Of a DNA stretch of 64,000 nt, positions 1-64,000 are shown piece by piece. The translations under genes were made by a program, and so were the position numbers. Source of the DNA: Eubacteriales bacterium. GTDB lineage: Bacteria > Bacillota > Clostridia > Oscillospirales > CAG-272. Position 1 is the stretch's first letter. Each line of letters begins with the position of its first letter. Below the pieces are notes generated by a model. That model saw nothing but the letters and a program-made list of their open reading frames with translations. It was not told the origin of the DNA and searched no databases. The stretch is from NCBI GenBank assembly GCA_045593725.1, contig JAZNXE010000026.1, positions 20,646 through 84,645 of the forward strand, written 5' to 3'.

Positions 1-2181
1 AGACCTGAGTCTTGACACAATGGAGCGATAGTGCTCCACGTTCTTACAGCTTATCTTAAGATTTATTATGACTCCGTCATTGCCGTTCTTAAGCGTATTT
101 ATCTGAAGCAGATGTACCTTCATTTCGGAAAGCGCAACCGAAATATCTGCAATAAGACCCATTCTGTCAAGCACGTAGATGCTTATCTGTGCCTCGTAAA
201 GATCTACGCCGCCACCCTTGCTTTCCTCCCAGTGGGCGTTTACCCAGCGCTCCGCGTTTTCGGGGGATTGTCTGCTAATCTTAACGTTGGGACAGTCTGT
301 CTTGTGCACCGACACTCCGTGTCCTCTTGTTATAAAGCCTATTACACTGTCCCCGGGCAAGGGATTGCAGCAACGGGCAAATTTAACCAGACAGCCCTCA
401 AGTCCGTCAACTATTATGCCACCGTTGGATTTGATATTCTTGGGAGCTACGGTCTTTACCTGCTCCACAGTCATTTCTTCCGTGGACTGGTTTTCGCTCT
501 CGTTGGCAAAGCTACGCTCAAACTCATCCTTGAGCTTACCCGCCACCTTAGAGAGGGCTATACCTCCGTAGCCAAGAGTATTGTAAAGGTCGTCGGCGCT
601 CATATATCCAATGCGCTGACCTACCGCGGTGACCACCTCGTTGCGCTGAGCCTCGGTGAAGGAATGAGTCCAACGCTTGAACTCGGCATCCACCATACTC
701 TTTCCCGCTACTATGTTTTCGGGTCTTTTTTCCTTCTTGAACCAGCCTCTTATCTTGGTTCTCGCCTCACTGGTCTTTACTATATTAAGCCAGTCGCGGC
801 TTGGTCCCTTAGATGACGCCGAGGTCAGTATCTCTATGATATCTCCCGTTGAGGGCGCCTTGTCTATGGGAACTATCATTCCGTTTATTTTAGCTCCTAT
901 CATAGAATTTCCCACACCCGAATGTATGGCGTAAGCGAAATCTATGACGGTAGAGCCCTGAGGCAGGGATATAACGTCGCCCTTAGGGGTAAATACGAAG
1001 GTTTCATCCTGAAACAGGTCTGTCTTAAGAGCGTCAAGAAATTCGTCGGGATCTGCCACGTTGGATTCGGTTTCCACAAGCTTGGATATCCATTCCAGCT
1101 TTTGGTCAACCTCTGCCTTAGAGCGCTCTCCGCTCTTATATTTCCAGTGCGCGCAGATACCGTACTCTGCAACGTGGTGCATCTCCTGAGTACGGATCTG
1201 AACCTCGAAGGGTATTCCGTCGCGTCCGATTACAGTGGTATGAAGCGACTGATACATATTGGGCTTAGGCGTTGATATATAGTCCTTGAACCTTCCGGGT
1301 ACAGACTTGAACATCTCGTGGATGAGTCCCAGAGCGGTATAGCACTCAAGCTCTGTTTCCACTATTATGCGCATAGCGTAAAAATCGTATATCTCGTCAA
1401 ACGCCTTATTCTGATTAAACATCTTGCGGTAAATACTGTAAACCGACTTGATTCTTCCCGAAAGCTCGAAGTGTATTGTGTTTTCCCTGAGCTTGGCATC
1501 CACCGCGTGGCTTACGTTGTCTATAAAGCCAACGCTTTGACCGTATTTTTCCTCAATATATTTTTCTATCTGCGCGTATCCTATGGGGTCAAGGTAGGAT
1601 ATACAAAGATTCTCAAGCTCCTGCTTTATCTTCTGCATACCGAGTCGATGCGCCAAAGGCGCGTAAACGTACATAGTTTCAAGCGCCGTTGACCTTCTCT
1701 TGGGGTCGGGCTTTACCGACAGGGTCCTCATATTGTGGAGTCTGTCGCAGAGCTTTACGAAAATAACGCGCACGTCCTTGGACATAGCAAGAAGCATCTT
1801 TCTTATATTCTCTATATGAGCCTCTTCCTTGTCCTCAATATACATAGTAACCATCTTGGTAAGTCCATCAACCAGCATGGTTACCTCTGTGCCGAATCTC
1901 GCCTCTATGTCCTTTAAGCTGGTCCTGTCCGCGCAATCCTCCACCGTGTCGTGCAGAAGCGCCGCGCAGATAGACGCGGTATCAAGTCCAAGGTCGGCAA
2001 CTATCTCCGCAACCGCCACGGGATGGGATATATAAGGATCCCCGCTTACGCGGAACTGTCCCTCATGCAGGCTCTCGGCATAATCTCCCGCCGCCTTTAT
2101 TTTTTCCATATCGTACTTTCTTCCCGAAGCCGCAAGCTTATCTATAAGCTGCTGCACGGTCGCGCACGTATTAGCTACCAT
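1..2181 (-). CDS. relA: Bifunctional (p)ppGpp synthetase/hydrolase RelA/SpoT, 3' end runs off the left edge of the window (727 codons visible)
   Basis: I translated the minus strand myself from the ATG at 2181-2179: MVANTCATVQQLIDKL. It shows an HD hydrolase region (HPVAVAEIV...LHDTVED), a synthetase region (YQSLHTTVIG..FEVQIRT), a TGS region and an ACT-like C-terminus. The frame stays open to position 1. It is absent from the supplied ORF track, apparently because there is no in-window stop. The plus-strand ORFs listed for 31-2241 are antisense artefacts. Confidence 0.93.
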   Translation of the reverse strand, partial: MVANTCATVQQLIDKLAASGRKYDMEKIKAAGDYAESLHEGQFRVSGDPYISHPVAVAEIVADLGLDTASICAALLHDTVEDCADRTSLKDIEARFGTEVTMLVDGLTKMVTMYIEDKEEAHIENIRKMLLAMSKDVRVIFVKLCDRLHNMRTLSVKPDPKRRSTALETMYVYAPLAHRLGMQKIKQELENLCISYLDPIGYAQIEKYIEEKYGQSVGFIDNVSHAVDAKLRENTIHFELSGRIKSVYSIYRKMFNQNKAFDEIYDFYAMRIIVETELECYTALGLIHEMFKSVPGRFKDYISTPKPNMYQSLHTTVIGRDGIPFEVQIRTQEMHHVAEYGICAHWKYKSGERSKAEVDQKLEWISKLVETESNVADPDEFLDALKTDLFQDETFVFTPKGDVISLPQGSTVIDFAYAIHSGVGNSMIGAKINGMIVPIDKAPSTGDIIEILTSASSKGPSRDWLNIVKTSEARTKIRGWFKKEKRPENIVAGKSMVDAEFKRWTHSFTEAQRNEVVTAVGQRIGYMSADDLYNTLGYGGIALSKVAGKLKDEFERSFANESENQSTEEMTVEQVKTVAPKNIKSNGGIIVDGLEGCLVKFARCCNPLPGDSVIGFITRGHGVSVHKTDCPNVKISRQSPENAERWVNAHWEESKGGGVDLYEAQISIYVLDRMGLIADISVALSEMKVHLLQINTLKNGNDGVIINLKISCKNVEHYRSIVSRLRS

Positions 2182-2212
2182 AAAGAAATCCTTTCCGCAG
2201 GAGATTTTCCCG

Positions 2213-4402
2213 CTACTTTCGGTCCACGCACTGGGACCTGAGCTTTTTCAGTATCGCAGATTTATCTATACTTGTCTTGTTTGCCTGAAAAATGACCTCA
2301 AAGCTGTATATATCGCTGTCAAGCTCGGATATTTCGCATATCCTAAGCTCGTTAAGTATCTCGAATATATATTTCAGCTTTACGTAATTTATCTTCTTGC
2401 TGTCAGAGGCGTTAAGCTCTCTTAAAACTCTTTTGGTGTCGGTAAGGCTGTTGCCGCTTCTGTACTCCCTGCGAAGAAGCATATAAACCTTGGCGCAATC
2501 CTCTCGGTCGGGAAGAATATTCTCGGCGGCAAGGTAGCGCTCGCCGCCCCTTATCTGGGCGTACCGCTTCTTTTCCTCCGCCATTTTTGCGGTATATTCC
2601 TCGGCAAGCCTTGCGTCACGCACTATCATTTGCGCGGACACAACGTCCTTGTAATCGTTTATATCGATATTAAACAAAAGGTCAACCGTATCCCCTGCCT
2701 CAAAGCCCAGCTCGATAGGGTGCTTTCCAAAGTACATAGCGCTGACTGTTATATTATCCTTTTCCACCAGCAGTCTGGTATGGTCACCGCCTCTGGTAGT
2801 GCTTACTCTCCTTACCGTTACGTTTCTCATAATAAAGAGAGGGGTGGCATTTCCCGTTCCGTATGGCTCAAGATACTGAAGCTCCTTGGCAAACTTTACG
2901 CTCACGTCAGCCATAGATATCTCACAGTCGGCGTCAAGCTTTATCTTAAACGCCTCCTCGTCAAGGTGTTCGCGGGCATACTCATTTATACGGCAACAAA
3001 ATTCGTCGAGATTTCCCCGCTTTACCGTAAGACCTGCCGCAAGCTCGTGTCCGCCGTACTTTACAAGGAGGTCCTCGCAATGCGCCAGTGCCTCTACGAG
3101 ATTTAGCCCTTTTATGCTACGTCCCGAGCCCTTTCCGTCATCAAATGCGCTCTCCTCCAAGCCAACAGAGCCGTCAAAGGAGATAAGTATTGAGGGAAGC
3201 CCGTATTTCTCGGTTATCTTTGAGGAAACTATACCGATTATTCCCTGCTGCCATTCGTTGCTATCAAGAACTATCACGGGATTTTTATCAAGGTCGGCAA
3301 TATCCTCTATCATTGCGTATGCCTGCTCGGCTATTCTGTTCTCCTCCACCTGACGTCTTTTATTGATAGCGCAAAGCTCCTCGGCATAAGCGTAAGCCTC
3401 GTCCTCGTCGGTAGAAAGCAACATTTTGACCGCGATTGACGCATCTGAAATTCTTCCTGCCGCATTTATTCGGGGAGCAAGACCGAAACCGATGAAATTA
3501 GAATTTATTTTCCTTTTTTTGTTATCCTCTCCTACCTTTTTGGCAGATGATACGTCTATAAGAGCCTTTATTCCCGCGCGGGGACTCTGCTCCATGCGGT
3601 GTAAGCCTATCCTTACTATAAGTCTGTTCTCATCCACTATTGGCATTACGTCGGCGATAGTACCCAGTGCGGTTAAGTCAGCATACGTAAGACAAGCATC
3701 TCTTACGCCCTCCACTACTGCTCTACCCTGCTCTCGGCACTTTTTCATAGCGCAGGCGCAAACCAGCTTGAACACTACTCCAACTCCCGCAAGCTCCTTA
3801 AAGGGATAGGGACAATCGGGTCTGTGGGGATTTACCACCGCGCAGGCATTAGGAAGCTCGTTGCGACACTCGTGATGGTCGGTAACAACGAAATCCACCC
3901 CAAGAGTTTTGGCGTATTCCACCTCAGCGCCGGCAGTGATACCCGTATCAACTGTAATTATCAGCTTTACCCCCTCATTGGCAAGAGCCTCTACCGCCGC
4001 ACAGGAAACTCCGTAGCCCTCGCCCTCTCGCTTTGGTATCTTCATACATACGTCAGCGCCCATAGAGTCAAGGTAAAGATACAGCATGCTGACCGAGGTA
4101 ACTCCGTCCACGTCATAATCCCCGTATATACATATTTTTTCGCCTCTGCTTACCGCGAGAAGCACTCTCTCCACTGCCTTATCCATATCAGCAAGAAGAT
4201 AAGGGTCGTGAAAATCAGCCTCCTTAAAATGCAAGAAACGTTCCGCGTCCTCGGCACTTCGGTAGCCGCGGTTGTAAAGCAGTACGGCAAACAGCCGACT
4301 TCTCCCCAGCTTTTCTGCCATATCCCGTACTATACCGTCGCTTTGCTCATTGCCAAACACGTAGAGCTCGTTCCACACCTTCTCTCTTTTATCGTTTCTC
4401 AT
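2213..4402 (-). CDS. recJ: Single-stranded-DNA-specific exonuclease RecJ
   Basis: The 741-aa ORF carries DHH-family motifs (GDYDVDG, VVTDHHE) and DHHA1 (GGHELAAG). I moved the start to the ATG at 4402 (MRNDKRE), which sits behind a GAGGTAG RBS. It lies 31 nt upstream of relA, the usual recJ-relA arrangement. Confidence 0.9.
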   Translation of the reverse strand: MRNDKREKVWNELYVFGNEQSDGIVRDMAEKLGRSRLFAVLLYNRGYRSAEDAERFLHFKEADFHDPYLLADMDKAVERVLLAVSRGEKICIYGDYDVDGVTSVSMLYLYLDSMGADVCMKIPKREGEGYGVSCAAVEALANEGVKLIITVDTGITAGAEVEYAKTLGVDFVVTDHHECRNELPNACAVVNPHRPDCPYPFKELAGVGVVFKLVCACAMKKCREQGRAVVEGVRDACLTYADLTALGTIADVMPIVDENRLIVRIGLHRMEQSPRAGIKALIDVSSAKKVGEDNKKRKINSNFIGFGLAPRINAAGRISDASIAVKMLLSTDEDEAYAYAEELCAINKRRQVEENRIAEQAYAMIEDIADLDKNPVIVLDSNEWQQGIIGIVSSKITEKYGLPSILISFDGSVGLEESAFDDGKGSGRSIKGLNLVEALAHCEDLLVKYGGHELAAGLTVKRGNLDEFCCRINEYAREHLDEEAFKIKLDADCEISMADVSVKFAKELQYLEPYGTGNATPLFIMRNVTVRRVSTTRGGDHTRLLVEKDNITVSAMYFGKHPIELGFEAGDTVDLLFNIDINDYKDVVSAQMIVRDARLAEEYTAKMAEEKKRYAQIRGGERYLAAENILPDREDCAKVYMLLRREYRSGNSLTDTKRVLRELNASDSKKINYVKLKYIFEILNELRICEISELDSDIYSFEVIFQANKTSIDKSAILKKLRSQCVDRK

Positions 4403-4441
4403 TGGGACTACCTCTATATAAACACAAATTATAAACACATA

Positions 4442-6058
4442 TCACACAGGAGAATATCTCTCCATTATCTTCAGCGCGACTCTTATTCCGTCAATAGCCG
4501 CACTGGTTATTCCCCCCGCATATCCCGCGCCTTCTCCGCAAGGATATATATTACCCTTGCCTATGGCGCGCAGGTCCTCTCCCCTGAGTACACGCACCGG
4601 GGCAGAGGTCCTTGTTTCGGCTCCCGTAAGAACAGCGTCGCTTACGGCGAAGCCCGAAAGCTTACGCTCAAAGCTGCGCAGTCCTCTTTTCAGCTCCTCT
4701 GTAACAAAGGGTGGGAAAATATTATTAAAATCGGCAGGTCTTACAAGACCGCTTCTGTAAGTGGGCAAAATACGGGTGGGTTCACTTCCCCATCTTCCGT
4801 CCAAAAGGTCGCCAACAGTCATCATGGGAGCGTAATAATCCGAGCCGCCCTGCTTATACGCCGCGCGCTCTATTCTTCTCTGAAATTCTATGGCGCCCAT
4901 TGGAGTTCCGTCATAGTCGCTCTTGAATACCGACACAGCCACCGCGCTGTTGGAATTTCTTCCCTCACGGGCGTTCTTGCTCATTCCGTTGACTACCACC
5001 CCTCCATCCTCGGATGCGGCGGCCACTACCTCTCCGCCCGGGCACATACAAAAGGTATAAACGCCTCTGCCCGACGAAGTGTCGGAAAGATGATATTCTC
5101 CCTTCCCAAGGCGGGGATGACCTGCCATATCTCCGTACATAGCTCTGTCTATATCCTCACGCAAATGCTCCACGCGCACACCCACAGAAAAGGATTTGGC
5201 ATCAATGGCATAGCCATTGTCTATAAGCATAGCATAGGTATCTCTTGCGCTGTGACCCGTAGCCAGAAGCAACGACGAGCACACTATCTCGCCCTTTGTG
5301 GTCTGTGCCGCTACGCTTCCGTCAGAAAGCTCACGAATCCCGTCAAGCCGTGCGCGGTAAAGCACTCTGCCTCCAAGCTCGGCTATCCTTAGGAGCATCC
5401 GGTCAACTATACCCATAAGCAAATCTGTTCCTATGTGGGGCTTCGCCGCCTTCAGTATCTCCTCGGGCGCTCCAAAATCACAAAAACGGCGCAGCACATA
5501 GCCTATCTTTGGGTCGTTTATGCGAGTAAGAAGCTTCCCGTCCGAAAACGTACCCGCTCCTCCCGCTCCAAACTGTATATTTGATTCGGTATCAAGAATA
5601 CCGAATTTTGAGAACATCTCATATTTTTTCTGCCTGTCGGCAATAGAATCTCCGCGGTCTATGATAACAGGGCGATATCCGTTCTCAGCCAAAATCAGAG
5701 CAGCAAAAAGCCCCGCGGGTCCCATTCCCACTATCAAAGGGGGAAAGCTCATTTTTTCGCTTCCCTTTATTATCTCAAGCTCCTCGGACTCAAGAGCCGT
5801 AATGCGGTATTTTCTGCCCTTGGGCATTTCCACGCACACAGGCTCATCAAAGCGGGCAGCTACCGAATATACCAAACGGATATCGTTCTTCTTTCTCGCA
5901 TCCACAGAACGCTTATACACGTCAAAACGAAGTCGTGCAGGGCACATCCCTGCACGCTTCAGCTCATCCGCGGCTATTTTACAAGCCGTATCATCCTCAA
6001 CATCAGGCGGCAGGCTAATGCCGCTTACGATAAATCCGTTGTATCTTATCTTAGCCAA
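4442..6058 (-). CDS. NAD(P)/FAD-dependent oxidoreductase of the uncharacterised COG2509 type
   Basis: A 538-aa ORF with the dinucleotide-binding motif VGMGPAGLFAAL. The overall layout is an N-terminal ferredoxin-like segment followed by an FAD domain, which I recall for this family. Confidence 0.7.
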   Translation of the reverse strand: MAKIRYNGFIVSGISLPPDVEDDTACKIAADELKRAGMCPARLRFDVYKRSVDARKKNDIRLVYSVAARFDEPVCVEMPKGRKYRITALESEELEIIKGSEKMSFPPLIVGMGPAGLFAALILAENGYRPVIIDRGDSIADRQKKYEMFSKFGILDTESNIQFGAGGAGTFSDGKLLTRINDPKIGYVLRRFCDFGAPEEILKAAKPHIGTDLLMGIVDRMLLRIAELGGRVLYRARLDGIRELSDGSVAAQTTKGEIVCSSLLLATGHSARDTYAMLIDNGYAIDAKSFSVGVRVEHLREDIDRAMYGDMAGHPRLGKGEYHLSDTSSGRGVYTFCMCPGGEVVAAASEDGGVVVNGMSKNAREGRNSNSAVAVSVFKSDYDGTPMGAIEFQRRIERAAYKQGGSDYYAPMMTVGDLLDGRWGSEPTRILPTYRSGLVRPADFNNIFPPFVTEELKRGLRSFERKLSGFAVSDAVLTGAETRTSAPVRVLRGEDLRAIGKGNIYPCGEGAGYAGGITSAAIDGIRVALKIMERYSPV

Positions 6059-6079
6059 ATCCGCTCCTCCGTACCGTGT

Positions 6080-6289
6080 TTACGCTTTTTGAGCCGTGCC
6101 TAATTCTTCCCTAAGCGTTTCGAGATTTTTCTTTTCGTTTAATTCCACGTTGGTGGCGTATATCCATATAACAAGAGCCACCAAAAGACATATTCCGAAG
6201 GCTACGATATCCCATTTTTTAAACTTTTTACTTTTTACTACCAGCTGGCCTTTCTTTAAAAGACCGCCTCCGCGCTTTTTATCAGCCAT
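6080..6289 (-). CDS. Small single-pass membrane protein (69 aa) in the position normally held by cdaR
   Basis: It has a strong RBS (GGAGGAAGAT-ATG) 18 nt after the cdaA stop. It has a basic N-terminus and one TM helix (WDIVAFGICLLVALVIWIYA). No YbbR domains are present. Confidence 0.6.
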   Translation of the reverse strand: MADKKRGGGLLKKGQLVVKSKKFKKWDIVAFGICLLVALVIWIYATNVELNEKKNLETLREELGTAQKA

Positions 6290-6307
6290 ATCTTCCTCCG
6301 AATAATA

Positions 6308-7201
6308 TCACTTTTTGCTTGGTCCTTGAACGGGTCTTTGCTTCTTCGTTCTCCTGCTACGCTTATCCTTGGCGGCAGGGACAAGAATACCTTCCAGTCT
6401 ATTGCGAAGCGAGGTATAGTTAAAGCCGCGCTCCAGATTTCCGTCTATGGATATGGATATATTTCCCGTTTCCTCAGAAACGACTACCACTACCGCATCA
6501 CTGACCTCAGAGGTGCCTATGGCAGCTCTGTGACGCGTTCCCAGCTCACTGTCTATATCTACTCTGTCGGTCATACGCAGAACACACGCCGCCGAGTCGA
6601 TTTTTCCGTTGCGTACTATAACGGCTCCGTCGTGAAGCGCTCCTCCCTTGTAGAATATAGAGCAAAGCAGGTCGGGGGATATGGTAGCGTCAAGAGTAGT
6701 TCCCGTACGCTTATATTCCGAAAGGCTGTTAACTCGCTCTATAACTATAAGCGCGCCGTGACCCATAGTAGAAAGTCTTTGAGCCGCACGGGATACCGAT
6801 TCCACAACGTAATGAGAGCCTACGTCCTTTTTTTCGGCGTGGTTTATATTCTGCAAGCCGATAAAGGTTGTGCCGCCTATCTTTTCAAGTGCGGAACGAA
6901 GTTCGGGCTGAAAGATTATAAGTATCGCTATCACTCCAAGCTGCCTGAAGTCCCCGAACACAAAGCTCAAAGCCGTAAGATTTATGGCGTCACCAATAAA
7001 CATTACCAGCAAAAAGAGCAGAACTCCCATAACAAGTCTTATGGCACTGCGCTTTTTAGCGAACCGATAAAGGAAATAGAACAATGATGCCAGAGCTATT
7101 ATGTCTATAAAATCATTAAGACCCATATCTAAAAGAACTTTAAATATACTGTCATTAAAAAATCTCACTGCTATCTCCCACATTTGAGCAAAAATTTCCA
7201 C
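6308..7201 (-). CDS. cdaA: Diadenylate cyclase CdaA (c-di-AMP synthase)
   Basis: It has three N-terminal TM helices plus DisA_N motifs (GALIVIER, DGAVIVRNGKI, LGTRHRAAIG). I prefer the GTG start at 7201 behind GGAGGTG. The ORF track begins at a TTG at 7255. Confidence 0.9.
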   Translation of the reverse strand: MEIFAQMWEIAVRFFNDSIFKVLLDMGLNDFIDIIALASLFYFLYRFAKKRSAIRLVMGVLLFLLVMFIGDAINLTALSFVFGDFRQLGVIAILIIFQPELRSALEKIGGTTFIGLQNINHAEKKDVGSHYVVESVSRAAQRLSTMGHGALIVIERVNSLSEYKRTGTTLDATISPDLLCSIFYKGGALHDGAVIVRNGKIDSAACVLRMTDRVDIDSELGTRHRAAIGTSEVSDAVVVVVSEETGNISISIDGNLERGFNYTSLRNRLEGILVPAAKDKRSRRTKKQRPVQGPSKK

Positions 7202-7329
7202 TAAAAGCTCACCTCCGTATTGTTCAAAAAGCAAAAATTCCGACACTGACCCCAAATACTAATCATATTATAACATATATAATTTGCAATTTCAATAAAA
7301 AACTAAAAAAATTATAAGAGCGCAAAAAA

Positions 7330-7362
7330 AAGATGAGCAGATTTCTCCGCTCATCAAAAATT
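7330..7362 (-). terminator. Intrinsic terminator after the nuclease gene
   Basis: On the minus strand: GATGAGCGG-agaaat-CTGCTCATC followed by TTTTTTTT. Confidence 0.7.
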
Positions 7363-7366
7363 CATA

Positions 7367-8326
7367 TTATGCCGCAGGCTTACATATACCGCAGGCGCTG
7401 TACTCATCTGATATAAGGTCTTGAATGTCACCCGTATATTCATCCCTATTAGCCTCGCTTATAGAAGCAGCACTCCTGCAGCTTGGCAAATGTATCTTTT
7501 TCGTGTTTGTGTTAAGTACGTAGGTCTTAACCGTATTCTCAGTTACCTTATTAGTTTCGGTCGCCTTGGGCGTCTCGGTAGAAAGCCAGTTCTCTCCCGT
7601 GGCATAGTCAATAACTATCCCCGGTTGAACGTTGTAAACGTACACGTTGAAGCAAATTCCTTCTCCCTCGTCCTCTACCGAGTAAGCCTCCAGCCGGACT
7701 CCGCACGCAACCAGATCCTTACCGTCATAAATGGGCGTAACGCGATACATAACGTGATTATTTGTTTCCTTTACGTAGTCGGCAACCATATTTTCAAATG
7801 GAAGCATACCCTCTACGTTCATATAGCGAGTTCCCGTAATAAGATTTTTCTTATTAGCATTCTCGCCCGTAAGCTGAAAGCCTATAAGGTGACAACGGTT
7901 GTATATGTAGCCACCATCCACCAGCTCGGAATCATACTTGTTGTTTACCCAGCCCGAGGGCTTTACGCTTGAAATACTCTCACGCTCCTCGGTAGGCATA
8001 ATATCCTTTCCCACACAGGCCTCGGTATATCCGCATCTTCCCAAGGAATCAAGCTCACTGTAAAATTCATAGGATACGGTAGTTATTTTCTCAGCTCCGA
8101 AATTGGGAATACCGTCATTAAGAACAGCGAAGGGACTTCCCGAAAACTTAGGCACTCCAAGCGCTTTTTCTGCATCCCTCTGCTCCCCGATATTTACGTC
8201 CAAGTTATTGGTCGTGCTGCCGCCCTGAGTATCGCCGTCAAGCATATCACACCCTGTAAATACAAGGCAGAGCGCAAGCACTAAGGCAAGCAGCCAAAGA
8301 GAGCCTTTCACAAATCCTTTTATCAT
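7367..8326 (-). CDS. Secreted lipoprotein DNA/RNA non-specific endonuclease (EndA/DNA-entry-nuclease type) with a C-terminal Cys/His metal-binding tail
   Basis: It has a lipobox (LVFTGC). The core RCHLIGFQLTGENANKKNLITGTRYMN is typical of the streptococcal EndA-like family. The C-terminus has H-x3-C...C-x2-C (HLPSC...CGIC). Confidence 0.8.
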   Translation of the reverse strand: MIKGFVKGSLWLLALVLALCLVFTGCDMLDGDTQGGSTTNNLDVNIGEQRDAEKALGVPKFSGSPFAVLNDGIPNFGAEKITTVSYEFYSELDSLGRCGYTEACVGKDIMPTEERESISSVKPSGWVNNKYDSELVDGGYIYNRCHLIGFQLTGENANKKNLITGTRYMNVEGMLPFENMVADYVKETNNHVMYRVTPIYDGKDLVACGVRLEAYSVEDEGEGICFNVYVYNVQPGIVIDYATGENWLSTETPKATETNKVTENTVKTYVLNTNTKKIHLPSCRSAASISEANRDEYTGDIQDLISDEYSACGICKPAA

Positions 8327-8733
8327 TTTCTGAATATCTCCTTAGTTATCTTTTCGTGGGAATACCCCTCAAAATCTCCCGAATAAACACACTTGAAGCC
8401 CTGCTCCTCGGGGGATATATCAAAGTAAAGGTCGGCAGGATAATGTCTGTTCCAACGGTATATGACTATTTCGTCCACTCGGTCGATATACTGCGTCGGT
8501 ACTCTGTCCTCAAGAAAGCAATAATCATCCCTCCCTGCCTCAAGCAGCATATTTTCGCTAACCGTATATGCGCTTCCAAGCTCCGTGAGAAGCTTTTCGG
8601 AATAAGGCGCTATAAAAAGCTTATTGTTTTGGGCGGTTTTCAAAATATCCTCTGTAACTACTCTGTCGCGGCTCTGTCGGCGGCGATTGAGCATCATACC
8701 GTTTCTATCGTCAAGGCAAACTATTATCTTCAT
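8323..8733 (-). CDS. Hypothetical cytoplasmic protein (136 aa). Its stop overlaps the nuclease start by 4 nt (ATGA)
   Basis: The ORF begins MKIIVCLDDRNGMMLNRRRQSRD, which is vaguely like a DHFR-type N-terminus. There is no signal peptide. It lies immediately upstream of the nuclease gene, and its TGA stop overlaps the nuclease ATG (8323-8326). Confidence 0.55.
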   Translation of the reverse strand: MKIIVCLDDRNGMMLNRRRQSRDRVVTEDILKTAQNNKLFIAPYSEKLLTELGSAYTVSENMLLEAGRDDYCFLEDRVPTQYIDRVDEIVIYRWNRHYPADLYFDISPEEQGFKCVYSGDFEGYSHEKITKEIFRK

Positions 8734-8736
8734 AGC

Positions 8737-10182
8737 TTACTTCTTTGCGCTTCTGTGCTTCGCAAGCATATCGTGCTTCAGCGTCCACAGCTTCTCGGAA
8801 AGGTCAACGTAATAGTTGTGAGGATTGGTAAATCTCCTTACCTCCTCCCACATTCCCTCTATCTCTTCCTTGCAATGAGCGCGTATTTCTTCGATAGTGG
8901 GAAGCTTGTACACCTGCTCTCCATTCTTGAAAATGGGAACGAGAAGCTCGGTGGCGGTATAATTATCAAAGGTCTTACGCTTCCACGTAGCAACGGGGTC
9001 GAATATCTCAAGAGGCTTGCTCTGGTCAATGACCTCATCATAAACGCATATTAGGTCAGCCTCCGCCTTTCCGCTTTCCCTGTCGCGGATACGGTAAACC
9101 TTCTTAAAATGAGGAGTCGTTATCTTGCCTACGTTCTCGCTTATCTTTATCTTGGGGATAACCTTTCCATTCTCATCCTCAACTGCGCAAACCTTGTAAA
9201 CTCCGCCGAAAACAGGGTCGCTCTTTGCGGTTATAAGACGCTCGCCAACGCCAAACGCGTCAATCTCCGCGCCCTGACGTATAAGCTCTCTGATTATATA
9301 TTCGTCAAGAGAATTAGATACGACTATCCTACACGCGGAAAGCCCCGCCTCGTCAAGCTTCTTGCGTATCTTTTTGGTAAGGTAGGTAACGTCACCCGAA
9401 TCAAGGCGAACCGCACCGTTGGTTATTCCCTGCTCCTTAAACACGCGTATAGCATTGGGAAGACCGCTTTCAAGCACGTTGTAGGTATCTATAAGCAAGG
9501 TAGCATTATTGGGATATATGTCGCAATACGTCTTGAACGCCTCGTACTCGGTATCAAAAAGCTGCACCCAAGCGTGCGCCATAGTTCCTCCGGCGGGAAC
9601 TCCGTAAGCCTCGTCGGAAATAGCGCAGGCGGTAGAGCCACAGCCGCCTATATAAGCAGCTCTCGCGCCAAGCATTGCCGCGTCCGCGCCCTGAGCGCGT
9701 CTTGAGCCGAATTCACTTACAGGTCTGCCCTTAGCCGAACGGGTAATTCTTGCCGCCTTTGTGGCTATGAGCGACTGGTGATTTATCATCATAAGCACGT
9801 AGGTTTCAATAAACTGAGCCTCGATTATAGGCGCTCTTACGGTCATAAGAGGCTCTCCCGGGAATACTACCGTACCTTCGGGGATTGCCCAGATATCACC
9901 GCTGAATTTAAATCCCTTAAGATATTCGAGAAACTCCTCGGAAAAGCACCCTCTTCCGCGTAAATACTCAATATCCTCATCCTCGAACCTAAGGTCCTTG
10001 ATATATTCCACCACCTGCTCAAGACCCGCGCAGATAGCGTATCCTCCGTTGTCGGGATTGTCGCGGTAGAACACGTCAAAATATACTATTTTATCCTTCA
10101 TTCCGTTCACGAAATAACCGTTGCTCATAGTAAGCTCGTAATAATCGCAAAGCATTGTCAGATTTCTTTTGATGTCTTTCAT
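8737..10182 (-). CDS. pncB: Nicotinate phosphoribosyltransferase
   Basis: A 481-aa ORF with CDYYELTM and GGTMAHAWV motifs. The RBS is GGAGTG. Confidence 0.9.
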   Translation of the reverse strand: MKDIKRNLTMLCDYYELTMSNGYFVNGMKDKIVYFDVFYRDNPDNGGYAICAGLEQVVEYIKDLRFEDEDIEYLRGRGCFSEEFLEYLKGFKFSGDIWAIPEGTVVFPGEPLMTVRAPIIEAQFIETYVLMMINHQSLIATKAARITRSAKGRPVSEFGSRRAQGADAAMLGARAAYIGGCGSTACAISDEAYGVPAGGTMAHAWVQLFDTEYEAFKTYCDIYPNNATLLIDTYNVLESGLPNAIRVFKEQGITNGAVRLDSGDVTYLTKKIRKKLDEAGLSACRIVVSNSLDEYIIRELIRQGAEIDAFGVGERLITAKSDPVFGGVYKVCAVEDENGKVIPKIKISENVGKITTPHFKKVYRIRDRESGKAEADLICVYDEVIDQSKPLEIFDPVATWKRKTFDNYTATELLVPIFKNGEQVYKLPTIEEIRAHCKEEIEGMWEEVRRFTNPHNYYVDLSEKLWTLKHDMLAKHRSAKK

Positions 10183-10310
10183 TTTTCATCACTCCGTTTT
10201 CAGTTATCTATTGAGATAAGTATAGCTTTTTTTATTATTTTTGTCAATATATATCACATAAATTTAATAAAAGTAGGGCTGCTCATAAACAGAACAGCCC
10301 TTTGCAGATA

Positions 10311-11531
10311 TTATTTTGCAATCACTTTTCTAAAGCTCTTCTTACCTCTGCGGAAAACCTTTCCGTCCTTAAGGTCAGCCTTAGTAAAGGTGCGCTTAAA
10401 GTCACTTATCTTTTCGTCGTCAGCCGCAACTCCGCCCTGCTCTATGGCTCTTCTCGCCTCGGATTTAGAAGGAACGAGTCCCGCCTTTACAAGAAGCGAG
10501 CCGATATCTATTACACCGTCAACGAAATCGGCATCAGTAAGCTCTGTCATAGGTATCTCGGCAGACGCACCGCTTCCAAAGAGCGCCCTTGCGCTCGCCT
10601 GAGCCTTATTAGCCTCGTCCTCTCCGTGAACAAGCTTTGTAAGCTCGTAAGCAAGTATTTCCTTAGCCTTGTTAAGCTGCGCGCCCTCCCAGCTATCCAT
10701 AGCGTCGATTTCCTCAAGAGGAAGGAAGGTCAGCATTCTTATACACTTGAGAACGTCCGCATCAGCCACGTTTCTCCAGTACTGGTAGAAATCGTAGGGA
10801 GTAGTCTTTTTAGGATCGAGCCATACGGCACCCGACTGGGTTTTACCCATCTTCTTACTCTCGGAATTGAGAAGGAGATTGATGGTCATAGCATAAGCGT
10901 CCTTGCCAAGCTTGCGGCGGATAAGCTCTGTTCCGCCAAGCATATTAGACCACTGGTCATCTCCTCCGAACTGCATATTACAGCCGTACGTCTTGAAAAG
11001 GTGATAGAAGTCGTAGGACTGCATTATCATATAGTTGAATTCAAGGAATGAGAGTCCCTTTTCCATTCTCTGCTTGTAGCACTCTGCGGAAAGCATACGG
11101 TTTACCGAAAAACACGCGCCAACGTCACGGAGGACCTCAATATAGTTAAGTCCCATAAGCCAATCGGCATTGTTTATCATCATAGCCTTTCCCTCGGAAA
11201 AGTCTATAAATCTGCTCATCTGCTCCTTAAAGCACTCGCAGTTATGGGCAATGGTTTCCTCGGTCATCATCTGACGCATATCGGTGCGTCCCGAGGGGTC
11301 GCCAACCATAGCCGTGCCGCCCCCTATAAGAGCGATGGGCTTATTACCCGCCATCTGCAATCTCTTCATAAGGCAGAGCGCCATAAAGTGACCTACGTGA
11401 AGGCTGTCAGCCGTAGGGTCGAAGCCTATGTAGAACACGGCTTTACCGTTGTTCACCATTTCCTTAATTTCTTCCTCGTCGGTGACCTGAGCGATAAGTC
11501 CTCTCGCCACCAGCTCGTCATAAATCGTCAT
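10311..11531 (-). CDS. tyrS: Tyrosine--tRNA ligase
   Basis: It has the HIGH motif (HVGH), the KMSKS motif (KMGKT) and a C-terminal S4 domain. The start is at MTIYDEL (11531), behind GGGAGG. Confidence 0.93.
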   Translation of the reverse strand: MTIYDELVARGLIAQVTDEEEIKEMVNNGKAVFYIGFDPTADSLHVGHFMALCLMKRLQMAGNKPIALIGGGTAMVGDPSGRTDMRQMMTEETIAHNCECFKEQMSRFIDFSEGKAMMINNADWLMGLNYIEVLRDVGACFSVNRMLSAECYKQRMEKGLSFLEFNYMIMQSYDFYHLFKTYGCNMQFGGDDQWSNMLGGTELIRRKLGKDAYAMTINLLLNSESKKMGKTQSGAVWLDPKKTTPYDFYQYWRNVADADVLKCIRMLTFLPLEEIDAMDSWEGAQLNKAKEILAYELTKLVHGEDEANKAQASARALFGSGASAEIPMTELTDADFVDGVIDIGSLLVKAGLVPSKSEARRAIEQGGVAADDEKISDFKRTFTKADLKDGKVFRRGKKSFRKVIAK

Positions 11532-11575
11532 AATATACCTCCCGCGCAAGCGCAAATAATCTTAATATCCCGTAT

Positions 11576-11604
11576 ATTATAACCTATACTCCTCTTTTTG
11601 TCAA
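11576..11604 (-). promoter_or_regulatory. Consensus sigma-A promoter of tyrS (TTGACA-17-TATAAT)
   Basis: On the minus strand it reads TTGACAaaaagaggagtataggtTATAAT. This leaves a leader of only about 38 nt, with no room for a T-box. Confidence 0.65.
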
Positions 11605-11625
11605 TAATCAGAAGAATTTTAATTT

Positions 11626-11663
11626 ACAAAAAGCAAGAGAGCGCCGCGCTCTGCGCGGCACTC
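11626..11663 (-). terminator. Intrinsic terminator after the SASP gene
   Basis: On the minus strand: GAGTGCCGCGC-aga-GCGCGGCGCTC followed by TCTTGCTTTTT. Confidence 0.75.
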
Positions 11664-11682
11664 CCTCACGTGGATACCCAAC

Positions 11683-11871
11683 TTACTTAGTACCCTTTGT
11701 CTGGCTGTTCTCGTAGCTCTCGATCATCTTCTTAACCATCTGACCGCCGATAGAGCCTGCCTGACGGGAAGTGAGATCGCCGTTGTAACCGTTGTTGAGG
11801 TTAACTCCAACCTCGCTTGCTGCCTGCATCTTGATCTGCTCAAGAGCCTGCTTTGCCTGCTTGTTTGCCAT
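11683..11871 (-). CDS. Alpha/beta-type small acid-soluble spore protein
   Basis: A 62-aa ORF containing ...ASEVGVNL...GDLTSRQAGSIGGQMVKKMIE, the typical SASP core. The RBS is AAGGAG. Confidence 0.88.
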   Translation of the reverse strand: MANKQAKQALEQIKMQAASEVGVNLNNGYNGDLTSRQAGSIGGQMVKKMIESYENSQTKGTK

Positions 11872-12118
11872 AGCTATTCTCCTTACTTCCGTAATAACTT
11901 ACGGTTTTGTTTTCGAACTTTCTATAATAATCGAGTTAACACCGCAGAACGACTGCGGTGTTCCGCTGTCGCTTGCTTTGCAACTCTGCTATTATTTTGC
12001 TACGGCTCTGATTTTATATGTATGGAAAAATAAGGCGATTTTTACGGTTAAAAAATCAATTGAACAACCGCTATTTACTTTCGTGTGTTTTTGTTCTGCG
12101 CTAAATGAGACAGTCCCA

Positions 12119-12565
12119 TCAGTTATTTTCTTTCAGTCTGCTAAGCTCTGTAAGGAAGGTTTCTATATCCTTAAATTCTCTGTAAACCGAAGCAAAGCGC
12201 ACGTACGCCACCTCATCTCTTGTCTTCAGCTTGTTCATAACCAGCTCGCCTATCTCGTTAGTGGTTATCTCGTTGCGAAGAGAGTTCTGAAGCTCGGTTT
12301 CTATCTCCACTGCTATCTCCTCGGCATCAACAGGTCTTTTCTGACAAGCCTTAAGAAGTCCCGAAAGCAGCTTGTTCTTATCAAAAAGCTCCTTGCTTCC
12401 ATCCTTCTTTTCCACGATTATCTGCACCGTTTCTATTATTTCAAATGTGGTGTAGCGCTTCTGACAGGCAAGACATTCTCTTCTTCTGCGAATGCTGTTG
12501 CCCTCCTCCACGTGTCTTGAGTCTATTACCTTACTATCCGCAAAACCGCATACGGGACATTTCAT
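12119..12565 (-). CDS. nrdR: Transcriptional repressor NrdR
   Basis: MKCPVCG...CLAC forms a zinc ribbon, followed by an ATP-cone. The start at 12565 sits behind GAGGAAGG. Confidence 0.92.
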
Positions 12566-12657
12566 TTTTTGTAGCCTTCCTCTCAAAGTTTGTCAAAATA
12601 TATCTCATATATTTTACCACAAAGATCCCGCTAAGTAAATAGTTTTCTGCTATTTTT

Positions 12658-12951
12658 TTAAAAACCTTCAATGTCCTTTGCTTTTCTGAAATCGCTGACC
12701 ACGTCCAAAATATGAGAGGGTGAAACTCCTCCCTCAACCACAGTGCAGAACAGTCCCTCCGCCTCCTCCAGAGACGCGCCTACCGTTTCAAAAGCGTAAT
12801 CCTCTCCAAGAGCGCACAAGGCATATACGTTCACTCCAAAAAGTCCCACCTTCAGAAGTGCGTAGTGAGTTGCCCTGTCCTCGGTCTCTTTCAGCACCGA
12901 TATGCTGATGTTCTCTCCCAACAAAAAATTTTCAGTCTGTGTTTTGTACAT
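12658..12951 (-). CDS. Hypothetical protein (97 aa) upstream of nrdR
   Basis: It has a good RBS (AAGGAG, 8-nt spacer) and normal codon usage. I see no recognisable motif. Confidence 0.6.
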   Translation of the reverse strand: MYKTQTENFLLGENISISVLKETEDRATHYALLKVGLFGVNVYALCALGEDYAFETVGASLEEAEGLFCTVVEGGVSPSHILDVVSDFRKAKDIEGF

Positions 12952-13336
12952 TTCAATTTTCTCCTTTCTGTGAGGTATGCCGTTGGTTACGTCCTCAATT
13001 ATACACTACTCAAAATACTAATGAATAATTAAGCTTTTTTAACCACTAAGCACTTTTTTTACAATATTTTGTGTCGTTCTATTACTCATATAACAAGAAA
13101 AAGAGAATTTTTTGTTAGATTATGCATAAATATACACTTTTTTGCTGTCTGTAATATTTGTATATCAAAAAAGCGGTGTCAAAAATTGGGAATTATTTCC
13201 TTTCCAAAATATGTTCCTTGAAATATCATGCGCTTTTTGCTATAATATTACCGAAAAGCAAAGTTTTTTCTATAATTTTTATAAATCATATTTTTTGCTA
13301 AAAAACGTATAAAAATCAATCTAAAAGGAGAAAAAA

Positions 13337-13582
13337 GTGCATATTTTTACATTTTCACGCCCCACAATACAGCTTTTACACTACGGACTGTTCGCCGTTA
13401 TATGCCATCTGACCGCTATTCTTTTTTTTGCGTTAAATATGCCAAGCCACTCACCTCTGCTATACCATTACAGAATATTCCCTATGATAGAGCACTCCCT
13501 CATAAGCTTCGTAGCCATATTCATAGGCGCGTTGGGGCTGGAATACATATTCAAAGATATTGACCAACAGCGAAGCAGGTGA
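13337..13582 (+). CDS. Hypothetical small membrane protein (81 aa, GTG start)
   Basis: It has an AAGGAG RBS 7 nt before the GTG and two hydrophobic helices. A plausible promoter, TTGAAA-17-TATAAT, lies at about 13218-13246. Confidence 0.35.
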   Translation: MHIFTFSRPTIQLLHYGLFAVICHLTAILFFALNMPSHSPLLYHYRIFPMIEHSLISFVAIFIGALGLEYIFKDIDQQRSR

Positions 13583-13621
13583 TATGACCGATTCCATATT
13601 TTCGCGGAGCATTTTTACAGC

Positions 13622-13655
13622 AAAAAAGAGGAAGACCGAAGTCTTCCTCTTTTTA
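13622..13655. terminator. Bidirectional intrinsic terminator (AGAGGAAGAC-cgaa-GTCTTCCTCT flanked by A and T runs)
   Basis: A perfect 10-bp stem flanked by a run of six A on the left and five T on the right. It follows rnpB on the minus strand and the 81-aa ORF on the plus strand. Confidence 0.8.
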
Positions 13656-13658
13656 TTT

Positions 13659-14011
13659 GAACTCTATCTATAAGCCGGGTTCTGTCGTGAACGGTCATCT
13701 ATCTTTGCTTTGCGTCGCCGCAAAGCTCAAAGGCAAAAGCCTTCTGCCACCCGCGGATATACGTCGGGCAAACAATCCGCATACGGTGTTGCTTCGGATA
13801 GGGTTTACAGCAAACCTATGTTACCATAGGAGTGGGTGAGCTCTTACCTCGCCTTTCCATCCTTACCTCATACGAGGCGGTTTATTTCTGTTGCACTTTC
13901 CCGGGAGTCGCCTCCGACTGACGTTATCAGTTACCCTGCCCTGTGAAGCCCGGACTTTCCTCACGGTAATACCTTTCGGCAACATACCGCGCGACCGTTT
14001 AATAAAGTTCC
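13659..14011 (-). ncRNA. rnpB: RNase P RNA (bacterial type A)
   Basis: The minus strand contains GAGGAAAGTCCGGGCTTCACAGGGCAGGGT...GGAAAGTGCAACAGAAATAAACCGCC...ACAGAACCCGGCTTAT. The P1 stem pairs GAACUUU (5') with AGAGUUC (3'). The ends are approximate, within about 5 nt. Confidence 0.93.
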
Positions 14012-14052
14012 TTTAGATTGTAACACAAAAAACGCTTATTGTCAAGAATACA

Positions 14053-14724
14053 TCAGTTCTTTTTTATGACGGGAAGCTTGCTGACCGCAATTGCCGCCAC
14101 CGCTGTAATTACTATCTCGGGAATCATATAGAGTCCGTTATAGAATATAGAATATACCAACGCTAATCCCTTACCGCTGAAGCTGTCCAGTATCCACCCG
14201 CCGATAGCGTAAAAGTTATCCTGAGTAAAGAACCATTCAGCCCACGCTCCGTAGAATATATATCCCGAGATTATATGGGCAATATATCTCAGTGAGAGCG
14301 CAAGCACAGCACCTAAGGTCAGAGCAACAGTCTTATTTTTTATCTTATTTCTGAAGATACCTCCAAAGCCCAACAGCGTGTACGCTACAAGGTAGTCTAT
14401 GATAAGTATCGCCACCGCCGCTCCGTAGCCCATAAAATCGTCACTGTTAGGCATAAAAAGAGCCATTATGGTGGAGCCCTTTCCAAGATAAAGGTCCATA
14501 ACTATCTGTATAGCCGAATATACTCCCGCGGTAAAGAAGCCCCATTTCATACCGTACATATACGCTATGATAACTACGGGAAGCATGCTGGCTATGGTAA
14601 ATCCTCCGCCAAAGGGCAGATTCAAGAATGGAATGATTGCGCACACCATAGCCAAAATGGTAGCGAGAGCTATCATAACGGCAGAGGTGGTCAATCTCTG
14701 TGTGTTAAATTTTGTCTGACTCAT
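14053..14724 (-). CDS. thiT: ECF-transporter S component for thiamine (ThiT-like)
   Basis: A 223-aa polytopic membrane protein of the ECF S-component type. It lies directly downstream of a TPP riboswitch. Confidence 0.8.
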   Translation of the reverse strand: MSQTKFNTQRLTTSAVMIALATILAMVCAIIPFLNLPFGGGFTIASMLPVVIIAYMYGMKWGFFTAGVYSAIQIVMDLYLGKGSTIMALFMPNSDDFMGYGAAVAILIIDYLVAYTLLGFGGIFRNKIKNKTVALTLGAVLALSLRYIAHIISGYIFYGAWAEWFFTQDNFYAIGGWILDSFSGKGLALVYSIFYNGLYMIPEIVITAVAAIAVSKLPVIKKN

Positions 14725-14750
14725 ACATCAAACCTCCGAAAATAAATTTA

Positions 14751-14905
14751 AAAACCGCACGGAAATCTCCGTGCGGTAAATTCTTCATCTTCGGTATCTC
14801 GAGCTACCAAATTGAAATCATCTCCCTACGCCGGCATTATCCGTATCAGGTTAAAGGGTTCGGCTCTCGCCATCTCAGCCATAATGGGCACCCCCGACTT
14901 CTATG
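14751..14905 (-). promoter_or_regulatory. TPP (THI-box) riboswitch with terminator expression platform
   Basis: The minus strand reads GGGGTGCCCATTATGGCTGAGATGG...ACCCTTTAACCTGATACGGATAATGCCGGCGTAGGGA. This is followed by the terminator ACCGCACGGAgatTTCCGTGCGGTTTTT (14751-14778). Confidence 0.92.
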
Positions 14906-14921
14906 CGGTTTTTATGAGTGG

Positions 14922-14950
14922 ATTATATCACAAAAAATCCCGTATGTCAA
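14922..14950 (-). promoter_or_regulatory. Consensus promoter of the riboswitch-thiT unit (TTGACA-17-TATAAT)
   Basis: On the minus strand it reads TTGACAtacgggattttttgtgaTATAAT. Confidence 0.65.
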
Positions 14951-14968
14951 TAGTATTATCAGAATTTA

Positions 14969-16285
14969 TCAATAATAATAATTTATACCCGCTCTCTTTA
15001 TGTCTGCTGTGGCAAGTACCTTTTCATCTACTACTATTTTAGACTTATACGGCTCAAGATACTCCGCCAACAGCTCCGATATAAGGTCGTTAATAAACAC
15101 ATAAGTACCGGTGCTTGGACTTATAAACAGATCCTCGTATTCGCTGTCGGTATAAGCCGCAGGCTCCGTTTCATAGCGCATCACTATATGTATTCCGTAA
15201 TCGCTCTTTACCATCTTTACATCGCCTACCGCCATCTCGAACAGAGCCTTTATAACCTCGGGAGATTCGTAATTAGTGTCCTCGGTCACATAATATCCGT
15301 TTGGGAAATCCTGAATGCCCGTATCCTCGCTGTACTTTGTTACAAGGGCGTCAAAGCCTATTGTATCCCCCTTTTTGGTAAGGTCGAATATGTCATTTGC
15401 CTCGTCGGTAAGGACTTCCATTTCGGTATCATTGTATGGTCTGGTAACAGCGTTGCCCTTTTCGTCGGTCACGGGCTTTCTGGTCGCTCCCTCCAGCTTA
15501 TAGGCTATTCTTTCCTTTCCGTCCTCGTCGGTATATACGTATATCCTATCTCCGTTAGCGTCGGTGGCGTAGCTTCCGTCAGCATTTTTCTTTGCTGTCT
15601 TTTTCGTATCATAAGATATATGGGTAGCATCTCTGTAATACACTATATCTTCGTTGTCATCCACCTCGTAAATATATTCATAGGAATAAAGGAATATCTG
15701 CTTGAAGCGAGCGTAATTTTCAAGATAGTATTCCTCTATAAGATTAGCTCCTATCTTGTTTCCGTTAACTCCGAAAAGACTTTCCTCAAGATAATCTATC
15801 TTAGCTTCCACTATATACGCCTCGCGAAGCATCTCGTAGTTTACTCCGTATTCTCCGATTATGGCATTAAATGCCGTCTTTGAACCGTCGGCTTCCTTAA
15901 GAACAAGCTCCTCCATCTCGGCGTCTATCTCCTCTATATACGAATCGGGAAGCTTAAGTCCCCTCTCCTCAAACAGAGCTACCGCCGCAAGATAGGTCTT
16001 GGATGCCTCAAGCACCACCTTGGTATAATGGTCGTTATAGGTAGTCCATGTATCGGCATCCATCCAGGTATCCCAAAACTCACTGCCCGTAGCGCTGTTG
16101 CCAAAATAAGCGGTAGTGCAAAGCATACCCTTCATTCTCGAAAGATAGAGCCAGAACAGATTTACCGACATTTCGCTTCCGTCAAGCTTCATCAGTGTCT
16201 TGCCCTTAGACGCGCATCCCGCAAATCCTACCGCAAGAAGCGCAAGCATAAGAATTACTGCAATTAATCTTTTTACCGATTTCAT
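14969..16285 (-). CDS. PrsA/SurA-like lipoprotein with a parvulin-type peptidyl-prolyl isomerase domain
   Basis: It has a lipobox (FAGC). The C-terminal segment ...YSEDTGIQDFPNGYYVT...ALFEMAVGDVKMVKSDYGIHIVMRY matches the parvulin pattern. It sits downstream of mfd, as in many Clostridia. Confidence 0.7.
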   Translation of the reverse strand: MKSVKRLIAVILMLALLAVGFAGCASKGKTLMKLDGSEMSVNLFWLYLSRMKGMLCTTAYFGNSATGSEFWDTWMDADTWTTYNDHYTKVVLEASKTYLAAVALFEERGLKLPDSYIEEIDAEMEELVLKEADGSKTAFNAIIGEYGVNYEMLREAYIVEAKIDYLEESLFGVNGNKIGANLIEEYYLENYARFKQIFLYSYEYIYEVDDNEDIVYYRDATHISYDTKKTAKKNADGSYATDANGDRIYVYTDEDGKERIAYKLEGATRKPVTDEKGNAVTRPYNDTEMEVLTDEANDIFDLTKKGDTIGFDALVTKYSEDTGIQDFPNGYYVTEDTNYESPEVIKALFEMAVGDVKMVKSDYGIHIVMRYETEPAAYTDSEYEDLFISPSTGTYVFINDLISELLAEYLEPYKSKIVVDEKVLATADIKRAGINYYY

Positions 16286-16312
16286 TTTCGGTTCCTTCCT
16301 TTTTTACAACAG

Positions 16313-19300
16313 TTATATATATTGAGTCAATAAAACAGCGTATTTCTCAAAAAGGGTGAGTAACATATCGGGTACGTTATCCCCTCTCTGCTTTTTAAGC
16401 ACAACGCTTGGAGGCTCGGACATTATCACCTTTATACGTCCCTTGTATTCAGGGTCATCAGAAAGCTCCGACCAGACCTCAAAATCAAAGGCGGAGGGTA
16501 AGATCCTTATCTCGCTCTGCTCCTCGACTATATTGAGTATGCCGCATTTCATAGCCGCGGCACGTACCAGCGCTATGGTCAACAGGTCCATAGTCGCCTT
16601 GGGGATATCCCCGTATCTGTCGATAAGCTCGTCGATTATATCCTCCTTATCCTCTCTGGTCTGAAGCATAGCTATACGCTTGTAAAGCCCCATTCTCTGT
16701 GCCGAATACGGCACGTATTTTTCGGATATAAAGGCGTCGCATCTGAGAGTCACCGTGCACTCCTTCTTCTCGGGTATTGCCTCGCCCTTCTCCTCAAGAA
16801 CTGCCTCGTTAAGCAGCTTGATATAAAGCTCGTAGCCCACAGCGTCAAGATGTCCGTGCTGCTCCGCACCGAGAAGATTTCCCGCTCCTCTTATCTCAAG
16901 GTCGCGTATAGCTATCTTAAAGCCCGCTCCGAACTCAGCGTAATCTCTTATAGCCTCAAGACGCTTTGTGGCTATCTCATTTACCGTTCTGTCCTTGGGA
17001 TAGGTAAAATAAGCGTACGCCCTTCTTGAGGAGCGTCCAACGCGCCCTCTTATCTGGTGAAGCTGGGAAAGTCCGAGCCGCTGAGCGTTTTCAACTATAA
17101 GCGTATTAGCGTTTGGAATATCAACACCCGTTTCTATTATGGTAGTACATACGAGTATATCTATCTCCCCCGAAAGCATTTCGCTCCATATATCCTCAAG
17201 CTCTTCCTTATCCATCCGTCCGTGAGCGACGGTGATACGCGCATCGGGAATAGCCTTGGCTATCTTCGCGGCGCAGCTGTCTATACTCTCCACAAAATTG
17301 TAGAGGTAAAATACCTGACCGCCTCTGCGAAGCTCACGGCGTATAGCCTCTATGAGTATAAGCTCGTCGTGCTCAAGAACGTAGGTCTGAACGGGAAGCC
17401 TGTCACCCGGCGCCTCATCAAGAACAGAGATATCGCGGATTCCGCCCATAGCCATATTCAGAGTTCTCGGGATGGGTGTCGCCGTCAGGGTAAGAACGTC
17501 GATATTTCCCGACATCTGCTTGAGCTTTTCCTTTTGAGCGACGCCGAAGCGTTGCTCCTCGTCAACTATCAAAAGACCTAAATCCTTGAATTCTATATCC
17601 TTGCCTATAAGTCTGTGAGTCCCCACTATAACGTCGGTATCCCCTCTTTTAAGCTTACGCAGTGAGAGCGCCTGTTGCTTAGGGGTACGGAAACGGGATA
17701 TCATATCCACGTTTACAGAGAATGCTCTCATTCGGCTCACCAACGTCTGATAATGCTGAAGCGCAAGAATAGTGGTAGGAACAAGTATTGCCACCTGCTT
17801 TCCCCCAAGCACCGCCTTATAAGCGGCTCTCATAGCCACCTCAGTCTTGCCGAAGCCAACGTCACCGCAAAGAAGTCGGTCCATGGGCACGGGCTTCATC
17901 ATATCTTCCTTGATATCCTCAATAGCCGCAAGCTGTCCTTCGGTTTCATCATAATCAAACGCCGCCTCAAAATCCGCCTGAAGCTCGTCGTCCTCGGGAA
18001 AAGCAAATCCGGGGCGGCGCTCTCTTTCGGCATATAGCTTGATAAGGTCCTTAGCAATATCCTTAACAGCTGCCTTGGCGCGGGATTTTGCCCTGCCCCA
18101 CTCGCCGCCTCCAAAGCGTGAAAGCTTCACAAGACCGTCGTCCGAGTGCGCTCCGATATATTTGGACACCATATCCAGCTTATCCACAGGCAAAAACAGT
18201 CTGTCGCTTCCCGCGTAGCGGATATTTATATAGTCACGGCTGACGCCGTCAACCTTAAGATTTTCAATTCCCATATACTGACCGATACCGTGTATCTCGT
18301 GTACCACGAAATCTCCGACCTCAAGGTCGTTGTAGGAAAGAATGGTTTCTGCTCCGCTTCTCTTCTTTTTTCTCTTTTTAAGCTTTGAGGATGCGGTATA
18401 AGCACCCTCTCTGCTTTCGGGCACGGTAGAAAGAACTGCCACGCGCGGTGTGGTCATTTCGTAGCCCTTTACTATATATCTCCACCCCACCAGTATAACA
18501 CTCTTGGGAAGAGTTTCAAAGGTATATTCACCGCTGTCGGTTTCGCTCACCGCGCTTATTCCCTTGCCATTAAGGACCGAGCAGAGATTTTTCGCGGCAG
18601 CCTCGTTCTCAGCGAGGATATACAGCCTGTACCCTCCTCGCTTGTAGCTCTCAATATCCTCACACAAAAGCTCAAGGTTTTCGCTGTACGACACCATATG
18701 CTTGGTTCTGAAATTAAACATAGCGCCAAGCCTTTTGCCCGACATTCCCTGTCCGAGAGAATCAAAATGCACTACTGCCGCGCCGTCAAGAAAGAGATTG
18801 AACATTTCCTCGCTTTTGGTGTAATCGGTATATTTCGGGGCAATAGTTCCGCCCTCAAGCAGCTCCTCAACCGTCTGGTCTATATGCCACTGCGCCGCCT
18901 TTATACGCTCGTAAACCGCAGTGGTATTGCGGATAAACACAGTGCTTTGTCTGCTGAAATAATCAAGCAAGCACACTCTTTCGGGATACACGAAGGTGAG
19001 ATATTTATCAAGGAAGTTAAGCTCATTTCTTCCCTCAATAGCCGATATCTCGCGCCACATCTCCTCCCGCGCTCTTTCGTCCTTGGACTTTTCCCGCCAA
19101 GAAATTACGGTCTGCTTCAATGCTTCTTTGCCCTGCTCGTCAAGCAAAAGCTCTCTTGCGGGTGGAAATTCCACCTTGTCAAGAGTAAGGGTCATTCTTT
19201 GAGTCTCGGGGTCGAATATTTCCATACGGTCTATCTCGTCACCGAAAAGCTCTATCCTGAAGGGAGCGGTTTCAACGCTCACGTTCCCGTCTATATCGGT

Positions 19301-19891
19301 ATAGGTAGCCACGGCGGGATAAATATCAAAAATTCCTCCTCGGAGAGCGAACTGCCCCGCCGCGTCAACAAGCTCCACCCTTACGTAGCCCGCATCGGTG
19401 AGCGCCTGTGCCAGCACGGTTGGCTCTATAACAGTCTTTCCGTATTCGATAACCTGATTTGCCGCTATAAGCCGCTCGGGCGGTATCGTATATCCAAGCG
19501 CCGCATCGGGTGTGGTCACCACTGCGTCATACTGTCCGTAAAGCAGTCCCGAAAGCACCTTAAGCCTCTCATGCTCGTACTCATGGGAGGCTGTAATGTT
19601 ATAAAAGGTCAGGTCCCTGCCTGTGAAAAATCCTACTCGGAAGCCCTGTTTCTTGAGAAAAGAACGAAGTCTTACACACTCCTTCTCGTCGGAGCAGATA
19701 AGAAGCGCCGCTCTCTTGTCCTTGACCTTAAGGTCTGAAAGCAACGACGCATATACCGCGTCGGTAGCGCCGTCGCAAAGGCCCGAAACCAGAGTAGGCA
19801 TAGGTGTGCGAGCGGCTTTAGTATTCACTATCGCCGAAAAAAGCTGTGAATACTCCCTGTCACTTCGCACAAAATCTGTTACTGTACTCAT
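16313..19891 (-). CDS. mfd: Transcription-repair coupling factor Mfd
   Basis: A 1192-aa ORF with a CarD-like region (VVHEIHGIGQY), a Walker A motif (GDVGFGKTEV), DEEQRFGV and a helicase C-terminal domain. Confidence 0.95.
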   Translation of the reverse strand: MSTVTDFVRSDREYSQLFSAIVNTKAARTPMPTLVSGLCDGATDAVYASLLSDLKVKDKRAALLICSDEKECVRLRSFLKKQGFRVGFFTGRDLTFYNITASHEYEHERLKVLSGLLYGQYDAVVTTPDAALGYTIPPERLIAANQVIEYGKTVIEPTVLAQALTDAGYVRVELVDAAGQFALRGGIFDIYPAVATYTDIDGNVSVETAPFRIELFGDEIDRMEIFDPETQRMTLTLDKVEFPPARELLLDEQGKEALKQTVISWREKSKDERAREEMWREISAIEGRNELNFLDKYLTFVYPERVCLLDYFSRQSTVFIRNTTAVYERIKAAQWHIDQTVEELLEGGTIAPKYTDYTKSEEMFNLFLDGAAVVHFDSLGQGMSGKRLGAMFNFRTKHMVSYSENLELLCEDIESYKRGGYRLYILAENEAAAKNLCSVLNGKGISAVSETDSGEYTFETLPKSVILVGWRYIVKGYEMTTPRVAVLSTVPESREGAYTASSKLKKRKKKRSGAETILSYNDLEVGDFVVHEIHGIGQYMGIENLKVDGVSRDYINIRYAGSDRLFLPVDKLDMVSKYIGAHSDDGLVKLSRFGGGEWGRAKSRAKAAVKDIAKDLIKLYAERERRPGFAFPEDDELQADFEAAFDYDETEGQLAAIEDIKEDMMKPVPMDRLLCGDVGFGKTEVAMRAAYKAVLGGKQVAILVPTTILALQHYQTLVSRMRAFSVNVDMISRFRTPKQQALSLRKLKRGDTDVIVGTHRLIGKDIEFKDLGLLIVDEEQRFGVAQKEKLKQMSGNIDVLTLTATPIPRTLNMAMGGIRDISVLDEAPGDRLPVQTYVLEHDELILIEAIRRELRRGGQVFYLYNFVESIDSCAAKIAKAIPDARITVAHGRMDKEELEDIWSEMLSGEIDILVCTTIIETGVDIPNANTLIVENAQRLGLSQLHQIRGRVGRSSRRAYAYFTYPKDRTVNEIATKRLEAIRDYAEFGAGFKIAIRDLEIRGAGNLLGAEQHGHLDAVGYELYIKLLNEAVLEEKGEAIPEKKECTVTLRCDAFISEKYVPYSAQRMGLYKRIAMLQTREDKEDIIDELIDRYGDIPKATMDLLTIALVRAAAMKCGILNIVEEQSEIRILPSAFDFEVWSELSDDPEYKGRIKVIMSEPPSVVLKKQRGDNVPDMLLTLFEKYAVLLTQYI

Positions 19892-19915
19892 ATCCCTCTT
19901 TAATCTGTGTGTATG

Positions 19916-20548
19916 TTATTTGCCGTTACATATCTGCATTGCAGCCTCGGTATCTCCCATAAGCATCTTACAAAGTCCCTCATAGACCTTGGGGTGACAT
20001 TCCGAGATAGATTGCATATCTTTGGCATCGAAGCTTGAAAGCACCCAGCTTGCAAGGTCATAATCGGGATGAGGCTTTGCGCCTATTCCTACCTTTATGC
20101 GCTGATAATCCTGTGAGCCTAAGTGCTGCTCTATACTGCGCAGACCGTTCTGACCTCCGTGGCTACCCTTGCGGCGTATGCGAACACGCCCCACGTCAAG
20201 GCTGATGTCGTCAGATATTACTATTATATTTTCGGGAGGTATCTTGTAAAACTTAGCCGCCGCCCCTACTGCCTCTCCAGATGAATTCATAAAGGTCTGA
20301 GGCTTCATTAGAAGCACTCTTTTTCCTTCTATCACCGCTTCTCCCACGAGGGCTGAGAACCTTGCCCTGTCTATTCTTGCGTTGCAGCGACCTGAAATAT
20401 AATCTATTGCCATAAATCCCGCGTTGTGTCTGGTCTTGGCATATTCCGCCCCTGGATTTCCCAAGCCTGCCACTATATATTCCACGTTACCCTTAGGCTC
20501 ATCGCCGCCCGAAGATATCTGCTTAAATAAATCAAAAATATTAGCCAT
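19916..20548 (-). CDS. pth: Peptidyl-tRNA hydrolase
   Basis: It contains VAGLGNPGAEYAKTRHNAGF. I prefer the start at MANIF (20548), because a TGTATAAT -10 box lies inside the longer ORF-track version. Confidence 0.88.
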   Translation of the reverse strand: MANIFDLFKQISSGGDEPKGNVEYIVAGLGNPGAEYAKTRHNAGFMAIDYISGRCNARIDRARFSALVGEAVIEGKRVLLMKPQTFMNSSGEAVGAAAKFYKIPPENIIVISDDISLDVGRVRIRRKGSHGGQNGLRSIEQHLGSQDYQRIKVGIGAKPHPDYDLASWVLSSFDAKDMQSISECHPKVYEGLCKMLMGDTEAAMQICNGK

Positions 20549-20810
20549 ATCAACTACCCGTATCTTTATACTTATCTTAACCATTATATTATACAAATGT
20601 TAAAAAATCAACCGACAAAAGAGCTTTTTTATGCCGTTCATAAAAAATTTACATGTTATGCTTCTTTTATTTTTAAAAATAAGGTGGTCTTTTTGGGAAA
20701 AATATGGTATAATATACAGCGCGCTGCGGCGTATAGGGTGTTTTATGCCCAAAAAATCCCGTGCGCAGATAGCAATGTCAAAAATTTTATTTATATGGAG
20801 GTACATTCCA

Positions 20811-23435
20811 ATGGCAAAGAAGTATTGTTATCTCTTCTCCGAGGGTAACGCAAGTATGCGTGAGATCCTTGGCGGTAAGGGAGCAAACCTCGCTGAGATG
20901 ACCAATATCGGTCTTCCCGTTCCCCAGGGCTTCACAATTTCTACCGAAGCCTGCACTCAGTACTATGAAGACGGCCGTCAGATCAATGATGATATTATGG
21001 CTGAAATCATGGAGTACATCGTAAAGATGGAAGGCGTTACCGGCAAAAAGTTCGGTGACCTTGAGAACCCCCTTCTCGTTTCCGTTCGTTCCGGTGCGCG
21101 CGCATCCATGCCCGGTATGATGGACACCATCCTCAACCTCGGTCTTAACGAGGATGTTGTTGAGGTTATGGCTAAAAAGTCAGGAAACGCTCGTTGGGCA
21201 TATGACTGCTACAGAAGATTTATCCAGATGTACTCCGACGTCGTTATGGAAGTCGGCAAGAAGTACTTCGAGGAGCTTATCGACGAGATGAAGGCTGCTA
21301 AGGGAGTTACCCTTGACGTTGACCTCACCGCTGATGACCTCAAGGAGCTTGCTAACCAATTCAAGGCTGAGTACAAGTCCAAGATCGGTCAGGACTTCCC
21401 CTCCGATCCTAAGGAGCAGCTCATTGGCGCAGTTAAGGCTGTATTCCGTTCTTGGGACAACCCCAGAGCAAACGTGTACCGCCGCGACAACGATATTCCC
21501 TACTCTTGGGGTACCGCTGTAAACGTACAGGCAATGGCATTCGGTAACATGGGTGATAACTGTGGTACCGGAGTTGCATTCACCCGCGACCCCGCTACCG
21601 GCGAGAAGAAGATGATGGGTGAGTTCCTTACCAACGCACAGGGTGAGGACGTTGTTGCAGGTGTTCGTACGCCTATGCCTATCGCGGAGATGGCTAACAA
21701 GTTCCCCGCAGCTTACGAGCAGTTCGTAAAGGTTTGCGACATTCTTGAGAACCACTATCACGATATGCAGGATATGGAGTTCACCATTGAGAACGAAAAG
21801 CTCTACATGCTCCAGACCAGAAACGGTAAGAGAACCGCTCAGGCTGCTCTCCAGATCGCTGTTGACCTCGTTGCAGAGGGACACAAGACCGAGCAGGAAG
21901 CTGTTCTTATGATAGACCCCAGAAACCTCGATACTCTTCTCCATCCCCAGTTTGACGCAAAGGCTCTCAAGGCTGCTACTCCTATGGGTAAGGGTCTTGG
22001 CGCATCTCCCGGTGCGGCTTGCGGTCAGGTAGTATTCTCTGCTGAGGATGCTGAGGCTTGGAAAAATGCAGGTAAGAAGGTAATTCTCGTTCGCCTTGAG
22101 ACTTCTCCCGAGGATATCACGGGTATGAAGGCTGCTCAGGGTATCCTCACCGTTCGCGGCGGTATGACCTCTCACGCAGCTGTTGTTGCAAGAGGTATGG
22201 GTAAGTGCTGCGTTTCCGGTTGTGGCGATATCGCTATGGACGAGGAAAACAAGAAGTTCACTCTTAACGGTAAGACCTACGTTGAAGGCGACTACATCTC
22301 CATCAACGGTTCTACCGGTGCAATCTACGACGGCATCATTCCTACCGTTGACGCAGAGATTTCCGGCAACTTCGGAACCATCATGGGCTGGGCAGACAAG
22401 TTCCGTACCCTTAAGGTAAGAACTAACGCTGATACTCCCGCTGATGCGAAGAAGGCTCGTGAGCTGGGCGCTGAGGGTATCGGTCTTTGCCGTACCGAGC
22501 ACATGTTCTTTGAGGCTGACAGAATCGCGGCATTCAGAGAGATGATCTGCGCTGACACCGCTGCCGAGAGAGAAGTTGCTCTTGAAAAGATCCTTCCCTA
22601 CCAGCAGTCTGACTTCGAGAAGCTCTACGAGGCACTCGAGGGAACTCCCGTATGTATCAGATTCCTTGATCCCCCTCTCCACGAGTTCGTTCCTACCACC
22701 GAGGAGGACATCGCTCTCCTTGCAAAGGCACAGGGCAAGACCGTTGAAGATATCAAGGCTATAATCGCTTCTCTCCACGAGTTCAACCCCATGATGGGTC
22801 ACCGTGGATGCCGTCTTGCAGTTACCTACCCTGAGATCGCAGCAATGCAGACCAAGGCAGTTATCCGCGCGGCTATCAACACCAAGAAGGCACACGCTGA
22901 CTGGAACGTTGTTCCCGAAATTATGATTCCTCTCGTAGGCGACGTTAAGGAGCTTAAGTACGTTAAGAGCGTAGTTGTTGCTACCGCTGACGCTGAGATC
23001 GCAGCAGCAGGCGTTGAGCTTAAGTACGAGGTTGGTACCATGATCGAGATTCCCAGAGCATGTCTTACCGCTGATGAGATCGCTGCTAACGCAGACTTCT
23101 TCTGCTTCGGTACTAACGACCTTACTCAGATGACCTACGGCTTCTCACGTGACGACGCAGGTAAGTTCCTTGAGGCTTACTATGATGCTAAGATCTTCGA
23201 GAACGATCCCTTCGCTAAGCTCGACACCACCGGTGTTGGTAAGCTCATGAACATGGCTATCCAGCTCGGCAGACCCGTTAACCCCAAGCTCCACGTAGGT
23301 ATCTGCGGTGAGCACGGTGGCGACCCCACGTCTGTTGAGTTCTGCCATAACATTGGACTTGATTACGTATCCTGCTCTCCCTTCCGTGTTCCGATTGCTC
23401 GTCTTGCTGCTGCTCAGGCTGCTCTTAAGAAGTAA
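20811..23435 (+). CDS. ppdK: Pyruvate, phosphate dikinase
   Basis: It starts MAKKYCYLFSEG...GGKGANLAEM and contains the phospho-His loop GGMTSHAAVVARG and CGEHGGDP. The true start at 20811 sits behind GGAGGT. The 60-codon N-terminal extension in the ORF track is not credible. Confidence 0.95.
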   Translation: MAKKYCYLFSEGNASMREILGGKGANLAEMTNIGLPVPQGFTISTEACTQYYEDGRQINDDIMAEIMEYIVKMEGVTGKKFGDLENPLLVSVRSGARASMPGMMDTILNLGLNEDVVEVMAKKSGNARWAYDCYRRFIQMYSDVVMEVGKKYFEELIDEMKAAKGVTLDVDLTADDLKELANQFKAEYKSKIGQDFPSDPKEQLIGAVKAVFRSWDNPRANVYRRDNDIPYSWGTAVNVQAMAFGNMGDNCGTGVAFTRDPATGEKKMMGEFLTNAQGEDVVAGVRTPMPIAEMANKFPAAYEQFVKVCDILENHYHDMQDMEFTIENEKLYMLQTRNGKRTAQAALQIAVDLVAEGHKTEQEAVLMIDPRNLDTLLHPQFDAKALKAATPMGKGLGASPGAACGQVVFSAEDAEAWKNAGKKVILVRLETSPEDITGMKAAQGILTVRGGMTSHAAVVARGMGKCCVSGCGDIAMDEENKKFTLNGKTYVEGDYISINGSTGAIYDGIIPTVDAEISGNFGTIMGWADKFRTLKVRTNADTPADAKKARELGAEGIGLCRTEHMFFEADRIAAFREMICADTAAEREVALEKILPYQQSDFEKLYEALEGTPVCIRFLDPPLHEFVPTTEEDIALLAKAQGKTVEDIKAIIASLHEFNPMMGHRGCRLAVTYPEIAAMQTKAVIRAAINTKKAHADWNVVPEIMIPLVGDVKELKYVKSVVVATADAEIAAAGVELKYEVGTMIEIPRACLTADEIAANADFFCFGTNDLTQMTYGFSRDDAGKFLEAYYDAKIFENDPFAKLDTTGVGKLMNMAIQLGRPVNPKLHVGICGEHGGDPTSVEFCHNIGLDYVSCSPFRVPIARLAAAQAALKK

Positions 23436-23472
23436 TCTACACTCGGTAAGAGAAAACTAAAAAAGCAAAAAT

Positions 23473-23503
23473 GCTCCCCGACAACAGTCGGGGAGCGATT
23501 TTT
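23473..23503 (+). terminator. Intrinsic terminator of ppdK
   Basis: GCTCCCCGAC-aaca-GTCGGGGAGC followed by GATTTTT. Confidence 0.8.
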
Positions 23504-23510
23504 ATGACAA

Positions 23511-23540
23511 CAAAAAGGCTGTTGCTTCGGCAACAGCCTT
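23511..23540 (-). terminator. Intrinsic terminator of gap
   Basis: On the minus strand: AGGCTGTTGC-cgaa-GCAACAGCCT followed by TTTTTG. Confidence 0.8.
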
Positions 23541-23554
23541 TTCTTATACAAAGA

Positions 23555-24574
23555 TTAGTTAAGCTCTGCGAAGTACTTGATTGTACGAACCATCTGGCTG
23601 GTGTAGGAGTTCTCGTTGTCGTACCAAGAAACAACCTGTACCTGATATGTGTCGTCATCAATCTTAGCTACCATAGTCTGAGTAGCGTCGAAGAGAGAAC
23701 CGTAGGTAATACCAATAACGTCAGAGGAAACGATCTGATCCTCGTTGTATCCGAAGGAAGCGGAAGAAGCAGCCTTCATAGCAGCGTTGATACCGTCAGC
23801 GGTGATGTCCTTACCCTTAACAACAGCTACGAGAATAGTGGTAGAACCTGTGCAGGTAGGAACTCTCTGAGCAGAACCGATGAGCTTGCCGTTAAGCTCG
23901 GGAATAACAAGACCGATTGCCTTTGCAGCGCCGGTAGAGTTAGGAACGATGTTCTGTGCGCCAGCGCGTGCGCGGCGGAGGTCACCCTTTCTGTGAGGAC
24001 CGTCGAGGATCATCTGGTCACCTGTGTAAGCGTGAACAGTGGTCATGATACCGCTCTGGATAGGAGCGTAGTCATTGAGAGCCTTAGCCATAGGAGCGAG
24101 GCAGTTGGTTGTACAAGAAGCAGCGGAGATGATCTTGTCATCAGCTGTAAGAGTCTTCTCGTTAACAGAGTAAACGATGGTCTTGAGGTCCTTTCCTGCG
24201 GGAGCGGAAATAACTACCTTCTTAGCGCCTGCGTTGATGTGAGCCATGGACTTCTCGGTAGAGCAGTAGAAGCCTGTGCACTCGAGGACAACGTCAACAC
24301 CAAGCTCACCCCAAGGGCAGTTAGCAGCATCCTTCTCAGCGTAGATCTTAAGAACCTTACCGTCAACAGTGATGGTGTTTGCCTCGTCGTCAGCAACAAC
24401 GGTGTGACCGTCGTAGCGACCCTGAGCGGTGTCGTACTTAAGAAGGTGAGCGAGCATAGAAGCCTTGGTAAGGTCGTTGATAGCAACGATCTCGTAACCC
24501 TCTGCGCCGAACATCTGTCTGAACGCAAGACGACCGATACGGCCAAAGCCGTTAATAGCAACTTTAACTGACAT
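23555..24574 (-). CDS. gap: Glyceraldehyde-3-phosphate dehydrogenase (type I)
   Basis: It contains NGFGRIGR and the active site [10 protein letters not shown]. The RBS is GGAGGA. Confidence 0.95.
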
Positions 24575-24751
24575 AATGAAATTCCTCCATTTTTATAATA
24601 AAAATTTTTTCATTTTTACGGGAAGCCCACGCTTCCTCAATTATATATTTTAACTCATTTTCCACAAATATACAAGAGGTTTGACGAAATTTTCTCAATT
24701 TTGTATAAGTGCACTATTTTTTGTTAATAATCAACCAATTTATCATACATT

Positions 24752-25213
24752 TTAATAACATATTGCACAAATATTTATTATTCTTTTCTTTCTTCGTCTT
24801 GCCACCTGTAGTGATTTATATGCCCCACCGTAATTATGATCCACATATGCTATTATCAGATCCGCATTTTCCATCATCCATTCATTCCTTTTCGATATAG
24901 CAAATTTCGGCGGCACCTTCTCAATAGGCGGATATATCGAAGCGTCGAACAAGCCATATTCTTGCATTTCTTTTATTTTAGCCTGCTCTGATAAATTAAT
25001 ATAAGGAGTGACATAAACTATCTCTATACAGTTATATTTCTTTTTCAATTCCCTACAGACGCAAGAACAGATATCATCGAATTCGCCATAACCTCCAATA
25101 TAGCAGATTACTTTCTCTGCGTCAATAATATTATTTTCTATCTTCTCCCTTACCATTTCTTTTACTTTATTCCTCTCTGGGATAAAGGAATGCCCTGCAA
25201 AAGTAATTGTCAT
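24752..25213 (-). CDS. SLOG-fold protein of the DUF1273 / YpsA-YoqJ type
   Basis: The N-terminal half contains TFAGHS...GGYGEFDDIC, and the C-terminal half contains RNEWMMENADLIIAYVD..GGAYKSLQVARRRKKRIINI. Both match my memory of DUF1273. The start at 25213 (MTITFAGH) sits behind GAGAGG. The local region is AT-rich. Confidence 0.65.
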   Translation of the reverse strand: MTITFAGHSFIPERNKVKEMVREKIENNIIDAEKVICYIGGYGEFDDICSCVCRELKKKYNCIEIVYVTPYINLSEQAKIKEMQEYGLFDASIYPPIEKVPPKFAISKRNEWMMENADLIIAYVDHNYGGAYKSLQVARRRKKRIINICAICY

Positions 25214-25230
25214 AATATACCTCTCATCTT

Positions 25231-25349
25231 TCGTGGAATTCCACAATTTTCAAAGATATTATACAACTAAACAAAAACTTTGTCAATATCGTGGAATTCC
25301 ACGAGATAAATTTTTTATATTTACCTATAATAATTGTGGAATTCCGCAA
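25231..25349. promoter_or_regulatory. Divergent control region with three copies of the palindrome TYGTGGAATTCCRCRA
   Basis: The GTGGAATTCCAC core occurs at 25233-25244 and 25291-25302, and GTGGAATTCCGC at 25336-25347. The SLOG promoter TTGACA(25281-25286)-17-TATAAT(25258-25263) lies on the minus strand. A TATAAT at 25326-25331 lies on the plus strand. Confidence 0.7.
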
Positions 25350-25371
25350 AAAAGGTAGGTAAGATACAGTT

Positions 25372-25608
25372 ATGAAATTAAATGATGCTATCGTAAAGCG
25401 CATAGATGAAATTTGCAAGGAGCATAACAGCAATGTGTGTGATATTGCCCTACGCGGCGGAATGTCACCCTCCGCTATCTATGACCTTATCAAGGGAAGA
25501 ACGAAATGCTCCAAAATAATTACGGTAAAGCGCTTTTGCGAAGGAGCAGGCATTACTCTGTCCGAGTTCTTTGACAAAGAATACTTTAACGAACCCGAAG
25601 AGGATTGA
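25372..25608 (+). CDS. XRE-family helix-turn-helix transcriptional regulator (78 aa)
   Basis: The HTH_3-like segment is CDIALRGGMSPSAIYDLIKGRTKCSKIITVKRFCEGAGITLSEFF. Confidence 0.8.
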   Translation: MKLNDAIVKRIDEICKEHNSNVCDIALRGGMSPSAIYDLIKGRTKCSKIITVKRFCEGAGITLSEFFDKEYFNEPEED

Positions 25609-25616
25609 TTTTGAAA

Positions 25617-25658
25617 GCAAAAAAGCACTTATGGAAAGCCTTCCATAAGTGCTTTTTC
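25617..25658. terminator. Bidirectional terminator shared by the XRE gene and gdhA
   Basis: AAGCACTTATGGAA-agcc-TTCCATAAGTGCTT flanked by A and T runs. Confidence 0.8.
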
Positions 25659-25680
25659 ACTATATATTTACATATGATTA

Positions 25681-27033
25681 TCAGACCACGCCCTGAGCCT
25701 TCATAGCCTCAGCAACCTTGATAAAGCCCGCGATATTCGCGCCCGCTACAAGGTCGTCGCCAAGACCGTAGTCGTTTGCAGCCTTTACAGATGCCTCGAA
25801 GATATTCTTCATAATCATCTTAAGCTTCTCGTCAACCTCTTCCGCGGTCCAGCTGTAACGCATAGAGTTCTGGGACATCTCAAGACCCGAAACAGAAACA
25901 CCGCCCGCGTTAACTGCCTTGGAAGGAGCTATGATAACGCCGTTAGCCTTAAGATATGCAACAGCCTCGTTGGTAGTAGGCATATTGGATACCTCAACGT
26001 AGTACTTAACGCCGTTAGCAACTATCATCTGGGCTTCCTTCATATCTACCTCATTCTGAGTTGCGCAAGGCATAAGGATATCTGCCTTTACGCCCCAAGG
26101 CTTCTGACCTGCGAAGAACTCAACGCCGAACTTGTCAGCGTAGTCCTGAACTCTGTTACGGCAGGATGCTCTCATCTCGAGCATAAAGTCTATCTTCTCG
26201 GGAGTGCTGATTCCGTCGGGATCGTAGATATATCCGTCAGGACCCGAAATAGTAACTACCTTACCGCCAAGCTCGTTGACCTTCTTAACAGTACCCCAAG
26301 CAACGTTACCGAAGCCCGAAACCGCAAAGGTCTTGCCCTTTATATCATCGCCGAAGTGCTTGAGCATCTCCACAGTGTAGTAAACAGCGCCGTAGCCTGT
26401 CGCCTCGGGACGGATGAGAGAGCCGCCGTATGTAAGTCCCTTGCCTGTAAGAACGCCGGTGAACTCGTCGCGGAGTCTCTTGTACTGACCGTAGAGGTAG
26501 CCAATCTCACGCGCGCCAACGCCGATATCACCTGCGGGAACGTCGGTATCAGCGCCGATATACTTCTGAAGCTCGGTCATAAAGCTCTGGCAAAAGCGCA
26601 TAACCTCTGCGTCGGACTTGCCCTGAGGGTCGAAGTCGGAGCCACCCTTACCGCCGCCCATAGGAAGCGATGTAAGAGAGTTTTTGAAGGTCTGCTCAAA
26701 GCCGAGGAACTTTATAATGCTCTCGTTTACGGAAGGATGGAAGCGCAGACCTCCCTTGTAAGGACCGATAGCGCTGTTGAACTGAATACGGAAGCCGCGG
26801 TTTACCTGAACGTTTCCGTTGTCATCAACCCACGGAACACGGAACTTGATTATTCTCTCGGGCTCTACCATTCTTTCGATAACGCCTGCCTTAACAAGGT
26901 CGGGGCGAGCCTCGATAACAGGCTCGATAGACTCAAGAACTTCCTTTACTGTCTGGTGAAATTCGGGCTCATTGGGGTTTCTCTTGATTACTCTCTCCAT
27001 GAGCTCATTGAGATACTGATTTTTGAAACTCAT
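25681..27033 (-). CDS. gdhA: NADP-specific glutamate dehydrogenase
   Basis: It contains KGGLRFHPSVN and GGGKGGSDFDP. The start at MSFKNQY (27033) sits behind AGGAAGG. The 37-codon extension in the ORF track covers the promoter. Confidence 0.94.
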   Translation of the reverse strand: MSFKNQYLNELMERVIKRNPNEPEFHQTVKEVLESIEPVIEARPDLVKAGVIERMVEPERIIKFRVPWVDDNGNVQVNRGFRIQFNSAIGPYKGGLRFHPSVNESIIKFLGFEQTFKNSLTSLPMGGGKGGSDFDPQGKSDAEVMRFCQSFMTELQKYIGADTDVPAGDIGVGAREIGYLYGQYKRLRDEFTGVLTGKGLTYGGSLIRPEATGYGAVYYTVEMLKHFGDDIKGKTFAVSGFGNVAWGTVKKVNELGGKVVTISGPDGYIYDPDGISTPEKIDFMLEMRASCRNRVQDYADKFGVEFFAGQKPWGVKADILMPCATQNEVDMKEAQMIVANGVKYYVEVSNMPTTNEAVAYLKANGVIIAPSKAVNAGGVSVSGLEMSQNSMRYSWTAEEVDEKLKMIMKNIFEASVKAANDYGLGDDLVAGANIAGFIKVAEAMKAQGVV

Positions 27034-27115
27034 TTTCAAATACCTTCCTAAAAATAGATTTACGAAAATCTCGGAATTGCAAGTTTTGCTTTTCGATATT
27101 TCAAATAATGGAATA

Positions 27116-27144
27116 ATTATAGCACAAGCGCAATCTCTTGTCAA
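27116..27144 (-). promoter_or_regulatory. Consensus promoter of gdhA (TTGACA-17-TATAAT)
   Basis: On the minus strand it reads TTGACAagagattgcgcttgtgcTATAAT. Confidence 0.65.
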
Positions 27145-27155
27145 TAAATTTGCGC

Positions 27156-27188
27156 AAAAAAATCCGCACTATTTTCATAGTGCGGAGC
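27156..27188 (-). terminator. Intrinsic terminator of serA
   Basis: On the minus strand: CTCCGCACTAtgaaaaTAGTGCGGA followed by TTTTTTT. Confidence 0.8.
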
Positions 27189-27205
27189 TTTTGTTCAGGT
27201 TAAAG

Positions 27206-28354
27206 TCAAATAGCGTAAGCCTTGTAAACCTCATCCATTGCGTTCAACGCCTTAACAGCGTCGCAAGCGCATCCGTTTACGTCAACGATAGTATAAGCAT
27301 TCTCGCCGCGAGTCTTGCTCGTGATAGCAACAACACTACCGACTGCCGCGGTAATCTTTGCAACCATATCGTCACCTGCAACGTGGAGAACGCAAATCCT
27401 CTTCTCGCCGCTTCTCGCCATTTCAAGGTTGGGAAAGTTTACGCTGTTCTTGATGTTTCCGTTGCGAAGGAAATCGTCAAGCTGGAGAGCAGCCATAACC
27501 GCGCAGTTATCCTCGGACTCTGCGGTAGATGCGCCAAGATGAGGAATAGCAACTATTCCCTTTACGCCCACGGTTTCCTCTGTGGGGAAATCGGTAACGT
27601 AAGAAGCTACCTTTCCGCTCTCAAGAGCTGTCTTTATATCAGCGTTGTTAACAAGGTCAGCACGCGCAAGGTTTATAACTCTTACGCCGTCCTTCATTGT
27701 AGCCAGAGTGTCCGCGTTTATCATTCCCTTAGTGTCCTTGGTTGCGGGAACGTGGAGAGTAAGGTAATCAGCCTTTGCGAATACCTCGTCAAAGGTAGCA
27801 GCCTTCTGTACCGCGGGATTGAGCTTCCAAGCGGCGTCAACGCTCATAAAGGGGTCACAGCCCACAACCTTCATACCAAGGTCGATAGCAGCGTTAGCAA
27901 CCAAAGCTCCAATTGCGCCAAGACCGATAACACCAAGGGTCTTACCCTTAACCTCAACGCCCGCGAACTTGGACTTGCCCGCCTCAACAGCCTTAGCAAC
28001 GCCCTCTGTTCCAACGAGAGTATCCGCCCACTTGATAGCGCCCGCTACGTCACGGGAAGCCAGCATAAGAGCGCATACAGCAAGCTCCTTAACTCCGTTT
28101 GCGTTAGCGCCGGGAGTATTGAAAACAACGATACCCTCCTTCGCGCAGCGGTCAACGGGAATATTGTTTACACCCGCTCCGGCTCTCGCGATAGCCTTAA
28201 GCTCCGCGCCAAAGGTCATTTCGTGCATAACCGCGGAACGAACCATAATAGCGTCGGGGGCGTCTATATCGGCGGTAGCAACGTTATATTCGTTCTTGTC
28301 GAGAAGGTCGGTGCCGCAAGCGGCAATCTTATTAAGACAAAGTATGTTCTTCAT
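27206..28354 (-). CDS. serA: D-3-phosphoglycerate dehydrogenase with a C-terminal ACT-like domain
   Basis: A 382-aa 2-hydroxyacid dehydrogenase with an NAD-binding motif (GVIGLGAIG). It lies adjacent to serC. Confidence 0.88.
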   Translation of the reverse strand: MKNILCLNKIAACGTDLLDKNEYNVATADIDAPDAIMVRSAVMHEMTFGAELKAIARAGAGVNNIPVDRCAKEGIVVFNTPGANANGVKELAVCALMLASRDVAGAIKWADTLVGTEGVAKAVEAGKSKFAGVEVKGKTLGVIGLGAIGALVANAAIDLGMKVVGCDPFMSVDAAWKLNPAVQKAATFDEVFAKADYLTLHVPATKDTKGMINADTLATMKDGVRVINLARADLVNNADIKTALESGKVASYVTDFPTEETVGVKGIVAIPHLGASTAESEDNCAVMAALQLDDFLRNGNIKNSVNFPNLEMARSGEKRICVLHVAGDDMVAKITAAVGSVVAITSKTRGENAYTIVDVNGCACDAVKALNAMDEVYKAYAI

Positions 28355-28420
28355 TTTGTTTTCCTCATTAAATAATTATAAATTGAGGGCAGGACAACGC
28401 CCTGCCCTTTCGGTTTCAAT

Positions 28421-29512
28421 TTAAGCCTTGGGATTCTCTTCTGCAAACTTCTTCATGAATGCGACGAGAGCCTCAACACCCTCGTAAGGCATAGCGTTGT
28501 AGATAGAAGCTCTCATTCCGCCAACAGAACGGTGACCCTTAAGGTTCTTAAGTCCTGCCTTTCCTGCCTCGGAAGCAAACTTCTTGTCAAGGTCAGCGTC
28601 GCCTGTTACGAAGGTAACGTTCATCATAGAACGGCTTTCCTTCTTAACGGGAGCCTTGTAGTAATCCTGACTGTCGAGGTAGTCGTAAAGAAGAGCTGCC
28701 TTCTTTACGTTCTTATCCTTCATAACCTCAAGACCGCCCATACCGAGTATCCACTCGTAAACCAGCTTAGCCATATAAATGGTGTAGCAAGGAGGAGTAT
28801 TGTACATAGAACCGTTCTCCGCCATAGTCTTCCACTCAAGCATTGTGGGCATCTTCTCCTCTGCGTAGTCGAGAAGGTCCTCACGAACGATAACGAGAGT
28901 AAGTCCTGCGGGAGCCATATTCTTCTGCGCGCCCGCGTAGATAACACCGAACTTGCTTACGTCAACAGGCTCGGAGATGATGCAGGAGGACATATCCGCA
29001 ACAAGGGGAATATCACCGATTTCGGGAATATAGGGATACTTTGTGCCGTAGATGGTGTTGTTGAAGCAGATGTGGAGATAAGCCGCATCTTCTCTTACCA
29101 TGTCCTTAGTAACAACGGGAACGTGGTCAAAGTTATCTTCCTTGGTGGTAGCTATGCACTTAACGTCGTAGCCCAGCTTCTGAGCCTCCTTGAATGCCTT
29201 GCCAGAGAACTGACCCGATACTACGTAGTCAGCCTTACCCGTTCTCTTGATGAGGTTGAGGGGTACTGCCGCGAACTGTGTGGATGCGCCACCCTGAAGG
29301 AAGAGCACCTTGTAGTTGTCGGGAATGTTCATAAGCTTGCGAAGCATTGCCTCAGCGTCGTTTATGATTGCTTCATAGTCCGGAGATCGGTGTGACATCT
29401 CCATAACCGACATCCCGGAAGTACCGTAGCAAACGAGCTCCGCTGCTGCTTTTTCAAGGACTTCAAGAGGTAGCATAGAAGGGCCCGCCGAAAAGTTGTA
29501 AACTCTGTTCAT
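28421..29512 (-). CDS. serC: Phosphoserine aminotransferase
   Basis: It starts MNRVYNFSAGPSMLP... and is a 363-aa class-V aminotransferase. Confidence 0.93.
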   Translation of the reverse strand: MNRVYNFSAGPSMLPLEVLEKAAAELVCYGTSGMSVMEMSHRSPDYEAIINDAEAMLRKLMNIPDNYKVLFLQGGASTQFAAVPLNLIKRTGKADYVVSGQFSGKAFKEAQKLGYDVKCIATTKEDNFDHVPVVTKDMVREDAAYLHICFNNTIYGTKYPYIPEIGDIPLVADMSSCIISEPVDVSKFGVIYAGAQKNMAPAGLTLVIVREDLLDYAEEKMPTMLEWKTMAENGSMYNTPPCYTIYMAKLVYEWILGMGGLEVMKDKNVKKAALLYDYLDSQDYYKAPVKKESRSMMNVTFVTGDADLDKKFASEAGKAGLKNLKGHRSVGGMRASIYNAMPYEGVEALVAFMKKFAEENPKA

Positions 29513-29701
29513 AATAAATGAACCTCCGTAAAATGAAATGTTTGTATCTTAAATAATATAAAAATACATCTACTATTATACTTTATTTTTAAAAATTGTC
29601 AATAGCTTTTTACTAATTTTTCGGAAAATTCGTCATTTTTTTGTCAAAGCAAAAAGACCGCGGATATACAGCTATACCACACGGTCCTTTATGCACATTT
29701 A

Positions 29702-29790
29702 TTAGTCCTTTTCCTTAACGAGTATTATATCCGCATCATACGGCAGACTCTCTATCCAATCGCAGAGTGTATGCCGTTCACCGCAAAATA
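29702..29790 (-). pseudogene. Orphan 3'-terminal fragment of a thyX-like gene (about 26 codons plus a stop), with its own terminator at about 29650-29690
   Basis: The minus-strand translation is ERHTLCDWIESLPYDADIILVKEKD*. The intact gene ends AEWHTLCDWIESLPYAKDIILVKN*. Homology is lost about 15 bp beyond the 39-bp identical core. Confidence 0.8.
29737..29775. repeat. 39-bp perfect direct repeat, copy A (CATACGGCAGACTCTCTATCCAATCGCAGAGTGTATGCC)
   Basis: It is identical to 30442-30480, 705 bp away. Confidence 0.95.
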
Positions 29791-29798
29791 CAAAAGAC

Positions 29799-30377
29799 TT
29801 ACTTCATATATGATGGCAAATACTCTGACAAAATATACTTTCGCTCATTTGCATAATCTTTTTTATTAGTTACTCCAACTTCAAAACGAGTTTTAGCAAC
29901 CTTTAACTTTTCTTCAATTTTCTTATGCTCAAGAATCGGTATTTCCTTGGACACTTTCAACAGATTAATCTCATCTTTTTCTATAAGGTTGGAAAGCCAA
30001 AGATAATCGCCAAATATAATATTATCTTTACTAACCTTCACCGTCTCCGTAAAATTATATACATCCTCAACGCTTTTCCTATATGAGCTGTTCTGACCGA
30101 TATCGTCTGTGGTATGTTTAGCGTATAAGTCCACATCTCTAGTGTCGCTTGATGGAGGTGAATCCCCTCTAAGTTCTTCATCCTTAATACACAGCATAAA
30201 GATCCCTGCCAATGGGCTACACAAAAATATAGTCAATATTCCCATCGTCTGCAATTCTTCTTTTTTTGTTGCAGTACTGAGTTTGTTAAGTGCAAGTGCC
30301 CCAACAACTATGGGGAAAATCAAAAAGAACTGTATTACCATTCCTATCCATATGAATACTTTCGCTGCTGTCTTCAT
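29799..30377 (-). CDS. Hypothetical membrane protein (192 aa): two N-terminal TM helices plus a SHOCT-like C-terminal helix
   Basis: The two TM helices are VFIWIGMVIQFFLIFPIVVGALAL and GILTIFLCSPLAGIFMLCI. The C-terminus reads EEKLKVAKTRFEVGVTNKKDYANERKYIL. The ORF is AT-rich and lies between the two repeat copies. Confidence 0.6.
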   Translation of the reverse strand: MKTAAKVFIWIGMVIQFFLIFPIVVGALALNKLSTATKKEELQTMGILTIFLCSPLAGIFMLCIKDEELRGDSPPSSDTRDVDLYAKHTTDDIGQNSSYRKSVEDVYNFTETVKVSKDNIIFGDYLWLSNLIEKDEINLLKVSKEIPILEHKKIEEKLKVAKTRFEVGVTNKKDYANERKYILSEYLPSYMK

Positions 30378-30412
30378 TTTTTGTCCTCTTTTCTATCTTT
30401 AGTATTTATATT

Positions 30413-31036
30413 TTAGTTCTTCACCAATATTATATCCTTTGCATACGGCAGACTCTCTATCCAATCGCAGAGTGTATGCCACTCCGCAAGCTTGTGAGTC
30501 CTTCTCGCGTAGTAAATATTGATTAGATTTTCGTAGTTAAGCGTTACCGTTCTCATCTGGTTATAGCTTGAGGGCAGAAGCTGTATCATATTATGCCAAG
30601 CCTGCTTATCCGTCTTATCCTCGCAGAATTTAACTCTCTCCCCTTCAAGATACGCCACAAGGGCGTCAAGCGCCGCCAGACCGCCCTCGTCAAGTCGGTC
30701 ACAGGAAAAATCCTCCCTCTCAAACGCCTTTGCGTGTATCTTGTGCATAGTACTGCAGGAGTTGGCCACCGTCCCCACCTTGTAGGTGTCAAATTCCTTC
30801 CACCAATAGAGGGGAGCTGTTATATCCACCGATACAAATATCTGTCGGAGAAATTTTCTGTGGTCACTGCCCGCGTGAGCAAGCTTCCTCGCAAGTCCGA
30901 GGTCGTTCTCTCCAAGGATATAATTTCCCTTTTCGTCGTACTCGCTATCCATTCTGCTCCAGCTATTGAGGGGATTTCTCGCTCCTCTGATAGCATTTTC
31001 AAGGTTCATTACCGAACTTCTCTCTATTTTTATCAT
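30413..31036 (-). CDS. ThyX-fold (Thy1 family) protein, divergent and without the canonical RHRxxS...SxRY motif
   Basis: By eye it aligns to Thermotoga ThyX as I remember it. GSDHRKFLRQIFVSVDITAPLYWWKEF aligns with [26 protein letters not shown], and RTVTLNYENLINIYYARRTHKLAEW aligns with [25 protein letters not shown]. The motif positions read TYK...NSCSTMH here. Confidence 0.6.
   Translation of the reverse strand: MIKIERSSVMNLENAIRGARNPLNSWSRMDSEYDEKGNYILGENDLGLARKLAHAGSDHRKFLRQIFVSVDITAPLYWWKEFDTYKVGTVANSCSTMHKIHAKAFEREDFSCDRLDEGGLAALDALVAYLEGERVKFCEDKTDKQAWHNMIQLLPSSYNQMRTVTLNYENLINIYYARRTHKLAEWHTLCDWIESLPYAKDIILVKN
30442..30480. repeat. 39-bp perfect direct repeat, copy B (inside the 3' end of the intact thyX-like gene)
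   Basis: It is identical to 29737-29775. Confidence 0.95.
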
Positions 31037-31078
31037 ATTTTCGCTCCGTATGTTGATTTTGTCCCTAATATCAATAAT

Positions 31079-31136
31079 AATATATCACATTTTAACGCAA
31101 AAGTCAATTGACTTTTAGAATAATCTGTGATATTAT
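31079..31136. promoter_or_regulatory. Symmetric back-to-back divergent promoters sharing an 18-bp perfect palindrome (AAAAGTCAATTGACTTTT, 31099-31116)
   Basis: Plus strand: TTGACT(31108-31113)-17-gTGaTATTAT(31131-31136). Minus strand: TTGACT(31102-31107)-17-gTGaTATATT(31079-31084). Confidence 0.6.
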
Positions 31137-31170
31137 TATAAGGAGATAGAATATCCAAGGAGTGTCCAAT

Positions 31171-32364
31171 ATGGAATACAAGTTTTCAAGAAAAACTGCC
31201 GACCTTAAGCCTTCGGCTATAAGAGAAATATTTAAAAGCCTTACCGACCCTACCATAATATCCTTTGCGGCGGGAAATCCCTCACCCGAGTCCTTCCCCG
31301 TCAGCGAGCTGGCAAGGCTTTCTGCAGACATATTCGAGAACCAATCAACCGCGGCTCTGCAATACGGTATTACCGAGGGATACGCTCCCCTGCGTGACGC
31401 CATAGCGGCACGTCAGAAAAAGCGCTTTGGCGAAAATATGGTCCGCGAGGATGACAGCGTTATCGTGGTATCGGGCGGTCAGCAGGGTATCGAGCTTGCT
31501 TGTAAGGTGTTCTGCAATGAGGGCGATGCCATTATCTGTGAAAATCCCAGCTTCATAGGCTCTCTCAACTCCTTCCGCTCTAACGGCGCTACTCCAGTGG
31601 GAGTTGATATGGAGGAGGACGGAATTTCCCTTTCGGGACTTGAAGAAGCTCTTAAGAATACGCCGAGCGCAAGGCTTATGTATCTCATACCCACCTTCCA
31701 TAATCCCACGGGTATTACCACAAGCCTTAGGAAGCGACTTGCCATACTTGAGCTGGCTAAAAAGTACGATATGATTATAATAGAGGATAACCCTTACGGC
31801 GAGCTGCGCTTTGCGGGTGAGGATATCCCAACTCTTAAGAGCCTTGATACCGACGGACGCGTAATTTATTGCTCCTCATTCTCAAAGATACTCTCCGCGG
31901 GTATGAGAGTCGGATTTATCGTCGCCCCCTCGGCTATCTGCTCAAAGATGGCTGTGGCAAAGCAGGGCGAGGACGTTCACACCAACGGATTTTTCCAGAT
32001 GCTCTGCTACAAATATATGACCGAATGCGACATAGACGCCCACATCGCGGGTATAAACGACCTCTACCGCAGAAAATGCAGCCTTATGCTTGAGTGTCTT
32101 GACAAGTATGTTCCCGCGGATAAGGTGACCTTTACCCGTCCCGAGGGCGGACTGTTTATCTGGGGTACTGTAAAGAATTGCGACGATGCGTCGGATATCG
32201 TAAAGAAAGCAATCGAAAAGAAGGTAGCCGTTGTTCCGGGCACGGCATTCAACTGCGATACCGAGGCGAAGTCACCCTCCTTCCGTCTTAACTATTCCAC
32301 ACCCTCGGACGAGCAAATAATAGAGGGCGTTAAGCGCCTTGGCGAAGTTTTCGCATCACTTTGA
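31171..32364 (+). CDS. PLP-dependent aminotransferase, class I/II (COG1167-like catalytic domain only)
   Basis: It starts MEYKFSRKTADLKPSAIREI and has the PLP-lysine motif SFSKILSAGMRVGF. The ATG at 31171 lies 8 nt after AAGGAG. Confidence 0.8.
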   Translation: MEYKFSRKTADLKPSAIREIFKSLTDPTIISFAAGNPSPESFPVSELARLSADIFENQSTAALQYGITEGYAPLRDAIAARQKKRFGENMVREDDSVIVVSGGQQGIELACKVFCNEGDAIICENPSFIGSLNSFRSNGATPVGVDMEEDGISLSGLEEALKNTPSARLMYLIPTFHNPTGITTSLRKRLAILELAKKYDMIIIEDNPYGELRFAGEDIPTLKSLDTDGRVIYCSSFSKILSAGMRVGFIVAPSAICSKMAVAKQGEDVHTNGFFQMLCYKYMTECDIDAHIAGINDLYRRKCSLMLECLDKYVPADKVTFTRPEGGLFIWGTVKNCDDASDIVKKAIEKKVAVVPGTAFNCDTEAKSPSFRLNYSTPSDEQIIEGVKRLGEVFASL

Positions 32365-32388
32365 TTTCTCACGGAGGCTTTATTCAAT

Positions 32389-33387
32389 ATGTTTCAAAAT
32401 CAGAAAATCTCATACTCGGGTGTTCAACCCAGCGGAAACCTAACCATAGGAAATTATCTGGGTGCTATCCGAAACTTCGCTACATACTCGAAGGACTACA
32501 AGTGCTTCTACTGCGTGGTTGACCAGCACGCTATAACCGTGCGTCAGGTTCCAGCCGAGCTGCGCCGCAGAACCTACGAAACCCTCGCTCTCTATATGGC
32601 GTGCGGTCTTGACCCCGAGAAGAACACTCTTTACGTTCAATCCCACGTTCACGAGCACGCTCAGCTCGCTTGGCTTCTCAACTGCTTCACTATGTTCGGC
32701 GAGCTTTCACGAATGACTCAGTTCAAGGACAAAAGCTCCAAGCATTCCGACAACATAAACGCGGGTCTTTTCACCTATCCCGTTCTTATGGCGGCGGATA
32801 TACTTCTCTACCAGACCGACGTTGTTCCCGTGGGAATAGACCAGAAGCAGCACGTTGAGCTTTGCCGCGACATTGCGGAAAGATTCAATCAGATATACCC
32901 CGACACCTTCACCGTGCCCGAGCCTATAATATCAAAATCGGGAATGAAGATAATGTCACTTTCCGAGCCGCAAAAGAAGATGTCCAAATCCGACGAGAAC
33001 CCCAACGCGGTGGTCTATATTCTTGACGACAAGGATACTATCATCCGCAAGTTCAAGAGAGCGGTTACAGACTCGGACACCTGCGTCCGCTTTGCCGAGG
33101 GCAAGGACGGAATAAACAATCTTATGACCATCTACTCCTGCTACACGGGCAAGACCTTTGAGGAAATAGAGCGTGAATTTGAGGGTAAGGGCTACGGAGA
33201 TTTCAAGCTTGCCGTTGGCGAGGCGTGTGCGGACGCTCTTGCTCCCGTTCAGCAGAAGTTCAAGGAGCTTATGGCTGACAAGGCATTCCTTGAGGCTCAA
33301 ATGAAAAAGGGCGCGGAGGAAGCCTCCTACTACGCTCGCAGAACCTTGAGCAAGGTTGAGAAAAAGCTCGGTTTTGTGAAATTATAA
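32389..33387 (+). CDS. trpS: Tryptophan--tRNA ligase
   Basis: It contains SGVQPSGNLTIGNYLGA and an exact KMSKS motif (KKMSKSD). It lies 24 nt downstream of the aminotransferase. Confidence 0.93.
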   Translation: MFQNQKISYSGVQPSGNLTIGNYLGAIRNFATYSKDYKCFYCVVDQHAITVRQVPAELRRRTYETLALYMACGLDPEKNTLYVQSHVHEHAQLAWLLNCFTMFGELSRMTQFKDKSSKHSDNINAGLFTYPVLMAADILLYQTDVVPVGIDQKQHVELCRDIAERFNQIYPDTFTVPEPIISKSGMKIMSLSEPQKKMSKSDENPNAVVYILDDKDTIIRKFKRAVTDSDTCVRFAEGKDGINNLMTIYSCYTGKTFEEIEREFEGKGYGDFKLAVGEACADALAPVQQKFKELMADKAFLEAQMKKGAEEASYYARRTLSKVEKKLGFVKL

Positions 33388-33434
33388 TTTAAAAATCGAA
33401 AAGTATAAATATATTATGAAAGGTTGAATTTTTC

Positions 33435-34262
33435 ATGGAACAGACAAAGCTTAACTTTTTGAAAAGCACGGCGGCTAAAATACGCCTTGGCGCTCTCAAG
33501 GGAGTACACGCCGCGGCATCGGGACATCCCGGCGGCTCACTTTCCATCGCCGACATAATGGCATACCTTTATTTTGAGGAAATGAGTGTTGACCCCAAGA
33601 ACCCCAAGTGGGAGGACAGGGACAGATTCGTCCTCTCTAAGGGACACACCGCTCCCGCACTCTACGCTACCCTTGCGCTCAAGGGCTTCTTCGACGAGTC
33701 CGAGCTTTCAAAGCTCCGTCAGGTAGATTCCTTCCTTCAGGGACACCCCGATATGAAGGGCACTCCGGGCGTGGATATGTCCACGGGGTCTTTGGGACTT
33801 GGCATCTCTACCGCCTGCGGAATGGCACTGGCCGCAAAGCTTGACGGCAAGAACCACAGAGTTTACACTATCGTAGGCGACGGAGAAAGCGAGGAGGGTC
33901 AGGTATGGGAGGCTGCAATGTTTGCCGCTCATTACAAGCTTGACAATCTGTGCGTTATTATCGACTGGAACGGACTTCAGATAGACGGTGCCGTAGCCGA
34001 GGTAATGAACCCCACCCCCCACGACAAAAAGCTTGAAGCCTTCGGGTTCCATGTTATCAGCATAGACGGTCACGATTTCGAGCAAATCGAGGCGGCGTTC
34101 AACGAGGCTAAGACCGTAAAGGGTAAGCCCACCGCAATCATTGCTACCACCGTTAAGGGTAAGGGCGTATCCTTCATGGAAAATCAGGTTGGTTGGCACG
34201 GAAGCGCGCCTAATGACGAGCAGTATGAAAAAGCAGTTGCCGAAATAAAGGCAGCTATGTAA
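33435..34262 (+). CDS. Transketolase, N-terminal (TPP-binding) subunit
   Basis: It contains GHPGGSLS and GDGESEEGQVWEA and is 275 aa long, the split form. Confidence 0.92.
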   Translation: MEQTKLNFLKSTAAKIRLGALKGVHAAASGHPGGSLSIADIMAYLYFEEMSVDPKNPKWEDRDRFVLSKGHTAPALYATLALKGFFDESELSKLRQVDSFLQGHPDMKGTPGVDMSTGSLGLGISTACGMALAAKLDGKNHRVYTIVGDGESEEGQVWEAAMFAAHYKLDNLCVIIDWNGLQIDGAVAEVMNPTPHDKKLEAFGFHVISIDGHDFEQIEAAFNEAKTVKGKPTAIIATTVKGKGVSFMENQVGWHGSAPNDEQYEKAVAEIKAAM

Positions 34263-34274
34263 GGAGGCAGAAAA

Positions 34275-35219
34275 ATGGCAGATAAAATAGCAACAAGAGA
34301 AGCCTACGGCAATTCCCTTGCCGAGTTTGGCTCCGATTACGATTTTGTGGTGCTTGACGCAGACCTTGCGGCAGCTACCAAGACAGGCGTTTTTAAGAAG
34401 AAGTTTCCCGAAAGATTTTTCGATTGCGGTATAGCGGAGGGCAATATGATGAGCGTTGCCGCAGGTATCGCCGCTTCGGGTAAAACAGTTTTCGCTTCCT
34501 CCTTTGCAATGTTCGCGGCGGGAAGAGCCTTTGAGCAGATTCGCAACTCCATAGGCTACCCTCACCTCAACGTAAAGATAGGCGCGACCCACGCGGGTAT
34601 TTCCGTCGGCGAGGACGGAGCTACCCACCAGTGCCTTGAGGATATAGCTCTTATGCGCTCTATCCCCGGTATGGTAATAATAAACCCCGCAGACGCAGTA
34701 GAGGCAAGAGCCGCTGTAAAGGCAGCGCTGGAATATAACGGACCTATGTATCTGCGCTTCGGCAGACTTGCCGTTCCCGTTTTCAACGACCCCGAAACCT
34801 ACAAGTTTCAGCTTGGCAAGGGAATATGCCTGAAGGACGGAAGCGACGTTACCATAGTAGCCACAGGTCTTATGGTTGGTATGGCTGTTGATGCCGCAAA
34901 AATGCTTGAGGAAAAGGGCATCAGCGCCAGAGTTATAAATATCCACACCATCAAGCCTCTTGACAAGGATATCATCCTTAAGGCTGCCGCAGAAACAGGC
35001 GCTATCGTTACCGCAGAGGAGCACAATATCATAGGCGGTCTGGGAAGCGCGGTGGCAGAAGCGGTTTGTGAGGGAAATCCCGTGCCCGTTGTTCGTGTCG
35101 GCGTAAACGACAGCTTCGGTCACTCGGGCAAGGTTCCTCCCCTTCTCCAAATGTACGGTCTGACTGCGGAAAATATAGTAGAAAAAGCCGAGCTGGCTAT
35201 TTCCATGAAAAAGAAATAA
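34275..35219 (+). CDS. Transketolase, C-terminal (pyrimidine-binding) subunit
   Basis: It contains FDCGIAEGNMMSVAAG and is 314 aa long. The RBS is AAGGAGG. Confidence 0.92.
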   Translation: MADKIATREAYGNSLAEFGSDYDFVVLDADLAAATKTGVFKKKFPERFFDCGIAEGNMMSVAAGIAASGKTVFASSFAMFAAGRAFEQIRNSIGYPHLNVKIGATHAGISVGEDGATHQCLEDIALMRSIPGMVIINPADAVEARAAVKAALEYNGPMYLRFGRLAVPVFNDPETYKFQLGKGICLKDGSDVTIVATGLMVGMAVDAAKMLEEKGISARVINIHTIKPLDKDIILKAAAETGAIVTAEEHNIIGGLGSAVAEAVCEGNPVPVVRVGVNDSFGHSGKVPPLLQMYGLTAENIVEKAELAISMKKK

Positions 35220-35270
35220 AAACAAGAAGTCCGTTTGCAATGCAAACGTACTTCTTTCTTTACTCATTAA

Positions 35271-35321
35271 CGGGCTTCCGAATCCACGTTCAATATCCCC
35301 CACCAACAAAAAGAGGATTGC
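35271..35321 (+). repeat. 51-bp repeat copy 1: an inverted partial copy of the tRNA-Tyr T-loop/acceptor 3' end plus its terminator arm
   Basis: The sequence is CGGGCTTCCGAATCCACGTTCAATATCCCCCACCAACAAAAAGAGGATTGC. It matches 35428-35478 at 50 of 51 positions. Confidence 0.9.
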
Positions 35322-35427
35322 TTTGCAATCCTTTGTTCCCGCATTTTTCCTCAGTGCGAACCCACATAAAGTCCACGCCCTAAAAACGACACACTGTGTC
35401 GTTTTTGCGCCGCATACGCGATGCGCA

Positions 35428-35478
35428 CGGGCTTTCGAATCCACGTTCAATATCCCCCACCAACAAAAAGAGGATTGC
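35428..35478 (+). repeat. 51-bp repeat copy 2, abutting the real tRNA-Tyr gene tail to tail
   Basis: The same sequence with one C/T difference. Its right part forms the left arm of the 25-bp hairpin at 35454-35506. Confidence 0.9.
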
Positions 35479-35506
35479 AAAGCAATCCTCTTTTTGTTGG
35501 TGGGGG
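35454..35506. repeat. Perfect 25-bp-stem palindrome (CCCCCACCAACAAAAAGAGGATTGC-aaa-GCAATCCTCTTTTTGTTGGTGGGGG)
   Basis: I read it directly from the sequence. The right arm includes the last 9 nt of tRNA-Tyr (..CCCCCACCA on the minus strand). The inner part acts as the tRNA operon terminator. Confidence 0.9.
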
Positions 35507-35582
35507 ATGGTGGATTCGGACCACCGAAGTCAGTGACAACAGATTTACAGTCTGCCCCCTTTGGCCGCTCGGGAAATCCCCC
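35498..35582 (-). tRNA. tRNA-Tyr (anticodon GTA), CCA encoded
   Basis: The minus strand reads GGGGGATTTCCCGAGCGGCCAAAGGGGGCAGACTGTAAATCTGTTGTCACTGACTTCGGTGGTCCGAATCCACCATCCCCCACCA. It has a 7-bp acceptor stem, a long variable arm and the anticodon loop CU-GUA-AA. Confidence 0.92.
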
Positions 35583-35613
35583 ATATTTCAGGCTCCGTTG
35601 TGTGGAGCCTTTT

Positions 35614-35688
35614 TGGAGCTGGTGATCGGAGTCGAACCAACAACCTGCTGATTACAAATCAGCTGCTCTGCCATTGAGCCACACCAGC
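35614..35688 (-). tRNA. tRNA-Thr (anticodon TGT), CCA encoded
   Basis: The minus strand reads GCTGGTGTGGCTCAATGGCAGAGCAGCTGATTTGTAATCAGCAGGTTGTTGGTTCGACTCCGATCACCAGCTCCA. It folds as a cloverleaf with the anticodon loop UU-UGU-AA. Confidence 0.92.
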
Positions 35689-35699
35689 GGAACGAGAGT

Positions 35700-35728
35700 A
35701 TTATATCATAAAAGAAATGTAATGTCAA
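35700..35728 (-). promoter_or_regulatory. Consensus promoter of the tRNA-Thr/tRNA-Tyr unit (TTGACA-17-TATAAT)
   Basis: On the minus strand it reads TTGACAttacatttcttttatgaTATAAT, ending 11 nt before the tRNA-Thr 5' end. Confidence 0.7.
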
Positions 35729-35838
35729 GCGTTTTCTGAAAGTTTTTTTAATAATTTTTGTTATACCCAAAATGCCCTGAAATTTACATTAAACAAAAAA
35801 GCGTAGCTGTTACAGCTACGCTTTTTACTTTATCTTTA

Positions 35839-36480
35839 TCATTTATCGGTATCAATATACTTCCAGTAAGCCGCGATATAATTTACACCCGACCAGACGG
35901 TCATAACCAGTGAAAGGACTATGGATATCCAGCTCAGCGGTATTATATCGGTTCTCCACGCAACTGCCTCCCCGCTTATTGCGCCGACGATAAGACGCGC
36001 TATATACTGCACTACGGGTTCAAGAAATACCGTAGATATAGCAACAATCTGTGTAACAGTCTTTATTTTACCCAGCATATTTGCCGCCACAACGATATTC
36101 TTGCCCGAGGATACCACAAGCCGCATAGAGGTCACCGCAAGCTCGCGGAACACAACTATTATCAAGGTTGCTATCATCAAAAGCTGGAGCTGCGGGAACT
36201 TATGAAGTATAACGAACAGCGCGCCAATTACCATAAATTTATCGGCTACTGGGTCCATAAACTTCCCAAAATCGGTCACAAGTCCATCTCTGCGGGCTAT
36301 TTTTCCGTCAAGCATATCTGTAACCGATGCAATAATAAACACAGCGGCGCACAGAGCGCTTGATATGTAGAATTCAAGTGCGTCAGCGCTTTTAGGTGTC
36401 AGAAACCCTATCAATAAAATAACGGGTACAAGGCACATTCTTACCACTGTCAGTCTGTTTGGCAAATTCATCTTACTCAT
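35839..36480 (-). CDS. pgsA: CDP-diacylglycerol--glycerol-3-phosphate 3-phosphatidyltransferase
   Basis: It carries the CDP-alcohol phosphatidyltransferase motif DMLDGKIARRDGLVTDFGKFMDPVADK and is polytopic. Confidence 0.88.
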   Translation of the reverse strand: MSKMNLPNRLTVVRMCLVPVILLIGFLTPKSADALEFYISSALCAAVFIIASVTDMLDGKIARRDGLVTDFGKFMDPVADKFMVIGALFVILHKFPQLQLLMIATLIIVVFRELAVTSMRLVVSSGKNIVVAANMLGKIKTVTQIVAISTVFLEPVVQYIARLIVGAISGEAVAWRTDIIPLSWISIVLSLVMTVWSGVNYIAAYWKYIDTDK

Positions 36481-36492
36481 ATATTCTCTCCT

Positions 36493-37842
36493 TTATACCG
36501 TTTCGGTTATGGCTCTGCCCATAAGGTCGTAATCCAGCACCTCACGCACCTTGACCTTCACGAAGGAGCCGGGGGCAATTCGCTTCTCTGCCCTGAAATA
36601 AACCTTTCCGTCTATCTCGGGAGCATCTGCGGGACTTCTTCCAAAATGCACCGAACTTACGGGGTCGTAGTCCTCGCATAGCACGGTTACGGTCTTTCCA
36701 ACCATTCTTTCGTTGTTTGCGGTATTGATATCCAACTGCTCACGCATAATTATATCGGCTCTGTCCTGCTTGACCTGCTCGTCTATCTGGTCCTCCATAT
36801 CGTATGCGGGAGTTCCCTCCTCTCTGGAATAGGGGAAAACACCCATATGCTCAAACTTAGCTTCCTTTACAAACTCGCAAAGCTCAAGGAAATCCTCCTC
36901 GCTCTCCCCCGGGAAGCCCACGATAAAGGTGGTACGTATAACGATGTCGGGTATCTCTTTGCGAAGCTTCTTTATAACCCCGCGAACCATTGCGCTGTCC
37001 CCGTGGCGGTTCATCGCTCTGAGCATATTATCGCTGATATGCTGTATGGGCAGGTCGATATACTTAAGTATTCTGGGGTTATCTCTTATCTCTGCCACAA
37101 GCTCGTCGGTTATCTTATCGGGATAGCAATAGAGCAGTCTTATCCAGGGTATCTCGGTCGCCTCGGTTATTCTGCGAAGCAGCTGGGCAAGTCTGTACTC
37201 ACCGTAAAGGTCAAGCCCGTATCTCGTGATATCCTGAGCCACTATATTAAGCTCCCTGACGCCAAGAGCCTCAAGCTCCTTAGCCTCCTTTACGATATCC
37301 TCCATAGTACGGCTGCGGAATTTTCCTCTGATAGAGGGTATAGCGCAATAGGCGCAACGGTTGTCACAGCCCTCGGCTATTTTGAGATACGCCGTATATT
37401 CGGGAGTAGTAAGTATTCTATCGCCCCCAAGACGCACACAATCCTTGTCCTCAAAGGACGTATATTTTCTGTGAGAGCCCTTCTTTTTCTTTACCGTAAC
37501 AGCCTCAACAGCCTCAACTATGTTATGTATGCTGCCTACGCCAAGGACCGCGTCCACCTCGGGCATCTCCTCGAGTATGCTCTCGCGGTATCTCTCCGCA
37601 AGACATCCCGTAACGATTATAGCCTTCAAGGAACGATTTTTCTTCAGCCACGCAATATCAAGTATATTCTCTATTGCTTCCTTCTTAGCGCTCTCTATAA
37701 ATCCGCAGGTGTTGATTATAACAACGTCTGCCTCGATCTCATCGGGAGTTATCTCATATCCCGCACTTGCCACCTCGTGAAGCATCACCTCGGTATCAAG
37801 CTGATTTTTTGGACATCCCAGAGAAACGAATCCAACCTTCAT
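36493..37842 (-). CDS. rimO: Ribosomal protein S12 methylthiotransferase RimO
   Basis: It starts MKVGFVSLGCPKNQLDTE and has a radical-SAM motif (CDNRCAYC) and a C-terminal TRAM domain. The start is at 37842. Confidence 0.88.
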   Translation of the reverse strand: MKVGFVSLGCPKNQLDTEVMLHEVASAGYEITPDEIEADVVIINTCGFIESAKKEAIENILDIAWLKKNRSLKAIIVTGCLAERYRESILEEMPEVDAVLGVGSIHNIVEAVEAVTVKKKKGSHRKYTSFEDKDCVRLGGDRILTTPEYTAYLKIAEGCDNRCAYCAIPSIRGKFRSRTMEDIVKEAKELEALGVRELNIVAQDITRYGLDLYGEYRLAQLLRRITEATEIPWIRLLYCYPDKITDELVAEIRDNPRILKYIDLPIQHISDNMLRAMNRHGDSAMVRGVIKKLRKEIPDIVIRTTFIVGFPGESEEDFLELCEFVKEAKFEHMGVFPYSREEGTPAYDMEDQIDEQVKQDRADIIMREQLDINTANNERMVGKTVTVLCEDYDPVSSVHFGRSPADAPEIDGKVYFRAEKRIAPGSFVKVKVREVLDYDLMGRAITETV

Positions 37843-37884
37843 GTGTTTTCCTTTCACACAAGCCTATGAAAAACAGGGCTTGTA

Positions 37885-38535
37885 TTATGTTTCAAAGTAA
37901 TTTAAAAGCTCCTTCGGAGTATCAACAATGACCTCGGGAGAAGCGGCCTGAAGAGCAACTCTGTCACGGAAGCCCCAAGAAACGCATACCGAATGCATAC
38001 CCGCATTTTTAGCGGTAAGAGCGTCCACCTCGCTGTCGCCTACAAAATAGGCGTTACTTACCTTACAGCCTATCTGCTCAGCTATCATAAGCGGAACGGT
38101 GGGGTCTGGCTTTCGTGGAAGCTCGGTTTGCCCCATAGCTACTTCCATAACTCCCTCGGGGAAAAGCTTTTGGATTATTCCCTTTACTAACGGATCGGGC
38201 TTATTTGAAAGCACCGCCAACCTGTATCCCCTACGGTAAAGCTCCATTACCACGTCGTAAAGCCCCTCATAGCAGCCCTCAATTTTATCGTGGGTAAGTC
38301 GATAGCAGGATTGGAAATAAGTAAGTATCTCCTCAAATCTTTCATCCTCCACGCTTTCGGGCAGAGAATGCTTTATGAGATAACGCACACCGTTTCCAAC
38401 ATTCTTTCTTACCTCTGCATAACCTAACCTCGGATACCCAAAATGCTCCATACACATATTCACAGCATCCCGTATAGTGTGCAGGGTATCGGCAAGTGTA
38501 CCGTCAAGGTCAAATATCAAAAGCTTGACTTCCAT
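37885..38535 (-). CDS. HAD-family hydrolase (phosphoglycolate-phosphatase-like)
   Basis: It contains FDLDGTLADT and ...VGDSEVD. The start at MEVKLLIF (38535) sits behind AAGGAG. The ORF-track extension is AT-rich promoter sequence. Confidence 0.8.
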   Translation of the reverse strand: MEVKLLIFDLDGTLADTLHTIRDAVNMCMEHFGYPRLGYAEVRKNVGNGVRYLIKHSLPESVEDERFEEILTYFQSCYRLTHDKIEGCYEGLYDVVMELYRRGYRLAVLSNKPDPLVKGIIQKLFPEGVMEVAMGQTELPRKPDPTVPLMIAEQIGCKVSNAYFVGDSEVDALTAKNAGMHSVCVSWGFRDRVALQAASPEVIVDTPKELLNYFET

Positions 38536-38777
38536 AACAGCTCCTTGGCTCATCATTTTTATCCATTGTATATTATAACACAATTCGACTTTTATGTCAA
38601 TGCATACTTTAACACTAAGAACAAGTAACCAAAAAGATATTTTGTTGTAAATTTGCACAACAACTTTCCCCCAGGGATGTCAAAAATCGTCATTTCATAC
38701 CTTTTATATATTGACAAAATGTGATATAATATTAAATTGTGATATTGGATTTTTACAACATAAAGGAGATAAGTTCT

Positions 38778-40616
38778 GTGATTCGTAACGATTTAAGAAA
38801 TATTGCTATAATCGCCCACGTTGACCACGGCAAGACCACTCTTGTTGACGAGATGCTCAAGCAAGGCGGTATATACCGTGAAAATCAGGAAACAGTTACC
38901 CGTGTAATGGACTCGGGCGACCTTGAAAAGGAGAGAGGTATCACCATTCTCGCCAAGAACACCGCCGTTCACTATAAGGATATAAAGATAAATCTTATCG
39001 ACACCCCAGGTCACGCCGATTTTGGAGGTGAGGTAGAGCGTATCCTTAAGATGGTTAACGGAGTTATCCTTCTGGTAGATGCGGCGGAGGGTCCTATGCC
39101 CCAGACCCGCTTCGTTCTTCAGCGAGCGCTGGAGCTTAATCACAGAGTTATCATAGTTATAAACAAGATAGACAAGCCCGACGCCCGCCTTGGCGAGGTG
39201 GAGGACGAAATACTTGAGCTTCTTATAGACCTTAACGCCTCCGACGAGCAGCTGGACAGCCCTATGCTCTACTGCTCGGGCAGAGCGGGTACGGCTACTG
39301 AAAATGCCGACGAAGCCGGAAAAGACCTTGTTCCTCTTTTTGAGAAGATAATCAATTACATCCCCGCTCCCGAGGGAGATGAAAACGGTGAGCTTCAGCT
39401 CCTCGTATCCTCTATCGACTACAACGAGTACGTGGGAAGAATAGGTATCGGACGTATCGAGCGCGGCTCTATACGCACAAATCAGGAGGCGTACATCTGT
39501 AATTACCACACAGGCGGAACACCCAAAAGAACTAAAATAGTAGCACTCTTTCAAATAGACGGTCTTGTAAGAGTTCCCGTGGAAAACGCAAAAATGGGTG
39601 ACATCGTCTGCTTCTCGGGCGCGGAAAACATCACTATCGGTGACACTATAACAAGCCTGAGCGCTCCCGAGCCTCTTGAATTTGTAAAGGTCAGTGAGCC
39701 AACCCTTGAAATGACCTTTGCCGTCAACGACAGCCCCTTTGCGGGTAAGGAGGGTAAATTCGTTACCTCCCGCCAGCTCCGCGACAGACTTTATAAGGAG
39801 CTGCTTAAGGACGTTTCTCTCAGAGTTGAGGACGGAGATACCACCGACGAATTTAAGGTTGCGGGACGTGGCGAGATGCACCTCTCTATACTCATTGAAA
39901 CTATGCGTCGAGAGGGCTATGAAATGACCTGCTCCAACCCCCGTGTACTCTACAAGGAGATAGACGGCGTTAAGTGTGAGCCTATGGAGCGTGTAACCCT
40001 TGACGTTCCTTCAGAGTACGTAGGCGCAGTAGTTGAAAAGCTCGGTCAGCGCAAGGGCGACCTTCTTGAGATGAACCCCATTGGAAGTCGTATGAGAATA
40101 GAATATTCTATTCCCTCCAGATGCCTTTTCGGTTACCGCTCGGAATTCCTTACCGCTACTCACGGCGAGGGTATAATGAATACTCTCTTTGACGGATATC
40201 AGCCTTACAGAGGAGAGGTAGTAATGAGATTTACAGGCTCTCTGGTTGCCTCCGAAACGGGAGAGACCACACGCTACGGCCTGTATAACACTCAGGACAG
40301 AGGAAATCTTTTCGTAGGTCCTCAGACTCCCGTTTACGAGGGAATGATAGTGGGTGAGAACCCCAAAAACGACGATATCGCGGTGAACCCCTGCAAGAAA
40401 AAGCAGCTTACCGCTATCCGCTCGGCGGGAGCGGACGAAAAGCTTCTCCTTACTCCCCCCATCATTTTCTCCCTTGAGGAAGCTATCGAATTTATAACCG
40501 ATGACGAGCTTATCGAGGTAACCCCAAAATCCATACGCCTTCGCAAGAAGATACTCAACACCGAGGAGCGTATGAAGGCAATGATGAAAAAGCGCCGCGA
40601 GTTGGCGAAGAACTGA
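38778..40616 (+). CDS. typA: Translational GTPase TypA/BipA
   Basis: It has a GTG start behind AAGGAG and begins IRNDLRNIAIIAHVDHGKTTLVD. It has an EF-G-like domain order and is 612 aa long. Confidence 0.93.
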   Translation: MIRNDLRNIAIIAHVDHGKTTLVDEMLKQGGIYRENQETVTRVMDSGDLEKERGITILAKNTAVHYKDIKINLIDTPGHADFGGEVERILKMVNGVILLVDAAEGPMPQTRFVLQRALELNHRVIIVINKIDKPDARLGEVEDEILELLIDLNASDEQLDSPMLYCSGRAGTATENADEAGKDLVPLFEKIINYIPAPEGDENGELQLLVSSIDYNEYVGRIGIGRIERGSIRTNQEAYICNYHTGGTPKRTKIVALFQIDGLVRVPVENAKMGDIVCFSGAENITIGDTITSLSAPEPLEFVKVSEPTLEMTFAVNDSPFAGKEGKFVTSRQLRDRLYKELLKDVSLRVEDGDTTDEFKVAGRGEMHLSILIETMRREGYEMTCSNPRVLYKEIDGVKCEPMERVTLDVPSEYVGAVVEKLGQRKGDLLEMNPIGSRMRIEYSIPSRCLFGYRSEFLTATHGEGIMNTLFDGYQPYRGEVVMRFTGSLVASETGETTRYGLYNTQDRGNLFVGPQTPVYEGMIVGENPKNDDIAVNPCKKKQLTAIRSAGADEKLLLTPPIIFSLEEAIEFITDDELIEVTPKSIRLRKKILNTEERMKAMMKKRRELAKN

Positions 40617-40651
40617 TAACAAAAAACAGCTTGTTTTCACAAGCTGTTTTT

Positions 40652-41077
40652 TTACGGTGCAAGATATGTCAGGGGAAATACGGGAATATTCCGCAATATC
40701 CAAAAAAAAAGCACGAATATAAGTATTCCCAAGCCTATGCCCCACCTCACCTTGAAAAACGGGAGCACGTCCTTCCCGAAAACGTAAGCTATATAAAGCT
40801 TCAGCAAATAATAGACAGCGAAGGGCAAAAGCAATACGAAGAATAAATTGTAGCTGAGTGCTGAAAGTATATCTCCGTGCAGCAGTGCCACACAAGCGCG
40901 CCCCGCGCCGCACCCCGGACAATATATGCCGCTTATCTTATAAAACATACAGGGCATTCCCTCTTTAAAATAATAAAGACAAAATGCTACAAAAGCCACG
41001 AGCAAGGGTGCCGTTATTCCTACGGCTATTCTCCACCCTTTTCTTTTAAAATCCATCTTCATTTTCCTTAACGTCAA
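40652..41077 (-). CDS. DUF2752-type membrane protein
   Basis: It contains CMFYKISGIYCPGCGAGRACVALLHGD, the CPGCG signature I associate with DUF2752. It has four TM helices. Confidence 0.7.
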   Translation of the reverse strand: MTLRKMKMDFKRKGWRIAVGITAPLLVAFVAFCLYYFKEGMPCMFYKISGIYCPGCGAGRACVALLHGDILSALSYNLFFVLLLPFAVYYLLKLYIAYVFGKDVLPFFKVRWGIGLGILIFVLFFWILRNIPVFPLTYLAP

Positions 41078-41117
41078 AGTCTAAGACCGACCGCAAATGC
41101 GGTCGGTCATTCTCTCT

Positions 41118-41507
41118 TTAATAGTAATATGTAGGCACAGATGCCGCCATTCCGAAAGCAAGAATTATCATAAAGATATAGAATACTACCAAGAACAGCA
41201 CCAATACCGCCGCGCATATAGTTCCAACGATATTTGCTATCTTCGCTATCTTATTGTATCTCGCAGACTTCTCATCTGTCTCTCCCTTCGCAAGCAAGGT
41301 AAAGATAAGTGCGATAACGCCCGCCGCAACCTGAGAGCAGAGCACCAAATTTATCAGCGACCAAACGAGCATTCCTATATTAAGGTCCTTCTTATTGGAC
41401 GGGGCAACCGTTTCTATCTTAACTTCCTCAACTGCAGGAGCACCGCATCCCGTACAAACGGTCTGGTCAACTCCGAGTTCTTTTCCGCAATTTCTGCAAA
41501 AAGCCAT
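41118..41507 (-). CDS. Zinc-ribbon plus CD225/dispanin-family membrane protein
   Basis: MAFCRNCGKEL...CTGCG forms a zinc ribbon, followed by a two-TM CD225-like core (LVWSLINLVLCSQVAAGVIALIFTLLAKGE). The start at 41507 sits behind AAGGAG. Confidence 0.7.
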   Translation of the reverse strand: MAFCRNCGKELGVDQTVCTGCGAPAVEEVKIETVAPSNKKDLNIGMLVWSLINLVLCSQVAAGVIALIFTLLAKGETDEKSARYNKIAKIANIVGTICAAVLVLFLVVFYIFMIILAFGMAASVPTYYY

Positions 41508-41587
41508 TATAATATCTCCTTTCAAGTCAAACTTACAGTTTTCCTATGAAATTATGATATCATATTTCAGAGGATTTGTCAATAGCT

Positions 41588-42082
41588 TTATCTCTGGGGC
41601 TTGTCAAAGCCGTGTATAAATCCCTTTACGTCTGCCGAGCATATATCTCCGCCTATTACCTTGTTTCTATAAACAATAATATTGGCATATACCTTACCCT
41701 CCTCGCCCTCGTAGTTGCTTATCTCGTAGGTGTATCGGGTAACGTTTTTATTTTTATATTTAGAGAGGTCGAGTCCCTGACGCTTCTGTATCTCGTTGTA
41801 GCCCGTAAATATCTTGTCAAACTCCTTAGGAATAGTTATATCTGCCGTTTCAACAGGGTCGCCGCTTACCTTCCAGCCAAACTGAGCAAGAAAATCAATC
41901 CTGTCCTGATTGGTCTTTATTTTGTCATAGCTTATCTCCTTTTCGCTTCCCGTCGTTATGTAGCTCAGCTCCCCTCCGTCATACCCCGGAATAAAGGCTA
42001 TCATAGCTATAAGCGCCGTCAGCGCCACGCATACGACGGCAAAAAATTTCAACGTGCTGGCGCGAAGTGAATATACAAACAT
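41588..42082 (-). CDS. DUF4830-type protein (N-terminal TM anchor)
   Basis: The segment RIDFLAQFGWKVSGDPVETADITIPKEFDKIFTGYNEIQKRQGLDLSKYK matches my memory of DUF4830. The start at 42082 sits behind GGAGGA. Confidence 0.6.
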   Translation of the reverse strand: MFVYSLRASTLKFFAVVCVALTALIAMIAFIPGYDGGELSYITTGSEKEISYDKIKTNQDRIDFLAQFGWKVSGDPVETADITIPKEFDKIFTGYNEIQKRQGLDLSKYKNKNVTRYTYEISNYEGEEGKVYANIIVYRNKVIGGDICSADVKGFIHGFDKPQR

Positions 42083-42184
42083 GGTGATTCCTCCAAAATT
42101 GATTTCTACCACATTTATATGTATCCTCACCCCGCTTTATGAAATTTTTTATTCTTTTGAATAAGAATAAATCTTTATGAGGGA

Positions 42185-42213
42185 TTGACATAAAAAGCTT
42201 TGGATGATATAAT
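42185..42213 (+). promoter_or_regulatory. Consensus promoter of alaS (TTGACA-17-TATAAT)
   Basis: It reads TTGACAtaaaaagctttggatgaTATAAT. The leader is only about 35 nt. Confidence 0.65.
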
Positions 42214-42253
42214 AAAGTGATATATTATTTTGAGAAAGGCAAGGCTTTTTAAT

Positions 42254-44884
42254 ATGAAATGGACGTCACTTAACGACCTTCGGGAAAAGTATCTTTCATT
42301 TTTTGAATCAAAGGGACACTTAAGACTCCCCTCTTTCCCCTTGGTACCTATAAATGACAAATCTCTTCTTCTTATAAACTCGGGTATGGCACCTATGAAG
42401 AAATACTTCACAGGAGAGGAAATACCTCCCCGCAACAGAGTTACCACCTGCCAGAAGTGCATCCGTACCCCCGACCTTGAGCGCGTGGGACCCACAGCAA
42501 GACCCGGCACGTTCTTTGAGATGCTTGGAAACTTCTCTTTCGGTGATTACTTTAAGGACGAGGCTATTCCGTGGGCTTGGGAGTTCCTTACCCAGTGGTT
42601 GGAAATACCCGCGGACCTTCTCTGGCCCTCTATATACGAGAACGACGAGGAGGCATACGTTATCTGGCGCGACAAGATAGGCGTTCCCGAGGAGCATATC
42701 GTTCGTCTTGGCAAGGCTGATAACTTCTGGGAGCACGGCTCAGGTCCCTGCGGTCCCTGCTCCGAGATTTACTTCGACAGAGGTATAAAGTACGGCTGCG
42801 GCTCTCCCGACTGTAAGCCCGGATGCGACTGCGACAGATTTATGGAGATATGGAACAACGTATTCTCCCAGTTCAATAACGACGGCAACGGAAACTACAC
42901 CGAGCTTGCTCAGAAGAACATAGATACGGGTATGGGCCTTGAGCGTCTTGCTTGCGTAATGCAGGGCGTTGACAATATGTTCGAGGTAGATACCATACGC
43001 AAGGTAATAGACAAGGTTTGCGAGATTTCGGGCAAGACCTACGGCAATGACGCCGACAACGACATTTCAATCCGTGTTATCACCGACCACTCCAGAAGCG
43101 CTATGTTTATGATATCCGACGGAGTTATCCCCTCCAACGAGGGTCGCGGATACGTGCTCCGAAGAATTATCCGCCGCGCTTGCCGCCACGGAAAGCTGCT
43201 GGGTATCGACCATCCCTTCCTTGTAGAAACCGTAACCACCTCTATTGAGGAGAGCAAGGGCGCATATCCCGAGCTTGACGAAAAGAGAGATTATATCCTC
43301 AAGGTCATCTCTATGGAGGAGGATCGCTTCGACGCGACTATCGACGCGGGTCTTTCAATTCTCTCCGACCTTATCCGCGGCGCGCTGGCTGACAACGCTG
43401 ACGTAATTTCGGGCGAGGAGGTATTCAAGCTTTACGATACCTTTGGATTCCCCATAGACCTCACCCGTGAGATAGCGGCTGAGAGTCACCTCAATATTGA
43501 CGAGGACACCTTTGCTTCTCTTATGACCGCGCAGAAGAAGCGCGCAAGAGAGGCAAGAGCAAATATCGGCGGTTGGGACGAGTCCTCAAAATCCCTCCTT
43601 TCAGACCTTCCTAAGACCGAGTTTACGGGATATACCGACTACAAGAGCGAGGCAAAGGTTATTGCTATACTTACCGACGCGGGAAGCGTGGACGAGATAA
43701 ACGAGGGCGACTGCTCCATAGTTCTTGACCGTACCCCCTTCTACGGAGAGGGCGGCGGACAGATAGGCGACACGGGTACTATCTACAACGACGGATTTAT
43801 TGCTAGGGTCTATGACACAAAGAAGACCGACGGAGTATATATACACATCTGTACCGTAGCTAACGGCTCGGTAAAGGTGGGCGACACCGTAAGCGCAGAT
43901 ATAGAGGATGCAAGACGTATGGCTATCTGCCGCAATCACTCTGCGGCTCACCTGCTTCAGGCGGCTCTCCGCAGCGTTCTGGGCAGCCACGTTGAGCAGG
44001 CAGGCTCTTACGTCAGCGAGGACGTATGCCGCTTTGACTTCACGCACTTTGCGGCACTCACATCCGATGAGATAGCAAGAGTTGAAACTCTTGTTAACGC
44101 AAATATCCTTGTTGCCAACGACATAGTTACTATGGAAACAGATATAGAAACCGCAAAGAAGCACGGAGCTATGGCGCTCTTTGGAGAGAAGTACGGCAAT
44201 ACCGTCCGTATGGTCAAGATGGGCAGCTTCTCCACCGAGCTTTGCGGAGGAACTCACTGTAAAAACACGGGCAATATCGGTCTGTTCAAGATAGTATCCG
44301 AGAGCAGTGTGGCCGCAGGCGTGCGCCGTATCGAGGCTGTAACAGGAACGGGAGTTCTCAAGCTTATCGCTGATAAGGATGCGCTTATCGCGGACACTGC
44401 CGCAGAGCTTAAGGCGCAGAATCCTATGGACATCGCAAAAAGAGCCGCTCAGCTCCAGACCGAGCTCCACACGGCAAAGAGAGATATAGACGCGCTCAAC
44501 TCTAAGCTGGCTTCCTCGAAGCTTGGTGATATTCTGGCATCGGCAAAGGCGATAGGCTCTGTAAGGCTCATAGCAAGTAAGCTCTCCGATATGGCAATAG
44601 ACGCGGCAAGAACACTTGCTGACGATATAAAGGCTAATAACCCCGACGCGGTAGCAATTCTCGCGGTTGCAAACGCTGACAAGCTCAACTTTATCGCGGT
44701 TGCGGGTAAGGATGCCGTAAGCGCAGGCGCGCACGCAGGAAAGCTTGTTGGAGCGGTAGCAGCAGCCACAGGCGGAAAGGGCGGCGGACGTCCCGACAGC
44801 GCAATGGCAGGCGGTAAGGATGCGTCAAAGATAGACGAGGCACTTGCTCTTGCAGAAGGCACTCTTGCTTCTATGCTTAAGTAA
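42254..44884 (+). CDS. alaS: Alanine--tRNA ligase
   Basis: It starts MKWTSLNDLREKYLSFFESKGH and has an editing-domain HxxxH (HSAAHLL) and a C-terminal DHHA1 domain. It is 876 aa long. Confidence 0.95.
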   Translation: MKWTSLNDLREKYLSFFESKGHLRLPSFPLVPINDKSLLLINSGMAPMKKYFTGEEIPPRNRVTTCQKCIRTPDLERVGPTARPGTFFEMLGNFSFGDYFKDEAIPWAWEFLTQWLEIPADLLWPSIYENDEEAYVIWRDKIGVPEEHIVRLGKADNFWEHGSGPCGPCSEIYFDRGIKYGCGSPDCKPGCDCDRFMEIWNNVFSQFNNDGNGNYTELAQKNIDTGMGLERLACVMQGVDNMFEVDTIRKVIDKVCEISGKTYGNDADNDISIRVITDHSRSAMFMISDGVIPSNEGRGYVLRRIIRRACRHGKLLGIDHPFLVETVTTSIEESKGAYPELDEKRDYILKVISMEEDRFDATIDAGLSILSDLIRGALADNADVISGEEVFKLYDTFGFPIDLTREIAAESHLNIDEDTFASLMTAQKKRAREARANIGGWDESSKSLLSDLPKTEFTGYTDYKSEAKVIAILTDAGSVDEINEGDCSIVLDRTPFYGEGGGQIGDTGTIYNDGFIARVYDTKKTDGVYIHICTVANGSVKVGDTVSADIEDARRMAICRNHSAAHLLQAALRSVLGSHVEQAGSYVSEDVCRFDFTHFAALTSDEIARVETLVNANILVANDIVTMETDIETAKKHGAMALFGEKYGNTVRMVKMGSFSTELCGGTHCKNTGNIGLFKIVSESSVAAGVRRIEAVTGTGVLKLIADKDALIADTAAELKAQNPMDIAKRAAQLQTELHTAKRDIDALNSKLASSKLGDILASAKAIGSVRLIASKLSDMAIDAARTLADDIKANNPDAVAILAVANADKLNFIAVAGKDAVSAGAHAGKLVGAVAAATGGKGGGRPDSAMAGGKDASKIDEALALAEGTLASMLK

Positions 44885-44898
44885 AAATAAACGCGCTA

Positions 44899-44934
44899 AG
44901 CGCGGTCACAAACGTGACCGCGCTTTTGTTATTT
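44899..44934 (+). terminator. Intrinsic terminator of alaS
   Basis: AGCGCGGTCAC-aaac-GTGACCGCGCT followed by TTTGTTATTT. Confidence 0.8.
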
Positions 44935-44943
44935 AAAAAGTAC

Positions 44944-44971
44944 TTTACAACTCCAAAAAAGTGTGATATAA
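44944..44971 (+). promoter_or_regulatory. Promoter of the LRR-protein gene (TTTACA-16-TGaTATAAT, extended -10)
   Basis: It reads TTTACAactccaaaaaagtgTGaTATAAT. The predicted TSS at about 44978 coincides with the base of the leader hairpin. Confidence 0.6.
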
Positions 44972-44977
44972 TTGGGT

Positions 44978-45105
44978 TGCAACATAAATCTAATATTTTA
45001 TCTAATAATAAAGGTGTGTATTTTTATTTTGGTAAAAATGCAGACTCCCTTTTTGACGCACCTTTATTAGATAAAACGTACGCTAAAAAGTAGATTTATG
45101 TTGCA
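44978..45105 (+). promoter_or_regulatory. 128-nt leader hairpin (a 15-bp perfect outer stem, an inner stem of about 20 bp with G-U pairs, and a 38-nt loop)
   Basis: The outer stem pairs TGCAACATAAATCTA (44978-44992) with TAGATTTATGTTGCA (45091-45105). The inner stem pairs 44996-45018 with 45057-45076, with a 3-nt bulge and one U-G pair that is compatible only with plus-strand RNA. Confidence 0.6.
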
Positions 45106-45128
45106 GTAAACGGAGCTATGCATTTTTC

Positions 45129-45160
45129 ATGCGCAGCTTCGTGCTGCGCATTTTTTATTT
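45129..45160 (+). terminator. Leader (attenuator-type) intrinsic terminator 20 nt upstream of the LRR gene start
   Basis: ATGCGCAGC-ttcgt-GCTGCGCAT followed by TTTTTATTT. The AGGAGGA RBS at 45167-45173 comes next. Confidence 0.7.
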
Positions 45161-45179
45161 ATCATCAGGAGGACAGAAA

Positions 45180-47249
45180 ATGAAAAGAGTTTTGGCGTGT
45201 ATTTTGGTGGCAATTATGATATTACCCCTTTTTGCTTCGTGTAATAAGGATGATGACAGCACAACGGGTACTACCGCCGCCACAAAGCAAACCTCGAATA
45301 CCGAGCAAAATAAGCCCGATAACGAGGAAAACGACAACAACGAGAACAACAAGGAAAACGAAGATAATTCAGACGAGGAAGAAAACGAGGAAAATAAAAC
45401 TCCCGAAATAGACGTTAGCCATCTTCCCGAAAGCTCAGAGGGCTTAGAGTTTGAATTAAACGACGACGGCAAAGGATATACCGTTACGGGAATTGGAACT
45501 TGCACAGATACAGAAATAGTTATCGGTAAATATAACAACTTGCCTGTTACCAGCATTGGAGGGCGTGCGTTCGAGGATTGCACAAGCCTTACCGGTATAA
45601 CCATATCCGACAGCGTCACGAGCATTGGAGATTGTGCGTTCTACAATACAGCATACTATAACAATGAATCAAATTGGGATAACGGTGTGTTGTATATTGG
45701 AAATCATTTGATAAAGGCAAAGGAAACTATATCGGGTGCATATACGGTAAAAGAAGGAACTAAAACTATTGCAGATTATGCGTTCTACGAGTGCACAGGA
45801 CTTACGAGTATAACTATACCCGACAGCGTTACGAGCATTGGAACCGTTGCGTTCGACCAGTGCACAGGACTTGAGCAAGTGCATATAAATGATATATCAA
45901 GTTGGTGTAATATTGAATTTAAATACGGTAATCCTCTCTATTACGCTAACAAATTGTATCTCAAAGGAGAACTTGTTACAAATTTGATAATACCCAACAG
46001 CGTTACCAGCATTGGAGATTATGCGTTCTACTGGTGCACAGGACTTACAAGTGTAACAATAGGCAATAGCGTCACGAGCATTGGAGATTATGCGTTCGAC
46101 CAGTGCACAGGACTTATGAGTGTAACGATAGGCAATAGCGTCACGAGCATTGGAGATTGTGCGTTCAGAGGTTGCACAGAACTTACGAGTGTAACCATAC
46201 CCGACAGCGTTACGAGCATTGGAACTGGTGCGTTCGAAGTTTGCACAGGACTTACGAGTATAACTATACCCGACGGCATCACCAGCATTGGAGATTATGC
46301 GTTCTCCAGTTGCACAGGACTTACGAGTATAACCGTATCTGAAGGAAATAGCGTTTATCACGGTAAGGGTAATTGTTTAATAGAAACTGCTACAAAAACT
46401 CTGATATCAGGCTGTAAAACGAGCGTAATCCCCACAGACGGAAGCGTTACCAGAATTGGAGCTGGAGCGTTCTGGGGTTGCGACGGACTTACCAGTATAA
46501 CTATACCCAACAGCGTTACGAGCATTGGAGAGTGGGTGTTCGCAAATTGCACAGGACTTACGAGTATAACTATACCCGACAGTGTCACGAGCATTGGAGG
46601 TAGTGCGTTCGGCCAGTGCTACGGACTTACGAGTATAACTATCCCCAACAGCGTTACGAGCATTGGAGATTATGCGTTCTACGGTTGCACAGGACTTACG
46701 AGTATAACTATACCCAACAGCGTTACAAGCATTGGATATTATGCATTCAAAGATACAGCATACTATAACAACGAATCAAATTGGGATAACGGTGTGTTGT
46801 ATATTGGAAACCATTTGATAGAGGCAAAGAAAACTATATCGGGTGCATATACGGTAAAACAAGGAACTAAAACTATTGCAGGTGCTGCGTTCGGGGGTTG
46901 CACAGGACTTACGAGTATAACTATACCCGACAGCGTTACGAGCATTGGAGTTTATGCGTTCGCCTTATGCACAGGACTTACAAGTATAACTATACCGGAC
47001 AGCGTAACGAGCATTGGAGAGTGGGCGTTCTCCAGTTGCACAGGACTTACGAGTGTAACCATACCCGACAGCATCACCAGCATTGGAGATTGTGCGTTCT
47101 GGGATTGCACAGGACTTACTACGATAAACTTCCAAGGCACAAAGGCAGAGTGGGAAACCATTGAAAAGGGGAGTTCTTGGAACAGCGGAACTGACAACTA
47201 CACTGTAAAATGCACCGACGGCGATATTGCCAAGGCGGATGATAATTAA
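45180..47249 (+). CDS. BspA-type leucine-rich-repeat (LRR_5-like) surface lipoprotein, 689 aa
   Basis: It has a lipobox (LFASC) and an acidic Asn/Glu/Asp linker. About 20 repeat units follow, of the form I(T/P)IPxSVTSIGxxAFxxCTGLTS. Confidence 0.85.
45646..45774 (+). repeat. Intragenic 129-bp duplication, copy 1 (124 of 129 identical to 46753-46881)
   Basis: I compared the two directly. Both encode [39 protein letters not shown]. Confidence 0.9.
46753..46881 (+). repeat. Intragenic 129-bp duplication, copy 2
   Basis: See copy 1. The offset is 1107 bp, which is in frame. Confidence 0.9.
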
Positions 47250-47270
47250 AGATAGCAAAATCTTTGAGTA

Positions 47271-47683
47271 GATCCTGACAGCGTTGCTGTCGCGCTACGC
47301 GTTCGACTACGCCCCGCCCGTGTCATTCTGAGTGAAGCGAAGCGAAATCGAACCCGAACGCAGTGAGGGCGCGTAAGCGGAATCTCGGCGGGGCTACGCT
47401 CAGGATGACATTATAAAAGCGAGGCACCGAATTGGTGCCTCGTTTTCTTTCATAGGACAAAACCTCGAAAACAATATTAAGCTCTGTAGGGACAGGCGTC
47501 CTCTACAATTTTTGTGCGCAAGCCCTATTTAAGCGGGTCATCCTGAGCGAAACGGCGAGATATTATTGCCGTTGTGACACATAATAAAAACCGCCGTGAA
47601 GTCGAACCTTTGCGAAGCGTGGTAGCGAAGCAAAGGCGTGAAGCGAAGCGAAACGGGATCTCCTGACAGCTTTGCTCTGTCGG
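47271..47683. repeat. Cluster of REP-like GC-rich palindromic repeat modules in a 690-bp noncoding gap
   Basis: GTCATYCTGAGYG occurs at 47322 (+) and 47537 (+), and inverted at 47399-47410. GTGAAGCGAAGCGAAA occurs at 47332-47347 and 47638-47653. The GATC(TC)CTGACAGC hairpins lie at 47271-47292 and 47657-47683. Confidence 0.75.
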
Positions 47684-47886
47684 GTAGGTCGTGGCGTAAA
47701 AAAATAACGTTTATGGGCCTTGCTCCTCCCGCCTTTTTATACTTTTTTTGAACGGGAACACCAAGGCGCTCCCCTACCGCACGAAAGAAGAAAATGCGAA
47801 CATAGCTTTTCGCACCATTTGTCCATACGAGGTAATATATACCCGAGAACATCGCTTAACCTAAGGCTTTCTCTGCGTGAAAGCCT

Positions 47887-47936
47887 AAATACAACCCCGA
47901 GGCACTTCATTGAGCGCCTCGGGGTTTCGTTTATTT
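47887..47936. terminator. Hairpin terminator downstream of galT (CCCCGAGGC...GCCTCGGGG)
   Basis: A 9-bp GC stem at 47895-47903 and 47916-47924, with T-rich tracts on both sides. Confidence 0.6.
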
Positions 47937-47938
47937 AA

Positions 47939-49438
47939 TTATCTTATAGTAGCAATAAATCTAAGGAAGGCTTCGTGTCCCTCGGGAGTGCACTTATATA
48001 CTCCCGCATCCTCAAGAACTCTCTCGAAAGTGCGTCCTATTTCCTTCTTGATTATCTGCTCGGTATTCTCTGCGGTAAACTCATAGCTATCCTTAAATCC
48101 GTCAAACCACTCCTTGTGCTTTGCGATATTCTCATCATCGGCGAAATCCTTGCCCTCGGCAATAGCCTTGCACATAAGGGCTATCTCGTCACGGAGTCTT
48201 GCGGGAAGCACAGCCAGCCCCATAACCTCTATAAGACCGATATTCTCCTTCTTTATATTGTGAAGGTCGGCGTGAGGATGGTAAACTCCCAAGGGATGCT
48301 CCTCGGTGGTGATATTGTTACGAAGTACGAGGTCAAGCTCAAGCTTTCCGTCACGTGTACGCGCTATGGGCGTTATAGTATTATGAGGCTCTCCGTCGGT
48401 ATTGGCAAATACAAAGGCATTCTCGTCGGTGTATGCTCTCCAAGCCTTAAGTATCTTATCTGCAAGCTCTACAAGGCTTTCCTTGTTTGCGCTGCGGAGT
48501 CTGATAACCGACATAGGCCAGTTTACAATACCCGCCTCAACGTCCTCAAAGCACTCAAATTTTATCTCTGTATCAATAGGCGCTTTAGCCATAGCAAAGG
48601 TATAGTGTCCGCCCTGAGTATGGTCGTGGGACAAAATAGAGCCGCCTACGATAGGAAGGTCTGCATTGGAGCCGAGGAAATAGTGAGGATACTGCTCCAC
48701 GAAATCAAGCAATCTCTCAAAGGTTCCCCGCTCTATCTTCATAGGGGTATGCTCCTTGGAAAGCACGATACAATGCTCGTTATAGTAAACGTAGGGAGAA
48801 TACTGCATATACCACTGCTTACCAGAAAGAGTGGTAGGAATAAGACGCAGCGTCTGGCGCGCGGGTCTGCCAACGTTACCCTCAAAGCCCTCGTTCTCGG
48901 GACAAAGGAGGCACTTAGGATATCCGCTCTGAGGCAAAAGCTTGGCAGCCGCGATAGCCTTGGGGTCCTTTTCGGGCTTAGAAAGATTTACGGTTATATC
49001 AAGCTCACCGTATTTGCCCTCGTATGTCCACTTCAAATCCTTTGCCACGCGGTATGTACGGATATAGTCGCTGTTACGGCAAAGAGCGTAGAAATAGTCG
49101 GTAGCCTTTACGGGGGACTCGGCGTACAGCTCCTTAAATTTTCTGATTACCTCGCTGGGACGGGGAGTGAGAATACCCATCAGCTTTGTATCGAACAGGT
49201 CGCGGTAAACCACGCTGTTATTTTCAAGCAAGCCGTTCTGGGCGGCATAGTCGCATAGAGATGCCAGTATCTCCTCAAGGGGCGTGTGCTCAACCTCGTT
49301 GGGTTCAACATATTCCCCAACCTTAAGCGCCGACATCAGCGAGTTGGTCATATAAAGTCTGTCCTCTTGGGTTATAAGCTCCTTATCTATGGCATAATCC
49401 ACGAGCTGTTTAATCTTAGCAGAAATATTAACTGACAT
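47939..49438 (-). CDS. galT: UDP-glucose--hexose-1-phosphate uridylyltransferase (type 2 GalT, Firmicutes form)
   Basis: A 499-aa ORF with GGSILSHDHTQGG and the overall family-2 GalT layout. Confidence 0.88.
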   Translation of the reverse strand: MSVNISAKIKQLVDYAIDKELITQEDRLYMTNSLMSALKVGEYVEPNEVEHTPLEEILASLCDYAAQNGLLENNSVVYRDLFDTKLMGILTPRPSEVIRKFKELYAESPVKATDYFYALCRNSDYIRTYRVAKDLKWTYEGKYGELDITVNLSKPEKDPKAIAAAKLLPQSGYPKCLLCPENEGFEGNVGRPARQTLRLIPTTLSGKQWYMQYSPYVYYNEHCIVLSKEHTPMKIERGTFERLLDFVEQYPHYFLGSNADLPIVGGSILSHDHTQGGHYTFAMAKAPIDTEIKFECFEDVEAGIVNWPMSVIRLRSANKESLVELADKILKAWRAYTDENAFVFANTDGEPHNTITPIARTRDGKLELDLVLRNNITTEEHPLGVYHPHADLHNIKKENIGLIEVMGLAVLPARLRDEIALMCKAIAEGKDFADDENIAKHKEWFDGFKDSYEFTAENTEQIIKKEIGRTFERVLEDAGVYKCTPEGHEAFLRFIATIR

Positions 49439-49605
49439 TTCTTAATCTCCTTATACCTTTTTCACCTTATTATACCACTTATTCTTTATGCTGTCAAAGG
49501 AAATATAAAATTTCTTTTAAATTTATACCCAAATGTGTTTTTTGATTGACATTTTGCCTTTTAAATGATAAAATATATAGGCGCACTATTTATTGGAGGA
49601 TAGAA

Positions 49606-50094
49606 ATGTCACTTGCCAAGGAAACAAGAATAAAAATACTTTCCGAGCTGTACGAGGTCGAGGCTTCCCTCTTCACCGATACTGACGACGCCCCTGAGCT
49701 TTTCGAGGACGGCAGCGTGACCGTTGAGCCGGAAATATTAGAAATAAATTCAGTGGGAAATATTCAGGACGATGGAGAGCGAATCACTATAAGCTATGAG
49801 GAAAGCGAGGCAACGGGAATGCAAGGCTCTCTTACCTCTCTCAGCTTCCTCAAAAAAGAACCGTCGGTAGTTACTATGATTAGAAGCGGCGTTGTTTCCG
49901 CCACCCTTGTATTCGAGGAAGGAAAACGGCATCACTGTATATACAAAACTCCCTTTATGCCCTTCGAGGTGTGCGTTCACACCACCAAGGTGGTAAACGC
50001 TCTACTCGTAGGAAACACCTTAGAGCTTGATTACATAGTGGAAATACGCGGCGCTAAGGCAGAGCGGACGAAATTCAAAATGCAGCTACTGTAA
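49606..50094 (+). CDS. DUF1934 (YwiB-like) beta-barrel protein
   Basis: The start at 49606 sits behind GGAGGA. The promoter TTGACA-17-TAAAAT lies at 49546-49574. The sequence pattern (...LVFEEGKRHHCIYKTPFMPFEV...LELDYIVEI) fits DUF1934 as I recall it. Confidence 0.65.
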   Translation: MSLAKETRIKILSELYEVEASLFTDTDDAPELFEDGSVTVEPEILEINSVGNIQDDGERITISYEESEATGMQGSLTSLSFLKKEPSVVTMIRSGVVSATLVFEEGKRHHCIYKTPFMPFEVCVHTTKVVNALLVGNTLELDYIVEIRGAKAERTKFKMQLL

Positions 50095-50265
50095 AAAGCA
50101 GTCATTTTATCTAAAATGACTGCTTTTCTTCATATTTGTACATAAGCGACAAAAACAAAGAAAAACTTTGGTAAATTTTACCATTGGTAATTTTTGTAAA
50201 TTCCTTGCATTTTGGTTGGAAATATGGTAAAATATGGATGTTGAGAAAAAATATGGAGGATAACA

Positions 50266-51045
50266 ATGAGAAAAGCAATTAAAATATTGATAGCAGACGA
50301 AAACGCATCCGACCGTCAGGCACTGTGTGCGGAGCTTCGCAAGGCGGGATTTACAAATCTTCTTGAAGCAGGAAACGGAGAGGAGGCTCTTATACAAATA
50401 GGCAAAAACCATCCCGACGTAGCCATAATAGACGTGTGGCTGTCAAAGCTGGACGGAATAGGAGTACTCAATAACTGTCAAAATATCAAATTTGCCCCCG
50501 ATAAGCCTCCCGCATTTATAGTAGTATCTATGGTATCCAAGCAAAGCATATTTGTTGAGGCTACAAATTCAGGAGCAGACCTCTGCCTACTTAAGCCTTA
50601 CAACGTAGAAAGCCTTTGTAGGCATATCAATTCCCTTGCCAAGACACGGGACGGAGAAACAGTAGCCGCACCTGAGGACGAAAGCGTTCCCGATATGGAA
50701 TCACAGGTAACAAAGATAATCCACCAGATAGGTGTTCCCGCGCACATAAAGGGATATCAGTATCTACGTACAGCCATTCTCCTTACTATAAAGGACAGCG
50801 ATATTATAAACAGCGTTACCAAAATTCTCTACCCCAGCGTGGCAAAGCAGTATCAGACCACAACCAGCCGAGTTGAGCGCGCCATCCGTCACGCCATCGA
50901 GGTAGCATGGGATAGAGGCGACGTGGATACCCTCAATTCCTATTTTGGTTATACCATTCAAAACAACAGAGGTAAGCCCACAAATAGTGAGTTTATTGCA
51001 ATGATAGCTGATAATTTGAGGCTGAAATATAAGATGTATAAATAA
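50266..51045 (+). CDS. spo0A: Sporulation master regulator Spo0A
   Basis: It has a receiver domain and the signature Spo0A C-terminal domain ([20 protein letters not shown]...[18 protein letters not shown]...[13 protein letters not shown]). Confidence 0.95.
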
Positions 51046-51067
51046 AAGAGGGCTTCTGCCCTCTTTT
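51044..51067. terminator. Bidirectional terminator between convergent spo0A and the carboxypeptidase gene
   Basis: AGAGGGC-ttct-GCCCTCT flanked by AAAA and TTTT. It overlaps both stop codons. Confidence 0.75.
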
Positions 51068-52178
51068 ATTCTGCGTATGTATTATAAATATATTTAACCT
51101 CTTGGGTAGAGATGGACTCTGACAGTCCACTTCCCTTGGGCTTACCGACTATAACGTTTACGTATCCCTTCCCCGTGGTTTTTGACACAGCATAGGAAAC
51201 AAGGCAAACTCCCGCCTCATCGGTATATCCTGTCTTAGCAGCTCTCACAGTAACCGTATTCAACTCTACCTCGCCGTTAAACCGAACAGAGTACCACTCA
51301 CAATGCGCCCAGTAGCTTACAGGCTGTCCGCTGCTGTTCACAGATAGGTCGTTGCTGTTTCCCACGTAGGCAGGTATCTTTCTGGTATCGGTAGAGAGCA
51401 ATATTCTCTTAGCCAACTGGTTCTCAAGCGCGTAAGACATCATTGCCGCCATTTCTCGGCAGGTGGTAACGTGCTCCGTGTGGTGGAGTCCTGTACAGTT
51501 CTTGAAATTAGTTTGATTAAGACCAAGCTCTTCCGCCTTATCGTTCATCATCTCTACGAACCTTGCTTCGCTTCCCGCAATTTCCTTAGCTATCATAAGG
51601 CAGGCAATTGTATCCGATTTGTAGGATATCATATACAGAAGGTCTTCTATTGTAAATCCGTCGCCAAGGGATGACGCCACCAAAAGCCCCGAACCTCCGT
51701 TCTGGTCCTTATAATCGATATCTTCCTGAGTTACCACAAGCTTTTTGTTAAGACTTGTAACGTTCTCACAGGCTACAAGCAGAGTCATTACCTTTGTCAT
51801 TGAGGCGGGGTATATGGTCTGGTCCGCTTCCTTCTCCGCTATGGAGGTATAGCCGCCAAGCTCCACCAGAATGGCATTATTAGACCTGATGCTATCACCT
51901 ATCTGCGCCGCGTTCCCCGAGCTGGTGCTTAAATAGCTGCTTCTACTCGGAATAGTAGGATATAACGCCAACTTGTTGGTATTAGTCACAGGGTCTTTAC
52001 CCGTACCTTGGGGTATATCCTCCATATCGTCATCCTCAATAGCAAGAATAACGAATAGAGAAGCGGTGAGGGCTACCAGCAGTATTATAGTTGTAAAAAG
52101 TATTATAAAATACCCTTTTCCTGGCCATCTCTGCCTTTTTTGTTTTTTTAGTTCCATATATTGTTTAGGCGTAAACAT
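51066..52178 (-). CDS. D-alanyl-D-alanine carboxypeptidase (S11 family, DacB-like)
   Basis: It has an N-terminal TM anchor and the SxxK active site (PASMTKVMT). It is 370 aa long. Confidence 0.8.
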   Translation of the reverse strand: MFTPKQYMELKKQKRQRWPGKGYFIILFTTIILLVALTASLFVILAIEDDDMEDIPQGTGKDPVTNTNKLALYPTIPSRSSYLSTSSGNAAQIGDSIRSNNAILVELGGYTSIAEKEADQTIYPASMTKVMTLLVACENVTSLNKKLVVTQEDIDYKDQNGGSGLLVASSLGDGFTIEDLLYMISYKSDTIACLMIAKEIAGSEARFVEMMNDKAEELGLNQTNFKNCTGLHHTEHVTTCREMAAMMSYALENQLAKRILLSTDTRKIPAYVGNSNDLSVNSSGQPVSYWAHCEWYSVRFNGEVELNTVTVRAAKTGYTDEAGVCLVSYAVSKTTGKGYVNVIVGKPKGSGLSESISTQEVKYIYNTYAE

Positions 52179-52249
52179 CCATGCTCTCCTTAGTGAGAAA
52201 TCTTATTTATATTTTATCATATATACAAGCTTTTTTCAAGTAGATAATA

Positions 52250-52286
52250 ATAAAAAATTTGAGGTTGCCGCACAAGCAGCAACCTC
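52250..52286 (-). terminator. Intrinsic terminator closing the 7-gene operon
   Basis: On the minus strand: GAGGTTGC-tgcttgtgcg-GCAACCTC followed by AAATTTTTT. Confidence 0.65.
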
Positions 52287-52298
52287 TTTTTAAGTAAA

Positions 52299-53438
52299 TT
52301 AATCCGCGGTAAGACCCGATCTTTCGATACCCTGTACAAGGTATTTCTGACAGAACAGATACATAACCACCAAGGGAGCAATAACCATAAGTCCCGCGGT
52401 GTTTCTCACAACACCATTATATGCTTCCTGTCCCTTAAAGTTCTTATCTATCAAGGTCTTAGGTACATCCTTCTCTATGAAGTTTATCAGCAGGTAAGGA
52501 GCCTCAAACTCATCAAAGAAAAACATCGTTCTTCCTGTATAGAAGTCATCGGTCCAGCACCAAGAAAAGGCAAACAGGAATACCGTTATCATCATAGGTA
52601 CGGATATAGGAAGAATTATGGTAAAGAATGTACGGAATACACCCGAACCATCTATATAAGCCGACTCCTCAAGCTCATCGGGAACGCCCATAAAGAACTG
52701 ACGAAGTAGGAATATATACAGACCGTTCTTAAAGGCAAGACCTGTCAACGAAAGCAAGATAAAAGGCCACATGGTATTAATGGTATTTATACCGTTGGAG
52801 GTAAACATCTTCCAGCTATCAGGAAATACGTTTATACTTGACAGTATTTCATTGTTAAATTCAAAGCCGAGTATATTTATTCCGCCGCCCTCTAAGAAGC
52901 TGAATATCCCGAAGATATCAAAGCCATTAAATCTTGAAAACATCGCCAGCTGTATTGTTCGGTGAGGTATTACCATAGTTAATATAACCAGTCCAAACAA
53001 CAGCTTGTTGCCCTTAAACCTGAATTTTGCAAATCCGTAAGCTACCAAGCTACATATAAACATCTGTATTAACGCCGTAGTCAATGAAAGACCTAAGGTA
53101 TTCATAAATGCTTCTATGTATTCCTGCTTAAGCCACAGCTCTCTATATATTTCAACAGTGAAGTTCTTCGGAATAAGCTTTACCGAGGAGTCTGCAAGGT
53201 CATACTTTTCCATGAATGAAGCTGCTATCTTTGAGATAAAGGGGAAAAGCACGATATACGCAACACCAACCAGCAGCACGTAACGAACTATCCACCAAAC
53301 GAACTTTTTAAGGAAAAACATCGACAAGAATTTAGCCTTCAGACGTTCTTTAAGAGGTGTTCTTTCAAAATCAACCTTTATTTTTCTCTTACTTTCTTTG
53401 CGAATCTTAGGTTGTTCCATAGTCTTTTCAGAATTCAT
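52299..53438 (-). CDS. ABC transporter permease (MalG/UgpE-like, unusually long at 379 aa), second pair
   Basis: It has the EAA-loop motif ESAYIDGSGVFRTFFTIILPISVP. The RBS is AAGGAGGTG. Confidence 0.8.
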   Translation of the reverse strand: MNSEKTMEQPKIRKESKRKIKVDFERTPLKERLKAKFLSMFFLKKFVWWIVRYVLLVGVAYIVLFPFISKIAASFMEKYDLADSSVKLIPKNFTVEIYRELWLKQEYIEAFMNTLGLSLTTALIQMFICSLVAYGFAKFRFKGNKLLFGLVILTMVIPHRTIQLAMFSRFNGFDIFGIFSFLEGGGINILGFEFNNEILSSINVFPDSWKMFTSNGINTINTMWPFILLSLTGLAFKNGLYIFLLRQFFMGVPDELEESAYIDGSGVFRTFFTIILPISVPMMITVFLFAFSWCWTDDFYTGRTMFFFDEFEAPYLLINFIEKDVPKTLIDKNFKGQEAYNGVVRNTAGLMVIAPLVVMYLFCQKYLVQGIERSGLTAD

Positions 53439-53453
53439 AACTATACACCTCCT

Positions 53454-54449
53454 TTAATTCTTTCTCTGGTAGAAGACATATGCCGAGAATATGGCAGCTA
53501 CCAAGCCGAGTATGCCAATTACCACAAGGAAGTATATCCACGACATTGCCGTAGCAATAGCAATAGAATTCGTTGAACTTCCCGCAAGGTCTCCGGATTT
53601 TATTCCTGTGATATACCGCATCACCGAACTGTTCGTGGTAAATGCGTCAATTACCGTATAAACAGCGTTAACAAGTATCATCGGGCTTATCATAGGGAAT
53701 GTTATTTTCCAGAAGGTCTCCCAAGAGGTCGCACCGTCTATCTGAACCGACTCGTATATCGCGGGGGATATTGACTGCAATCCCGCAAGGAATATCAGCA
53801 TCTGCACTCCCGATCTGTTTACGATATCATAAATACGGTTAATAATATCCGCTACGTATGTAAGCATTCCTTCGCCTATTGCCATTCCCGAGAAAAGCTC
53901 CTGAACGTCAAGTGCCGAAACTATCTGGGTAGCCGCATCCTGTCCCGAGCCGTCATCAATACCTGCGGAGGAGTTCATATAGGTATCTATACTCTGATTT
54001 CCCATGGTATTCATAATACCCGTGGAAAGTATAACGGGAACAAAGAATATCGCTCTGAACACTGCTCTTCCCCCCATCTTCTGGTTAAGCAATACTGCCA
54101 TAAACAGAGAGAACAACAATATCATCGGGATATCAAGTATCATGTCAGTAACACCGGTTATAAGTATCTCAAGAAAGTCAACTCCTTCCTTGGATGTGGC
54201 AGTAAACGCCTGAGCGTAAGACTTCCAACCTACAAACTCCTTGATTATCTCTCCCGTCTTGGGATCCTTGTTACTAAATATCATACTGCTGGAAATGGAA
54301 TCGTAGATCATAGGTATGTATATGAGTATAAATCCTATGACGAAAGGCAGTATAAATATCCAACCTGCGCGAGCCTTTCTCTTGTCAAGAGAGGCATTCT
54401 TTTTTCTTTTTGCGGGTTTGACTTTTTTCAATTCAATCTCGTTAGTCAT
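53454..54449 (-). CDS. ABC transporter permease (MalF/UgpA-like, 331 aa), second pair
   Basis: It has the EAA-loop motif ESVQIDGATSWETFWKITFPMISP. The RBS is AAGGAGAGG. Confidence 0.8.
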   Translation of the reverse strand: MTNEIELKKVKPAKRKKNASLDKRKARAGWIFILPFVIGFILIYIPMIYDSISSSMIFSNKDPKTGEIIKEFVGWKSYAQAFTATSKEGVDFLEILITGVTDMILDIPMILLFSLFMAVLLNQKMGGRAVFRAIFFVPVILSTGIMNTMGNQSIDTYMNSSAGIDDGSGQDAATQIVSALDVQELFSGMAIGEGMLTYVADIINRIYDIVNRSGVQMLIFLAGLQSISPAIYESVQIDGATSWETFWKITFPMISPMILVNAVYTVIDAFTTNSSVMRYITGIKSGDLAGSSTNSIAIATAMSWIYFLVVIGILGLVAAIFSAYVFYQRKN

Positions 54450-54466
54450 TTTCTACCTCTCCTTTC

Positions 54467-57400
54467 TTAGTCTAGGATAACATATCCGTATGCGCCTACG
54501 GTATAATATACGTCATTAACAGATACCTTAACAGCGTAATTGTTGAAATTAAGGATAAATGCTGTGCCGTTGGAATAACGCTCATATACTATGGAATTAG
54601 CGGGTACTGCGTACTTATTAAAGCCTTCCTTGGATGCTTCTGTACCGTCATCCTCGTTATTTTCTCCACCACCTATTTCTTCAGCGTATTTATTTTCTAT
54701 CTCAACTACGGTAGCATCTTCCTGCTCATCCGCCATATTGTCAGCAAAGTCCGTAAGCTTATCATACTCTGACTTGGTGCTATCAAGTATATTCTTGAGT
54801 CCTGCTACTATGTCAGGCGTGTAAGCATCGTTCTCTGCGTCGTAAAGCTTATCAAAGTTATCATTAGCAAACTCATATTTTTCGATATAGCCGGCTGCGA
54901 TTTCCTTTGCAAGCGCTACGGTATCCTTATACTCATAGTACTTAGTAAGCATATCCTCAAGTGCCTCGCCATACTTCACCTTTGCATCATCACGTGCCGT
55001 TTGTGCCGCCTGCAGCTGCTCCGGGGTTTTATCGGTAGTAGCTTCAAGGTCCTTAAGAGCCTTATCCGCTTCATCGAGAGCTGTCTCAGCCGCATTCAAA
55101 GCCGCATAAGAGTCGGTAAGCTCGGTGAGCTTCTCGGTCTTGGTGTCATATACCTTCTGCGCAGTCTGGAACTCGGGAGCTACGTACTTTTCCCAATCAA
55201 GCAAATTCTTTCTTATTGCCTGAAGCGTTGCCCTAAGCTCTTCCTTATCCTCAGCGGCATCCTGAATATCCTTGTAGATGGAGTTGAAGAGTTCATTGAA
55301 GGAATCTCCCTCTATTTCATCCGCGTTAGGTATTCTAAGACCGTCTATAAACTGGTGAACGTCAATAGTGCTGGTCTGCACGTCCTTAAGCGCTTTGTTT
55401 ATCTCGGAATAATTAGCTATAAGGTCATCAAGCCAGATATCATAGCGTACAGAGTAATAAACGCTGGTATCCTCGTTTTCCTTGAGCAACGAAGTGTTGC
55501 GGTAAGAAAGAATGAACTTAAGCGCAGATCCATTTTCTATGGCTCTGAGAAGCGCGTAGTCTGTATTTCCTTCCATATTAATGGGAGTTGCCGCTGTCTG
55601 TACGTATCCGTGAAGTACAATTCCAAGGAAAGGAACAGTAGCCGCAGAGCTCGCATGACGGCTGGAGTCGGTAGCTATATCAGTGATATAGTCAACGTAT
55701 TTCCATGAGTAAGCGTTTCCTCCCGAGGTCATTACCTTATTGTAATGCTCGTCAAAATACTTGAAGGAATCTATAACAAATCCCTTGGAGTCCTCGCGAT
55801 GGTAAGGCTCATCCTCATCAAAGTCGGAATTAAGATAAGATGCCATTGTGGAAACTGAAATTCCTATGGGATCGTACTCGCTATAATTCTTAGTCAGCTT
55901 TTCATAGAAGCGGCTAAAGTAAGCAGGGGATATAGCAAGCTCAAAATAGTTGATGTATGCCTGTCTTGAAGCACTGTATTCTCTCTTACTGGTATAGCGG
56001 TCGTCTATGGTCCTCGCCGCGTGGGATATAAGAGAAAGTCCGTCGAACATCTTGTTATCAGAGGCGAAAGCAAAATCGAAGTCAGGGTAGAGTCCAAATC
56101 CATTATCCTTAGCGTACTTCAACAGCTCCTCGAACTTCATCTCCTTTTCCACAGAGTTATCCCAATTTAGGTGATAAGGCACCTGGTCAGTGGTAAGTCC
56201 GCCCTTATTATACCCTGTAAGAATAAAGTTGATGTTCTTTATGTCAGAGCCAGAAAGCTCGTCGTACATCCTCTTAATATCATCAAAGCTTGTGAGAGCC
56301 TTCATGGTATTATATGGAATAGACATAAACTTTTCTGTTGTTTCTATTGCTCCAAAGGTTTCGATGTAAAGAGGTATGTCTGCCTTTACATCGTCATCGG
56401 TAAGCTTTGAGAGAGTTCCGTTATTTATTAAATACTCTCTGTATGCCTTTGCCATTCCAACGTAACTGGTGTCATAATAGCCATCACCCGTCTTTACGTC
56501 AGGGTCGGTAAGCATAGTATAGCGTATTCTGAAGTCTCCTGTGTATTTTCTGGGAGACGCTACAACAAATGCTCCGCTTGTAGCTACTGAGATAGCATTA
56601 GAAAGCTTGTATTCGTCGTATGGTCTAGGAGAAATAGACATACGAACGGTATTATAGTACGTAGAATGGTGCGCCGAGAGCGTCATCAGCGACTCACCCT
56701 CTTCTATAACAGCCAGATATCCTCTCGACCGCTCACTTCCATCCGCAAGTGTCTCATCCTCTACCAAGCCAAACACGGGATACCGAACCACTTGGTTGTG
56801 GGGCGCCTGTGTGTTTATCTTGGAGTAAGCGAAGTCGTGTCCATATACGGAACCGTGGAACAAAGTAGGAGAAGACAGCTTTGCCAGCTCCTCAAAATCG
56901 AACAGAGCGCCTGAACCGTCGGGGAAGAATGTGTATCCCGAGTTAGGATTTGAGCCGGATCCCATATAAGGAAGAATCTCTATATCATCCAAACGGTAAA
57001 TAGATTCATCAAATCTTATACCGTTAGCGGGTACACGGACAGTAAGCCCATCCTTATCAAGGGTATATTCAAGAGATATCTTGAACAGGGGTTCGTTCAT
57101 CTCTCTGGGGCTAACACCAAGCTCAAGATGCTCTGAGTCAATATCCTCAAAGGTATATTCGGGGAAATAGGTCTTTATTATATTTTCAATAGTCGCATAC
57201 TCTCTCTTTGTAGCGCAAGTACACTCGTAGAATACAATGTACTCACCGTTTTCATCCGTCATGTCAGCAAAAGGATATTGTTCAAGATAGGCTTTCTTTT
57301 TCTCTTCCTTCTTTGCTTCATCCTTATACGGTGCCAGCTCCTCGGTAAGACCTCGCTTTTCTATAAATGTAAAGAACTGCCCCTTTTCAAAACTTAACAT

Positions 57401-58066
57401 GGACTCGTTATTCTGGACATCACCGAATTCGCGGTCATAGGTTTCAGCTGTAATAAACTTTGGCACCAGATATCTTGAGTCGGTACGGCCAATCTGATAT
57501 TCAACGCGAATACCGTTCTTTATGTACTTTACGTCAATCTGGCTAGTGGAAAGCTTATCCGTGCTCTGACTATTAAGTTCAGTGTCGCCGCCTCTTACCG
57601 AGTAAGTATAGCTGTTATAGGTCTTAGGGTTGTCACCATCACTTGTATCAACGAAGGATATTATAATCTGCGAAAGCATCTCCGCTTTTGTCTTGTCGTC
57701 TTTAACCTTTGTTCCCAAATCGTATGGATTGGAGAAAAGAACATCCCCGGTTACAACGTTTTCTACCGCAACCTCTCCGCTATAAGCGTCAACGTACAGA
57801 CGATAGCCCTCGTGTTCAAGGCGAAGGTCCATAGTTTCAAGCTTCTGCTGCTTTGTATCTACCGTTACTTCAACGGTACCGTCTTCGCCCTTCTTCTCAT
57901 ATTTACCGTTTAGGTAGTCCATCGTAGGAGCATATTTGCTTGTATTGTACTCATACACGGGTGCGTTAGACTCAGTTGAAGTCTCCTGCGCGCTTACCAC
58001 CATAGACAGAGCACTTATAAGCATCAGAAGCGCTAAGAAAGTCGATATTATTCTTTTAATTAACAT
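54467..58066 (-). CDS. Large secreted protein of unknown function (1199 aa) with a long C-terminal coiled-coil insertion. It may be DUF5696-like, but that rests on recollection only
   Basis: It has a signal peptide (MLIKRIISTFLALLMLISALSMVVSAQE) and a GGAGGAGG RBS. A large globular region is followed by a stretch of about 250 aa rich in Ala/Glu/Lys/Asp. A beta-rich tail follows (AFILNFNNYAVKVSVNDVYYTVGAYGYVILD). Confidence 0.75.
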   Translation of the reverse strand: MLIKRIISTFLALLMLISALSMVVSAQETSTESNAPVYEYNTSKYAPTMDYLNGKYEKKGEDGTVEVTVDTKQQKLETMDLRLEHEGYRLYVDAYSGEVAVENVVTGDVLFSNPYDLGTKVKDDKTKAEMLSQIIISFVDTSDGDNPKTYNSYTYSVRGGDTELNSQSTDKLSTSQIDVKYIKNGIRVEYQIGRTDSRYLVPKFITAETYDREFGDVQNNESMLSFEKGQFFTFIEKRGLTEELAPYKDEAKKEEKKKAYLEQYPFADMTDENGEYIVFYECTCATKREYATIENIIKTYFPEYTFEDIDSEHLELGVSPREMNEPLFKISLEYTLDKDGLTVRVPANGIRFDESIYRLDDIEILPYMGSGSNPNSGYTFFPDGSGALFDFEELAKLSSPTLFHGSVYGHDFAYSKINTQAPHNQVVRYPVFGLVEDETLADGSERSRGYLAVIEEGESLMTLSAHHSTYYNTVRMSISPRPYDEYKLSNAISVATSGAFVVASPRKYTGDFRIRYTMLTDPDVKTGDGYYDTSYVGMAKAYREYLINNGTLSKLTDDDVKADIPLYIETFGAIETTEKFMSIPYNTMKALTSFDDIKRMYDELSGSDIKNINFILTGYNKGGLTTDQVPYHLNWDNSVEKEMKFEELLKYAKDNGFGLYPDFDFAFASDNKMFDGLSLISHAARTIDDRYTSKREYSASRQAYINYFELAISPAYFSRFYEKLTKNYSEYDPIGISVSTMASYLNSDFDEDEPYHREDSKGFVIDSFKYFDEHYNKVMTSGGNAYSWKYVDYITDIATDSSRHASSAATVPFLGIVLHGYVQTAATPINMEGNTDYALLRAIENGSALKFILSYRNTSLLKENEDTSVYYSVRYDIWLDDLIANYSEINKALKDVQTSTIDVHQFIDGLRIPNADEIEGDSFNELFNSIYKDIQDAAEDKEELRATLQAIRKNLLDWEKYVAPEFQTAQKVYDTKTEKLTELTDSYAALNAAETALDEADKALKDLEATTDKTPEQLQAAQTARDDAKVKYGEALEDMLTKYYEYKDTVALAKEIAAGYIEKYEFANDNFDKLYDAENDAYTPDIVAGLKNILDSTKSEYDKLTDFADNMADEQEDATVVEIENKYAEEIGGGENNEDDGTEASKEGFNKYAVPANSIVYERYSNGTAFILNFNNYAVKVSVNDVYYTVGAYGYVILD

Positions 58067-58085
58067 TTTAAATACCTCCTCCTTA

Positions 58086-60320
58086 TTACATTCTGTATCG
58101 AAGCTCTGTAGCTATATTGGTAACAAAGCTTACAAGCTTTCCAAGAAGTGTCGTAAACAGAATTGCAATAAACATAATACAAATCATTCCGACAATCGTG
58201 GAAATGGTTATTACAACGTTCTTTCCGATACTGTAATCGTGAGTTATCATCATACCGAAGAAGAGCAATATACCAAGCCATATAAATCCGAGCGCTGTTA
58301 TCAGAGAAACCGTCTTAAGCTCCGCCTGAACAACAAAGTTGGACGCCAGTGTTGCGGGAACAATCGTAAGTATCAACGGCATCAAGGAATAAGTACAAGC
58401 GATATAAATATCCTTGAAGTTTCCTTCACCGTCAAATAGTGTAGTAAGGCACCAGTTAGCTATCATAAAGAGAGCCAAGGGAACGCACAAGCTGGTAAGT
58501 GCCTCAAAGAAGGACAGGTAATTGCCCTGAGGATTTGAAACGTAACCCGCTCCTACAGATTGATAGTAGAATACAAGCACCGCAACTGCGAGTATAGTTG
58601 AACCCGCCCTTACCGAGCCTCTCTTTTCGTGCTTCAAATCCCAGAATCCGTCAAAGGGATGCATAATGAGGTGGAATACAAAGAGCAGTTCCTGTACGTA
58701 GGTTCTCTTTCCAACGGCAGTCGCTGTTTCCTTGTTCACCTTGTTAGCATATTTCATAAACTTAGAAAGCGCGAAGCAAAGAACAAACACTATAATAGGA
58801 ATTGTCCACAGATACTTGGATATCCACTGCTGTCTTAATTCGGTATAGGTAGTTGAGTAGTTAGCAACATCGTATGCGTTCTTATACTGGTCTATTGCCT
58901 TAGTGTACTCGTGACTTCTATAATACGCATTACCCATTCCAATATAAGCTGCATCGAAGTTAGAGTTTCTCTTAATAACCTCTTGCCAGTCATTTATTGC
59001 ATCGTCATATCTACGGTTATTCTGATTTTCAATAGCTCCCATAAGCACGTTTCCGTAGGGAGTTCTTTCATAAACCGTAAACGAACCCGCATCAGAGTGT
59101 CCGTCAAGGAGAAGCATATCGGTTCCCTGATATACTATCGCTTCTGCCTTCTCGATATTTCCAAGAAGCGCTCCTTTATCACCGAAGGCAAAGAGCAGAT
59201 TTCCGTCAAAATCGTATGTAAATACCTTGCTTCTCTCCTGGTCAATTATTGACCAAGTATTCTCAGGACCAACCGCAACGTCAACTATTCTGGAAGGTCC
59301 TACGTACGTAGCGTCATCAGAGTTAATAGCGTTGAAGAAATCAACTTCTCCTGAAGGTGGATAAAATCCGTTTCTTCTCATAAGCTCTGATCCCGCTGCG
59401 TTAAGCATTCTTACAGGAGCAAAGTCTCCGCTCTTGCTCTTATTCCTGATAGCATTAGCTACGTCATCTGTATTGGAAAGGGTAATAGTAGCGTACACAA
59501 AGTCCCCTGCCAGTGCAATGTTATTAAACGGAGGTGCAATTTCCTTGGAATTACTAATCTTCTGCTCTTCTGTCTGGAATCTTCTCCAGATTTTGTCCCA
59601 AAGGGACAGCGAGCTCTTCTGAGCACCGATATATCCGGTAAACTCTCCCTCCTCGGTTATTACCTCGATACCACCCGTAGAGTTACTATTTACGACGTAA
59701 AGTCTGTCGTATCTGTCAACGGCTACTGCGATTGGCATATAGTCGGATGATGCATCAAGAATCTCAGATTTAGGCTTTCCTATCTCCTTAATGAACTTTC
59801 CATCCAGATCGAACACAAGAATTCTTGCGTTACCGGTATCGCATACGTAAATCTTACCGGGAACACCAACACCGTTTACTGTCTTAGAAGCAGAAACAAA
59901 TATTCCCTCAGGAGAATTAAACGTGTCACTGTTTCCATTTGCGTTATCAAAGGTATGTATAACATTCTTTACCGCATAATAAGGGTCGAGTATTATAACT
60001 CTGCCGTTGGCCTTATCAACAACATATACGTTATTGTTTTCATCCACCTCAAGGTCAACGAGGCCAAGCTTGGCTTTCGCAATGTTCTCAAGCTCTTCTT
60101 CAGTCTTGTTAGGATAAAATTGTGAAAGCTTCTCCGTATCCTTAAGGCCCATATACTCTGTGTCTATCTCGGCCTCAGGCGTATAAGCGTGAGGCGAATG
60201 GAGTGCTGTTCCCGATATTGAATATGTGTAAGTGTAATACGATGTTGCTGCGCTTATAGGAAGAGACAAAAGCATTACAACAACGAACACTATACATAAA
60301 ATAGATGTTGTCTTTTTCAT
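58086..60320 (-). CDS. Signal peptide + NHL-repeat beta-propeller + TPR + C-terminal Yip1-type polytopic membrane domain (744 aa)
   Basis: The NHL-like blades include YVVDKANGRVIILD, IYVCDTGNARILVFD and LYVVNSNSTGGIEVI. The TPR-like segment is YDDAINDWQEVIKRNSNFDAAYIGMGNAYYRSHEYTKAIDQYKNAY. The last 230 aa or so hold about 6 TM helices. Confidence 0.75.
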   Translation of the reverse strand: MKKTTSILCIVFVVVMLLSLPISAATSYYTYTYSISGTALHSPHAYTPEAEIDTEYMGLKDTEKLSQFYPNKTEEELENIAKAKLGLVDLEVDENNNVYVVDKANGRVIILDPYYAVKNVIHTFDNANGNSDTFNSPEGIFVSASKTVNGVGVPGKIYVCDTGNARILVFDLDGKFIKEIGKPKSEILDASSDYMPIAVAVDRYDRLYVVNSNSTGGIEVITEEGEFTGYIGAQKSSLSLWDKIWRRFQTEEQKISNSKEIAPPFNNIALAGDFVYATITLSNTDDVANAIRNKSKSGDFAPVRMLNAAGSELMRRNGFYPPSGEVDFFNAINSDDATYVGPSRIVDVAVGPENTWSIIDQERSKVFTYDFDGNLLFAFGDKGALLGNIEKAEAIVYQGTDMLLLDGHSDAGSFTVYERTPYGNVLMGAIENQNNRRYDDAINDWQEVIKRNSNFDAAYIGMGNAYYRSHEYTKAIDQYKNAYDVANYSTTYTELRQQWISKYLWTIPIIVFVLCFALSKFMKYANKVNKETATAVGKRTYVQELLFVFHLIMHPFDGFWDLKHEKRGSVRAGSTILAVAVLVFYYQSVGAGYVSNPQGNYLSFFEALTSLCVPLALFMIANWCLTTLFDGEGNFKDIYIACTYSLMPLILTIVPATLASNFVVQAELKTVSLITALGFIWLGILLFFGMMITHDYSIGKNVVITISTIVGMICIMFIAILFTTLLGKLVSFVTNIATELRYRM

Positions 60321-60336
60321 TTTTCTCCTCCTTATA

Positions 60337-61209
60337 TTAATCCTTCATACCACTGGAGCCCATAGTCTCAATGATATTTGACTGCGATACAACGAATACC
60401 AAAATAGGTACTAGCATCATTACCACGGTTGCCGCCGCACTGGCACCGGCACGTCTTATACCGCCCGCGGTTATCTGACCTATTGCATAGTTGAGCGATT
60501 TGAGCTGCTCGGAGTGTATGTATATACTCGAACCCTGATTCCAGAGTCCCTGGAATGAGTACACTATAAGTGTAAGCCAACCGGGCTTTACCATAGGCAT
60601 AGCTATAACCCAGAAGGTCCTAAACTCGCCCGCGCCGTCAAGTCTGGCACTCTCAAGCACTGAATCATTAACGTTGGATTCCATAAACTGCTTCATCAGG
60701 TAAAGTCCCAACGTAGAGCCCCACGCGGGAACTATAATAGCCCAATAGGTATCAACCATTCCCAAAGCACTCATAAGAATGAAGCTACAAAGTGCCGTTA
60801 CCGTCTGGTGGAACATAAGAGAGGTCTGTACCGTCTTAAACATAAGCTTTCCGCCGGGGAACTTTATCTTTGCAAGAGCGTAAGCCGCAAGCGACGCGAA
60901 GAGAAGGTGTCCCAGAGTACCTGCAAATGATGTAAACACCGTGTTGAATATGTAACGTGAGAAAGGCACCATATTTCCACTCATCAGGGTAAACAGGTCC
61001 TTAAAGTTCTTACCCGTGGGAGCTACTACGTAGAATCTTGGGGGGAACATCCAAAGCTCGTCAAGAGGTTTAAACGCCTGTATTATACAATAATACATAG
61101 GAAGCACCATGAATACTCCGAGCAAAGCAAGGATAACCGTGATACCCGCGTCTCCGCTTCTGGATCGAGCAAATACAACTTTATGTTTTCTTGTTCTTAA
61201 CTTTGCCAT
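60337..61209 (-). CDS. Carbohydrate-type ABC transporter permease (MalG/UgpE-like, 290 aa), first pair
   Basis: It has the EAA-loop motif ESARLDGAGEFRTFWVIAMPMVKP. It lies 1 nt after the upstream stop. Confidence 0.85.
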   Translation of the reverse strand: MAKLRTRKHKVVFARSRSGDAGITVILALLGVFMVLPMYYCIIQAFKPLDELWMFPPRFYVVAPTGKNFKDLFTLMSGNMVPFSRYIFNTVFTSFAGTLGHLLFASLAAYALAKIKFPGGKLMFKTVQTSLMFHQTVTALCSFILMSALGMVDTYWAIIVPAWGSTLGLYLMKQFMESNVNDSVLESARLDGAGEFRTFWVIAMPMVKPGWLTLIVYSFQGLWNQGSSIYIHSEQLKSLNYAIGQITAGGIRRAGASAAATVVMMLVPILVFVVSQSNIIETMGSSGMKD

Positions 61210-61210
61210 A

Positions 61211-62158
61211 TCACGATCCTACCTTTGAAATTATCTTCTTAACAAGCATATTTGAGCCTATCATTATCACGAACAGAACTACGGCTATGGCAGAGGCGTA
61301 ACCGGTTTCAAATCTGATTCCTCCGTAGTCATCGAGGTGGTGAACTATGGTATGCGCCGCATAGTCAACAGACGGGAATCCGCAAAGAGCTGTAACGACT
61401 CCGCCAAATCCGAACGCGCCGGTAATAGCCATAATAGCACCAAACATAAGCTGATTCTTCATATTTGGAAGCGTTATGTAATAAAGCTCCTGCCATCTGT
61501 TCTTAATACCGTCAACCGCACCTGCCTCAAACTGCGCCTTGTCTATTCCCTGAAGACCCGCGATAAACGCAAGGAAGGATGTTCCCAGCGAGGTCCAGAG
61601 GGCAACCACAATACACAAGGGCATTACGTAATCCGCATCCTGGAAGAATACAATCTCTTCATTTATTATTCCCAGCTCCAAAAGCCATGCGTTTACCCAA
61701 CCGTAGCGGTCACCCGAGAAAAGTGTACCCCAGATAAGATATACCTGACCCGATATAGAGGGAGCATAGAATACGAGGGTTACGATAGCTCTTATTCTCG
61801 GTGAAAGCTCGTTGATAAACCAAGCAACCAAGAAGGACATTATGTACGAAACAGGTCCAACGATGGCGGCAAATATCAAAGTGTTCTGACAAGCTATGAT
61901 GAATATATCATCGTCAAGGAAAAGTCTTATATAGTTATCGAACCATATAAAATCAGGAACCTGCAACAGGTTAAAGTTAGTAAAGCTTATAACCAGTGAA
62001 AGTACGACAGGAAGGACGGTAAAGCAGGTAAAGATGAGCATATACGGTGCTACCATCAGGTACGCCACCTTATTTCTCTTCATTTCGTGCCATGTCCATT
62101 GCGCCATCGTCATATCCTTGCGCACCACAGCTTTCTTTTTCGCTGTATTTTGTGACAT
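61211..62158 (-). CDS. Sugar-type ABC transporter permease (MalF/UgpA-like, 315 aa), first pair
   Basis: It has the EAA-loop motif EAGAVDGIKNRWQELYYITLPNMKN. The RBS is AAGGAG. Confidence 0.85.
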   Translation of the reverse strand: MSQNTAKKKAVVRKDMTMAQWTWHEMKRNKVAYLMVAPYMLIFTCFTVLPVVLSLVISFTNFNLLQVPDFIWFDNYIRLFLDDDIFIIACQNTLIFAAIVGPVSYIMSFLVAWFINELSPRIRAIVTLVFYAPSISGQVYLIWGTLFSGDRYGWVNAWLLELGIINEEIVFFQDADYVMPLCIVVALWTSLGTSFLAFIAGLQGIDKAQFEAGAVDGIKNRWQELYYITLPNMKNQLMFGAIMAITGAFGFGGVVTALCGFPSVDYAAHTIVHHLDDYGGIRFETGYASAIAVVLFVIMIGSNMLVKKIISKVGS

Positions 62159-62186
62159 GAGTTTTTCTCCTTAATTATAATGCAGA

Positions 62187-64000
62187 TTATTTGTAAGCTT
62201 CATAGGATCTAAGGCACTTAGCCGCTTGCTCCAGATAGTCAGCCGCCTTGGCAAACAACGCCGAGTTAAGTGACTTAAGCTCCTCGGCATAGGCTTCAAG
62301 CGCTCCGTAATCCTGTGTCTTATAATCTCTCAATTCTTTCATTAAAGAATTATATACATTGTCATAAGCCGAGGTATAGCGGCTGTCGCTCTTAGCAATC
62401 TCCAGCTCCTCCTCTGCCTGTTGCATACGCTTTATTGCGAGAGTGGACTGTTTTTTATCCTTATCAAGGGTTTCAAGATCGAACTCGTCACGCTTTCTCG
62501 TGATCTCGTCGTTAATGTAATCTATATATCCCAGAAGGCTCTCTACGGGGTTAAGATTATCGTTGTAAGCATCAAGGAACGCGAATCCCGTATAACGCGA
62601 TATAATATACGCGCCGGGATAGTTAGGAACTGCGGCAAGATTATCAAATTGAAGCTTTATCTGCTCGTATTCCTCACGGGTCCAAGGCAAGCTCTCGAGC
62701 GCCGTAGAGTTAGCGGTAGGATGCTTTGCTGAAGGACCGAGAATAGCAACCATTTCGTTGGAGTAGTCGGTCTGGCAATCCGCGCCCACATACCATCTCA
62801 TAAATTTCCATGCATCCTGCTTCCGCTCTGTACCGGATATCATTACCACCGCGCTGACTCCCGAAACGGTCTCAAAATTTATATCACCGTTTTCATCCTC
62901 CATACCCGGCAGCGGATAGAAGGACCAAAGGCCCTCAATCTCAGTAGCGAAAACCTTAAGGTGATTATACGTTCCTGTATAATCCGCAAATCCTATGGGC
63001 ATCTCACCCGTTCTGAAACGGTTAGCGAAGTTATACTGATATGGGAAGGAGTACATAGTGAACATCTCGCACATACTCTCAAAAGCGGTAAGCGCCAGAT
63101 TCGAATCGAGGTTGATTCTCATACCTCCGTCAGCAAAAAGCTCACCGCCCATCTGGTACAGGAAGATATTACTATCGTTGCTCATTGCGATTTCCATGTT
63201 ATTAGCCTGGAGAACAGGAACAGCTTCCTTAACGTCATTCCAAGTCTTGGGAACCTCCAAGTCAAGCTCTGCAAGGATATCCTCGCGAACAAACATCATT
63301 GAGAACGTTTGCGTTTCAGGGAGTCCGTAACAGTGTAGCTGACCCGTGCCGCACTGCTGATGCTCCTCAGCATCTCCGTTAGTACCAGCACATTCTATTC
63401 TAAGCACCATCATGGCGCTCTGATTAAAGTTCGAGCAGGCTTCGTCATAGCCTTCCATGGTCTCTATGGACTCAAGGGCGCCTCTGATAGCGTAGTTAAT
63501 AGTATCACCCGCGCCAAGTCCCAGATAAACGTCAGGACCCTGTCCCGATAATATAGAAGGAAGCAGAGTTCCCGCCGCAACCAGCTTAAGGTTGACTGTA
63601 ATGTTACTGCTGGGAGTAAAGTTATTGTTTATAAGGTTTCTGATAACCTGTGATTGGTCACGTCCGTAAGCCAACCAAACCTCAACGCTCTCATCCGAAT
63701 CCTCCTCGGTAAGAGCGCCCATTCTGTCGTACTTACGGAAGAAGCTCTGGAAGAAGCCCGATATTTCGTGCCACAGCGCTTCAAAGAATCCCGCTCTCGC
63801 TCTGGGATCCTCCTCATCAACCGCCTGTATGGAAATAAAGTCAAGAAGGAGAGGCTGTGTCTTCGCGTTGCCTATCCATGTACCGAGAGAACCAATATAT
63901 GTTTTAAGCTGCTCCATATTTTTAGCAACTTCTTCTTCATCCCTTGCCATCTCCTCAAGAAGCTCAGCAACGTTTATCAGCGTAGCTGTCATAGAGCTCT
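62187..64000 (-). CDS. Large extracellular solute-binding-like protein, 5' end beyond the right edge of the window (more than 604 codons visible)
   Basis: A family-1 SBP-like core (VEVWLAYGRDQSQV...LPSILSGQGPDVYLGLG...WSFYPLPG...) is followed by a helical tail of about 90 aa. The frame is still open at 64000, so the ATG at 63992 is not the true start. Confidence 0.75.
   Translation of the reverse strand, partial: SSMTATLINVAELLEEMARDEEEVAKNMEQLKTYIGSLGTWIGNAKTQPLLLDFISIQAVDEEDPRARAGFFEALWHEISGFFQSFFRKYDRMGALTEEDSDESVEVWLAYGRDQSQVIRNLINNNFTPSSNITVNLKLVAAGTLLPSILSGQGPDVYLGLGAGDTINYAIRGALESIETMEGYDEACSNFNQSAMMVLRIECAGTNGDAEEHQQCGTGQLHCYGLPETQTFSMMFVREDILAELDLEVPKTWNDVKEAVPVLQANNMEIAMSNDSNIFLYQMGGELFADGGMRINLDSNLALTAFESMCEMFTMYSFPYQYNFANRFRTGEMPIGFADYTGTYNHLKVFATEIEGLWSFYPLPGMEDENGDINFETVSGVSAVVMISGTERKQDAWKFMRWYVGADCQTDYSNEMVAILGPSAKHPTANSTALESLPWTREEYEQIKLQFDNLAAVPNYPGAYIISRYTGFAFLDAYNDNLNPVESLLGYIDYINDEITRKRDEFDLETLDKDKKQSTLAIKRMQQAEEELEIAKSDSRYTSAYDNVYNSLMKELRDYKTQDYGALEAYAEELKSLNSALFAKAADYLEQAAKCLRSYEAYK

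What the first reader, a model, noticed from the sequence alone, without database searches (positions are those of the whole stretch)
58086..60320. Unusual domain fusion: an extracytoplasmic NHL beta-propeller and TPR joined to a Yip1-type polytopic membrane domain
Bacterial Yip1-domain proteins are normally small (about 200 aa) membrane proteins of unknown function. Here the Yip1-like C-terminal block of about 230 aa (about six hydrophobic helices from LWTIPIIVFVLCFAL onward) sits behind a signal peptide and about 430 aa of NHL-like blades. The recurring motif is hydrophobic-V-x-D-x-x-N-x-R-I/V, seen for example in IYVCDTGNARILVFD. A TPR-like pair follows the blades. The architecture suggests an extracellular ligand-binding or scaffold module coupled to a membrane module inside an ABC-transporter operon.
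Basis: partly seen in the sequence, partly recalled or inferred. Interest (0 to 1): 0.55.

Follow-up and report, generated by a model that had tools for sequence, protein, structure and literature searches.

The report
NHL-TPR-Yip1 subunit of sugar importer
The fused protein is real, but it belongs to a large, unstudied family that always sits inside one conserved sugar-uptake operon next to a glycosidase-like protein, so it is most likely a membrane-anchored helper subunit of that uptake machine.

Summary
Window 58086-60320 (-) encodes a 744-aa protein: signal peptide, six-bladed NHL beta-propeller, two TPR hairpins, one extra TM helix and a full five-TM Yip1 domain.

The word "unusual" does not hold. 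There are 3,208 significant homologues, at least 1,210 clusters at 50% identity with E<=1e-30, and relatives in at least 589 species genomes. The same architecture persists down to about 30% identity and occurs in cultured Paenibacillus, Cohnella, Halanaerobiales and Natronospora. No function is assigned anywhere, and no paper in the searchable library mentions the partner family DUF5696.

The gene always lies in one cassette: giant solute-binding protein, MalF/MalG-like permease pair, NHL-TPR-Yip1, DUF5696, second MalF/MalG-like pair. All 71 loci with enough flanking DNA show this order. No ATPase gene is in the cassette. The DUF5696 model has a clan GH-D alpha-glycosidase fold, a signal peptide and no visible membrane anchor.

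Best reading (inferred): the Yip1 domain docks to the ABC permeases, as YknW does in YknWXYZ, and the NHL/TPR ectodomain holds the glycosidase-like protein, the binding protein or the glycan at the transporter. It is a new variant of a known kind, of moderate interest.

The parts
58086..60320 (-). NHL-TPR-Yip1 gene (744 aa plus stop codon)
   Evidence: ORF list; Pfam hits; full-length homologues
60246..60320 (-). Signal peptide, residues 1-25 (MKK..., hydrophobic core 7-25, ISA|AT)
   Evidence: Hydropathy; modelled as helix 2-23 with low-confidence residues 21-26
60063..60245 (-). N-terminal strands and helices, residues 26-86. The conserved Y-x-x-Y-T-Y...SP-x-AY motif probably closes the propeller. 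Helical segment 60-81 is specific to the gut clade.
   Evidence: Invariant columns Y28 Y31 T32 Y33 G37 S42 P43 A45 Y46; strands 30-33, 39-42, 46-52; clade-specific segment
59064..60062 (-). Six-bladed NHL beta-propeller, residues 87-419
   Evidence: Pfam NHL and DUF5128 above cut-off; PDB sequence hits; model strands; Foldseek TM 0.74-0.77 to NHL domains; blade sequences
58812..59063 (-). Two TPR hairpins plus a capping helix that runs into TM1, residues 420-503
   Evidence: TPR models just under cut-off; designed TPR proteins E=1e-16; helices 421-503; W445 N452 A458 A475 at least 95% conserved family-wide
58755..58811 (-). Extra transmembrane helix TM1, residues 504-522
   Evidence: Hydropathy 2.11; helix 506-534 in the model
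58596..58754 (-). Basic, predicted cytoplasmic loop, residues 523-575, carrying the conserved HPFDGFWDLKHEKRGS motif (start of the Yip1 domain)
   Evidence: 9 K+R in 53 residues; invariant H550-S569 block; P555 G558 F559 K563 G568 at least 95% conserved across 104 sequences
58164..58673 (-). Yip1 domain (Pfam residues 550-719) with five TM helices
   Evidence: PF04893 52 bits, profile positions 2-171 of 173; hydropathy segments 576-720; helices 570-743
62187..64000 (-). C-terminal 601 or more residues of the giant solute-binding protein, cut by the window edge (orthologues are about 1,131 aa)
   Evidence: Frame stays open to the window end; SBP_bac_8 and SBP_bac_1; full-length orthologues
61211..62158 (-). 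Permease P1 (MalF/UgpA type)
   Evidence: Pfam BPD_transp_1; NCBIfam UgpA-like; EAA loop read from the translation
60337..61209 (-). Permease P2 (MalG/UgpE type)
   Evidence: EAA loop
54467..58066 (-). DUF5696 protein, 1,199 aa: signal peptide, GH-D-like glycosidase fold, clade-specific coiled coil at residues 915-1131
   Evidence: PF18952 463 bits; model pLDDT 80.8; Foldseek GH36, GH31 and GH97 matches; invariant acidic residues
53454..54449 (-). Permease P3 (MalF/UgpA type)
52299..53438 (-). Permease P4 (MalG/UgpE type)
52261..52286 (-). Terminator-like hairpin (11-bp stem, 7 G-C pairs, T-rich tail) that closes the operon

Best explanation
The protein is a membrane-anchored accessory subunit of a multi-gene CUT1-type (MalFG-like) ABC glycan-uptake machine.

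Shown: it has a Sec signal peptide. The NHL propeller and the TPR pedestal are predicted to face outside. An extra TM helix returns the chain to the cytoplasm so that the five-TM Yip1 domain takes its usual orientation. The gene is always immediately followed by a DUF5696 gene and a MalF/MalG-type permease pair, and it is accompanied by a giant solute-binding protein with its own permease pair. DUF5696 carries a signal peptide, a clan GH-D alpha-glycosidase-like fold and acidic residues that stay invariant across the family. It has no recognisable membrane or wall anchor.

Inferred: the Yip1 domain docks laterally onto the permease TM domains, as the Yip1 protein YknW does in the YknWXYZ ABC transporter. 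The NHL/TPR ectodomain is a non-catalytic binding platform. It keeps the secreted DUF5696 enzyme (and possibly the giant binding protein or the glycan itself) at the mouth of the translocon, so that cleavage products are imported rather than lost. ATP hydrolysis would come from a shared MsmX/MsmK-type ATPase encoded elsewhere, as is common for Firmicute CUT1 systems (established knowledge).
For: Domains and topology.

Operon structure: gaps of 1-28 nt with Shine-Dalgarno sequences and a terminator after the last permease.

Cassette conservation: 71 of 85 loci show SBP-P1-P2-YIP-DUF5696-P3-P4. The other 14 are cut by contig ends, and there are no exceptions. Flanking genes differ between genomes.

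The block YIP-DUF5696-P3-P4 stays intact in Paenibacillus, Halanaerobiaceae and Natronospora, even where the SBP half-cassette is placed on the other side.

All four permeases are MalF/G or UgpA/E-like with EAA loops.

DUF5696 fold: GH36 E=1.7e-10, GH31 MYORG E=2e-07, GH97 E=2e-06. D383 D411 E455 E569 D662 D748 E844 are invariant across distant orthologues, and all orthologues have N-terminal signal-like sequences.

The propeller residues conserved family-wide are the structural D/R/G/P of NHL blades, with no catalytic-looking cluster.

Precedents: YknW is a Yip1 protein that modulates assembly of an ABC transporter (PMC4887032), and Yip1 genes recur next to ABC genes in bacteriocin clusters (PMC10707071).

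Carbohydrate context in cultured species: GH38, GH1, PL14 and sugar-type regulators. The SBP domain is closest to Lin1841 (PDB 5ysb); from memory, that is an oligosaccharide-binding protein.
Against: No physical interaction was tested. The docking and tethering steps rest on gene order and analogy only.

The known Yip1-ABC precedents are exporters of the MacB type, not type I importers.

The DUF5696-glycosidase link comes from a predicted fold, with modest TM-scores (0.36-0.50) and high rmsd. A sequence profile found no glycosidase.

The substrate is unknown.

NHL-type propellers can be enzymes. The Paenibacillus orthologue just reaches the SGL lactonase cut-off (26.9 bits against 26.3).
Confidence: 0.5

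Rival explanations
1. Substrate receptor. The NHL/TPR ectodomain, alone or with DUF5696, acts as the substrate-delivering receptor for the second permease pair (P3/P4). In effect it replaces a solute-binding protein that the gut clade has lost.
For: Paenibacillus, Natronospora and Halanaerobiaceae loci carry a second SBP of about 440-470 aa. None of the roughly 80 gut-clade loci does, which leaves one SBP for two permease pairs. The YIP-DUF5696-P3-P4 block moves as a unit.
Against: The protein is equally conserved in lineages that keep both SBPs, so it cannot simply be an SBP substitute. No type I ABC importer is known to use a membrane-fused propeller as its receptor (own knowledge). The giant SBP could serve both translocons.
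Confidence: 0.17
2. Enzyme. The propeller is a catalytic domain of the lactonase or lyase type found among NHL/SGL six-bladed propellers. It modifies the glycan at the membrane surface before uptake.
For: The Paenibacillus orthologue scores 26.9 bits on SGL against a cut-off of 26.3. One source names a homologue 'sugar lactone lactonase YvrE'. Virginiamycin B lyase is among the Foldseek matches at E=3e-08.
Against: The best structural matches are non-enzymatic NHL domains. Positions at least 95% conserved across 104 sequences are the structural Asp/Arg/Gly/Pro of the repeat. There is no conserved His/Glu/Asn metal-site set. The window protein itself has no SGL hit.
Confidence: 0.1
3. Assembly factor only. 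The protein acts as a chaperone or regulator for the two-translocon complex, with the ectodomain sensing the state of the cell envelope. It does not contact the substrate or DUF5696.
For: YknW is described as modulating complex assembly rather than transporting. The most conserved Yip1 motifs lie on the predicted cytoplasmic face.
Against: A 478-aa extracellular domain conserved down to 30% identity, with the DUF5696 gene always immediately next to it, argues for an extracellular partner. There is no cytoplasmic output domain; the only loop is 53 aa.
Confidence: 0.1
4. Artefact. The fusion is an assembly or gene-calling error, or a chance similarity.
For: None found.
Against: Thousands of full-length homologues from independent assemblies and from cultured genomes share the architecture.
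Confidence: 0.01

Closest known systems
YknW of the Bacillus YknWXYZ transporter (and BawG-type Yip1 proteins of bacteriocin clusters)
   Same: A bacterial five-TM Yip1-family membrane protein encoded in an ABC-transporter operon. It is described as an accessory subunit that shapes complex assembly rather than as the translocator (PMC4887032; PMC10707071).
   Different: YknW and BawG are about 220 aa with no ectodomain, and they accompany MacB/HlyD-type exporters. This protein has a signal peptide, a 478-aa NHL/TPR ectodomain and an extra TM helix, and it accompanies MalFG-type importers and a glycosidase-like protein.
CUT1 sugar ABC importers, such as MalEFGK2 and the streptococcal RafEFG/Aga/MsmK raffinose system (own knowledge)
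   Same: The cassette has MalF/MalG-type permeases with EAA loops, a family-1 solute-binding protein, a GH36-like partner protein and an ATPase supplied from elsewhere.
   Different: There are two permease pairs in one operon. The SBP is giant (about 1,130 aa) with a roughly 600-aa N-terminal extension. The GH-D-like protein is secreted rather than cytoplasmic. A Yip1-fusion membrane subunit is present, which has no counterpart in the classical systems.
Extracellular NHL propeller of the Mycobacterium tuberculosis kinase PknD, and eukaryotic TRIM-NHL domains (own knowledge)
   Same: A six-bladed NHL beta-propeller used as a binding module. In PknD it is likewise extracytoplasmic and tethered to the membrane.
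   Different: Here the membrane part is a polytopic Yip1 domain with no signalling output, not a single helix linked to a kinase. Identity to TRIM-NHL domains is only 13-17%.
Eukaryotic YIPF (Yip1/Yif1) Golgi proteins
   Same: The same Pfam domain, with five TM helices and the N-terminal side of the domain facing the cytoplasm (review PMC6682643 listed).
   Different: The eukaryotic proteins act in vesicle traffic and have a cytosolic N-terminal domain. No such pathway exists in bacteria, so this is shared ancestry rather than shared function.

Membership tests
Yip1 domain family (Pfam PF04893) | Match to the family HMM above the curated cut-off over most of the profile | tested here: met
   52 bits against 28.6; residues 550-719 cover profile positions 2-171 of 173. 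The Paenibacillus orthologue scores 58.6 bits.
Yip1 domain family (Pfam PF04893) | Five transmembrane helices, with the start of the domain on the cytoplasmic side | tested here: met
   Five hydrophobic segments between residues 576 and 720, preceded by a basic loop. The model has helices 570-590, 604-628, 635-660, 665-694 and 698-743. The orientation is predicted, not measured.
NHL-repeat six-bladed beta-propeller (PF01436) | HMM match above the cut-off | tested here: met
   27.6 bits against 20, and DUF5128 24.5 against 22.9. PDB NHL domains match at E=3.9e-13.
NHL-repeat six-bladed beta-propeller (PF01436) | Six four-stranded blades forming a closed propeller | tested here: met
   The model shows six strand groups between residues 87 and 419. 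Foldseek TM-score is 0.74-0.77 to TRIM71, Thin and NHL-2. This is a predicted structure only.
TPR repeat | Two or more 34-residue helix-turn-helix repeats recognised by TPR models | tested here: inconclusive
   Every Pfam TPR model is just under its cut-off (TPR_2 26.8 against 27). Designed TPR proteins match at E=1e-16, the model shows two hairpins, and many homologues pass the TPR models. The repeat is very probably real.
YknW-like accessory subunit of an ABC transporter | Encoded in the same operon as ABC transporter components | tested here: met
   Invariant cassette in 71 of 71 complete loci and in three distant lineages.
YknW-like accessory subunit of an ABC transporter | Physical association with the transporter and an effect on its assembly or activity | not testable with these tools
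   This needs complex prediction, co-purification or genetics.
SMP-30/gluconolactonase/LRE-like (SGL) enzymes | HMM match above the cut-off and conserved metal-binding catalytic residues | tested here: not met
   The window protein has no SGL hit at E<=1. The Paenibacillus orthologue is borderline at 26.9 bits against 26.3, over only 78 residues. No catalytic-type residue set is conserved family-wide.
Clan GH-D glycoside hydrolases (GH27/31/36/97), for the DUF5696 partner | N-terminal beta-sandwich plus (beta/alpha)8 barrel fold | tested here: met
   Foldseek matches to GH36 at E=1.7e-10, GH31 at E=2e-07 and GH97 at E=2e-06, each with probability 1.00, on a model with pLDDT 80.8. TM-scores are only 0.36-0.50.
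Clan GH-D glycoside hydrolases (GH27/31/36/97), for the DUF5696 partner | Catalytic Asp nucleophile and Asp acid/base on barrel strands 4 and 6 | tested here: inconclusive
   D662 (in YPDFDF) and D748 (in SDFDED) are invariant across distant orthologues. Their structural equivalence to the GH36 catalytic residues could not be checked. There is no sequence-level link to any GH family.

The most novel reading that the evidence does not exclude
The cassette could be a Gram-positive counterpart of the Bacteroidetes 'utilisome'. In this reading a single surface complex is built on the NHL-TPR-Yip1 subunit. That subunit couples a secreted alpha-glycosidase of a new family (DUF5696) and a giant solute-binding protein directly to two tandem ABC translocons. 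Cleavage and import would then be physically channelled, and in the gut clade one translocon would be fed without a classical binding protein. This would also give bacterial Yip1 domains a general role as docking modules for ABC transporters, importers as well as exporters.
Probability: 0.15. Interest if true: 0.8.

Novelty: new variant of a known kind. Interest (0 to 1): 0.5.

Why it matters
Bacterial Yip1-domain proteins have almost no assigned function, and the only studied case is an accessory subunit of an exporter. This family attaches a large extracellular binding domain to Yip1 and is strictly linked to sugar importers and to an uncharacterised glycosidase-like family (DUF5696).

The cassette is present in at least 589 species genomes (the best 80 are uncultured gut Clostridia MAGs) and in culturable Paenibacillus. 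That makes three questions testable. What do bacterial Yip1 domains do? What is DUF5696? How do Gram-positive gut bacteria keep a secreted glycosidase next to its transporter? If the scaffold model is right, it defines a widespread and so far undescribed glycan-harvesting machine of the animal gut microbiota.

Tried and rejected
The source organism is therefore known only as a sporulating Clostridia-type genome (Spo0A).
- My first strict regular expression for the blade motif found nothing. A looser one found two strict copies.
- Foldseek's top 50 matches for the whole model were all propeller or TPR hits. None covered the Yip1 part. The PDB sequence search also found no Yip1 relative.
- Neither a single DUF5696 sequence nor its profile reached any glycosidase in the PDB. 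They returned only coiled-coil noise from the clade-specific insert.
- Literature searches for DUF5696, PF18952 and 'YIP1 family protein' with Paenibacillus gave no relevant paper.
- Pfam scans of the giant SBP's N-terminal extension gave only sub-threshold hints (CBM_35 E=0.01, Golvesin_C). I do not claim a CBM.
- I tested whether the giant SBP arose by fusion with the small SBP. There is no similarity between them, so I rejected this.
- I searched the whole 64-kb window for an ABC ATPase signature (LSGGQ) and found none.
- I considered a sensor or signalling role and rejected it, because there is no cytoplasmic output domain.
- I considered a gene-fusion artefact and rejected it on the homologue evidence.
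Full report
**1. What is there**

Window 58086-60320 (minus strand) is a 744-aa ORF. It has a strong Shine-Dalgarno sequence and lies 16 nt after the upstream gene and 19 nt before the next one.

Pfam places a full-length Yip1 domain at residues 550-719: 52 bits against a cut-off of 28.6, covering profile positions 2-171 of 173. NHL repeats score 27.6 bits against 20. A six-bladed-propeller family, DUF5128, scores 24.5 against 22.9. Several TPR models fall a fraction of a bit under their cut-offs.

Independent checks agree:
- phmmer against PDB sequences finds the NHL domains of Thin (E=3.9e-13) and TRIM71, and designed TPR proteins (E=1e-16).
- An AlphaFold2 model built from 72 homologues has pLDDT 81.2 and pTM 0.68.
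- Foldseek matches that model to TRIM71, Thin, Brat and NHL-2 propellers at E down to 7e-13, with TM-score 0.74-0.77 normalised to the target.

Hydropathy gives a classical signal peptide (residues 7-25, ISA|AT) and an acidic ectodomain of 478 residues. Then come TM1 (504-522), a basic 53-residue loop and five more TM segments. In the model, two TPR hairpins (421-481) and a capping helix (485-503) run almost straight into TM1. The TPR therefore looks like a short pedestal that carries the propeller just above the membrane (inference).

**2. The fusion is not unusual**

- A word-indexed search finds 3,208 proteins with E<=1e-5. The best 120 are all 686-828 aa and nearly all cover the whole query, with the same Pfam set.
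- An exhaustive HMMER scan of 1.84 billion cluster representatives finds 10,513 clusters at E<=1e-3 and 1,210 at E<=1e-30. Nearly all of the best 150 are 690-800 aa and align end to end, down to about 30% identity.
The best 80 are uncultured Clostridia, Eubacteriales, Oscillospiraceae or Ca. Flemingibacterium MAGs from ruminant, horse, rabbit, chicken and human guts.
- A profile of distant members retrieves the same architecture from cultured Paenibacillus (dokdonensis, chibensis, azoreducens, solani, alkaliterrae), Cohnella, Halanaerobiales and Natronospora cellulosivora.

The names attached to these proteins are 'YIP1 family protein', 'DUF1282 family protein', 'TPR repeat protein', 'sugar lactone lactonase YvrE' or 'hypothetical protein'. 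No NCBIfam model covers the protein. No paper in the searchable library mentions the partner family. The architecture is therefore common and old, but functionally unassigned.

**3. Context**

In the window the gene lies fourth in a run of minus-strand genes separated by 1-28 nt, each with a Shine-Dalgarno sequence:

| Order | Gene | Notes |
|---|---|---|
| 1 | Solute-binding protein | Cut by the window edge; about 1,131 aa in relatives |
| 2 | Permease P1 | MalF/UgpA-like |
| 3 | Permease P2 | MalG/UgpE-like |
| 4 | NHL-TPR-Yip1 | The finding |
| 5 | DUF5696 | 1,199 aa; PF18952, 463 bits |
| 6 | Permease P3 | MalF/UgpA-like |
| 7 | Permease P4 | MalG/UgpE-like |

An 11-bp-stem terminator at 52286-52261 follows P4. 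All four permeases have EAA coupling loops (for P2-P4; P1 read from the translation). The whole 64-kb window contains no LSGGQ ABC signature, so the ATPase is encoded elsewhere. This is usual for Firmicute CUT1 systems that share MsmX/MsmK (own knowledge).

Across the 85 loci held at that point, 71 show exactly this seven-gene order. The other 14 are truncated by contig ends, and there is no exception. Flanking genes differ from genome to genome, so the cassette is the conserved unit.

In Paenibacillus dokdonensis the order is the same, with an extra SBP of about 470 aa in front. A LacI/GntR-type regulator, a GH38 mannosidase and a kinase/AraC pair lie alongside. In Halanaerobiaceae and Natronospora the two halves are swapped: YIP-DUF5696-P3-P4 comes first, then the small SBP, the giant SBP and P1. 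GH1 or PL14 genes are next door. The block NHL-Yip1 / DUF5696 / P3 / P4 is thus never broken.

The small SBP is missing from all gut-clade loci. It is unrelated to the N-terminal extension of the giant SBP. The giant SBP itself is orthologous over about 1,000 residues between classes.

**4. The partner protein**

DUF5696 has a signal peptide in every orthologue inspected, and no TM or wall anchor is visible. Its model (pLDDT 80.8, pTM 0.71) matches GH36 alpha-galactosidases (E=1.7e-10), GH31 MYORG (E=2e-07) and GH97 (E=2e-06). These are the clan GH-D architecture of beta-sandwich plus TIM barrel. TM-scores are modest (0.36-0.50), and no sequence-level link exists.

D383, D411, E455, E569, D662 (in YPDFDF), D748 (in SDFDED) and E844 are invariant from gut Clostridia to Paenibacillus. 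This fits a live active site, but it does not prove one.

A 217-residue coiled coil (residues 915-1131) is present only in the gut clade. In the same clade the NHL-Yip1 protein carries small extra segments at residues 60-81, 146-154 and 288-300.

The SBP domain of the giant binding protein is closest to Lin1841 (PDB 5ysb, E=1.5e-13); from memory, that is an oligosaccharide-binding protein.

**5. How it most likely works**

Shown: the domains, the predicted topology, the operon, the invariant gene pairing, the CUT1 nature of both permease pairs, and the glycosidase-like fold and secretion signal of DUF5696.

Inferred: the Yip1 domain docks onto the permease TM domains. The one studied bacterial Yip1 protein, YknW, forms an interface with the YknXYZ ABC transporter and modulates its assembly (PMC4887032). 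Yip1 genes also recur beside ABC genes in bacteriocin clusters (PMC10707071). The NHL/TPR ectodomain would then act as a non-catalytic platform. It would retain the otherwise unanchored DUF5696 enzyme, and perhaps the giant SBP or the glycan, at the translocon.

The family-wide conserved propeller positions are the structural Asp/Arg/Gly/Pro of NHL blades, with no catalytic-type cluster. This favours binding over catalysis. The most conserved Yip1 motifs are HPFDGFWDLKxEKRGS, NWxxTxLxDGxG and THDY. They lie on the predicted cytoplasmic face and could contact coupling helices or the ATPase (speculation).

I give this scaffold model 0.5. Rivals:
- Receptor replacing the lost small SBP in the gut clade: 0.17.
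- Propeller as a lactonase or lyase-type enzyme: 0.10.
- Assembly factor or regulator without an extracellular partner: 0.10.
- Artefact: 0.01.

**6. Comparison with what is known**

The protein is a member of the Yip1 and NHL families by their defining HMM and fold criteria. It works most like YknW. It differs in having a large ectodomain and an extra TM helix, and in serving type I importers rather than MacB-type exporters.

The cassette resembles classical CUT1 systems such as MalEFGK2 or RafEFG/Aga/MsmK. It differs in four ways: it has two translocons, a giant SBP, a secreted GH-D-like protein and the Yip1 subunit.

**7. Verdict**

The finding is real but mislabelled as unusual. It is one representative of a widespread, uncharacterised family that marks a conserved seven- to eight-gene glycan-import cassette not found in the searchable literature. 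I rate it a new variant of a known kind, with interest 0.5.

Noticed in passing
window 54467-58066 (-); coiled coil about 54674-55324: The DUF5696 protein has a predicted clan GH-D (GH36/GH31/GH97-like) fold with invariant acidic residues, so it may be an unrecognised glycoside hydrolase family. The gut clade alone carries a 217-residue coiled-coil insert, which is longer still in P0217 (1,475 aa).
   Followed up: partly
window 62187-64000 (-); full-length orthologue at L001:4718-8113: The solute-binding protein is giant (about 1,131 aa). A roughly 600-aa N-terminal extension of unknown fold is conserved from gut Clostridia to Paenibacillus at 32% identity over about 1,000 residues. CBM hints are only sub-threshold. 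The SBP domain is closest to Lin1841 (PDB 5ysb).
   Followed up: partly
L086:3667-5079, L088:17101-18414, L087:17027-18343: Paenibacillus, Natronospora and Halanaerobiaceae have an additional SBP of about 440-470 aa in the cassette, which all gut-clade loci lack. The two half-cassettes are cyclically permuted between lineages. In L087 this SBP gene was not called as one gene, so it may be disrupted there.
   Followed up: partly
whole window 1-64000: No canonical ABC ATPase signature (LSGGQ) occurs in any frame of the 64-kb window. The two permease pairs must use an ATPase encoded elsewhere.
   Followed up: yes
window 52261-52286 (-) and 52211-52239 (-): A strong terminator-like hairpin lies directly after the last permease gene. 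It is followed by a promoter-like site (10 of 12 matches, with a TG extension) in front of the D-Ala-D-Ala carboxypeptidase gene (51066-52178).
   Followed up: yes
window 47939-49438 (-), 50266-51045 (+): A galactose-1-phosphate uridylyltransferase gene lies about 3 kb beyond the cassette, which is mildly suggestive given the alpha-galactosidase-like fold of DUF5696. It is separated from the cassette by Spo0A and DUF1934 genes, and it is not part of the conserved unit in other genomes.
   Followed up: no
window 45129-47249 (+): A 706-aa BspA-type leucine-rich-repeat protein (LRR_5, 518 bits, six copies), probably a surface protein.
   Followed up: no
proteins P0246, P0252, P0295, P0314: Family variants. 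Some members (883-998 aa) carry an extra insert of 150-250 aa between the N-terminal strands and the propeller. P0314 (576 aa) joins a lipoprotein-type N-terminus and a coiled-coil region to the same TPR-Yip1 module (52% identity over residues 425-744). This suggests that TPR-Yip1 is the constant core and the ectodomain can be exchanged.
   Followed up: no
window 58089-58160 (-), residues 721-744: The C-terminal tail after the last TM helix keeps F732, E739 and R743 in at least 95% of 104 sequences down to 29% identity. With six TM helices this tail is predicted to lie outside, next to the TPR pedestal. Its role is unexplained.
   Followed up: no
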